Notes: a model not told the origin generated them from the letters alone. Shown: positions 1 through 64,000, counted from the stretch's first letter. The stretch: 64,000 bases of DNA from Macrostomum lignano (GCA_002269645.1 NIVC01001779.1:150885-214884), one strand, 5' to 3'. Numbers and translations are program-made.

Positions 1-3000
1 AAGCTGTAACAACAAGGAAGGAGAAGACGGTGTTTGGACAAAACAATTACAACCTACAGAAAGAAGGACTGTCGCTGCATTCACACAGTGAAAACTATTT
101 CTGGCCACTGCCGGTGTCCATCTCTACATTGAGAGGCGCACTAATTGTATCAACAACTTCGCACAATTTACTGGAAAATGTACGCGAGGCGACCGGACAA
201 GAACCACAAATGCTCGTCCAAGATTGTTCCAAAGAGGGAGCGCTGCGGTTGCAATCGTGAGGAGCGCAAAAGCAAGAAGTGCGACAAGCGCGAAACTGGG
301 TGACAACAATGTACTACAAAAAATTCAACGCCAAGTTGAAGCAATGCGAACAAATTGTCAGCGTAGTCTCCGTGGTTCAAGCCGTAAGTGACGCGTGCAA
401 TATTTTAATGTGATTTATAAAATTTCAATCGCCTACCTAGAAACTCGTTGCATTGTTGTAAAAATTTTAGAATGCAAAGAGAACCGATACGAAGTGCCAC
501 CAAAGCGTTGCAGCCGCAAGAAGACCAAGTGCGTGAAAGCGTACAGGACGTGATTTACACCTTGAATCCCGTTAACTGCAGCTGCAAAAAGTCCGTGAAG
601 GTCTCTAAAAAGAGACGATGCTGTAAGTTTTGGCAAAGAAATTGAGATACAAGCACTCGTACTTACTTTGGCATGCTTGCTCGTGCACTTAAAGATTTTT
701 AAAACGTATTGTGTTTTGATACTGGGCTAGCAAATTTACCGCCACCTCTGAAAGTTGAACCGGATTAGCACGCAGCTGAGTAGACTGAGCCCAAACCCTC
801 AAAGTAGCCTTTGTGAGCGATTGGTTCCTGCGTATTTGTTCTATTTCTATTATTTCCTTTCTGTTTCTGATTAAAAATATTTCAGGCTGCAAAAAGTCCA
901 CCAAAGAAAAGAAGTGCGTCAACAACAGGTTCTGGAAGATCAAGGCAATTAACAGCGTCCTTGATGAAGAAGAGAAGTGCGTCGATCGCGTTGACAGGTC
1001 AACCATTCCTGTGCAGTGCCCTTCGCCATACAAGATCAAGGGCGATTGCATTGGAAATCGTAAGAGCGCTGACTGTGGCTACAGGTTGGTGAATCGCATC
1101 TATTTCAAGACGGTAAAGTGCCGCTGCATTAAGCGACAGAAGACGCAAAAGACCCTCTGCAGCAACTATTGCGATCTATGCCGAAAACCACTGAAGGATG
1201 TTCGCAAGTGCAACAAGAAGGACGGCGGAAAGACATACATCACTAAGAGCTTTGAGTACAGGCTTAAGCGAAACAAGAACTCGCCAATTTGCAGAACTGT
1301 TGTCAGCTCGACTTCGATGGAGAAAGTTGGTAAGCTTTAGTCTTTTTTGTAAGCCCTTTAGTAGAAACACTATTAGACTGAAGATCCCGTCTCAAGCTTA
1401 AAGCAACAGTACAGTTTCCAGTCAGCATTAGCTCGATTTAACTTTCAGAGTGCAATCCGTCTAGGGTGGAGAAGAGCACTTATGAGAAGTGCGGCAAAAA
1501 GACCGGATGCAAGTTCAACATTTTCTACTACAAGATGGTTCCGCGAGGCTGCAAATGCGTTCGTCAGCTGCAGCCAAAAAAGACGAGGCGCAATCTGAAG
1601 TGCAGCTGCAACTGCGAAAAGGCCCGTCACAAAGTGGAGTGCCGTCGAAACAAGTACCTCACATACATCTCCAGGACATATATTCTTAAAAATTTCCGCT
1701 GCAAAGAGAAGGTGGTTAAGAAGTACAAAACAGTAAGCTGCGATTCGCGACCTGACGGTTGGGTGTTCAAAAACAAGTGCGTCCGTCACTTGATGCGCTA
1801 CACACCCAGAATTCGCAACTGCAAGTGCTCGTACTCTTCGCGGCGCATTAAGACCTGCAGATTTGTCGACGAGAGCTGTTGTCCGAAGCCACACCGAAAG
1901 GCAGTTTGTGTAAAGAATGATATCAGGATTTTTTACCTTTATCACTACATCCCTGGCTGCAAGTCCTGCAAGAAGGTGAAAACTGTACAGAAAACCAAGG
2001 TGAAGTGCAGCGCACCCAAAGTAAAGCTAGTTAAGGTGTTATCTACACCGGATGGATCCGTGTGGCGGCTTTTCAAGAAAACCATCTACCGAGTCTCCAA
2101 TTGCGTCTGTAAGCCAAACGATTCGTTCATCCGAATCCCGTACAAATGTCAACCACCAAAAACAATTCAGAAGAATACATGCAAGAAGACAAAGAAATCC
2201 TGTCATCCGACTAAAAACGTCTACGGAGTAATGATGAAGGTCTTCTACGGTGTCAAAACATCGTCTGGCTATCCCGACAAAAGTATGAAGTGCGAAGAGA
2301 TAAATAGAATCGAAATTCGCTATCCATGCTTGTGCATCTGCAAGAAGAAAAACAAGCTTTGTTATAAAAACAAGTACTGGAGACTCACGACAGTGAAGTA
2401 TATCAAGAACTCGCGCAAGTGCGTCAGAAGAGAATCATCTAAGGTCGTTCCGGCTGAGCCGAAGTGCAGAAGGCGAGAAAGAGAATATCGTATGGAGAAG
2501 GAATGCCCAAAATCGGGCTTCTACACTATCATGCAGTCTTTCTACGTGTGGAATAACTGCGAATGCACGAAGCGAGTGATAAAGGTGGGCACTGAAATCT
2601 GCCGCTGCCCAGAGGGCGATAGCAAGCGCGTTTGCAATAAGGCTGGCGACGCTTACGTCGAGTACACAACACACTATCGCTTGTGCGGAGACAAGCTGGC
2701 CTGCTGCAAGCGAATCACGAAGAAAGAAATTCCTGTTAAATGTAAGGCCGGAATTTCCAGAAGCATTAACTGCGACCAAAAGAATCACATTGAAACGGTC
2801 ACTTTCACACGCTACGATGTTAGACGCTGCAACTGCGTTAAGCGCACGTGGACTAAGCTTCAGCCGTGCGTAACCTGCTTGCCACCGCGATGTCGCGTCG
2901 GAAAGAAGGTGAAGTGCATTAAAGGAAGAGTTTGGAAAGTTCAAAAATGGTCTTGCCATCTGTACCGCAAACCAGGTGATTGGCGCACGAAGTGCATCCA

Positions 3001-6000
3001 GAATCACAAGGTATTTAAGCGGACAGTTAGATGCAAGGAAGGAGTTGTTTCAAAGAAAACTAAATGCGACCCACTGACAGGAGAGCAGCTTCATCTTAAG
3101 GAAATCACACGAATTATCAAGTGTAAATGCAAAACAAAGACAGTCACTAAAAGATGCGATTGCACACCTTGCAAGAAGACTCACACCTTCAAGAGGTGTT
3201 TGAAGCTGCCAATGCGTTGGCAGAAGACGACCGTATCCTACAGTCATAATGGCTGCAGATGCATTAAGCACGTCAAACGAGAGGACATTCCAATCCCGTG
3301 CAGTGGCAAAAAGTTTATTAAGAAGAGTGGAAAATGCATAAAGAAAAAATCTGACGGTGGCATTGTCGGGTTTAGAAAGGTTACCGCATGCCGGAAGCAT
3401 CTACTGAATTGCGAGTGCACAGAGGTATGCAAGAAGGAATCAAAACTCTGCTATTGCAAAGGTGTTCTCAAAACGAAAAAATGCGTTAACGACAATACAT
3501 ACGTAACAACTACGATGCGTTGGGCGATGGACAGGGCGGCCAACAGCTGCGTCTGGAGAGAGGAGAGCGTTAGGCGAAAGGTTGTCAAGCCATGTCCTAA
3601 GGAAAAAGTTGAGAGAAGCGGCTGTGTGTACAAGTCAAAAACTGGTGGAGAGAACTATCGCATTGTTAAGACCACTGGCTACAAGCATCATGAGTGCAAG
3701 TGCGTAAATAAACCAACCAAAGTGATTCGCGAAACATGCAACTGCGATCATCGTTGGATTGTCATCAAACGCAAGAACTACGGACCAAGAGGTAACTGCA
3801 AACGCGAGTACACTCTGCGCCGATATGTCAACAAAATCAAGGACGGCAAGGTCGAATGTGTGGAGGATATTCGGATTGTCACCGACAAGCACTGCTGTTC
3901 AAAAACTAAAAAATCCAGGTCCTGTGACAAGCAACAGTGTGTCTATGTGAATATAATTACGAGCTATGTCCTCACAGGTGCCTACAGAAAACGATTCTGC
4001 CAGAAAGCCGAAGATCGGACTATTGACGAGCCGCCGTGCGTCAGAAACAAAAACATCAAGCGCGTCAAGACTGACCGTTCATCGTGTCGAAAGAGCAACT
4101 CCATGCGAATTTCGTACCAGAGACAGATTTGCCGCAACTGCAAGTGCATCTACGAAGAGTACCGCTACGAAACACGGGTTTGCAGGTGCAACTATGAGCG
4201 CAAGAAGTGCAAGTGCGTGCAAAAGGGCAAGAAGCAGAAGTGTCAGCACATTTATGAGCGAATGTCGGCAGACAGGAAAAAGTGCATCCGTGTCAGGAAT
4301 TCTTATCTCGTTCCGGTTTCGTGTGGAAAGCGGCCTAAAGCAGAGCGCATTTGCAACATTAGGCGAAAGGACAAGAAAGGCTACGTGGACAAGTATTACA
4401 CGATTAAAAAATACTTTAGAAAATGGATTTTCAACAAAAAACGTGGTACATGCAAATGCATTTGGAAGCCTGTTGTTACTAACAGACTGTGCAAGTGTCA
4501 ACCGTACAATGAGGACAAGCCGTACGATTATCATGAGTACAGGCGTCGATGCGAGAGAGGCACCAATACCTATGTTGTATTTTACAAGAAGCGAGTCCGT
4601 CGTGGAAACGAATGCGTGGAACTGATCAAGGAGAAAAGGATTGCTGTTAAATGTCATATTAGATCTTCCTGGAGACAGATTCCTGATCCGCCTTGCCCGG
4701 CAAAGAGGGACTACATCCAGCGCATTTTCGAGAAAGGCTACAAGCAAAACTGCCAGTGCAAAAAGAAGCGACGAGTCAAAGCATGCAAATGCCGATGTCC
4801 CAAGGCGACACTTAAACAGGAGTGCTACAAGGATGCCGTTCTGGCTATTTCGAAATCATATAAGCTTGTAAACTGCCAGTGCGTACCGATCGTGAAGAGA
4901 CGCATGCGAAAGATCAGCTGCCCGAAGAACTCATACCGCGTAGTGAAGGCAAAGTCACCAAAGTGTACTGAAACACGACTGAGAATTACGTTCAAAAAGA
5001 CTGCCTGCACTAAATGCACAAAGAAAGTGGAAAGGAGTGTCGATCACTGGTGCTGTCCAACTTTGCCGCCGAATATGAGAGAGAAGATCGAATGTGACAA
5101 GGACAATGCCATCAAGATTATCCGGCGTTTCACCTACAAACTGATTGGAAAAACGCATCCAAATAGAGAGTGCAAAATGACTGAAACAAAAGAAACTCAG
5201 AACGTATTTTGCGACAATCTTAGTCGCGCAGAAAAGGTTGTTAGCTCCTGCAAGAAAAAAGAAGGCTTCACTGATCGAGTTAGAAGAGTTCGCTACTATT
5301 CTGTTTCATTCAATGGCGAAGGGTGCACCTGCGTGTGGTCGCGGCACTACAGATGGGACGTCTGCGGCTGCAGGCCAGACCGCACTGTGGAATCAGCCTG
5401 CAATCACAAGACTTGCATGCAGGACATTCTGCACTACTCGTATCGCATGGTGAAGAACTATCGCGCTAGAAATGTTTGCAAAGAATCTATTAGGCGTACT
5501 AAGCGCCGCTGCGGATGCTGCAAGAAGGACTACTCTAAAGGTCCGGACTGTGATGGAGTACGCACCTTTTTGACGTACTATTATACATTCAGGTGGAACT
5601 ACAAAACTAGGACATGCATCAAGCATCGCCGGGTCGAAAGGAAAAAGGTTGAATGCGGAGAGAGGAATGTGGTCCTGACATCTAAACCCAATCGAGCCAC
5701 TTGTACGTACACCATTACCCGCATCAGAAACTCCATAAAGAAGTGTGAGTGCAAGAAAAAGATTGTGTCAAAGAAGCCATGCTATTTCTGCTGCAGACCT
5801 AGGAAGGTTAAAAATGTGCGATGCATAAATCACAATATCATTGAGACTACGGTGGCCAAAGTTGTTCCAGTTGGATGTAAGTGTCGAAAAGGCAAGACAA
5901 GAAAGACACTAAAAACCGTTAAATGCCGAAAACGGCACGTTGTCAGATGTTACAGTCGCAATTCCCGAACCTGCAAGCAAAAATGCTGTAGATTTGAATG

Positions 6001-9000
6001 CAAAGTACGAAACTGTAAGAAAACGAAGCCACTCATCAGGGTAAAGTGCTGGCATCGGGTGTACAAATGCTGCAATTCTGGGCTTAATAGAATTAAGAAG
6101 TGCGACGAAAAGAAGAGAAGGCACGTGTACACTACCAGCTGGCACGTCTGGCGCCCGTGGAGATGCGACAGGCACACGAAGACCAGAGTGCAGCCTGTGG
6201 TTTGCAACCAGCGCCTGTCTATCGATCGTGGAGCCTGTAACATTAAGGGTCGACGCTCTGGCTATCTTCAGGAGGTGAAGCGCAAGGATATTCACAGACG
6301 AGAGGTGTATGCTGGAGGCTGTCAGTGCAAGGATACAACTAAGGCGAAATACTCTATCTGCGCTTGCAAAGGATACCATGACAAGGAGGTCTGCACAGGA
6401 AACACTCTAATAACCTATCGCCAGTCCTGGGTGATCAAACAGCTTAGAAACGGCAACACCTATTGCTCGCCAATCACCACGGTTATCACCAGCAAGGGTA
6501 CTAAGTGTAAAAGGCCATACTATAGAAAGATTGGCAGCTGCAAGGAAAATGGCATGCAGACTATTCAGTTGGTTACCGAATACGCTGATAAGTGCGCCTG
6601 CAAGAGCACGGAAACTCAATTCGAGATGGTTTGCAGCTGTCCCAAGCCTAAGAAAGACAAGCGCTGCGAATATGAAAGGGGCAGAATGATTACAACTACG
6701 AAAACCTACGTCAAGGTGTGCCCTAGCACGCATTCCTGTCACTGCAAGAGCTCCAAGGAAAAAGTTGTCAATGATATCAAATGCCCAAAGAAGTCGCGAA
6801 CTTGCCACAAAGGCCTGGTTGTTACTATCACACACAAGCGACATGGATGCAAGTGCATTGTAAGTACTGTTTTGCTTAATTGCGTTAGTGTAGTGCGCTT
6901 GTGTGGCTGTAGATTTTGGGCTCTCATGGCCGTATATTTAAGCATATATATACTAGTTTAAGTACATTTGAGCTATTGAGCACAACGTGCCACTGTTGCG
7001 TAACAGTGCAAGAGCATAAACGCGATGCCGAGGCACGCGGGGGAAGGCTAAAGCGAGAGTGAAGGAGAGACTCGACATAACAGTGCACTACAGTTAGTAT
7101 ATAATTTCCCTCCATTTTCCGACTGTTAGTGATGTAGAGATTTAGCTATCCATTTTATCCAGTCAGTACGTACCACAAGCGATCGCATGCTCATTCTAGC
7201 ATACAACTTGTAAAATCCTTGTAGCATCAAACAGTTTTAGATTCGTAAAATAGAGACAATGATCTACACTGCGATTGAAACAAACTGTCAAATGTTTAAA
7301 TTACGATCGTAACGATCATACTTTTTTATTCTTCACTTTTCACTATTTTTTATTCAACCTATCTTAACTCTAGACTCGTCGCACAGAAAAATCCGTGCCA
7401 TCCTGCACCGCCTGCACCGACATCGGCGAAAACTGCTCGGAGCAGAAACGTAGAGGCTATTGCGAGACCAACAAGGAGACGAAGGAAACCTGCAAGGAGA
7501 CTTGCGGCTTCTGCGACGTTAAGCCGTGCCCGAAACCGAAAATCGTGCAGTTTAAACCTCAGCGTGGAATCAGCATTAAGTCGGATCGTAGATTCAAGCG
7601 TTATTTCTACATCAAAACACTTGAGAATAGGAGAGAGTCGGCTTGCATCAGAGCTTGCAAAGAGTCTCCAATTTGTAGATCATTCGATTACGACCTGCGT
7701 TCAAAGAGCTGCGTTTTGAACAGAGTTCGAATGGACGACATCGAGACCAGAGGCTACACATGGGATGTCAGCCAGCAGAAATCTCAATACAGCGTCCACT
7801 ACAACAGGGTGTGCCAGGACGAGTGCGAGTGCAAAGTGAAGCCTATGAACAAAGGCAAATGCGTTTGCCGCGGTACCGGTGTTGAGCGCTGGTGTGCCAG
7901 AAGATTTGCCATCCTGCAGTACCACGAGACCAACGATGGAAGATGCGTGCTCGGTGAAGACTCTAGATACGTTGTCGCTGATTGCGACGAAAGTTGCGTC
8001 GATGTTGGTAAAGACTGCGCCAAGAACAAGCACCTGTGCGGTCGCGACATTGTATTTAGCCGTCGATGCGATCGCACCTGCCGCAAGGTTTGTCGCTGCG
8101 GTGAGGATAGAAAGCAGCACTTTAAGGGTCTTTGCACGCAACGTGCTAACGGAAAATGGACCTACTACCAGAGACTTGTCAAGTACCAACGGACGGATTG
8201 CAGTTTGTGCGAAATGGTTGTTGAGGAGTCCTACGAAGAGTGCACACCGGGTAAGTTCACTATTTTCAACTTATATTTAAAATATAATCGGATACTAATC
8301 AATAAAATGCTTTTAAAATAAACTTCAGAGCCTTGTGACAAGACTCCGATCAAGGTTGTTGGTGACTGTATCAAGGGCGTGAAGCTTATTTCGATCTATT
8401 CAAGAAGGCGTCACAGGGATGGTAGCTGCCCTGTCACTCTGGTCAAAGTCATCAAGGAGGATTGCATTAAGTGCTGCAAGGAAATCATGAAGGATGTTGG
8501 TCGCTGTCAGAGGTACAAGAGCAGAGGTGGCTACTACAGACCAGTCACTCACTCTTGGTACGTCAAGCGAAAAGGAAACTGTGAACTGAAAATGGAAGTC
8601 CGCTGGTTCCGCTGCAGCAAGATTGGTAAGTTCCAATACTCAGTAAAGTGTTAGCTTGTAGATTGAAATTTTCCTTTAAAAATGAACGCTTTGTCCCTGT
8701 TTTAAACCGAGTTAATACTGATGAGAAAGCTAAAGTAATTCGAATCTCCTGGTCAATTTGTAGCCTGTCCTCGTGACTTCACCACTAACGGCAAGTGCGA
8801 ATTCGGCCGCCGACTGACCTACAACGTCTTCTACACTGTTGATAGCGAGCGAAACTGCGTCAGACATGCAAAGGCCTACAAGACCTACTGCAAACAGAAG
8901 TCTCGACCCGAGTGCAATGATGCCTACATCGATCTGCTCTCTCCACGCCAGTGTCTGCAGATTAAGAAGAAGGGCATGTGCGTTAGAAATGAGGGTGCCA

Positions 9001-12000
9001 GTCTCTGCGCCAGAACATGCAACTTCTGCGTTATCAAGAAGTTCTGCACAAAGAAGATGGGCCCAGTTGACTTGGTCCTCACTGTCGATGCCTCCGACTC
9101 AACCGAGTTAGTTACATTTGAGAACTACGTTGTACCATTCTTAAGGTCGATTGTCGGAAAGATGGGTCGAACTGTTAAAGTGTCCGTCATTCAGTACGGT
9201 TCATCACCAAAGACAGTGTTCAGGCTTGGTGACGAGGTGTATCCACGCAACATGATGACGAGGATCAATCACATGGACTTAAGCGGTGGTTCCTCATACA
9301 CTGCTCGGGCCTTGTATGCTGCCTCAGAAGAGTTCAGGCTGAGAGGCAGACGTGCAGCCCATAAGGTATCCATCCTAGTTACTGACGGCAGAAACAGTGG
9401 CAAAATGTTGATTAAGCCGGCAGTGAAGAGACTAAAACGCTATGCTGATACTTCCATCGTTGTTGGCATAGGACGCCACGTGAGCGAGAACGAAATGCGT
9501 CTAATTGCATCCGATTACGCCTCAGACGAAATCAGGATATCGAACTTTAGACAGCTAGCTGGAATTGTTGACAAGGTAGTGAGAAAAATCTGTCCTAAGG
9601 GAGGCAAGCCAGTCAGACCCAAGCCCGGACCAAAACCCGGACCCAAGCCTGGCCCACGACCAGGACCAAAACCAGGACCGACGCCAGTACCAGGACCCAA
9701 ACCGGGACCGAAACCAGGACCAAAGCCGGGACCAAAGCCAGGACCAAAGCCGGGACCAAAGCCGGGACCATCAAATGGCATTGATCTTTACTTCGTTGTT
9801 GACTCAAGCAGTTCTGTAACTTCAGATGAGTTCAACTTGATCAAGCAATACATTAAGTCATATGTCAACTCTATCGTAGTCTCGCCAGAAGACACTAGAG
9901 TCAGTATTATTCAATACTGGGATCAAGTAACAACGACAGTCGACATCGAAGAATACAGAACCGTGAATGATCTTATCCCTGCGATTGAGAACTTGAAGTA
10001 TTTCAACGGTCAAAGATCCGTTCTTGGCGATGCGCTAATCCTCACATCCAAAATGATTGCAAGGAATGAGCGAAACGTACCAAAGGTTGTTATTGTTATC
10101 GCTGGAACACCGCCAACAAACGGGGAAGCAATCAAAGACGCTGCGCCGAAGCTTATCTACTACGCTGATAAGGTTATTGCTATTGGCGTCAAGAACCACA
10201 TGCCCAAGACTGAATTGCTGCTGATTTCTACTACCGTGGAGGACACTATCATTATTGAAGAGTACTCGAAACTGCACGACACCATCCCTGTTATTATCGA
10301 GAAGACCAAGATCAGCGAGCGAAAGAAGCGACCTGCTCCTGGTGGAACTGGTCAAGACATCGTGTTCATTGTGGATAGCAGTGACTCAATTGGCCAGACC
10401 AATTGGAATGTGTACATCAAGGGCCTGCTTAAAGTAATCACTGAGTACGTTGTTGTCTCACCATCAGACACTAGGTTCGCACTTATCCAGTTCTCGAAGC
10501 CAGCACAGGTTGTATTCGGCTTCAAAGACTACACTGACGGAGAAAGTCTTCGAAGGGCTATCAATAAGCTGAAGCCATACCATAGAAGCACCTACCCGTC
10601 AATCGGAAACGCACTGAAAGTTGCGGTTGACTATGTCAAGACAAAGAAGCGTTCCGGTGTGCCAACTTCAGCCATTATTATCACTGCTAGCACTTCCTCG
10701 CCCAGAGTTGGGAAGCCGATTGAAGAGGTCATCACAGAAGTCCAAGAGGTGTTCGACTACATTATTCCGGTGGCCATCCGTAACCGAGTGGACTTGCCCG
10801 ACCTAGAGAAGCTTGCCAAGCCGGATTCGTCGATGATTATCACCACAGAGGAGCTGGATGAATTGATTCCGCTATCTAAGCGAATCATTTCTCTTACGAC
10901 AGTTCGGCTAAGGCAGAGGCCACTTGTTTGCAGAAAACGAAGTCGCGGTGACTTCATCTTTGTCATTGGAGCCGGCTCTGAAACTGTTAAGCATCGATAC
11001 TTTGAAGAAATCAAGAGCTTTATTAAAGGTTTCTCATCTGAATACGAGATCGATGAGGGTGCATCCAGAGGTGGAGTCTTCATTCTGGGATCAAGCTCTC
11101 AGAAGGAAATTGGATTGAACATGTTTAGAAGCGACATAGACTTTAGGGCAAGCATCAATAGACTATCTGCTCCGAGCTCCAGCACAGTGCACTTCCGATC
11201 TGGAATGGAAAAAGTTGTGCGCTATGCCAGACGAAGCCGAACAAAAAAGAGACCAGCTACATTGATTTACATTTCGGATGGCAGTGAAGTAACAAAGAAT
11301 GTTTACTCTGTGGCTCCTAAGCTCGCGTCTTCAATCCGAAAGACAATTGTTGTTGGTCTTAAACCAACAATAAAGAGAAGAGCGCTTCTAAGAACAATGG
11401 TCACGGATGTTCGTAATGATTTTGTTAATGTACGTAGAATCCGGGATCTTAGACGAGTCGCGAAAACAATCTCTGGAATGACTTGCACTAGAACTAAGAA
11501 AGCAGCTAAAGTTAAGAAAACAGAGCCAGGTGTTAAGCGCATCGTTATGAAAGAAAGTAAGCGCTCAGTCACCAAAAACGGCTCTAAAAGGCAAAAGACA
11601 AAGACCACCAAACGAAAAACTGTCGCAAAGAAGCAGACAAAGAGACAGCGAAAGACGACAGTAAAAATCGAGGGCCAGGGAGGCAAAAATCGAAAGCGTA
11701 TTTCCAAGAAGATTATTAAAAAGAATCGAAGAAAGATGAAAAAGAAGATGTCAGTTATCTACGGAACAACAATAATTAGGGGTTCGCCACGCAGATACAT
11801 CAAGAAAATTAAATTCGGCAAACGATGGTTTAAGACTCGGGTGATTCGCGTCCTCAAAGGACATGGAAAGAGACGTCGAGCTAGACGATATCTGCAGATC
11901 AGATACAGGAAAAAATGGATTCGATTCAATGTCAAGCGAAAAAGAGTCCAGTTCAGACGCCGATGGTACAAAATCCGAGTTACACGTCGAAGATTTTTTA

Positions 12001-13938
12001 TTAGAATGAGAAGAAGATGGCGTGCGCTCCAAACAGCAAGAGGAAAGGCATTTGTGACTATCAAGGGTCGAAAGCGCATCCTGACTAACAGGAAGCGACG
12101 CAACCGAAGACAAAGGAAGCATCGACGTCATATCAAAATTAGATACACCACTAAGATCATAAAGCACAAAAAGATACGAGTTCCGTCGAACGTAAAACTC
12201 GGTTTCAAAAAGGTTCCAGTGAAAGTCGTTTCAAGAAACGGCGCAAAAAAAGGGAAAACGTATAAAACATTGATTCGCATCGGTCGTCGTTGGGTGAGAT
12301 TCAGTACTAGACAAAGGCGAGTAAGAATCGGAAAAGGATGGTTCCGAGTGACCTACAGAAGAAAAGGACCAGGTGTTGTGCATCGAAGAAGATGGTATAA
12401 GATCAGGGTGACAAAGAAAGGTTTCAAGATTCGCGTGGCAAGAAAATGGCGAGGTCTAGTTACTACTCGGCGAAAGCTCTATATTCAATATAGAGGAAAA
12501 ATCTCCCGAGTTGGAAAGCCGCTTGTCGTTCGCTCGCTGAATGGAAAATTTAAGAAGAGAAACAAGAAAAAGCGAGTTAGCAAGAACCCAAAGCGGCGAC
12601 ATGGTCGATCTAGAAAAAGCAAAAGGCGCCACCGGAAAACAAATAAGAATATAAGTAGCAAAAAGCCAAAACGCCAGAGAAAAATCACAAAAATCAGTCG
12701 CCGAAGCTTCACCAAGGTGAGCGGACGACCTCCGATCCGAATCCGTTTCACCATGAGAAAGATTAATGGCAAGAAGGTTCGCGTACCCAAAACAGTCAGA
12801 CTTGGCAGGAAGGTCGTTCCAGTGAAGATCCAACCACGAACCATCGTTAGACGAGGAAAGCGCATCGTCAAAAAAAGAGTCCTTGTTCGCATTCAAAAGC
12901 GCTGGCACCCGTTCAGCGTTCGTCGCAAAAAGATCAAGGTTGGAAAGACGTGGGTTACCGCATACTACAGGAAAAAAGGCTTCGGACTCAGATACAAGCG
13001 TAGATGGGTCAGAACACGCATCACAAGGAGAAAAATCAGAGTTCGTGTCACCGGAAAGTGGAGACAAGTCATCGCAAAGAGACGCAAAATTTACATCCGC
13101 GGGCGCAAAAACAAGCGATACTACACTGGACTAAAAATTCCCAAGCATCTAAGAAGACGAAGCCGAAAGATCCGCTTCCGCATGAGACGATCACGAAAGA
13201 TCCGCTTCCGCAAAGGAAAAGGCGTCGAGACGATCACGAAAGATCCGCTTCCGCAAAGGAAAAGGCGTCGTAAGACGATCACGAAAGATCCGCTTCCGCA
13301 AAGGAAAAGGCGTCGTAAGACGATCACGAAAGATCCGCTTCCGCAAAGGAAAAGGCGTCGTAAGACGATCACGAAAGATCCGCTTCCGCAAAGGAAAAGG
13401 CGTCGTGAGACGATCACGAAAGATCCGCTTCCGCAAAGGAAAAGGCGTCGTGAGACGATCACGAAAGATCCGCTTCCGCAAAGGAAAAGGCGTCGTGAGA
13501 CGATCACGAAAGATCCGCTTCCGCAAAGGAAAAGGCGTCGTGAGACGATCACGAAAGATCCGCTTCCGCAAAGGAAAAGGCGTCGTGAAAAAGCTTGCTG
13601 GCAGACACTCGAAACACAAGGCCCGAGCTGCCTTCGTGAAGAGAAAATGGTATCACACGAAAGGAGGAGTTGTCGTTGAGAACGGTCGCAAAATTGTCCT
13701 GAATCGGCGCGGAAAGATGCGCCGTAGCAGCAGTAGTCGCAAAATCATGACAAGTTCCCATAGCAGCCACTCGCACAGAATTAAATTTCACAAGTCAGGA
13801 AACGCCTCCGCTGGCTCGTCCTCCAGCAGCAGCATGACACACGAAAGCCACTCGGTTGTAATGGGCAAGCCAAAAGTGCACGACTCTGGTTGGATAACCA
13901 CTCATAAAAGCTCGTCTACCTCCTCGAGCAAGACGTAA
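1..13938 (+). CDS. Giant multidomain, highly basic, Cys-rich, probably extracellular protein (5'-partial, about 4,240+ aa); putative adhesive/cement/structural protein
   Basis: Exons joined by GT-AG introns with compatible phases: <1-383, 471-622, 886-1329, 1449-6859, 7374-8250, 8329-8625, 8764-13938. Phases checked from 622 onward; the first two exons contain indels. Domain order: Cys/K/R modules, ShKT, PAN, ShKT-like, Cys modules, ShKT, vWA1, (PGPK)n, vWA2-4, K/R/W-rich region, 45-bp repeats, H/S-rich tail, TAA at 13936-13938. A frameshift at 13227/13228 must be corrected. No start codon or signal peptide lies in the window, so secretion is inferred from the domains. Confidence 0.9.
1449..6859 (+). 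CDS. 5.4-kb single exon encoding tandem degenerate Cys-rich basic modules of about 45-60 aa
   Basis: Acceptor tttcAG ends at 1448 and donor GTAAGT starts at 6860. Uninterrupted frame (ORF track 1466-6961) with a recurrent C-x(5-9)-C...Y/F...CxC...C.C pattern. Confidence 0.9.
7413..7514 (+). other. ShKT domain 1
   Basis: CTDIGENCSEQKRRGYCETNKETKETCKETCGFC has 6 Cys with the terminal CxxxCxxC typical of ShKT. Confidence 0.85.
7527..7815 (+). other. PAN/apple domain
   Basis: ...ESACIRACKESPICRSFDYDLRSKSCVLN...YSVHYNRVC matches the PAN pattern CxxxC...CxSFxY.....C.L. Confidence 0.85.
7995..8093 (+). other. ShKT-like domain 2
   Basis: CVDVGKDCAKNKHLCGRDIVFSRRCDRTCRKVC; 6 Cys with slightly altered terminal spacing. 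Confidence 0.7.
8913..9029 (+). other. ShKT domain 3
   Basis: CNDAYIDLLSPRQCLQIKKKGMCVRNEGASLCARTCNFC, read in frame from the exon starting at 8764. Confidence 0.8.
9063..11480 (+). other. Four von Willebrand factor A domains (about 9063-9594, 9777-10300, 10350-10900, 10948-11480)
   Basis: Beta-A strands with MIDAS-type motifs DLVLTVDASDS, DLYFVVDSSSS, DIVFIVDSSDS and degenerate DFIFVIGAGSE, plus the usual V.VIQY / ILVTDG / VGIG elements. Confidence 0.9.
9618..9770 (+). repeat. Coding (PGPK)n proline-rich hinge, about 12 tetrapeptide units
   Basis: Degenerate 12-bp units with synonymous Pro codon variation (ccc/cca/ccg/cct), lying between vWA1 and vWA2. Confidence 0.9.
13185..13587 (+). repeat. 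Coding 45-bp tandem repeat (RRSRKIRFRKGKGVV): 8 full units plus one 43-bp unit
   Basis: Units begin at 13185 (43 bp), 13228, 13273, 13318, 13363, 13408, 13453, 13498 and 13543. Units end in synonymous GTA or GTG. Confidence 0.95.
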
Positions 13939-13998
13939 ATTTAATGTTGGCAAGCTACAGGACTAACCTAAATGATTGTGGCTAACAAAAACTCTGAC

Positions 13999-14004
13999 AA
14001 TAAA
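13999..14004 (+). terminator. Candidate polyadenylation signal AATAAA of the giant gene
   Basis: AATAAA 60 nt after the TAA at 13938, followed by T-rich sequence. Confidence 0.55.
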
Positions 14005-15491
14005 GCGATAAACTCGAATTCTAATACTTTTTAAACGGTGTTATGGGTGTCGGTTGAGAACTTAAGAACCTTTAACGTATCCAAGTTTTCCTCTGATTCC
14101 AGTTTCAATTTTACTTTATTATTATTGTTCCATTTATTTGTGTTTTGATGAAGGGTAATGGGAAGCAGATCGATTTCGGAAAATTTCAAAGTTAGAACAA
14201 AGTTAAATAAAAGATTTTAAAATGCTAAGGCTCAAAACTCTCAGCTTGGATCTATCCAAAACTTTCTGCTGCTCAATATCCTGCTCAGCTCAGCCCATGC
14301 ACGTATTGAAAGCTATTTACCAGGAATCCTATTTTCTCTCTAAAATTTACGCAACATTTTCTCTCAAATAAAATGACGAAAAAAGACAAAACGCAACGCT
14401 TGCTCACTCAATATAAATTTTAAAATGAATGCCTTTGCTGTCTTTTGTGTTGAAGATATCAATCAGATTTCAAATCCAGATGCATGCCGCAATCCTGCCG
14501 TATTAGAAACGCTAAGGGCATGTTAACTTACATGTAAGCACTGGAATTCAGCTAGGTAAAGTTATGAACCAAACCGATTACACTCAACTTGCTTGCTGGA
14601 CTAGTCGACTATAGATTCTTCATCTTTACTAGGGGAATCGGTGTGTTGTTTAGCACTGATTTTTAAAGGTGCAGAAGTAAAATGAAGCGTGCATTGAAAT
14701 TTTAAAAGATATCTAGAGCTTCTGAAGCTGCAACAATCGCACTGGTTTTTTACACGCAGACCCATTAAATTAGCCTCTTCATCCTGTTATACCGACTCCA
14801 GACTGCCTTATAGTCAAAATTGTTTGAAAAGAAGAGAGATAAAGGGGTCACGCCATGGATGAATAAAACCCTAGCTGGATTGCTCGTTGGCCTTAAATTT
14901 CGGGCCGTAACGCGAAGCCTCTTTTACACTGATTGGCTACTGAAGATCCGTTAGTTTTCTATGGTAAAACGTTATAAGCTGCAGTGCTTTTGAACGGAAA
15001 GCTTAGTAAATAGCTCGTAACAGTTCTCTGGCTAGCAACTTGAAATGTATCTTCACATTAAGTAAATAATGTTTATACCAGCTACTTACGCTATCGTGTT
15101 ATGGTAGTCAGAAAGAAAAACTAATGTTTATTTGCTAGTAAGTATTGTGTTAATAGTAGATCTGGTGATTCCCCGTTGAAATCTCGCTATTCATTCACCA
15201 AGTTGTGCTAGGCCTAACTGCTCTATCTTACTAAACTGTCACTGAATTGTCTACTTCCAATAGCGTTGTCTGCTTCGAACTACGATTTTTCCTTGAAATT
15301 CCTAATTGACGTGATTTCCTAGAAACCTCGTGATAGCGTGCAGTGCCCGAACGGTATGACACTGTCTAATTTCCTAATTCAGTCCGGAAGTCTGCGTTTT
15401 CCGAGGATCAAGGGTGTCCAACGGTAGCTAATTTATTCCCCTAATGCCTAATTTCTTAGCGCCTAATAAGTTTTATCAGCCTGCACGGCTT

Positions 15492-15616
15492 TCTTGGGGT
15501 CTGCACGACCTTAAATTTCCCCTTTTAGTCTCCTATTCTGGGTCTTCACGACCTTTAAGTTCTCCCTATTCTGACTCCTAACTCTGGGTCTCCACGACCT
15601 TTAGTTCTCCCTATTC
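15492..15616. repeat. Three degenerate short direct repeats (ctgggtct.cacgacctt...tctccctattc)
   Basis: Motif recurs near 15494, 15538 and 15584. Confidence 0.6.
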
Positions 15617-15983
15617 AGTAAAGAAATAGCGAAACAAGTCTTAACGGAAGTTTTAGAGTTGAACTTCAAATTCTAAGAGTTATTAAGCGGTACCAGAGAA
15701 CGAGTTATTTATTTTTTCCAGCCCAAACTGCTTCCTTAAGTTTCTTATATAGTAATTCACAAGAGGAGGAGGGGTGAGCAACATACGTTTAAACAGAAAA
15801 AGCAATGGAATTTATAACAAAATAACGTTTTAAATAAAATTTTACAATATTAAAACAAAAGGGGAGAATTTTTTTGATTGGTTGGGATCAATGCGCATGG
15901 TTAATTACTATAAGTAGAATGATTAGGTTATTTATACAACCCTGTCTCAATTGTTAAGTAGAGGATTAAACATACGTAGAAAT

Positions 15984-16357
15984 CAGGGACGACTAAAACA
16001 CTCGAAACGAGCCAAATCATGAAAAAAAGTTAGGGGCTCGTTAAGTCTATGGGCGCCCAGTTTTTCATGCATTACGATCAGCTTAGCTGCTGAAAAGAGT
16101 AAAGCCACAGTTCTTTGTTCTTTAATTGTTCGGCTTTCTTCTGAGTTATGATTTCATCTGCAATTAAAAACGCTGCACTTTCTCGGCATTTTTTACATTC
16201 GCACAAGAGTTGAGAGGGCTTGTTATTTGCCCTCACACTTTTTGAGACTTGAGAGTTGCGATTGGAATGGCCATAGAACGCTGCTTTCAAACGAGCCCCC
16301 AACTTTTTCACCATCATTTGGCTCGTTTCGCGTCCCGAGTGTTTATAGTTGTCCCTG
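15984..16357. mobile_element. Non-autonomous hAT-like DNA transposon (MITE), 374 bp
   Basis: Ends CAGGGAC...GTCCCTG with about 70-85 bp imperfect inverted arms (15984-16052 vs 16271-16357). Perfect 8-bp target-site duplication GTAGAAAT at 15976-15983 and 16358-16365. An 8-bp TSD with CAG ends is typical of hAT. Confidence 0.85.
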
Positions 16358-16999
16358 GTAGAAATATCACGTGATATTATTAAATTGATGAGGACGCACT
16401 TTTTTCCAAATCCCGCGCTAGCACATGGGCTCTAAACTTACTAGCCTACTAACAGTGGGCAATGGGCATTTTTATCCTTTTTCTGCAAATTGTCATAGAA
16501 TCTATACTAGATATAATGTCTGGCCATACTAGTAGTCATAATAACATAGGCGCAGCTTTTTGGGTCATAAATCATCGCTTTCGAAGTTGGTCTGACAGCC
16601 ACCTGCGCCTCACTCAGTGTTGAGACGGGCGCCAGATGGTCTGAGAGGATGCGGGCGATAGCTTTTTTCTCATCATTTTGACAGGCCATCAAGATTTATG
16701 AGGTCAGAGCCTATTGTTCGTGTTCACTCAGGCGTGTGACAGCTTTGACAGCTATGCGTTTTACCCCTAAAAGTACTTTGGGATTAGCGATTAGCAATTT
16801 CTCTTCATTATCTTCACTTTCTATTTAATAAGAGCTTTCTAATGTATATTTTTTCATTAATTTTTGTCAATCCTACGCGGAAAGTCATAAATAATTTTGT
16901 TGCGATTTTGATTGATTTATGGCCGCACCTGTCATCTTTTTACGACCCTGAGGGAACTGATAGGATCTCCCGGTCACGTGATTCTGGGTGGCAACGAGC

Positions 17000-17465
17000 T
17001 TAGCCAATCAGAAAATTCGGCGCTCATTTTAACAAATCGGCTCAGCCAATCAGAATCGACGTGTTCCATTATAACAAACTGCGGTCCAGTTGGCGGCTAT
17101 TTAAACCGGAGTTTTTGGCCCGCTCGGACTTCAACCTGCGTTTACCCTGGTCCCGGTTCAACCAACTTTTCTTGCGTCGGGCTGTCACGGCTGCACCGGC
17201 CAGGAATTGACCGTCGTTTCTTGATCCCCGGATCGCGACTCCCCCCATCATCATCAAGGAAGAATCCCCCGGTCATCAGCAGTGAACATCAGAGTGAAGA
17301 GCATCACCTGCTAGCTATCAGCGAAGATTGTGACATCAGCAACATCCCGGGCCTACAGCTGCGAAGCACTAAGCCGATTCGATCACTGTGGATTACCTGG
17401 TCTCCGGCTGTTGAGTTTCTGATTGGTTGGGTGAGAGGCTACCTAGACTTGCTTGATTGGGTGAT
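17000..17465. promoter_or_regulatory. Promoter-like island: two forward CCAAT boxes plus TATA-like motif, and two reverse CCAAT boxes
   Basis: agCCAATcag at 17004 and 17046, TATTTAAA at 17098-17105, ATTGG at 17422 and 17456. No transcript identified. Confidence 0.3.
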
Positions 17466-20200
17466 TCCCTATCTGTCCCCTGTTTCAGTAGCTGGATTAG
17501 GCGCACACTTTTGCTCATTTTTTTCAGTAGTGCTGTTGCTGAGGCAGAAATCATTCAATAATACTGCTAGTAGTCTGAAACTCCAATTCAATCAGAAGTG
17601 CGAAGTGATTTGAAGAGAAGGCTAAATCTGACAGTTATTTTTATCGATTTTATTTCTTTGTTCGCCGATGGCTCAGATGAGTAGCTAAGCTAGTAGGCGC
17701 CGGTCACAGTGGACCAATAGCAAGGCAGTTCTCAGTCGATCAATCAATCAAATCAGTGAGCAAAACTGCCAGAAGTGCAGAATCGGCGCCAGAGATGTAC
17801 TTTGTGCACTCTAGGCTAGCCAAGCGGCTCGGGTAATGAATCATGCGGTCTCTGAAGTTCGAGTTAGTCTATCTTCAGCGCTATGAGAGGCTAGTTGGCG
17901 CGTTGAAGGTCAAAAGTACAATTCTTCGTATTTAGCAATGTAATAGTACATGTAGCTACCCCATAGTCTCGCCACTGCAAGAATCCCCTGCACAAGTCCC
18001 CTCTGTACCTGCATGGCCAATTCGATCTAGTCCCAGCAGTGTCCCTTATCATCGGCTATGACTTCGAGATTGACAGCAAAAAGACACTAGTTGGCAGGTA
18101 AGTGCAAAGCCCCTTCTAGTCGGAAGCCCGATTTCGAGAGTCCCGGTGTGGTGAGCCAGGACGTACGGGCTGGTGCAGCGAGTTAGCTAACCTGCGGGTT
18201 AACTAATTTCTACCTTCAAAATTCTCCCTGCTTGTCTCTCGCTGTCCCTCTCTTAGCTATAGGACCTAGACTGCTCGCCACACGATCAAGCTACCATGGG
18301 GCTGACCATCTGACAGGAGTGGGGGGCCAGGACTCTAATTGATTTATTTCTGAGACCTGAGGCCCGAAGGCTTCCCCACAAAAGGGGGCCGGAAGATCGA
18401 ACCCATCAAAATATTAACCATAGATCTTCTATAGGCACTAGATAGGCCACTCGATAGTGGCACCCAGCCAAACCATTGAGTCTATGGAAAGCATTCCAAG
18501 AAGCGGTGATTTTAGCTAGTTTTCAGTAGTTAATGTGCTTATTCTTCAGTAGTTGAAACGAGTATTAAATTACATTTTTATTCAGCCGTCTACGTCAGCG
18601 TAAGAATTGGGATGCCTTTGCATTTCCAGGGTAAGATTATAATCAGCAGAGTGCGTTTTGAGAGAAATAAATCGTGTATAATTTTGCATCTCACGACAGC
18701 GCGAAAATTAACTACCGAACTCAATTTCGTCAGTAGTCTCTGCAGTGAATTCATGTTTGGCATCTTTGACAGAATTTGCAAATAATGACGCCATGGCAGT
18801 TGGCTCACCGTTCCATATTGCATGACAAATCGAGTTGTCTGTGGCTTGCTTTCTCGATTTGATTCAAACGCTTGGCCATTGAATTCTATAGCCGTTCCGT
18901 TTTGCATGCCCACTGTTCCACAAAAGCAATACACTACTGGCTAGTGACTAGTGACATGATATCATCAAGACTATGGCAAATAAAACGCTTGTAATTTAAA
19001 ACAAAAAACGCTAACAAAATTACATACTTCGCTGCATCGCAAAACAGAATCGAATGCAGTATATATAACGTCGAGAAGGAAATATATTTATGTAATAGAT
19101 ATAACAAATTTACAATAAGAAACGTTGGACTAGATTATTTTGAATAAATTGCACGCGGATTAATGGCATTTATAAATAATAATTAGCTGCAAAGTTTAAT
19201 AAACAAGACTATGTGTACAGGCACTCCATTGTTAATGAAGATTCGGGTGACTTATATTAGTGGCTTATGAATTGCGTAAAACAAATATTTGAACAGAAAA
19301 ACAATTATACTGCATGTGACCAGTAGCTCGTACTGTCGTAATCAAAAAGTACTATATAGAGCTTTTAACAATAGAAAGCTTTCAATTTGGGATTGCTTCT
19401 AATTAAAGAATGGTATGCCGATTTTGTCAGACGTTTTTGGTTAGCATCAGCTATTTGTGATTCTAATCTGTTTGTTTAGTTAAGGCTGTATAAACTAATC
19501 AGTGTTTTGACACTGAGAAACTAAAACCTATAACATATACACGTAGGTAAGCAAATTGATTTGTTATTTTAGATGGCTTTTATCTTGCAAAGCTCAGCTA
19601 CTTCTAAGCCTTCTCTCCAGAGGGGAGACACCAATGTTGGTGCCTTCAATGTTAATAAACGCTGAAATAAATATGAAATAATATCAAAAACAAACTAGAT
19701 AAAATATATGGCATCGAATGTTCGGATAAGCGTTGATGCATAACGCAGAGGAAAGTATTCGTTAAAAAACTGCAGTAAAATATTAAATTTAGACAACATA
19801 AAAACCACAAATAACCGTCTTGCTTTTCGCTTTGTCGATTGTTTATAGTCAATTCGACAATTCACCATCTGTGTATCTGGAAGATCTTAATGAAACCTTT
19901 TATTTCCCGGAATCCTTGCAGATAGCTTTTGTTTTAAATAAAACAGTAGGCGTGGACTCGAACAGATATAAGGTATAAAAACACACGTTAAAATCCGTTT
20001 AACGTATCTAGTAGAGCGAAATTTTGCTTACAGATGAATCGCAGCAGTCTATTTTAATGCATAGCAGGTCTAAATAAATTTGGTCAACAAGTGGGTTCGT
20101 ACACAACCGACCAGTGCATCGGAAAGCCAGACTGACTGCAACAGGTGCGCAATGGAGCTTCCGATTCGGGTGAAATTTTTGGCTTCGTACCGCCACCGAC

Positions 20201-26425
<6,225 letters not shown>

Positions 26426-27344
26426 TTTAATTTTCGCGGACGTTAATTCGAAATAAAGAAGTATATACGAGGGTATCACAAAACAGTTTGAATTCGGAAC
26501 GAACACTCAACACAGAGAGAAAGAGAACAAGTTGTTTAGAGTTCTCCTTATAAAGATCGTTCTTTTTTCAAATTTCCTTTCAGTTAGTTAACGTGCTGGG
26601 TGACGATGAATTTCGAAGTTCGAAGGGCAGTTGACTGAAAGAAACGAGTGTGTGTGCGAATGCAAAATAAAATATATTAAGCCCGGGATAAAATGATTTT
26701 TCGCTTTGAATTTGTATAATTAAGTGTAAATAACATGATTTGAAAACTATCTGCTTTGAAACAAATGTTCAAATTTCTCTATTTTATAATGATATTATTC
26801 TTTCTTATTAATAATTAACCAGTCTTATTAAACGTCCTAGCTTTTTTATTTTGTTAAAACATGTTCAGTTAGCACGATAACTCAAATGTTCGTAGGTAAT
26901 TGTTCCCATCAATTTTTTTCACTAAGTCAAGTTTCGTTGCTATAATCATAAACTTACGCTCTTTTATTTATGGAATACAAAATACGTTGCTATTTTTATG
27001 TATTAATTTAACTGCAAATACTTCCATGACGTCAGTTAATGGCAGACCAACGTCATATCATATATAAAAATGTGTAATTCCATATCCAACAAATATTGCA
27101 TAGCATACGAATGAATTCGAATAAATTCGCATGATCAGATAAATTTACAAAACTAATAACCTTTTTATACAATTCATTTAAAATTATAACCATAAATAAT
27201 CTTTAATGACATTCCAGTTTTCTGTTATTGCACAATTTATTGTACTGTCGGTACGAGCTGGAGCGTACCAATGTACATGTTAACGCTGTATGTACGTGTT
27301 TGACACAAGGACTACTCATGTTGTTCTTGGTTTGACATGTACTA

Positions 27345-27844
27345 CACCTTTTTGCGTTCCATTTCGATAAAACTGCATTCAATTTCGGCAAACTGGCTTT
27401 CATTTTCGGCATCAGCAACGGGCCGCACATCCAAACTGCATTCAATTTCGACAGCGCCAATCTAAAAAGGAGAATAAAGACAGAAGAGAGGGATTTCTTA
27501 AATTCTGCACAAGTACTGAATTTTGGAGTACATTTAAGGTGTAATTGAACACGTAAAAACCCGTGCACTCACCAGTAAGCAGAACGAACAAAAAGCGCAT
27601 ATCCAGAAACAATTACACAGTATGTACATAGTATTTCGTGCACAAGTGATATGCATTCAACTACACCTTAACGCCGAATGCAATACTTGTGCGGACTCTA
27701 CCTAAGTCCTAAGTCCTAGGTCCTCTTTTTGTCTTTATTCCCCTTTTAGATTGGCGATGCCAAAATTGAATGCAGTTTCCCGAATTTGAATATCAGTTTG
27801 TCTAAATAAAAACTCGACTTGCCGAAATGGAACGCAAAAAGGTG
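27345..27844. mobile_element. Foldback/MITE element with long inverted arms and TA flanks, 500 bp
   Basis: TA|CACCTTTTTGCGTTCCATTTCG ... CGAAATGGAACGCAAAAAGGTG|TA. Arms 27345-27491 and 27722-27844 are imperfect reverse complements. A TA TSD suggests the Tc1/mariner superfamily. Confidence 0.75.
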
Positions 27845-28536
27845 TACGAGTTACGGCTAAATATAAGGAAATTAAAAGTGTCCCAGAAGTTCATGCGTAA
27901 CTTAGATTCATTAGAAAGATGTACTCGTAGTTGAAACGTAGTTCATGCGAATTTAAATGTGCATGGATCAAAGTAATTTAAGTGTGCTGATTTTTTTAGT
28001 CTCTACCGTTTTAAACTTATAAGTCTAGTAAATAATGAGTGTGGCTCTAAAAACACAAAATACACCAATGCACTTTTAAATTGCGAAGTCTCTATCAACC
28101 ATGTAAGAGACAAGCGGTTAAAACCCTTAATTACAAAAGTAGCCTTCGAAGGGCTTTAGAACAAACATAAAAACTACATGTACGCAGTATAAACATGTAA
28201 GTGGGCTAGCATCAGCTGACGACATTCGTCAGGTCCTACTCCCTGTCACACTAAGGTTCTGCTTTAATAATTCTAATAGAATCCAGCTTTCTGCAACACG
28301 TACGCTGCTTTAAATGTAAGTGCAATCCAATGAATACTACTTTCTGGCGTCTCTTTCTAGCCATGCTAATTACAAAATTTCAAATTTGCGTACCTGTATG
28401 TAACAACAAAAATATTTACGCTCGTATTGACATGTAAAGAAAATTTAGAGTTCGCGATTTATAACAGTCAATATACATGCACATAAAGTATTCCGCAATT
28501 CTTTTTTAAAAGTTGCACCACAAGTACATGCGCTTA

Positions 28537-29897
28537 GTGCTGGCGCCCCTGGTGCTGGCGCCCCTGATGCTGGCGCTCCTGGTGCTGGCGCTCCTGGTGC
28601 TGGCGCACCTGGTGCTGGCGCCCCTGGTGCTGGCGCCCCTGGTGCTGGCGCCCCTGGTGCTGGCGCCCCTGGTGCTGGCGCCCCTGGTGCTGGCGCCCCT
28701 GGTGCTGGCGCCCCTGGTGCTGGCGCCCCTGGTGCTGGCGCCCCTGGTGCTGGCGCCCCTGGTGCTGGCGCCCCTGGTGCTGGCGCCCCTGGTGCTGGCG
28801 CCCCTGGTGCTGGCGCCCCTGGTGCTGGCGCCCCTGGTGCTGGCGCCCCTGGTGCTGGCGCCCCTGGTGCTGGCGCCCCTGGTGCTGGCGCCCCTGGTGC
28901 TGGCGCCCCTGGTGCTGGCGCCCCTGGTGCTGGCGCCCCTGGTGCTGGCGCCCCTGGTGCTGGCGCCCCTGGTGCTGGCGCCCCTGGTGCTGGCGCCCCT
29001 GGTGCTGGCGCCCCTGGTGCTGGCGCCCCTGGTGCTGGCGCCCCTGGTGCTGGCGCCCCTGGTGCTGGCGCCCCTGGTGCTGGCGCCCCTGGTGCTGGCG
29101 CCCCTGGTGCTGGCGCCCCTGGTGCTGGCGCCCCTGGTGCTGGCGCCCCTGGTGCTGGCGCCCCTGGTGCTGGCGCCCCTGGTGCTGGCGCCCCTGGTGC
29201 TGGCGCCCCTGGTGCTGGCGCCCCTGGTGCTGGCGCCCCTGGTGCTGGCGCCCCTGGTGCTGGCGCCCCTGGTGCTGGCGCCCCTGGTGCTGGCGCCCCT
29301 GGTGCTGGCGCCCCTGGTGCTGGCGCCCCTGGTGCTGGCGCCCCTGGTGCTGGCGCCCCTGGTGCTGGCGCCCCTGGTGCTGGCGCCCCTGGTGCTGGCG
29401 CCCCTGGTGCTGGCGCCCCTGGTGCTGGCGCCCCTGGTGCTGGCGCCCCTGGTGCTGGCGCCCCTGGTGCTGGCGCCCCTGGTGCTGGCGCCCCTGGTGC
29501 TGGCGCCCCTGGTGCTGGCGCCCCTGGTGCTGGCGCCCCTGGTGCTGGCGCCCCTGGTGCTGGCGCTCCTGGTGCTGGCGCACCTGGTGCTGGCGCACCT
29601 GGTGCTGGCGCCCCTGGTGCTGGCGCCCCTGGTGCTGGCGCCCCTGGTGCTAAAGCCCCTGGTGCTGGCGCCCCTGGTGCTGGCGCCCCTGGTGCTAAAG
29701 CCCCTGGTGCTAAAGCCCTTGGTGCTAAAGCCCCTGGTGCTTACATGTAATCCTGGTGCTTACATGTAATCCTGGTGCTTACATTTAATCCTGGTGCTTA
29801 CATGTAATCCTGGTGCTTACATGTAATCCTGGTGCTTACATGTAATTCTGGTGCTTACATGTAATCCTGGTGCTTACATGTAATCCTGGTGCTTACC
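28537..29897. repeat. GC-rich 15-bp minisatellite (cctggtgctggcgcc, about 80 units) grading into a 19-bp repeat (cctggtgcttacatgtaat, about 8 units)
   Basis: Directly visible; both units share the cctggtgct core. Confidence 0.97.
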
Positions 29898-30324
29898 TTG
29901 CACGTAAATATATTCTATGCTGTTTAATTAACAAAATTACAAAAACTAAATTTGGTTGCATGAAGATTCGACATTGAATGAGCCTTGTTGTGGCAAAGTT
30001 AATACTAATTATGAAATATTTTAAAGGCAACACGCAGTGCTTCTGCATTACACGATTGAGAAACCAGTTTTTGCAAAACATCAAGAGTGTGGGCCTTTAA
30101 TATAAGGAATTGTACAGTAGTTTGTCTTGCAGCGCAAAAGTTTCCGTGGGAAACTTAGGCGAACGTTACATTGAATGAAACTTTAATGTTTCCAAAGCAA
30201 GCAGTACGAGCGTACGTTCGGAAGAATACTTATAAAATGTTTTCATTGCTTCATATGATTGCATGGTAAACTGACAACCAATGGCTGATGACACCATTTG
30301 TTCCTAGATCTGTCTTACTCTTCC

Positions 30325-30625
30325 AGCTCCTCTCTCCTCTCCTATCTCCTCTCTTGTCTCCTTTATCCTTTCCTCTCTCGTCTCTTCTCTCTCATCTCCT
30401 CTACTCTCCTCTCTCCTCTCCTGTCTCTTCTCCTCTACTCTCCTTTCCTTTCCTCTCCTCTCTTGTCTCATTTCTCCTCTCTTGTCTCCTTTCTCCTTTC
30501 CTCTCTCGTCTCTTCTCTCTCATCTCCTCTCTTCTCTCCTCTACTCTCCTCTATCCTTTCTTCTCTTGTCTCCTCTCTTCCTTCCTCTCTTCTCTCCTTT
30601 CTTCTTCCTTCTCACTCCTCTCTTC
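30325..30625. repeat. Degenerate CT-rich low-complexity tract
   Basis: Almost pure pyrimidine on the + strand. Confidence 0.85.
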
Positions 30626-31299
30626 TCCTGAGTCTCTACAGTCTCTTGTATTCTACTCGAATCTCCTCTTTTCTTCCGCTTCAACTCCCATTCCGCTCGA
30701 TCAAGACTGAAAGCAACACACTAATATTTGTTATAATTCAGCTTTAAAATGTTCCAAATTTTTCAATCGCTTCAAAAAGAATTGCCAACGCCGCGATTTT
30801 TATAGCTCGCAATAAATCCGAGCATTAAAGCTGGCAGTGATTTACGACTTAGTCCACAAAAAAATGGCTATTTTTCATCTTATCTCTTCTCATACTGGGC
30901 CCGGCTTGACCTTCAATCTATATAGTTGAGGCTAGAATCTAGCGAATTGGGCCATTTACTACCCCGAGTATTTGCTCAACACTGTACAGTATAGCTAATG
31001 CTTCAGATAGCTAAACTAATGTTTGCACATTTGTGTACATGATCCATCCGGGATATCCATCAGGCTCAAGCTAGACTCCAGTCACTGTGTCTTAAGCTCA
31101 GTTGAGCAGTTCCCTGTTTGCGGCTATTTTATGAATTGATTTATGATCCATCTATGCCATGCAGAGGGGCTTACAGATATGAAGCCAATGAGAGAAGAGT
31201 GGAGAGAGAGAGGAAGAAAGAGGAATGGGGAAGGAGGAAAGACAGAAATACGAGCGTAGGGGAGACGAGGAGAGATTATAATAGAGAAAAGGTAAGAGA

Positions 31300-31745
31300 T
31301 TAGATTAGAAGGAAAGGGATGAGATGAGATTAGAAGGAAAGGGGTGAGATGAGATTAAAAAGAAAGGGGTGAGATGAGATTAGAAAGAAAGGGCTGAGAT
31401 TAGATTAGAGAGAAAGGGGTGAGATGAGATTAGAAAGAAAGGGCTGAGATAAGATTAGAGAGAAAGGGCTGAGATGAGATTAGAGAGAAAGGGGTGAGAT
31501 GAGATTAGAATGAAAGGGGTGAGATGAGATTAGAATGAAAGGGGTGAGATGAGATTAGAAAGAAAGGGGTGAGATGAAATTAGAAAGAAAGGGCTGAGAT
31601 AAGATTAGAGAGAAAGGGGTGAAATTAGATTAGAGAGAAAAGGGGTGAGATGAGGTTAAAATAAAAGGGGTCAGATGAGATTGGAGAAAAGGGGATGAGA
31701 TGGGATTAGAAAGAAAAAGGGGTGAAATGAGATTAGAATGAAAGG
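31300..31745. repeat. Degenerate GA-rich tandem repeat of about 25 bp (gagatgagattagaaagaaaggggt)
   Basis: Directly visible. Confidence 0.85.
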
Positions 31746-32228
31746 GTGAGAGGCCGAGAGGGACCAAACTTTACAACCCCAGGAAAACAGCTAAACTGCT
31801 ACATGCATGGTAAGCATCCAATTTTAAAGCATGTGATGATACATGTACATGTACATGCACGAGCGTACGAGCTACATGTACATCTACCTCGAAAACTTGT
31901 GCAAAACAAGAAAGATGGCAAACAAGAAAGAAAGAAAATTAAGAAAAACTGATAAACTTCGCTTTTAGGGTCGCGCTTCTTAGAATTGCGATGCCAGAGT
32001 TACGTAACTGGTTCAGAAATCACAGAACAGTCTGTTTACGCAATATAGTCTCTTTTTACTAAGCAAATTTTAACGTTTGCTGCTGTGATTCGGTTTTGTT
32101 TGGAAATGTTTTAACATTTTCATTTTTTGATATTTTCACTGCATGCGTTTTTTCAAGTTTTTCTTGATTCCTCTTGCGGGAGCGCGTTGAAAACATTTTT
32201 GAAGATTGTTGAAAATGATTAAAAATGA

Positions 32229-32410
32229 TGTGGGGCGATTCTCTAAGATTGTGGGGCGATTTTCTAAGATTATGGGGCGATTCTCTAAAAGTGTCTTGGG
32301 GCGATTCTCTAAAAGTGTCTTGGGGCGATTCTCTAAGATTGCGGGCGATTCCCGAAGATTGTGGGCGATTCCCGAAGATTGTGGGCGATTCCCGAAGATT
32401 TTGGGGCGAT
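32229..32410. repeat. Tandem repeat of about 21 bp (ggggcgattctctaagattgt), about 8-9 units
   Basis: Directly visible. Confidence 0.85.
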
Positions 32411-34034
32411 CGTTGGTGAGTCTGTAATACTATCCAGAGAATGTTTTCGACATTTTCAAGTGCAATATTCTAAGAACGTTTATAGGGCCGTTATTCAAGA
32501 GGCCCTCTAGGCCCTCCATCAAAATTTCGATGGTGATTGTTCAAGATATTAACAAAGGCGATCTAATTAAGTCGATGCAGGCGCTTAATGATTGTCAAGA
32601 GCATTTTAAGCTGTCAGGGATGTCATAAAAAACAAAGGAAGTGCTACAAGTTTACTGATTTAATATTTAATAATGCTTTATACTTTCTTCTAGAAAGTAA
32701 ATAATCTTTGCAGATATGCAGTTAGTAAATGAAGATAATTAATAATGTTCAATTCTCGTGAAGCCTGCAGCGAAGCAATAAGTAACAAAACAAAAACAAA
32801 TATTACACAGATCCATCACTCAGTCAGTAGTTAGAAACAATTGCAAAATCCCATATCAATTAAGAGCAATAAATTACGAAGATAGCTGTTAGGTTAATTA
32901 GAAATTACTTATAAAAATACATTTAATGAAGTGCAGCATGCCAATGATGGAATAAACACATTCTGTGGATACCATAATTAAATTTCTTCCAGATGAAAAC
33001 GTCACAATAGTTTGTTGTCAAACAGATGAACTGTGGTTGGTATATAAAAATTAGCATTAAAAATGGCTAATTGCGTAAGCTGATACGATGTTATTTTGTA
33101 AGACTGCTTTCAGACTAGATTTTTTTAGCATAAAACAAGCTTGTGTCGCTGACAATAATAACCAATGTACCCTAGTACTTTACCATAAATTTAGCAACAA
33201 AAAGACCACAAATGAAAAATTCATGCAAACGTAAAGACTCCAGAGTCTTCTATGGACAAAATAAATTTCTATAAACGTTTAGTTAGCTGTAAAGTGAGAA
33301 TTAAAACAAACATTAAGGCCCAATGACATTCGCAACTTTACACAAGAATATCAGCTGCAATGCTAAGGCAATTAATATAAATTTAACAAAACATCTGCCT
33401 GGATTATTAAACTACAACTTATAATAAATCTTAGTATACTCAAATTTCCACAGCTCGAATCTTTGCTGATCGACGCACTATTTGACAGTGCGAAATCGTG
33501 TTAAAGGTAATAAAAAATAATTTACGCTAGTAAGTTAATGATTGAAGCAGCTATTGATCCGAGTTAAAAAAATTGATATACATAAACGTTAACAAAGCCA
33601 CAAAGATATTCCAGATAAAATATATGCGATACGAAAGCAATATGAAACATTTGAATATGCACACATTAAACAAATATCAGCTTGTTATCTGATAATATCC
33701 AATGAAACAGTTTTCACCCAGAAAAATAGACGTACAAGTTAAGAGGTTGATGAAATATATCGGTACAAAATGCCTAAAGCAGGATGGAAGGAAGAGAGGT
33801 ACAAGACAGATAGATGCATGAGATTTGAGGGCGAGGGAAGAGCTTGGAAGTCAAGAGGTGAGATTAGGGCGAGGGGGTGAGACTAGAGGGCGAGTGATGA
33901 TGTGATCGAATGTGGAACTCGGATTGAATGAGAATAGAAGAAGGAAAAAACCTTACGGGGCAAGTTGAAGCGATCTTGAATCTTGAAAACGCAGAATGAA
34001 GAGAGTGCAAATAAACATCCAATGCTTCCCTTCA

Positions 34035-36668
34035 CTAGGCTTGGTGATCTCGACTGCCCGTCAGACGATGAAACATTTGTTCGTTAATTTCCTGACTTCG
34101 GTCGGGCTTTCTCAGGCTGAGGAACACGTAGCCGCCGACCATTTCGGCCAGCGTTTTGCACACGGACAGCCGGGAGGCAAAGAATGGGCTGGGGACCAAA
34201 GTCATCTCGTGCGGCGGCCGGTTGAGGGTCAGACGGAAGCTCATTACCTCCCAGTTGACGGTCCAGGAGGCGAGTTCCTGGGTTGGAGTTGGAAACAAAT
34301 TTAATGTGTTTGCTGATGATGATTAGGGCAACAAATATTTACAATAGAACTTGTTCCCGGTTACAGGTAACATAGTTAAAAGACGACAGATAGTTTCACG
34401 TAGCTAAAGCACCGGTTCCCGGCTTTTCTCACCTGGTATCGCCAGGTATTGAGGATATCCCCGGTCTGCACGTCCAGCCGCATAATCCTGTTAAACGCTA
34501 CGCCAAACAGGGCGTCGTGATTTTTGCGTCGCTCTTTACGAAACTCGCTAAACGTCATCGGCTTGGAGCGACTCTCCGTGTAATTAACAAGGAAATACGC
34601 CACCCCGTGCATTGGCAATCGTTGCCAGGTGCGAATGTACTCCAGCTTCGACTCGAGTAAATTTAGACTCCGTACGTTTGCGTGGCGCTCCAAAATGCCC
34701 TGAGTACGAGGATTGAGCAAGCGAAATTTGTATTTATGCACAAAGTACTTAATAATCAGATTATCAGACTACAACTCTACAACTTCTACAACTTCAGCAA
34801 AACAAAATATCCGAAGTATTTACCTGCAACAGAGCCCGACTCTTGTGCTTCTTTAGGCAGCGCAAGGCAACGAAATCGGCCACATCAATGTTGGGCATGC
34901 TGTCAACAGTCAGCATTGGCTGCGGCCTTGGCGCCTGCATGTCCAGTCTTGTCAGGGTCTCCTTCAGTTCGCTGTCATAGAGACTCTTGCTAGCCAAAGT
35001 TTTGCCCCGAGACGCCAGGGAGATTGCAGCAACCCACTGGGCGTACTGGTCTTTGGTCTCGCAGCGGAGCCACACCTCTTGCATTAGTCCGGACTGGGTC
35101 AGGATGAACAAGCGGATGCCAAACTTTCTGGTAGTCATGTTCAAATCCGGCACAACTTCGGCATTTTTTAAATTGAACGACTCAACAAAGGCGGCCATTT
35201 GACTAGCTGCGGCCTGGTCCGGGTACAGGTAGAGCGTCGTATCTCGCAGGGCAAAGAAGTACCGTTTGTAGTTCTTCAGAGTGAAACGTTTGGGTTTGAA
35301 AAATTTCAGGTAGCCAGAAAGTTCGGGCACCTCGCGCACCTCTGGCTGCTTCTGTTGAAGATGCTGTTGCTCCGACTGCTGACGTGACAAGTTCCCGATG
35401 CCATAGTGCGCGTCCGACATCAGCGACATCTCTAGATCGGCCAGTGCAGCGTCGATTTCGTCATCGGCAGCCGTGTCCTCCTCTGTGACTGTAGCCGCCG
35501 CAGCGGCAGCGGAAGCCGCAGCGCCGGAATGTGACGATGTTGCTCGTTGAGGATCGTTTGCCTGTAGATGGGCCTGCAACTGCAGAGCAGCGAGCAGCAT
35601 CATTTCCTCATCGGTGCAGTCGATCTCCTCAGTGAGAAGGGACCATTTGACCTGCTCGTAGATCTGGTTGATGCGAATAGCGTCATATTTGATGTTCAAA
35701 TCGTAGAATGCAAAGTATTTGAATCGCAGCAGCAGTTCCTCTTCGCAGCCAGGTCGGACGCCCTGCTCCATTAGCGACTTGGACGAGTCCAGCCACGTGA
35801 CTGACAGCATTGCTCGTTCGGTGTTGCTTCTCAACCGCTGAAGACCCTTCTCAGTCAGGGCCGTCTGCAACGGCACGTGTGGACTATTGGCCAAGTAGCT
35901 CTCGTCGGCACCCTCGAAAGCCAGCGAGTTGATGGACATCGGCGACATGAGGTTGGCGGACTCTCCTAGCCGAGGACTGCCAGGCGACTTTACCAGGCTG
36001 TCCGCTCCGTTTCCGTAGGGCAAAGTGCCCGCCGTCATTGAAGGCGCCTTCGGAACCAGCGGATTAAAGGCGTCGCTTCGTCTATTGTTCGATAGGCGCT
36101 TTCGCGAGTCCATAGTGTCATTGCCGCCGTTTCTATTGATCGATCGCGATCGGCGCATGCTGCTGAACCGGCTGGACTTGGTTGTCCCGACGCTGTACGC
36201 GTAGCCGTCACCGCCGCCGCCGCCGCCGCCCAGACCGAAATCTGCCGTGTCAATTCGGCGCTTCAGTGAGAGCTCTTCCGGGTGCCGGATGCCCAGATCC
36301 TTGCAGATGCTCATCACTACGCTGAATACAGTCTGGGAAAAATTGACTCTAAGCTCCTTCTCCTGGAGATCGGGAAGCTGGAGGCGCAGCCAGTTGTGCA
36401 TCCGATGGAATTCCAGCTTGGCGTCGGCTTGCACACCATTCTGGTCGAGAGTCTGTCGAGTTTTCAGCAGCCAACAGTTCCTCTCGGGCCACCAGAGCCC
36501 ATGGTCCGACCAATCAAGCTTAACATCGATTGCTTCGACGAGTTTCAGCATGACGCCGCCGATATGCGTCTCGCCGGAGACGCGGATGCGCTTGACAATT
36601 TGCAGGTCTTCGACTAGTATGCTGAGCTCCCAGCTGCCGTCAACGTAAATTCCATGGCCGAGGTCCAT
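34035..36668 (-). CDS. FERMT2: Kindlin (fermitin family / UNC-112), 784 aa
   Basis: Exons 36668-34824, 34699-34433 and 34277-34035, all phase 0 GT-AG. Motifs: DGSWELSILV (F0), DWSDHGLWWP, RHPEELSL, WLDSSKSLMEQGV, LRFKYFAFYDL, RINQIYEQVKWSLLTEEIDCTDEEMMLLAALQ, a PH domain (LSGYLKFFKPKRFTLKNYKRY), F3 WTVNWEV, and a C-terminal GGYVFLSLR...FHRLTG. The symbol gives the family, not strict orthology. Confidence 0.95.
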
Positions 36669-38737
36669 GACGGAGAATCTCAGGCTCAAACTGAACTAGA
36701 CTGTCGACTGTGTTGTTTATAATATCGTCTGGTGGTTTTAGCTCGCGCGCTCGTGTCTTCTAAAAGCAAATGCTTTCTTGATCGAATTAGCTCAACTATC
36801 CGTTGCTTTCGGAGTTGCAGAGTCCATAAGTAAATTTATTGATTCGTAAAATATTATAATAGATGCTTTTGCTAATAACTATTTTTTCGTCTCTCAACGT
36901 AAACGCACTAAGCGCTGTCGATTGTATTTCCGTGCAGGAGTAAGTGAACGGCTTTTCCGCTAAGAGCAAAGCAGTACAACTCGCGATAGAAATGTATGCT
37001 GGCAAACGGACCCTGGCACTAATACTACATATAAAGCCAAAGAAGAGCTCTCTTTTTTGTTTCTGCTCTTGAGTTCGTTTCCGTTCTACTCTTATCAGGC
37101 AAAGCCAGGCGTGCTTGAGCGGCCGCGAAGGGAGGGGGTTAGTGTTATTACAGCTCTCTCTCTCTCTCTCTCTTTGGTTTAGTCTGTATGTGGCGCCCGC
37201 CACTCCAAATATGTACGTCTTACAAACTGAAATTGGGGCGCTGGGCGGTGGGTAGGGGGTCTCTCGGCTTGAAGAGGGGTGAGTGTGAGGAGGAGGGAGG
37301 GCCTGCTTGGGTGGTGGGGTTGGGGAGGGGTTCCGTGGAATGCGAGCAACACCCCCCCCGGCCGCCTGGCCTGAACCAGGCTATAAAATAGAGAAAAGAG
37401 GGGTTGGATTCAGTGCCGGGGGACTGGGAGCCCCGCCCTCCCCTAATAAGGTAACGGCCTGTCTATGCAAGGCGAGAGGGTTAGAGAGGTACGGAGGGGG
37501 TTTACAAAGGTTTGGCGGCTGTTGGGGCAAAGGCCTGCCCTCGTGGCTTACATTGGGGAATCCCCATTGGCGCGTACACACGGAGGGGGGGCTCAGGGCC
37601 TGACTCGGTTTTTTTGCCGGACCTGTATTGCCTGGCTGTCTGTCTGTCTCTTCTGGAGGGGGAGAGGGCGTTGGAGAGAGAAGGGAGGGAACTCGGGAGC
37701 AAAGAGGGGAAGAGAAAAGAAGAAAAGTGTTGTATGAAGGTAAAAGGACTGGGAAGGGAGGGGAGGGCGTCACCGCCAGTCATAAGTTCCTCTTTTTCTC
37801 TCCCGCCGGTTCGCCAGTAAAAATTAGGCCCTATCCAAATGGATACTTCTACTGTACTCTGCTGATGCTTCGTGCATCCGAGGGGGTGGGGCAAGTTTGA
37901 TGGGGAATGGCAAACTGGACTGCATCCCCCATTTCCTAATCTCTCTCCATGGAGGGGTCAGTTAGTAGAAGAACAGGAGAGGCAGACGGACAGACAGACA
38001 GACGGAGATAAAGGCGGGAGAGAAGTGTGAAGCCCCCAGGATAAGGCCACTTCACTTCCCCTCCACTTTTTTGTCCCTTCCCCATCCCCAATCTCCCCTC
38101 TTCATCTGCTAATCCCTTATAATATCTACACTACAGAACTGACCCGCACAGGCTTAGTAACTAACGCCAGTCAGTTTCAGGTCTTAGGAGAGGCATCAGC
38201 AGTGGGTCTGCAGCGCAATAACAATTTTCCTCTGCCTCTATCCCTAATTCTTCCCCAATTTCCGACTGTCCTGAACAAAAAAGATAGGATCCCATTTTGT
38301 TGGCTGTTGCTAAGCGGTTCGTTCAAGTATCCGTTTCCCCGAATCCCCGGCCGTAGCTATGGGTCGGATCCAATGCTAAGTTGCATCTTCCTTCAGTGAC
38401 TGACTTGCAACTATAGCGGCCTCACTTGAATGAGCATAATTTACTGTGGTAAAATCACGCCGCCATATCGAGGGTGTTTTAATAAGGCTAAGGTGTACTT
38501 ATGCTGCGTCGAATTCTATACAACTGCTGTTATTATTGTTGATTGGCACACCAAGCGTTGCTGATGGCAACGAATACCAGATACGAGCGTACAAATTAAC
38601 GAAAGGGAAAATACATACAAAAAAGTTAGTGAAGACTCGGGGCAAGTTGCATTCTTGTTTGTGTCATGTCTCTGATAAAATTGTCTGGAATTTTCATTTA
38701 TCTTTATTAGTAATAATTAAGGTAAAACACTATCCGT

Positions 38738-40790
38738 GATTTCCTACTCCCTGACATTCAGTGGGGTTGCTACTCCCTGACATTCAATGGGTCAGTGGAT
38801 TGCTACTCCCTGATATTCAATGGGTCAGTGGATTGCTACTCCCTGATATTCAGTGGGTTGCTACTCCCTGACATTCAGTGGGGTTGCTACTCCCTGACAT
38901 TCAGTGGGGTTGCTACTCCCTGACATTCAGTGGGGTTGCTACTCCCTGACATTCAGTGGGGTTGCTACTCCCTGATATTCAGTGGGTCAGTGGATTGCTA
39001 CTCCCTGATATTCAGTGGGTTGCTACTCCCTGACATTCAGTGGGGTTGCTACTCCCTGACATTCAGTGGGGTTGCTACTCCCTGACATTCAGTGGGGTTG
39101 CTACTCCCTGACATTCAGTGGGGTTGCTACTCCCTGACATTCAGTGGGGTTGCTACTCCCTGACATTCAGTGGGTTGCTACTCCCTGATATTCAGTGGGT
39201 CAGTGGATTGCTACTCCCTGATATTCAGTGGGTTTCTACTCCCTGACATTCAGTGGGGTTGCTACTCCCTGATATTCAGTGGGTCAGTGGGTTGCTACTC
39301 CCTGATATTCAGTGGATTGCTACTCCCTGACATTCAGTGGGGTTGCTACTCCCTGACATTCAGTGGGGTTGCTACTCCCTGACATTCAGTGGGGTTGCTA
39401 CTCCCTGACATTCAGTGGGTTGCTACTCCCTGACATTCAGTGGGGTTGCTACTCCCTGACATTCAGTGGGGTTGCTACTCCCTGATATTCAGCGGGTCAG
39501 TGGATTGCTACTCCCTGATATTCAGTGGGTTGCTACTCCCTGACATTCAGTGGGGTTGCTACTCCCTGACATTCAGTGGGGTTGCTACTCCCTGACATTC
39601 AGTGGGGTTGCTACTCCCTGACATTCAGTGGGGTTGCTACTCCCTGACATTCAGTGGGGTTGCTACTCCCTGACATTCGGTGGGGTTGCTACTCCCTGAC
39701 ATTCAGTGGGTCAGTGGATTGCTACTCCCTGACATTCAGTGGGGTTGTTACTCCCTGATATTCAGTGGGTTGCTACTCCCTGACATTCAGTGGGGTTGCT
39801 ACTCCCTGATATTCAGTGGGTCAGTGGATTGCTACTCCCTGATATTCAGTGGGTTGCTACTCCCTGACATTCAGTGGGGTTGCTACTCCCTGATATTCAG
39901 TGGGTCAGTGGATTGCTACTCCCTGATATTCAGTGGGTTGCTACTCCCTGACATTCAGTGGGGTTGCTACTCCCTGACATTCAGTGGGGTTGCTACTCCC
40001 TGACATTCAGTGGGGTTGCTACTCCCTGACATTCAGTGGGGTTGCTACTCCCTGACATTCAGTGGGGTTGCTACTCCCTGACATTCAGTGGGGTTGCTAC
40101 TCCCTGACATTCAGTGGGGTTGCTACTCCCTGACATTCAGTGGGGTTGCTACTCCCTGATATTCAGTGGGTCAGTGGATTGCTACTCCCTGATATTCAGT
40201 GGGTTTCTACTCCCTGACATTCAGTGGGGTTGCTACTCCCTGATATTCAGTGGGTCAGTGGGTTGCTACTCCCTGATATTCAGTGGGTTGCTACTCCCTG
40301 ACATTCAGTGGGGTTGCTACTCCCTGACATTCAGTGGGGTTGCTACTCCCTGATATTCAGTGGGGTTGCTACTCCCTGACATTCAGTGGGGTTGCTACTC
40401 CCTGACATTCAGTGGGGTTGCTACTCCCTGACATTCAGTGGGGTTGCTACTCCCTGACATTCAGTGGGTTGCTACTCCCTGACATTCGGTGGGGTTGCTA
40501 CTCCCTGACATTCGGTGGGGTTGCTACTCCCTGACATTCAGTGGGTCAGTGGATTGCTACTCCCTGATATTCAGTGGATTGCTACTCCCTGATATTCAGT
40601 GGGGTTGCTACTCCCTGATATTCAGTGGGTCAGTGGATTGCTACTCCCTGACATTCAGTGGGGTTGTTACTCCCTGATATTCAGTGGATTGCTACTCCCT
40701 GACATTCAGTGGGGTTGCTACCTCCTGACATTTAGTGGGGTTGCTACTCCCTGATACTCAGTGGGGTCAGTGGATTGCTACTCCCTGACA
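38738..40790. repeat. Minisatellite of about 2 kb; 26-bp unit ctactccctgacattcagtggggttg with 25- and about 33-bp variants
   Basis: Directly visible. Confidence 0.96.
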
Positions 40791-41507
40791 TGACATTCAT
40801 TAGGTAATGGCTACATGTATTCTAGTCAACAATATTAGAATCCATAATTTACCAAAAGTTCTACTAGCAGTAGCAGCGCCAAGTACTGCTTCATTTATAT
40901 TTTAGTCAGACAAGATTGTTATGCATACTACTTGTACATGATATATCACTACGCTTTTATAACACAATTTCTTGTACAAGACAAATTGATTGCTTGGTTA
41001 ATGAAACCGCGTCTGTAGGTTGTCTGCAGGTAGCTATAGAATGCGACAATAATATTCATTTAGTATAGCAACAGCTCCTGTCTCAGCTATATACTTAAAC
41101 GCTCTCGCAGACTTCCTCCTTATCAGTTTTCTCCCTCTAGGCCATCCAATTATATAGGGAAATGCTCCGCTATCAAATTAGTTTATCCAACATTGCAAAA
41201 GCAAGTCCTACACTATGCAGAAGACGTTTATGTCAGCTCTTGCAGTGAAAGTGGGCGGCCGCATCTGCGGCAGCAAAAATGAGAATTGCAGATGAACTGG
41301 GAAATAAATTGCTATTGCAGCATTCTGAGGGCTCTGAGCAACAGACAGAATAATTTCATTTTCCCTCGAGTCCTTGCATTTACGAGTAGTCTAGAGCAGA
41401 ATTCTAAACGAGTCTTGATTGATAGTTACTACTGCTGAAGATGTTGCTTCTGAACTGACTATTGAACAAAAAGGTCATCTTCTAACAAATATCCTCTGCC
41501 TTTCTAT

Positions 41508-41715
41508 TTCAGCGGTAGCTCAGTGAAGGACACAGCAGGGAATGGCGGTAGCTCAGTGAAGGACACAGCAGGGAATGGCGGTAGCTCAGTGAAGGACACA
41601 GCAGGGAATGGCGGTAGCTCAGTGAAGGACACAGCAGGGAATGGCGGTAGCTCAGTGAAGGACACAGCAGGGAATGGCGGTAGCTCAGTGAAGGACACAG
41701 CAGGGAATAGCGGTG
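41508..41715. repeat. 33-bp tandem repeat, about 6 units (cagtgaaggacacagcagggaatggcggtagct)
   Basis: Directly visible; lies downstream of the TRP gene stop. Confidence 0.92.
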
Positions 41716-41895
41716 GACACAGTAGGGAATAGTGGTAGTGGTAGCTCAGTGCTGGGTAAGATTCAGATTCAACTTTTACTTAGATCTATTTGAGTAGGAA
41801 ATCGAGCCATTTATGAGTGGATCTAAGCATTATAGTGCAGTTAACAATGCAGCGCAGTGATGCTTAGTTACGAAAGAGCTTAGTAATCTAAAAAA

Positions 41896-44800
41896 TCAGT
41901 TTGTAATGACTACAGCATCCGCGTCCGAATCAATGTCTTCAATAGATTGACTCTCTGTTCTTCTATCTTTCCTTTGTTGCAGCAGGAAACTCTCTTGCCG
42001 ATCGAACAACCTAGCTAGCTGCTCCTGCGTATCCAGCTGCCTGTCAGCGAGTCGCCGGATTTGCGTTGACAGATGCTGCTGCTGTTGCTGCTGCTGCTGG
42101 TGCTGATGAGCTTCTGTATGCAATTGGCTAAACGCGATATCGTGAGTGCACGATTGATGCAGCTGGTGCTGATGCTGATAAGAGTACTGCTGGTGCGTGA
42201 AACGGCGCATAGCGTAGCTCTGACAGCAGAGACATCTTAGCCAGATATCTCTCCAGCGAGCTTTCAATGACATGGCTTTATTTCTATCCATGCTCCTGCC
42301 GCTGCCGCTGCTGCCGTACCTTCCGCGGCGTTGGCAGTTGTTAATGAAGGAGCCATCTTTCGGAAGCAGTCGGATAAAGCAGAGTCTAGTTAGAAGCCAC
42401 AGTCCAGCCAGAATGTTCAGCGGTGGAGGCGGCAAAGTTGGCCTCGACGCGGAGCCAGACCTCGACGCTCGATATCGTCGAAGAAGCCAAGCATCATAGT
42501 TTGCTCCTTTCTGATTGGTTGACTCAACACCGCTTCGATGACTGTCCAACGTCAGAACCATCGACTGAAAATTAAATTAGGAAAAGCAGATGTTAGCAAA
42601 TTGTCTGCTGCTGTAATTTAAGCAATTCATTTTCTCCTACCAAAGAAAAAGATCCCAGTAGGATAACATCAAATAAGTCTGTGAATTTAAATAAATTAAT
42701 ATCGAGCAAAAGCTGCTCCCCTTTTACGAGTAAGCGTCGACCAGTAGACACAGACTCACAGTTAGAAGGACAATTGCTAGTCCGCAAGCTAGACCAAGCA
42801 GAACTGCTCCGCCAGCGGGTTCTAAACTCAGTAGATGGCCAGAAGGACGAAAGTTATTGCTCGAATTAGCATTATCATTGATCGCTAAATCATTAGACAT
42901 AGGAGTGTCTTTGAAGGTGCTGAACCACTGTAGCATTGGAGTGGCCAGCAGGGCAATGCAGACGGTTGCTGGCCATAGACATTGGCCCAGGGCCGAAGCT
43001 TCAACGCGCACGAGAGAGGGGCCTAGTAATGGAGTGGCCAAACACCAAGTCTGCGCTATCCATAGCCAAGTCACAGTCAGAGCTGTTGTAATCAGAACCG
43101 GAAAAAGGAGGCCATCGGGTTGGATCCACATAATCAGCAGTGCTGCATAGCCAAGCAAAAGACTTGAAAGCTGAGCCCAGCGTCCCTGATCGTTCAAGCG
43201 CATAGAGCAAATGCAGATGTAGCGAATCTTTCCAGTCAGGGATGGATGCAGCCGCTGCTTTCTTGAACCGCTCCTACTCCCAAAATTTTGGGCCAGCAGC
43301 CTAGTCAACTCTTCGCAAGCAACTCCGATCAGGAAAGTTATACTGTAACACCAGAATATTGGGTGACTGCTCAATCCGGCAACACCCATCAGAGTAAGAA
43401 ATAAGACATACATCAGTTGAAAACCGCACCGGAGCCAATATTGAGCTATTGGTCGAGTCAGGATATCAGTGAGTGACGAGATATTCTTCAAGGTCGAGGA
43501 CTTCACAGCTTTAATTTTGCTTGAACGCTTTCTACCCAGTGCGGCTACCGTTGATTCCTCAATAATAACCTCGCTACTCTCCATATCGCCACCGATCGCG
43601 GCAGTCTTGCTTGCTTTGTCTGCCTCAAACTCGTCGTTTTCAAAGCTTCCAGCTGTGCCACCGTCGTCCAAGTCGATCCCGCTGTCCCCGTTCCAGTCGG
43701 CTATCGCAGCTGATCTCATCGCTGGCAAGAGTCTCAATCGAAACCCCCCAGGTACTGAAACCATGTCCAACAGTGACAATCCGCCAATAGAGGGCCAAGG
43801 GCAGCGCAGGAAGGCGTTGCTACCAGACAGATCTGCAACGGCGCTGACCAACTCCAACGTCCAGCTTTCGCAAGCATCTGCGTCAGCCTCCGCGGAGTAA
43901 TCGCACTGGCTGCTGTCTCTAAGTTTGCCCCCGTGTCGGTGGTTTCGAATGAGACAGCAGGTGAGCACCGCTGCCGGAAGCGCGTCTAGATGCTCGCGAC
44001 GAAGTAATCGGTAAGCCAGGCCGCGGCGTCCACTCAGGGCAGCCCACAAAGTCAGGCTGGACAGGCGAGAGAGGGACAGTTCGTTAAAACCGCACGTCAG
44101 GGCTGCCAGATGACGGGCCTTCGCGTCATCAGAGAGGTCTGCTGTGACCGATCGAGTGCTGTACAGCGCATGCAGCTTTTCTTCCGTTTCTAATCTTGGA
44201 CGCAGCCGCTGCCAAAGAGGCGGACTTGAGGCCACTGCGTCAACGAGTCGATCTTGACCTCGCAATAGTCCGTGAATAGCGACCAGCTCGGCTAGGTTGT
44301 CCAGGGTATCTGGGCAGCGAGTCAGACTCCGGATCAGCGACGGCGATGCGGATTCGAGTTGACGCGCTAGCGCCATCGGATCGGGGCGGCGACCGAACAG
44401 CAAGCGACGAAGCGTCTCAGATGTTGTCGAGAAGGATGGTGAAATTGTAGCGGAAACTGTGGCTGGGGTCAACGCTGGCGGCGTTGGGTCCTCACCAAAC
44501 CTGATAAGCCTGAGGCTGGCGTGAAACTGACTAGCCCAGTCATTTTGACAGTCGTCTAATGGGTCAAGATTGTCATCGGCGTGCCTATCGTTCCGTCTGA
44601 TTAAATGTCGTTGATCGGCGTCGCTACAGAGGTGACGCGCCAGGCTAAGAATAAGAGGCCCCGCGCAAGCAAGACGCGGCAGCGCCGTCGCGGTAGCATC
44701 TAATGCGGTCGCTCCGCGCCGATCCCTGGCGCCCAGCTCGGCGCGCAACTCCAACAAAAGTGCAAAAAGTGGCGCATCAGCTCGAATTGCAGCGACGTGA

Positions 44801-45323
44801 AGCGGACGCTCGCCTGCGCAGCCCTCCGCGTTTACCAGCGACAGATCGTGGCGCGCCAAGCAGTTAACGGCAGCAAGGCTGCCAGCCAAACAGGCTCGGT
44901 GCATCGCCGTGTCTCCGTTGGCGTCTACAGCTGCGGAATCGGCGCCGTGCAGCAGCAGTAGACGCAGGCAGCCGGTGGAGGCAGCCGACGCGGCCAAATG
45001 CAACGGCGTATCGCCCGAGTGTTCACCGGGCCCGGGCGCGCGCCTAGAGCAAGCAGAGCGCTGGCTGCCTCGACTGCGTCTGACCTGGCGCAGTAGTGTA
45101 GGCCGGTATCGCCGAAACGGTCGCGAACCTCTGCATCGCCGCCGTGCTTGCCGACTAGGCGGACAATGTCAGCCCGGTTGTCGGCGCACGCCTGGTGCAA
45201 CAGCCGGGCTCCGGTGGCTTCGTCTACAGGCGCATTGATCGGCCGGTCGTTGGCGAACAGGGTCTCTTCCAGCTCGTTGATGACAGACAGTCGGGGCGTT
45301 CGAGGACCGGTCGAAGTTGACAT
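41896..45323 (-). CDS. Ankyrin-repeat TRP channel with a TRPM-type core, about 1,077 aa after correcting a 1-nt deletion near 45021
   Basis: Exon 1 is 45323-42760 (donor GTGAGT), exon 2 is 42564-41896 (acceptor ttttcAG, phase 0). Five ankyrin repeats (e.g. GDTGLH, GDTPLH, GDTAMH, GERPLH). TRPM-like motifs: LTLWAALSGRRGLAYRLL..ALPAAVLTCCLIR, LTRPIAQYWLRCGFQLMYVLFL (S1), LLGPSLVRV (S4-S5 linker), WLLRRYR (TRP-box-like), PTLPPPPLNIL, and a C-terminal coiled coil. Confidence 0.8.
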
Positions 45324-45544
45324 GATGGTGGCAGCTATGGGCTGCTGAGGACTTGCCAGAGAGCTCTTCCTTTGAGACGGTTTAGTGCGTCTGTCTTCAA
45401 ATCGTCACATGAGAAGTGGTACAAATGAACTCGACCGGCGAGTCCTTATTGGCTAGCAGCCTGAAAAACTGTTAGCAGAGGCGTTTTTCAGGATTATTAT
45501 TTTTAGGCTTGACACTTGAGCCAATCTTACGACTCAGGCTATTT

Positions 45545-45793
45545 ATTACACTTGCCCTAATGAGCCGATGTGCAACCGACAACTCCGCGCATCTGAAAGC
45601 TGCGTACGGCTGTTCAGTCCAAGGTCTGGGGGGTCACCACACACACCTTCAATTACCCCAGCTAATGCTGGTACCGATTATACAGCAGAGTGGACTGAGT
45701 TTTTTGCTCAAGGACACAAATTGTTCCGAGTGGGCCGAGAATCGAACCCCCAACCTTTCATTTGTGAGTTGGGCGCTCTAACGCCTAGGCTAC
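45545..45793 (-). mobile_element. tRNA-derived SINE, copy 1
   Basis: The minus strand begins gtagcctaggcgttagagcg (A box) and contains ggttcgattctcg (B box). The body is clearly similar to 60430-60725. Confidence 0.8.
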
Positions 45794-46748
45794 AACCCTT
45801 GCCTTGGGATTCATACAATAGAAATAAGGTTTGCCTAGGGGATATAAAACCCACCATGACTTTATTCATTCTCGTCCTCGTATATCTTCTGATACGGTAG
45901 TATCGCCAGAAACTATAAGTTAAGCACATTTGGCCGCGGTTAGCTTCAATGTACTTTTAAAGTGGCGATGCACATTTAAGAGCCGGATTGGATTAGTGAT
46001 TTCATCAAAGAAAATTAATCCTCAAAACTACAGGTTGGATGCACTGTCCAAAAATAACCAGGAAGAAGTATAAAAATCGTTCCCTACAGAGAGGTTTCGA
46101 TCGGTTAAAGGGGTTGCTGAGAAAAAGGCTGCAAAGATCGACGAGATAGGCAACTTGAAGCGCCTTACTACCAGAGCTCTCGTGCGCGCGATGGCGATCC
46201 GGGCCGCTGGAATTAATTGGATTTTCTGCCAACCATCGGCCACCGACTCTGCGCACTCCTCACTGCATCCTATACTCTTCATCACGTTCCCGCTCATATC
46301 TCTTCGCACTCTCACTTTCTTTTCTTCTTCCACTTTGCCTCCTGTCTCTCTCAGTTTTCTACTCGGATCTCCCTCCGATTTTATTATTCCCGGCCTCCTC
46401 TCCACTCTCTCAAACTTCTCGCGTGCTCTGGACATTTTTGTCTGAAAGTCGGGCTCCCCCTCACCCGTCCACCCAGGTCGCTATCTGGGTCTCCGCACTT
46501 CTGAAAAATGAGGACAGTCTGAAGCAGCAGCCTTGTTGCTCATGGGCTCGCCAGTGCTCTCTACCGAGTGAGAAACTTTTTTCCCATCTTATTCTCAGTC
46601 TCTATGCATCCAGTGTGTTATTTGGGCGCCGTTTTGCAGCTAAAACTAATCTAATAATTCTATTAGCTATGAGGAATCCGTTTAAGCTAATGAGAACTGT
46701 GGCCCAGGCCTGTACCTCATAAACTGCTTTGCTGACTTACTATGCATC

Positions 46749-47405
<657 letters not shown>

Positions 47406-48319
47406 GGCTGTTTATGGACTCATCCAGACGTTTAATTATGAGAATGCGTAAGCGCTTGCTGTTAGTAGTAACGATTGAGGTCGCCCAAAACTAGGCTTTA
47501 TTTTCTAAAGAAGAAAAGTCCAAAGCAAATAGCGTGCATTATATTTGAGCTTTACCTGTCTGTCAGAATCAGTTTTCTTTGTCACCTCTAAGGATCAAGC
47601 CGATTAACTTTTGAGTTGATGCAAATGTTTTGGTGCTTTCGTGTTGAAGAAATTTTGCATTGTACAATAAAATTGGCAAGTAAGCTAAATGCACACAAAG
47701 AGAGTAACTACGTCGTATGCTGTCAAAATCTTTTTTTAAGTCTATAACAAAATCTAAACTTATAAGAGCTACTTGTTTTTATAATTGATATTCATCATTC
47801 AAATTGGTTTGCCACATAAAACTACTATTCATGGCAATAACAGTAGCTGATATAACAAAAAAATTATCATACATGTAGCTACATTATGCAAACGAATTCC
47901 ATGCAATTGCAGCTTTGCCTGAATAAATTCTTTTATTCTATTCCGGCAATATTTGGAGCAATGGGTGGCGGGAAATGTCTTTGAACCAGCTGATGCCCAG
48001 CCGGGTTGCCAGCCAGCTTGAAGATAAGCTGGTTGCATAATTTAGCAGTGAGCCTGCCACGCAGATAAAATGATATGAGGCCATTTCAAAACGAGCCTTA
48101 CGGATAACCAGTAGCTGCAGAATACAGCTGGCTCTGTTCCTGAACAAAATTAATAATATCTGGTCACTAAGTGTCTCTTCAATTATTTGGATTGATGCGT
48201 TGAGTATATGCAAAATTATTAAGTGTTACACAAACAGCCAACTCAAGAAGGGCTCTTCACACGAAAATATCTGTGCACTGCAGGCCCGTTTTTGGCTGCA
48301 AAGTGCATTGGCTGTTTGG

Positions 48320-49680
<1,361 letters not shown>

Positions 49681-50452
49681 GAAAAGGGAATAGTAATACG
49701 TTTGAAAATAAAATCCATCAATAAACAAATTGCTCGAAGTCTATTTCATGATTTACACAAGTATGTGTGTAATGAAAAATTAGAAGTTATATACAGCTGA
49801 ACTCATAATGGCCATCGAGAAAATTGAGAAAGTTGATATTCTAAGAGAACAGTACATGTACACCACATTGTACATTACGGCTACATCATCCCAGCACTTA
49901 GAACTCCTGTCCAATTGGCAGAGCAATGTTAATCACAAATCGATGTTTTTTTCCAGATTTTAAGCTTCTCCTATTGTATCGGCCGAGAGTCAAGTGACTT
50001 CCTGTCTGTCTAAAGTCGACTGCAAAAAAGCTGAGTCAGTCTGGGTGAATTCAGAAGGGAAACCGTATGAGATGCATGCATATTGTCGCGGTGGCATTCT
50101 CTCAGCGACAATAAGAGCTAGCTAACCCTACAAAAATCGCTGGCTCCATTGTTTTTCAAAAGCAGCGAACACTGTAAATGCATTTAGCTAGTAAAATTCT
50201 ACTCACTCTTGCCGAAATGAGAGGCCGAAAAAAGCAGTGCATGCCTAAATAATGCGAGGTAGCGATTGCATTGAGTGCCAGCCTCTCTAACCCCCACCAT
50301 TCGTCAGCCTAAAAATTGTTCCCATCTGCCTCAAAGCTGTTGCCGTCCCCGCATGCAATATCCTATCACGAGCTGGCAGACAGACCAGCGGCTACATGGA
50401 TAGATCTTTATAGATAGATTAGATAGACAGGCTCAATCGATCGCGGGCGGCA

Positions 50453-51049
50453 ATGTCAAACCGTCATCACCAACAAATTCGAATTTACCAGCAGCAGGCC
50501 CAGCATCAGCAATTCGTGTGGGATCTGCTGCCCAGTTCTGCGGCAACCGCTGCCGCCAACAACTTGGTCGCTCCGAGCGCCGAGGTCAACCGGGCGAGGT
50601 CGGCCACGTCGCATCAGCCGCGAACGCAGGCGCTGTCGCCTCCGCCACGGCTGATGTCAGGCGAGGAGGCGGCTCGCTTGGCGGAACTCTACAAGAGGAA
50701 AGTGGCGAAAAATTCGAACAATTCCAAATCGGCTGAGAGACGCTACGAACTCGTGGCCACTTTTGCTTTGAAAAACGGTCGAATAACATCTTATTATTCG
50801 CATAGAAACCGACCGGACGCGGTGCCGTTCCAAATCACCGAGAGGCGCAGACGAATCCTCAGGGAGTATTACAGTCGAGGCGAGCAATGGATCGCTCTGT
50901 ACGTCAACGAGATGGAATTTGAGCACTACATGCCCCTGCTCTGGTGCCGGGCCTCCACTATGGCTGATACAACGGCGGCAAATCAGCCAGCCTGCAATAA
51001 CAGACGACGCGTCTCGAATAGTCTTAAGAACATTTTTGGACTTCGATGA
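50453..51049 (+). CDS. Hypothetical 198-aa protein (single exon, no recognised family)
   Basis: ATG in ggcggcaATG context; GC-rich island between AT-rich flanks. Gln/Ala-rich N-terminus like the other genes here, followed by an ordered-looking segment RRYELVATF...WIALYVNEMEFEHYMPLLWC. Confidence 0.6.
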   Translation: MSNRHHQQIRIYQQQAQHQQFVWDLLPSSAATAAANNLVAPSAEVNRARSATSHQPRTQALSPPPRLMSGEEAARLAELYKRKVAKNSNNSKSAERRYELVATFALKNGRITSYYSHRNRPDAVPFQITERRRRILREYYSRGEQWIALYVNEMEFEHYMPLLWCRASTMADTTAANQPACNNRRRVSNSLKNIFGLR

Positions 51050-51128
51050 ATTCGCCAATTCTTTTTGAGAAAATTTACGTTCAGATGTATAATTTTAATA
51101 ATTAACTTTATAATCGTAGCTAAATATT

Positions 51129-51950
<822 letters not shown>

Positions 51951-53380
51951 TTTCATTTAATTTCGGCGTCCGAATGAACAGAATGATAGAATTCGATTCC
52001 TCAGTCATGCGTTCAAAACTGTAGATTCGTTAATTAAAAATCATAATTTTGTTACAAATATTCAATTGAAGGCCTCTCAGCCAATGACAAACATTTATGA
52101 GACATTATTTGCCGCATCCTACTTCTAGTAGTCGTTAAATTGAACTGTCAGAACTCCTTCTAGAATCTAGAGCCCCATGAAGGTTCAGGAAAAGCTTATT
52201 TCATGCGTAGCAGAAAATATTGCATATGCCATTGACGATGGATCCAAGGGACCATTAACTGTCTAGAAATCTAATTTTTCTTTACCGGTTTGTCGTTTCT
52301 AAGAAAATCTAATTCGAAGAGTAACAATAGCTTTTTTTTCCTGTTTCTTAAGCACAATATAACGATGGTTTTTTATTTAAAATTAGGGTCCGGTTTAATT
52401 ACAGACGATAAGGGAATTAATCCGACGATGTACACACTTCTGTTATAATAGATCTACGCGTATTGCAACAAAATTTTAACATTCAAAGATACGTCAGTCG
52501 AAGGAAAATTAAAAAAATCATCAAACGGATCTTCTACGAATTGATGAAAATCATCTTTGCGGTATCTCAATGCTGCTCTGCATGACTAGAAACTTACTGC
52601 TTGTAATTTTTTTACGCCGGGTTTGCAGCAATTTCAAAAGCATGCTTCGCCCATTCGATTCCTGTATAACAAAACTTGTCAATTAGGGGTTGCTGTCTCA
52701 TTTATAGGGCCTACCGATAATTGGTTGAGATGGTTGGTGCATACTACTGTTAAGATGTACTACTACTGTAAATAGAGACTCACAACTAGGTGCATCTATA
52801 CAGAAAACTATGTTGTGGACACTACGAGATTACATACGCATTCACAAGCAAATGACACTTAGCAAGAGGCAGGCTACCAATGTGTACTGTTTAAAATGAT
52901 CGATCTCACAACAGAGGACAGAGAATAGCTTTGACTATGCAGCTTTGGAGATTTAGAATATGGACACACCAAGTTGAGGGTCTATAGAACAAAGACAACA
53001 GGCAATTTTCGACTGAGAAGCTCGACAAAGAGACCTATAGCATTAGCCTAGCAAGCTTCGCATTAAACATTCAAACTTGCTTTGAAAAAAAAACGGAGGG
53101 TAAGCATTATTCAAGAGAGCGTATTTGTGCGGAAAACCTCGATTCACTCTGGCCGTAGAGCTTGGAATTAGCAAGTACAAGCTAGCAACCGAAGTCAGTG
53201 TTCCCTTATGACAAAGAGCTTTTTGTGTAAGACTTTTAATGAACTCCTTGTGCGGGAGTTCAAAGTCTAAGACAGTTCCAAGACAGACCCGAGTGTTGGA
53301 CGCGTTACCGTGCTGTCTATCTTTTCAATAAATTTAAAAGCGCTGAGTTCTGTCTTAAAGAAAATCTCCAACAACGTGAG

Positions 53381-53719
53381 TCATATATCCGCGGTGGCGC
53401 AGATGCTGTCTGAGTCGTCTCTGTGAGCGTTCAGCTGCACCATCGACAGGCAGTCTCCGCTGGTTCCGTCCGCATCTTGGTTATCGTCTTTGTTCCGAGG
53501 AATTTTTGAATATTTCGCAGCTAGGAGTGGCATATTCTGCTCAGATTTTCTGTTGTTATTAATCGGATGCGAGCCCAGGTTGGGGGCCGCGGCAGCAGCG
53601 CCTGCGGCGGCTGCGAAGTGGCTGGCGGGGGCCGGCGACTGGACGCAGCTGCGCTGGAGGACACTGCCTGTCACCGGCTGGACAAAGCGCTGAGGGGCCG
53701 GAGATGGAGGTGCATTCAA
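53381..53719 (-). CDS. Coding-like ORF, possibly the distal C-terminal tail of the GPCR
   Basis: GC-rich, Ala/Ser-rich 112-codon frame starting 100 nt after the GPCR stop. There is no ATG and no clear splice join. Confidence 0.3.
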   Translation of the reverse strand: MNAPPSPAPQRFVQPVTGSVLQRSCVQSPAPASHFAAAAGAAAAAPNLGSHPINNNRKSEQNMPLLAAKYSKIPRNKDDNQDADGTSGDCLSMVQLNAHRDDSDSICATADI

Positions 53720-53818
53720 CGGCTTTTATACATTTCGCCGTCATCCCGAGTTCCCTTCCAGTTGCTTCTTCCAAAATCAATGATTTTGATCAATGATTTT
53801 GATCTCCAAAATCGTCTC

Positions 53819-56800
53819 TCATCCCAGAATATTGTCTCTTTTAAGGAATTTGGACTCCCTACAGGTCGTGTACAAAGAAGCTAAGAAACCAACAATCCCC
53901 CTTCTGGATTCCGAGTCTCCTAAAGAGAGTAATCTCAAACTCGAACTCACGCATCTCAGTGTGTTGAGAAAATTAGTCCGATAGCTTTTGCTGAAGGCGC
54001 AATAAATCCAGGGATTAACGCAGCAGTTGCTGATCCCAATCCACTGTACCAGCGATGGCAGCGCGGGACCAAAGGATTCCATGTAGACTCGCACTGTCCG
54101 GGAGAAGAACAGCACGGAGATGAGGTGCAGCGGCAGCCAGGAGATGGCGAAGATGAGCACAACAGTGACCAGCATCTTCACTAGACGGCTCATCTGCCTG
54201 CGATCGTTGGCTGTTGACGATCTGGAATGCGATTAAGATGTGAACATACATGAATTCGAATTTTCTTTTAATTATCTATCATATAATTAAATTTAGAGTA
54301 AGTTGTCCCAGTTACTACTGATGAGTAATACAGCTAGAATGCGTGTTTTTATCGAAAATAAAATATAGTGATTTCAGATAAACAGATTGTGTACAGATTG
54401 TACGCTCGTACAGCGCTGAGAATAATTATATGACCAACCTGAATAACAACTGTTGGTTCTGCAGAGCGGCGACCCTATCACAACATGGGAGACTGGAACT
54501 CAACATCAAAAACACCATACATCGTACACTCTTGCATTCCTGGAACACACAACATAAGTCATGAAAAAGCTCAGTGCAGTCCTGACACATCCTTTCAGTC
54601 CTGACACAACCATCCTTGCAGTCCTGACACATCCTTTCAGTCCTGACACAACCATCCTTGCAGTCCTGACACATCCTTTCAGTCCTGACACAACCATCCT
54701 TGCAGTCCTGACACAACCATCCTTGCAGTCCTGACACAACCATCCTTGCAGTCCTGACACATCCTTTCAGTCCTGACACAACCATCCTTGCAGTCCTGAC
54801 ACAACCATCCTTGCAGTCCTGACACAACCATCCTTTCAGTCCTGACACAACCATCCTTGCAGTCCTGACACAACCATCCTTTCAGTTCTGACACAACCAT
54901 CCTTTCAGTCCTGACACAACCATCCTTGCAGTCCTGACACAACCATCCTTTCAGTCCTGACACAACCATCCTTGCAGTCCTGACACAATCATCCTTGAAG
55001 TCCTGACACACATCCTTGAAGTCCTGACACAACCATCCTTGCAGTCCTGACACACATCCTTGCAGTCCTGACACACATCCTTGCAGTCCTGACACACATC
55101 CTTGCAGTCCTGACACACTCCTTGCAGTCCTGACACACATTCTTGAAGTCCTGACACAACCATCCTTGCAGTTCTGACACAACCATCCTTGCAGTTCTGA
55201 CACACATCCTTGCAGTCCTGACACATCCTTGCAGTCCTGACACACATCCTTGCAGTCCTGACACACATCCTTGCAGTCCTGACACACATCCTTGCAGTCC
55301 TGACACACTCCTTGCAGTCCTGACACACATTCTTGAAGTCCTGACACAACCATCCTTGCAGTTCTGACACAACCATCCTTGCAGTTCTGACACACATCCT
55401 TGCAGTCCTGACACATCCTTGCAGTCCTGACACACATCCTTGCAGTCCTGACACACATCCTTGCAGTCCTGACACACATCCTTGCAGTCCTGACACACTC
55501 CTTGCAGTCCTGACACACATTCTTGAAGTCCTGACACAACCATCCTTGCAGTCCTGACACACATCCTTGAAGTCCTGACACAACCATCCTTGCAGTCCTG
55601 ACACACATCCTTGCAGTCCTGACACACATCCTTGCAGTCCTGACACAACCATCCTTTCAGTCCTGACACAACCATCCTTGCAGTCCTGACACAACCATCC
55701 TTTCAGTCCTGACACAACCATCCTTGCAGTCCTGACACAACCATCCGTGTAGTCCAGACACAATCATCCTTGAAGTCCTGACACACATCCTTGAAGTCCT
55801 GACACAACCATCCTTGCAGTCCTGACACACATCCTTGCAGTCCTGACACACATCCTTGCAGTCCTGACACACTCCTTGCAGTCCTGACACACATTCTTGA
55901 AGTCCTGACACAACCATCCTTGCAGTTCTGACACAACCATCCTTGCAGTTCTGACACACATCCTTGCAGTCCTGACACATCCTTGCAGTCCTGACACACA
56001 TCCTTGCAGTCCTGACACACATCCTTGCAGTCCTGACACACATCCTTGCAGTCCTGACACACTCCTTGCAGTCCTGACACACATTCTTGAAGTCCTGACA
56101 CAACCATCCTTGCAGTTCTGACACAACCATCCTTGCAGTTCTGACACACATCCTTGCAGTCCTGACACATCCTTGCAGTCCTGACACACATCCTTGCAGT
56201 CCTGACACACATCCTTGCAGTCCTGACACACATCCTTGCAGTCCTGACACACTCCTTGCAGTCCTGACACACATTCTTGAAGTCCTGACACAACCATCCT
56301 TGCAGTCCTGACACACATCCTTGAAGTCCTGACACAACCATCCTTGCAGTCCTGACACACATCCTTGCAGTCCTGACACACATCCTTGCAGTCCTGACAC
56401 ACATTCTTGAAGTCCTGACACAACCATCCTTGCAGTTCTGACACAACCATCCTTGCAGTTCTGACACACATCCTTGCAGTCCTGACACATCCTTGCAGTC
56501 CTGACACACATCCTTGCAGTCCTGACACACATCCTTGCAGTCCTGACACAACCATCCTTGCAGTTCTGACACACATCCTTGCAGTCCTGACACACATCCT
56601 TGCAGTCCTGACACACATCCTTGCAGTCCTGACACAACCATCCTTGCAGTCCTGACAGGGGTTACTCTGTCCCAAATCACACGATGAAAAAGCTTCAATA
56701 TTCTTTCGTTGCGATTTATTAAATACGAAAACTCTGTAGAAATGAATTTCCAGCAGGGATCGGCAGTTCTCAATTTAGAATTAGGCCAAAGATAGAAGGA

Positions 56801-59800
56801 TGCGCGGCAGAAAATATTCGTACATCCAATTAAAGGTGGACGGGAGACTCGAGAGAGAGCACTTTTAATTCCTCGGAACGGAATTTGCAGCTTCTCCCCA
56901 GACCTTAAAGCCAGCTTCAGTCTGGGGGAAAGAAGGACCTAAGCTACTGAGAGTCTTGAGAGGGCCTTGAACTGTAGAATCTGATATCTTGAAGGGCCGA
57001 TCCTTCGTACACGCCTTCATTTTCCTACACAAGAAGAGGTCGCTTAAGATACATGTATGTTTTTTTTTCAATTTCATTTTCGGGTCATTCCTCTGACCCC
57101 TGAGCACGCAGGCACACTGTGTCAAGGCTGCAGTGAAATGTTTCAGGACTGCAGTGAGTGTGTCAGGACTGCAGTGAGTGTGTCAGGACTGCAGTGAGTG
57201 TGTCAGGACTGCAGTGAGTGCGTCAGGACTGCAGTGAGTGTGTCAGGACTGCAGTGAGTGCGTCAGGACTGCAGTGAGTGTGTCAGGACTGCAGTGAAGT
57301 GTGTCAGGACTGCAGTGAAGTGTGTCAGTACTGCAGTGAAATGTGTCAGGGCTGAAGCAAAATGTGTCAGGACTGCATTAAAATGTGTGAGGACTGCAGT
57401 AAAATGTGTCAGAACTGCAGTGAAGTGTGTCAGGACTGGCAGTAAATGTCAGGACAGCAGAAAAATGAATCTGGACTGTAGTAAAATATGTCAGCACTGC
57501 AGCGAAGTGTGTCAGGACTGCAGTGCAATGTGTCAGGACTGCAGTGAGCACAAAAATCAGTTAAAGATTTCATAAAAAATCTTATAAAAAAGATTTTTTT
57601 TATCTTTTCTATTTTCAAGTAAAATTCGAAAGTTAAAACCCGCGGAAAGCCAGGGAAGAGAAAAAAAGAGTTAAAAGAACCTTTTATCCATTTCATCTGC
57701 ACGCAATTATGAACTTGTCACTCTTAATTTAGTAACTCGATTGGAATGCAGATTTTCCTATTTCTAATTCTGGCGCTAAAAAGTACAGCTTTGCGAGAGA
57801 TGCACATTTTGTCAATCTGTGATTTTCAATTAAGCGCCTCATCAAACAAATTTGCGCGCAAAACTGTCAGGTTTTGCAATGACCAAGTAAGCATCCCAAT
57901 GACCAATTTGGCATCCCAATGACCAATTTGGCATCCCATTGACCAATTTGGCATCCCAATGACAAACATAATATTCAAATGACCAATTTGGCATCCCAAT
58001 GACCAATTTGGCATCCCAATGACCAATTTGGCATCCCAATGACCAATTTGGCATCCCAATGACCAATTTGGCATCCCAATGACAAACATAATATCCAAAT
58101 GACCAATTTGGCATCCCAATGACAAACATAATATCCAAATGACCAATTTGGCATCACAAGTGACTGATTTGGTATTTTAATGACCAATTCGGCATCCCAA
58201 TGACTAATTTTAAAGTTCAATGACCAATTTGGCACCATATGGCCAATTGAGCATCCTACTTAATCGCAGATAAAATGAAAGCTTAGACGCCAGCTTTTCA
58301 AGTACTAAATAATCTTCCTGTCTGATAAATCATCCTTGTGAATTTACTCTCAAGCGCTCAAACTGACTTCAGTCACAGGAACAAAATTTGCAGGCCAGTT
58401 CGTACTTGCAAGTCCCGAGGACCTCCTGGGGTGCTGTTGCGACATAACTTCTGCTAAGACAAGATTTGGATTAATCAAAGTGCCACATCTATAAAAAAAT
58501 TGCTTGGCCAGCTTCTATAGTGCCGTTTTTAATCTAAAAATCTAACTTTCGCGCTTGTTTCTGGCTTTTGTGAAGCAGAGTGTAGAAAGGACGCTTTTTA
58601 CTTTATTTCTGCTTTTTTTAGTTCTTTGCTTGTCAAGAAGAGACTTGCGTCAAAGGGGGCAAGAAATTGTGGACAGCTTCACCATGGACTAGTAAAATTG
58701 CAGCTTTCTGATGCAGACATGGACCACTAAAATTGCATCCCTATATGATACAGTCATGTACCACTAAAATTGTAGTCCTGTGATACAGTCATGGACTACT
58801 AAATTGCTGCCTCGTAATTCAGTCATAGTCTGCTAAAATCGAGTACACAGAAATGAGTAGCAAAAAATTAATGGCAAATTTTACAGTTCCTCTCGCTAAC
58901 GTAAGTTCACTTATCAGTCTGTTTAACAAATTTTTCAGTTGCTAGAAACCCGTTGTTTCATAACTAATGCTAAATATTTGATAGCAGCTATGCCATTGTG
59001 TACTCGGGTTAAACGTTTAACAGAAAACCTCTCGCTGTCCCCCAAGTTAAGCAACAGAGTCATTGGTCGCTTCTGTAACGTGAAAAGGAGGCCCACGGGT
59101 CATGCATATGCGGTGCGACTCGTGGCATCATAGCCTAAATCGTTATTTCACAGGGCGCCATTTTATCTGAGGGGAGAATCATTTCATCTGAGGGGAGAGT
59201 CATTTTATCTGAGGGGAGAGTCAGTTCATCTGAGGGGAGAGTCATTTTATCTGAGGGGAGAGTCATTTCATCTGAGGGGAGAGTCATTTCATCTGAGGGG
59301 AGAGTCATTTTATCTGAGGGGACAGTCATTTTATCTGAGGGGAGAGTCATTTTATCTGAGGGGACAGTCATTTTATCTGAGGGGTGAGTCATTTCATCTG
59401 AGGGGAGAGTGATTTCATCTGAGGGGAGAGTCATTTTATCTGAGGGGAGAGTCATTTTATCTGAGGGGAGAGTGATTTCATCTGAGGGGAGAGTCATTTC
59501 ATCTGAGGGGAGAGTCATTATATCTGAGGGGAAAGTCATTTTATCTGAGGGGAGAGTCATTTTATCTGAGGGGAAAGTCATTTTATCTGAGGGGAGAGTC
59601 ATTTTATCTGAGGGGAGAGTGATTTCATCTGAGGGGAGAGTCATTTTATCTGAGGGGAAAGTCATTTTATCTGAGGGGAGAGTCATTTCATCTGTCATCG
59701 AGTGAGGTCGGTAAAATTGGGTAAGAAAAAGAACTCAAAGCCAATCAATACAGCTTGCTTAATTCAAACAGCTCACTTTCTAAGAAACTCCTCCTGCTGA

Positions 59801-60100
59801 GCGGTTCGCCTGCTCAGCTTGGCTGCCACGAGCCCGTAGCAGGCGGTGATGAAGGCCAGAGGAGCCGCATACAGCAGGCAGAAGATCACGCCAATTTGGT
59901 AGCCCTGCGTGACCGATTCTGACATGTTATTGACGCACCACAGATATAGCGTGCGGTTGTCCGGACTGATTATGGTTGTGTCGTAGTTGAAGGCCCAGGG
60001 CAGCAGCAGCAACAGGCCGTAGATCCAAATGCAGGCCAGGATTACGATGGATTGCTTCTTGGAGAAGTGTCGCCTCAGCGGGTGGCACACGGCCAGGAAC
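53819..60100 (-). CDS. Class A neuropeptide GPCR (SIFamide/NPFF-receptor-like), 3' part; TM1-3 exons not found in the window
   Basis: Exon 60100-59777: (R)FLAVCHPL, TM4 IWIYGLLLLLPW, ECL2 Cys, TM5 CLLYAAPLAFITACY. Exon 54221-53819: TM6 KMLVTVVLIFAISWLPLH, TM7 QWIGISNCCVNPWIYCAFSKSYR. Phase-2 splice join AA|A, intron 54222-59776. Confidence 0.88.
54575..56657. repeat. 19-23-bp minisatellite (core tgcagtcctgacac) with a 190-bp higher-order repeat
   Basis: The marker tgacacactc recurs at 55111, 55301, 55491 and at 55865, 56055, 56245. Confidence 0.96.
57117..57548. repeat. 19-20-bp minisatellite (gtgtcaggactgcagtgag), inverted relative of the 54575 array
   Basis: The core gtgtcaggactgca is the reverse complement of tgcagtcctgacac. 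Confidence 0.93.
57880..58250. repeat. 20-bp minisatellite (gaccaatttggcatcccaat)
   Basis: Directly visible. Confidence 0.93.
59158..59695. repeat. 21-bp minisatellite (catttcatctgaggggagagt), about 25 units
   Basis: Directly visible. Confidence 0.95.
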
Positions 60101-60193
60101 CTGAAGTGTTGGGGTTGGTTGATGTTTCTTAATGATAGCCAAGGACAACTGAGGCATTTGAGGGCTGGTGTTTTTTAAACAGATTTTGCAAGT

Positions 60194-60430
60194 GGGTCCG
60201 TTGCCCAGCGGTCTAGCGCAGGCTCTGGTGTGCCAGCGGCCCAGGCTCGATTCCCAGTGCAGTCACATTAATTTGGGGCTGAATTGGAATCTCGGCTTGG
60301 CTCTGCTCGTGAAATTAATGCCCTTGTGGGCCAACCCCCAAGGCACAGTGAAGTGTACATGCCTAACGATAAATAAAGTTAGGGCCGCTGTACACTCCTG
60401 TGTGAGTGTGTGCCTGTGCGTATGACTAAT
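60194..60430 (+). mobile_element. Possible second tRNA-derived SINE or tRNA pseudogene, tail-to-tail with the next SINE
   Basis: ggtccgttgcccagcggtctagcg (A-box-like) and ggctcgattccc (B-box-like). The acceptor stem does not pair, so this is not a functional tRNA. Confidence 0.45.
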
Positions 60431-60725
60431 TAATTACACCTTGTCCCTTTATGGGCCAGATGTGCAACCGACAGCTCAGCCGCAGCTATTGCGCGGCGCA
60501 TCTGAAGGCTGCGTACGGCTGTTCAGTCCAAGGACTGGGGGGGTCGCCACACACACAGCCTCAATTACCCCAGCTAATGCTGGCACCCATTTTACAGCTG
60601 GGTGAACTGAAGCAATGCAGAGTTAAGTGTCTTGCTCAAGGACACACAAATTGGGATCCACTGGGATCGGGAATCGAAGCCCCGACCTTCAAGTCGTGAG
60701 TCCGACGCTCTAAACACTAGGCTAC
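60430..60725 (-). mobile_element. tRNA-derived SINE, copy 2, with a CORE/Deu/Meta-like central domain
   Basis: Minus strand: gtagcctagtgtttagagcg (A box), gcttcgattccc (B box), then gtgtccttgagcaagacacttaactctgcattgcttcagttcacccagctgtaaaatgggt, which resembles conserved SINE central domains. Paralogue at 45545-45793. Confidence 0.8.
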
Positions 60726-61444
60726 AACCCCCACAATGTCGCTTAAAGTGATGCAGGTAGCCCACAGCCTGTCTCTAATAAAAAACGGGTTTTACAAATT
60801 GGTTGCCACAGATGGTGAGCAAAATAAACTGTTGTTTTGTGAAACTGTTTGTGTGCACAAAATTTTTGCGCAAGGGGCCATTGATATAGAATTTCTGGCA
60901 AAACTACATCCATGTGAGACAAAAATCTACAAAAGCGACATTGTTGTCAGAATCATTGTTCGAAGGTATAGTGTTGAACGATAACTAGAAGGCAGACATG
61001 GCATGCATTTTTTGTTAACATTTTGCTGACGCTTTTGTTAGCGAATTGCCGAAAAACAAATGCTTTTTCGCTAAGTGGATCGTCTTTCTTAGAAGATCCA
61101 TTGCCATCGGGGATGCTGTTTTGGAAGCCAGCCACTTTCGCCCCCCAAAATGTATGTTTTCTTTTCTATCTGTCTGGAGCTAATTTTAGTGTCCATGTTT
61201 TACTAAAGTCAACAGGCTCGACGCCAATGCTGATATGGTTAGAAAGGTTTGCTGATGGCGAAATAATTCAATTAGTTAGAAAATCTGGGATGAGGTAGGC
61301 GGGCAGCTGATCCAGGAGAAGTAGATAGTAAGACTAGGTGAATCAACATATGTATGTAGAGTAGAAATGGTGAAGAGTAATGGTCGTTGAAGTACATAAA
61401 ATATACAGTTTTAGAAGGTAAGGTAAGTAAGTTAGACCAGTTAG

Positions 61445-62200
61445 AGTAGCTGAAGTCTGTAGGGTAGACACAGTAGGGTAGCTGAAGTCTGTAGGGTAGA
61501 CACAGTAGGGTAGCTGAAGTCTGTAGGGTAGACACAGTAGGGTAGTTAATGTCTGTAGGGTAGACACAGTAGGGTAGCTGAAGTCTGTAGGGTAGACACA
61601 GTAGGGTAGCTGAAGTCTGTAGGGTAGACACAGTAGGGTAGCTGAAGTCTGTAGGGTAGACACAGTAGGGTAGCTGAAGTCTGTAGGGTAGACACAGTAG
61701 GGTAGCTGAAGTCTGTAGGGTAGACACAGTAGGGTCGCTGAAGTCTGTAGGGTAGACACAGTAGGGTAGCTGAAGTCTGTAGGGTAGACACAGTAGGGTA
61801 GCTGAAGTCTGTAGGGTAGACACAGTAGGGTAGCTGGTTTGTAGGGTAGACACAGTAGGGTAGCTGGTCTGTAGGGTAGACACAGTAGGGTAGCTGGTCT
61901 GTAGGGTAGACACAGTAGGGTAGCTGGTCTGTAGGGTAGACACAGTAGGGTAGCTGAAGTCTGTAGGGTAGACACAGTAGGGTAGCTGAAGTCTGTAGGG
62001 TAGACACAGTAGGGTAGCTGGTCTGTAGGGTAGACACAGTAGGGTAGCTGGTTTGTAGGGTAGACACAGTAGGGTAGCTGGTCTGTAGGGTAGACACAGT
62101 AGGGTAGCTGGTCTGTAGGGTAGACACAGTAGGGTAGCTGGTCTGTAGGGTAGACACAGTAGGGTAGCTGAAGTCTGTAGGGTAGACACGGTAGACAGCC
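61445..62200. repeat. 30/32-bp minisatellite (agtagggtagctgaagtctgtagggtagacac)
   Basis: Directly visible. Confidence 0.95.
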
Positions 62201-62639
62201 TGGTAGATAGATTTCAAATATCTACTCCCACACAAGCAGCCGCAAAAATTGCATGGCCAAGCGATTATTTTCAGTTTTCTCCCCCATTCAATTAGTCGAA
62301 TTTCGACTATCTCATTTGTTTTAATTAGTTGAAGAAAACAGTCACGGAAGCACTGCTCAAACCACAGATTGGTTTCTGTCAAGTTGAGACCCCTTGGCGT
62401 CAACTGAGCAGGGAACTCTCATTCTTATTAACTTTTCACTGCTCATTTTTGTTGCAAATTGATCTGTTTGGGGATGCCTCATTTTCTGTTGATTGAGCAG
62501 GCAGCTTCAAATGAGAATGCGGACTCACAAATACTGCTTATTTAATGCATGAGCTTTGCGCACAGAGTGTGTACCCGGTTGAAAAGTACATTTTAGTGGG
62601 TTGAAAAATATTTTGGTAAATACATCATAAGTAACTTCA

Positions 62640-64000
<1,361 letters not shown>

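What the first reader, a model, noticed from the sequence alone, without database searches (positions are those of the whole stretch)
11480..13184. Three cryptic copies of a ~130-aa Arg/Lys/Trp beta-hairpin-like module inside the low-complexity region
Seen: the basic region is not random. Compare IKIRYTTKIIKHKKIRVPSNVKLGFKKVPVKVV...LIRIGRRWVRFSTRQRRVRIGKGWFRVTYRRKGPGVVHRRRWYKIRVTKKGFKIRVARKWRGL with IRIRFTMRKINGKKVRVPKTVRLGRKVVPVKIQ...LVRIQKRWHPFSVRRKKIKVGKTWVTAYYRKKGFGLRYKRRWVRTRITRRKIRVRVTGKWRQV, and a more diverged first copy (LQIRYRKKWIRFNVKRKRVQFRRRWYKIRVTRRRFFIRMRRRWRAL). Trp recurs about every 12 residues after K/R, with alternating hydrophobic/basic residues and almost no acids. Inference: amphipathic cationic beta-hairpins suited to cation-pi cohesion, binding polyanions or membranes, or antimicrobial action.
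Basis: partly seen in the sequence, partly recalled or inferred. Interest (0 to 1): 0.7.

Follow-up and report, generated by a model that had tools for sequence, protein, structure and literature searches.

The report
Polycationic Trp-hairpin modules, flatworm secreted protein
The basic tail of a giant, unannotated secreted protein of the flatworm Macrostomum lignano holds three old, diverged copies of a 120-140-residue Arg/Lys/Trp module that is predicted to be all beta-hairpins, has no detectable relatives, and most likely acts as a polyanion-binding or cohesive element like the Lys/Arg-rich regions of flatworm glue proteins.

Summary
Window 11748-13157 encodes three copies of one module: A (aa 925-1043), B (aa 1053-1191) and C (aa 1254-1394) of ORF 8976-13679. 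Alignment scores are 6 to 22 SD above three kinds of composition-matched control. The copies are old: synonymous sites are saturated and DNA identity is 40-48%, yet 28-40% of residues are kept.

One detail is wrong. Trp recurs every 16/18/18 residues, not about 12, and strict hydrophobic/basic alternation is only weak. Each module carries +50 to +58 net charge and no Asp or Glu.

AlphaFold2 predicts an all-beta hairpin meander (module C pLDDT 71, module B 56). No Pfam, PDB-sequence or fold match was found, and no hit among 1.84 billion representative proteins.

The window is Macrostomum lignano DNA. The modules end a more than 4,000-residue protein that also has Cys/Lys-rich repeats, ShK, PAN and four VWA domains.

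Best reading, not tested: a polyanion-binding cohesive tail of a secreted matrix or adhesive protein. It resembles, without detectable homology, the Lys/Arg-rich regions of the glue protein Mlig-ap1. The tissue and the ligand are unknown.

The parts
8976..13679 (+). Long ORF (1567 codons) that holds the finding. In order: end of a ShK-like domain, four VWA domains with a PGPKPG linker, the Lys/Arg-rich region with the three modules, and a 15-residue tandem repeat. The exon really begins upstream, near 8751, in the same frame.
9063..11465 (+). Block of four VWA domains (approximate bounds). Three keep a DxSxS MIDAS motif at aa 38, 276 and 467. A PGPKPG linker at aa 214-266 follows the first domain.
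   Evidence: Pfam PF00092 E 2.5e-89, 4 stretches; DxSxS positions; 12-bp tandem repeat at 9616-9770
11478..11747 (+). Spacer L0 (aa 835-924). Lys/Thr-rich, no aromatic residues, net charge +37. Not part of a module.
11748..12104 (+). Module A (aa 925-1043), the most diverged copy. It lacks one 18-residue Trp hairpin. Net charge +50, no Asp or Glu.
11898..12053 (+). Trp-hairpin block of module A (aa 975-1026; Trp at aa 981, 997, 1015). One further Trp unit is centred on aa 951.
12105..12131 (+). Spacer L1 (aa 1044-1052), made of Arg, His, Lys and Gln only.
12132..12548 (+). Module B (aa 1053-1191), a full copy. Net charge +50, no Asp or Glu.
12273..12482 (+). Trp-hairpin block of module B: four tandem 16-18-residue units (Trp at aa 1106, 1122, 1140, 1158).
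12549..12734 (+). Spacer L2 (aa 1192-1253). Rich in Lys, Arg, Ser and Asn, no Trp or Tyr, net charge +31.
12735..13157 (+). Module C (aa 1254-1394), a full copy. Net charge +58, no Asp or Glu. This is the better-predicted AlphaFold2 model.
12885..13094 (+). Trp-hairpin block of module C: four tandem units (Trp at aa 1310, 1326, 1344, 1362).
13140..13588 (+). 45-bp tandem repeat, about 10 units at 98% match. The first two units read RRSRKIRFR... in the ORF's frame. After a junction that is 2 bp shorter than the others, near 13226, the later units read TITKDPLPQRKRRR in that frame and RRSRKIRFRKGKGVV in the +1 frame.
13225..13938 (+). Alternative (+1) frame, open through the repeat and on to a Lys/Arg/Trp-like and Ser/His-rich tail. 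This is the likely ancestral C-terminus if the 2-bp difference is an assembly error or an allele.
   Evidence: AATAAA at 13999
1..8650 (+). Probable upstream exons of the same gene: Cys/Lys-rich repeats (frame-1 ORF at the window start; about 888-1340; 1466-6961), ShK + PAN (7395-8251), and further Cys-rich sequence (8328-8650). Introns are short, GT...AG. The gene runs off the 5' end of the window.

Best explanation
The three modules form the polycationic C-terminal tail of a giant secreted, disulfide-rich, multi-domain protein of Macrostomum lignano. The protein reads: Cys/Lys-rich repeats, ShK, PAN, ShK, four VWA domains, then the Lys/Arg-rich tail.

Each module is a Cys-free beta-hairpin meander. 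It starts with two long hairpins that have conserved Pro/Gly turns. Three or four tandem 16-18-residue Trp hairpins follow, with consensus [IV]-R-h-x-B-B-W-h-B-h-x-[VT]-[TR]-R-B-B (h hydrophobic, B basic). A module carries about +50 charge and no acidic residue. Aromatic-free Lys/Arg/Ser/Thr/Asn spacers separate the modules.

Most likely mechanism:
- The modules bind polyanions multivalently. Candidates are sulfated or carboxylated glycans of mucus or glycocalyx, a secreted anionic partner, or negatively charged substrata.
- Counter-ion binding relieves the charge repulsion that would otherwise oppose folding.
- Trp, Tyr and Phe next to Arg and Lys add cation-pi and hydrophobic cohesion.
- The VWA domains supply metal-dependent protein-protein links.
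- Together this makes a cohesive or matrix component of a flatworm secretion: adhesive, cement, or mucus/rhabdite.

Shown here: the region is coding, repeated, old and constrained at the protein level, extremely cationic, predicted all-beta, set among extracellular-type domains, and from this species.

Inferred: the ligand, the cohesive role, folding on binding, and the tissue.
For: Species:
- The neighbouring kindlin ORF is 100% identical to M. lignano BOX15_Mlig007286g3.
- The window aligns at 96-98% to the longest stretches of NCBI contig NIVC01003898.1, and at about 92-94% to shorter ones.

Coding and extracellular context:
- A 4.7-kb open frame carries four VWA domains (E 2.5e-89). ShK and PAN lie in upstream exons.
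- Three VWA domains keep the DxSxS motif.

Repeat significance: z 6-22 against three kinds of control.

Age and constraint:
- pS is 0.77-0.88 (saturated) and pN 0.43-0.55. DNA identity is 40-48% and amino-acid identity 28-40%.
- 95 of 138 B-C alignment columns keep their residue class. Four of the 18 columns invariant in all three copies are Trp or Gly (W54, W88, W106, G24); Arg accounts for nine.

Ordered substructure:
- Trp spacing of 16/18/18 is kept in every copy. Twelve Trp-anchored units share a consensus (z 11).
- Modules are about 35% hydrophobic or aromatic, against 11-16% in the spacers. All 12 Trp of the region lie in modules.

Charge: +50, +50 and +58 per module, and +237 over aa 835-1403.

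Fold: AlphaFold2 gives all-beta hairpins with the same strand register for B (pLDDT 55.7) and C (pLDDT 71.1, pTM 0.62; first 80 residues at 79-87).

Precedent in the same species (PMC6410801): the Lys/Arg-rich regions of the cohesive glue protein Mlig-ap1 are needed for adhesion. Heparin and Fondaparinux block attachment, and cationic peptides block release.

Precedent elsewhere: related GRK or GRKHS proteins occur in other flatworms, with a kringle-receptor model for their binding (PMC9229212). Cation-pi cohesion in cationic, aromatic marine adhesives is reviewed in PMC11907405.
Against: - There is no expression, localisation or binding evidence of any kind.
- No homologue was found, so there is no comparative support.
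- The structure models rest on a 3-row alignment of the copies themselves. They have low to moderate confidence, and their coordinates could not be inspected for Trp-Arg contacts.
- The domain set (ShK/PAN/VWA) differs from that of Mlig-ap1 (C-type lectin/vWD/C8/TIL/EGF).
- The modules are not low-complexity G/R/K repeats.
- A net charge of +50 in about 130 residues argues against a stable autonomous fold.
- The repeat just downstream carries a frame change. This copy could therefore be a decaying paralogue or a mis-assembly.
Confidence: 0.45

Rival explanations
1. The region is an intrinsically disordered polycationic spacer with no defined fold. The three copies are only the remains of segmental duplication, and the region works purely through its charge density.
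For: - Extreme charge: +237 over 569 residues.
- Module B was predicted with low confidence, pLDDT 55.7.
- Hydrophobic/basic alternation is weak.
- The known flatworm Lys/Arg-rich regions are low-complexity (PMC6410801, PMC9229212).
Against: - Synonymous sites are saturated, yet Trp, Gly and hydrophobic positions and the 16/18/18 Trp spacing are kept in all copies.
- Modules are about 35% hydrophobic or aromatic, against 11-16% in the true spacers.
- Module C reaches pLDDT 71 and pTM 0.62.
Confidence: 0.2
2. The region is antimicrobial. The modules, or peptides cut from them at dibasic sites, act as Arg/Trp-rich membrane-active beta-hairpin peptides that protect a secretion or the eggs.
For: - Composition and the hairpin prediction recall Arg/Trp-rich and beta-hairpin antimicrobial peptides. 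That resemblance comes from my own knowledge and was not tested here.
- Dibasic sites are abundant.
Against: - The modules contain no Cys, so there are no disulfide-stapled hairpins.
- Dibasic sites are everywhere, so no discrete processing pattern stands out.
- The region is the tail of a matrix-type protein of more than 4,000 residues with VWA domains.
- No similarity to any known family.
Confidence: 0.12
3. This copy is non-functional: a decaying paralogue, or an assembly artefact in a repeat-rich polyploid genome. On this view the modules are real sequence but not a working part.
For: - A 2-bp frame change sits in the adjacent 45-bp repeat.
- No protein from this gene appeared in the protein search.
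- The window differs by 2-8% from the NCBI contig over the aligned, mostly non-coding, stretches.
Against: - A 1567-codon frame is intact, with four good VWA domains.
- The repeat stays open in both frames.
- The missing annotation is explained if the NCBI contig starts inside the gene, as an offset estimate suggests.
Confidence: 0.1
4. The region binds nucleic acid, either as a sperm or chromatin basic protein or as an extracellular DNA binder.
For: Arg/Lys content is protamine-like or histone-like.
Against: - The region shares a reading frame and gene with ShK, PAN and VWA domains and Cys-rich repeats, all of which are typical of secreted proteins.
- No match to nuclear basic protein families in Pfam.
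Confidence: 0.05

Closest known systems
Lys/Arg-rich regions A-C of Mlig-ap1, the cohesive glue protein of M. lignano, and the separate GRK/GRKHS proteins Mile-ap3 and Tmed-ap3 (PMC6410801, PMC9229212)
   Same: - Same species or phylum.
- A very large secreted protein with an extremely cationic, almost acid-free, Lys/Arg-rich terminal region.
- That region is attached to protein- and carbohydrate-interaction domains.
- The spacers here (for example ...SKNPKRRHGRSRKSKRRHRK...) have the flavour of the Mlig-ap1 antibody peptide SRKPRRKNRKSRKP.
   Different: - The Mlig-ap1 and ap3 regions are low-complexity G/R/K(H/S) repeats. The modules here are about 35% hydrophobic or aromatic, carry conserved Trp at 16/18/18 spacing, and are predicted as beta hairpins.
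- The core domains differ: ShK/PAN/VWA here, against C-type lectin/vWD/C8/TIL/EGF.
- No sequence homology was detected.
- Expression in adhesive glands is not known.
VWA-repeat extracellular matrix proteins (collagen VI-like)
   Same: Four tandem VWA domains. The best database hits are collagen alpha(VI)-like chains at 21-26% identity.
   Different: - No collagen triple-helix region. The PGPKPG linker has a 4-residue period, and Pfam Collagen did not match.
- None of those relatives has the cationic Trp modules.
Thrombospondin type-1 repeat (stacked Trp-Arg ladder, heparin binding). Recalled from my own knowledge.
   Same: In concept: beta strands in which Trp and Arg side chains could stack by cation-pi contacts, together with glycosaminoglycan binding.
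   Different: - The thrombospondin repeat is about 55 residues with a WxxWxxW motif and six Cys.
- Here the Trp spacing is 16-18 residues and there is no Cys.
- No Pfam match.
Beta-hairpin repeat ligand binders: choline-binding and cell-wall-binding repeats, and glucan-binding repeats
   Same: Tandem units of about 20 residues, each a hairpin with a conserved aromatic residue. These proteins were the top Foldseek hits, though not significant (Cpl-1 1oba, dextransucrase 3tto).
   Different: The matches are not significant (E 0.45-0.5, TM 0.13-0.21). There is no Pfam match, the charge is far higher here, and these families are bacterial or phage.
Cationic beta-hairpin and Arg/Trp-rich antimicrobial peptides (tachyplesin, arenicin, protegrin and lactoferricin types). 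Recalled from my own knowledge.
   Same: Arg/Lys together with Trp/Tyr/Val/Ile on short hairpins.
   Different: Those are free peptides of 17-25 residues, mostly stapled by disulfides and cut from small precursors. Here there are Cys-free modules of about 130 residues inside a giant matrix-type protein.

Membership tests
Flatworm cohesive Lys/Arg-rich (GRK) regions, Mlig-ap1 / ap3 type | Expressed in adhesive gland cells and present in footprints | not testable with these tools
   No expression or proteomic data could be linked to this locus.
Flatworm cohesive Lys/Arg-rich (GRK) regions, Mlig-ap1 / ap3 type | Low-complexity repeats made mostly of Gly, Arg and Lys (plus His and Ser) | tested here: not met
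   Modules are 36-42% Lys+Arg, only 6-9% Gly, and about 35% hydrophobic or aromatic, with ordered 18-residue units. Only the spacers L0 and L2 are of that low-complexity type.
Flatworm cohesive Lys/Arg-rich (GRK) regions, Mlig-ap1 / ap3 type | Extreme positive charge with almost no acidic residues | tested here: met
   Net charge +237 over aa 835-1403, with 3 Glu and 0 Asp.
Flatworm cohesive Lys/Arg-rich (GRK) regions, Mlig-ap1 / ap3 type | Core of C-type lectin, vWD/C8/TIL and EGF domains (Mlig-ap1, PMC6410801) | tested here: not met
   Pfam finds VWA x4, ShK and PAN, and none of those domains.
Flatworm cohesive Lys/Arg-rich (GRK) regions, Mlig-ap1 / ap3 type | Detectable sequence homology | tested here: inconclusive
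   The profile of the three modules found nothing among 1.84e9 representatives or in the word-indexed search.
VWA-domain extracellular matrix proteins | VWA domain(s) above the Pfam threshold | tested here: met
   PF00092 at 298.5 bits against a cut-off of 23.8, 4 stretches. This applies to the host protein, not to the modules.
Collagen VI | Gly-X-Y triple-helical region | tested here: not met
   No PF01391 match. The linker is PGPK with a 4-residue period.
Thrombospondin type-1 repeat | WxxWxxW motif, six conserved Cys, Pfam TSP_1 | tested here: not met
   Trp spacing is 16-18, the modules have 0 Cys, and Pfam gives no hit at E<=10.
Choline- / cell-wall-binding hairpin repeats | Repeat of about 20 residues matching Pfam CW_binding_1, solenoid fold | tested here: not met
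   No Pfam hit. Foldseek's best match to Cpl-1 has E 0.45 and TM 0.21, which is not significant.
Cationic beta-hairpin antimicrobial peptides | Short, disulfide-stapled hairpin released from a small precursor, with membrane activity | tested here: not met
   The modules have no Cys and lie in a protein of more than 4,000 residues. Antimicrobial activity itself was not tested.

The most novel reading that the evidence does not exclude
The module is a new protein domain: a Cys-free beta meander held together by a Trp/Arg ladder and carrying about +50 net charge. It folds or assembles only when polyanions neutralise it. The flatworm uses it as a switchable electrostatic fastener in a secretion, for example for reversible adhesion or for condensing and releasing an anionic partner. 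The gene was missed because the public contig appears to break inside it.
Probability: 0.15. Interest if true: 0.8.

Novelty: new variant of a known kind. Interest (0 to 1): 0.5.

Why it matters
Temporary adhesion in flatworms is one of the few bioadhesive systems with a tested molecular model. In that model a polycationic cohesive protein is switched off by an anionic releasing factor (PMC6410801, PMC9229212).

This locus adds a second giant polycationic secreted protein in the same model species. No protein from it turned up in the protein search. Its cationic region is not low-complexity. It is built from conserved, Trp-punctuated modules that are predicted to be all-beta.

If the modules fold on polyanions, they would give a defined, expressible unit of about 130 residues. 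With it one could study charge-driven and cation-pi-driven cohesion, binding of glycosaminoglycan-like ligands, and like-charge condensation. They would also be a template for biomimetic glues.

If the protein is instead made in cement, rhabdite or prostate glands, it would extend the polycation principle to other flatworm secretions.

Tried and rejected
- **Protein search with the whole ORF.** It returned only VWA relatives at 26% identity or less, plus a spurious PGPKPG match (P0011). No M. lignano protein appeared.
- **Searches with the module profile.** The word-indexed search, the exhaustive search of 1.84e9 representatives, PDB sequences at E<=10 and Pfam at E<=10 gave nothing. Pfam showed only noise: DUF6263 at 0.05 and ParE_like at 3.5.
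- **Sensitivity of those searches.** Leave-one-out profiles show that a relative as close as B is to C would have been found (E 4e-24 and 6e-15). One as distant as A would not (E 1.4).
- **Foldseek against PDB with both models.** No hit at E<=0.001. Best TM was 0.2.
- **Exact-product look-up of the ORF.** Not on record.
- **Reaching the Lys/Arg-rich region in NCBI contig NIVC01003898.1.** I tried to hop from the kindlin gene through the neighbouring BAR-domain gene. My reconstruction of that gene gave 213 residues plus no terminal exon that makes up the annotated 250, so the hop was dropped.
- **Supplement of PMC6410801.** The Mlig-ap1 sequence and its repeat alignments are images, not text, so no direct comparison was possible.
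- **Literature searches.** Peptide strings of this protein, and Macrostomum combined with VWA, cement gland or rhabdite, gave no link to this gene.
- **Module elsewhere in the window.** A six-frame search found it only in this ORF.
- **DNA-level repeat or transposon.** Rejected, because the copies share only 40-48% DNA identity.
- **Chance ORF in purine-rich DNA.** Rejected, because frame 0 is open for 4.7 kb while the other frames are broken.

Full report
**1. What is at the coordinates**

Window 11480-13184 lies inside a single + strand ORF, 8976-13679, of 1567 codons. The stretch aa 835-1403 is 22% Arg, 20% Lys, 9% Val, 8% Ile and 2.1% Trp. It has 3 Glu and no Asp.

**2. Is the repeat real?**

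Yes. I defined three segments: A (aa 925-1043, nt 11748-12104), B (aa 1053-1191, nt 12132-12548) and C (aa 1254-1394, nt 12735-13157).

| Pair | Smith-Waterman score | 500 full shuffles | z | Score vs reversed partner | z, shuffles within 8-residue blocks |
|---|---|---|---|---|---|
| B-C | 292 | 64 +- 10 | 22 | 71 | 17 |
| A-B | 171 | 60 +- 10 | 11.5 | 64 | 11 |
| A-C | 144 | 69 +- 10 | 7.8 | 71 | 6 |

The reversed and block-shuffle controls are, where slightly different segment ends gave 172 for A-B and 137 for A-C. Those two controls keep local composition, so the signal is not a composition effect.

- A window-30 dot-plot shows diagonals at offsets 143, 201/204 and 347 scoring 73-104. The best score in 20 shuffles of the region was 56.
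- Modules score only 29-55 against the spacers.
- Identity to B is 40% for C and 34% for A. A lacks one 18-residue unit.

**3. Age and constraint**

On the codon alignment, DNA identity is only 40-48%. The proportion of synonymous differences is 0.77-0.88, which is saturated. The proportion of non-synonymous differences is 0.43-0.55.

The copies are therefore old, and they are not a DNA-level repeat or a recent expansion. What survives is a protein-level pattern:
- 95 of 138 B-C columns keep their residue class.
- Of the 18 columns invariant in all three copies, three are Trp (W54, W88, W106) and one is Gly (G24). Arg accounts for nine more.

**4. Fine structure**

All 12 Trp of the region, out of 15 in the whole ORF, lie in the modules. 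The spacing is 16, 18, 18 in B and C. In A it is 16, 18, with one extra Trp 30 residues upstream.

Twelve 18-residue windows anchored on Trp share the consensus [IV]-R-h-x-B-B-W-h-B-h-x-[VT]-[TR]-R-B-B. Units at different positions within a module resemble one another far more than random windows from the modules do (mean pair score 12.6 against -10.2 +- 2.1, z 11, Trp column excluded). The null was not anchored on a residue, so this z is generous.

Each module thus has two parts:
- An N-terminal half without Trp, for example IKIRYTTKIIKHKKIRVPSNVKLGFKKVPVKVV.
- A C-terminal array of three or four tandem Trp units.

Other measures:
- Modules are about 35% hydrophobic or aromatic. The spacers L0 (aa 835-924) and L2 (aa 1192-1253) are 11-16% and have no Trp or Tyr.
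- Strict hydrophobic/basic alternation is weak. The lag-2 autocorrelation is not significant, and only the lag-1 and lag-3 terms are negative in B and C.
- Net charge is +50, +50 and +58 per module, with no acidic residue. It is +237 over aa 835-1403.

**5. Predicted structure**

I ran AlphaFold2 with the three-copy alignment as input.

| Module | Mean pLDDT | pTM | Note |
|---|---|---|---|
| B | 55.7 | 0.36 | |
| C | 71.1 | 0.62 | first 80 residues at 79-87; |

- Both models are purely beta: 14-15 strands joined by 2-residue turns.
- The strand positions coincide once the 3-residue indel between the copies is allowed for.
- In C, Trp 57, 73, 91 and 109 each sit at the second residue of a strand that follows a turn.
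- The two runs share one alignment, so they are not independent. I could not inspect the coordinates.
- Foldseek against PDB found nothing significant for either model (best E 0.41 and 0.45, TM about 0.2). The top, non-significant hits for C were hairpin-repeat proteins: the choline-binding domain of Cpl-1, dextransucrase glucan-binding repeats, and teneurin.

**6. Relatives**

None were found.
- The module profile gave no hit in the word-indexed search of 5.8e9 proteins.
- It gave no hit at E<=1e-3 in the exhaustive HMMER scan of 1.84e9 representatives.
- It gave nothing in PDB sequences at E<=10, and only noise in Pfam at E<=10.
- Leave-one-out profiles show the limit of that scan. A relative as close as B is to C would have scored E 4e-24 or 6e-15, but one as distant as A only E 1.4. 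The negative result therefore excludes relatives of about 40% identity, not remote ones.
- In the window, the module occurs only in this ORF.

**7. Context**

*Species.* The kindlin ORF at 34794-36689 (-) is 100% identical to M. lignano BOX15_Mlig007286g3. That gene lies on NCBI contig NIVC01003898.1 (70,868 bp, GCA_002269645.1). The longest stretches of that contig align to the window at 96-98% identity, and shorter ones at about 92-94%. The window therefore comes from another assembly, haplotype or paralogous copy.

*Why the gene is not annotated.* From the coordinate offset, the NCBI contig would begin near window 9.8 kb, inside the PGPKPG repeat of this gene. This is an inference, but it would explain why no M. 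lignano protein turned up.

*The host protein.* It is much larger than the ORF.
- The ORF's first residues complete a ShK-like domain whose start lies upstream in the same frame, in an exon beginning near 8751.
- Short GT...AG introns connect back to exons 8328-8650 and 7395-8251 (ShK + PAN). Further back lies a 1831-codon Cys/Lys-rich exon at 1466-6961 (9.9% Cys, 26% Lys+Arg, no Pfam match) and an exon at about 888-1340.
- Similar Cys-rich sequence is already open at window position 1. The gene therefore runs off the 5' end of the window and encodes more than 4,000 residues.
- The ORF itself has four VWA domains (PF00092, E 2.5e-89). Three keep the DxSxS motif.
- All these domains are typical of secreted, disulfide-bonded proteins. 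That statement rests on established knowledge of the ShK, PAN and VWA families.

**8. Most likely function**

Wunderer et al. showed that M. lignano adhesion needs Mlig-ap1. Its Lys/Arg-rich regions A-C cover more than 3,600 residues and have a calculated pI above 14. They flank a lectin/vWD/EGF core. Heparin or Fondaparinux prevents attachment, and Lys, Arg or a cationic peptide prevents release (PMC6410801). In other flatworms the cationic part is a separate GRK or GRKHS protein, proposed to bind a kringle receptor (PMC9229212). Cation-pi contacts between Lys or Arg and aromatic residues are an accepted source of cohesion in marine adhesive proteins (PMC11907405).

Against that background, I read the tail here as a polyanion-binding, cohesive tail of a secreted matrix or adhesive protein. 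The modules would supply ordered, multivalent cationic and aromatic surfaces. The VWA domains would supply protein-protein links. Because about +50 charge in 130 residues should oppose autonomous folding, I infer that folding or assembly depends on counter-ions or on a polyanionic partner.

Only the sequence-level properties are shown. The ligand, the tissue and the cohesive role are inferred. Confidence is about 0.45.

**9. Rivals**

- **Disordered polycationic spacer (0.2).** Disfavoured by the conservation pattern and by the model of module C.
- **Antimicrobial hairpins (0.12).** The composition fits, but there is no Cys, no discrete processing pattern, and the host is a matrix-type protein.
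- **Non-functional copy or artefact (0.1).** Raised by the frame change next door, but the 4.7-kb ORF is intact.
- **Nucleic-acid binding (0.05).** Contradicted by the extracellular-type domains.

**10. Membership**

The modules are not members of the following families:
- The Mlig-ap1/ap3 GRK regions. The composition is not low-complexity, the core domains differ, and no homology was detected.
- Thrombospondin type-1 repeats.
- Choline-binding repeats.
- Hairpin antimicrobial peptides.

Each of these fails a defining feature that I tested. The modules may still work like the first of these.

**11. Novelty and score**

The kind is known: a polycationic region in a giant flatworm secreted protein. 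This version is new: an ordered, Trp-punctuated domain of about 130 residues, predicted all-beta and without relatives, in a gene from which no protein turned up in the protein search. I rate it a new variant of a known kind, with interest 0.5. It is well supported as a real and unusual sequence feature, but there is no functional or expression evidence.

Noticed in passing
window 13140-13938: The 45-bp tandem repeat (about 10 units, 98% match) changes reading frame. Units 1-2 read RRSRKIRFR(KGKGV) in the ORF's frame. The junction near 13226 is GTCGAG, where the later junctions are GTCGTAAG or GTCGTGAG, so it is 2 bp shorter. After it the ORF reads TITKDPLPQRKRRR about eight times and stops at 13679. 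The +1 frame reads RRSRKIRFRKGKGVV through the remaining units and runs on to a Lys/Arg/Trp-like and Ser/His-rich tail ending at 13938, with AATAAA at 13999. This could be an assembly indel, an allele or a real new C-terminus; it is not resolved.
   Followed up: partly
window 1-8650 (+): Giant Cys/Lys-rich repeat region upstream in the same gene. It includes a single 1831-codon exon at 1466-6961 (9.9% Cys, 26% Lys+Arg, recurring CxC...CxC motifs) with no Pfam match at E<=0.01. Similar sequence is already open at window position 1, so the gene is cut by the window's 5' end.
   Followed up: partly
window 9616-9770: PGPKPG linker (12-bp tandem repeat, aa 214-266) after the first VWA domain. From the coordinate offset, NCBI contig NIVC01003898.1 appears to start about here. 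That would explain why no M. lignano protein from this gene turned up in the protein search.
   Followed up: partly
window 25527-47013 compared with L001: The window is not identical to the public Mlig_3_7 contig. The longest aligned stretches are 96-98% identical and shorter ones about 92-94%, while the kindlin protein is 100% identical. The window is therefore a different assembly, haplotype or paralogous copy.
   Followed up: partly
window about 22800-26430 (-): Endophilin-like BAR-domain gene with at least five exons. One of its introns holds the 21-bp minisatellite at 23163-24550. My exon reconstruction gave 213 residues and did not reach the annotated 250-residue product.
   Followed up: partly
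window 42724-45003 (-): 759-codon ORF with hydrophobic segments towards its C-terminus. It looks like a membrane protein gene but was not examined.
   Followed up: no
window 21046-22451, 23163-24550, 28537-29741, 38744-40767, 46746-47381, 48334-49680, 51130-51950, 54575-56657, 59159-59694, 61433-62194, 62648-63144: Very high load of micro- and minisatellites with periods of 4, 12, 15, 21, 26 and 32 bp and up to 337 copies. They create many long spurious ORFs on both strands.
   Followed up: no
window 60662-60731 (-): Marginal tRNA match in Rfam: 30.1 bits against a gathering score of 29, E 0.03. It may be a tRNA-derived repeat.
   Followed up: no
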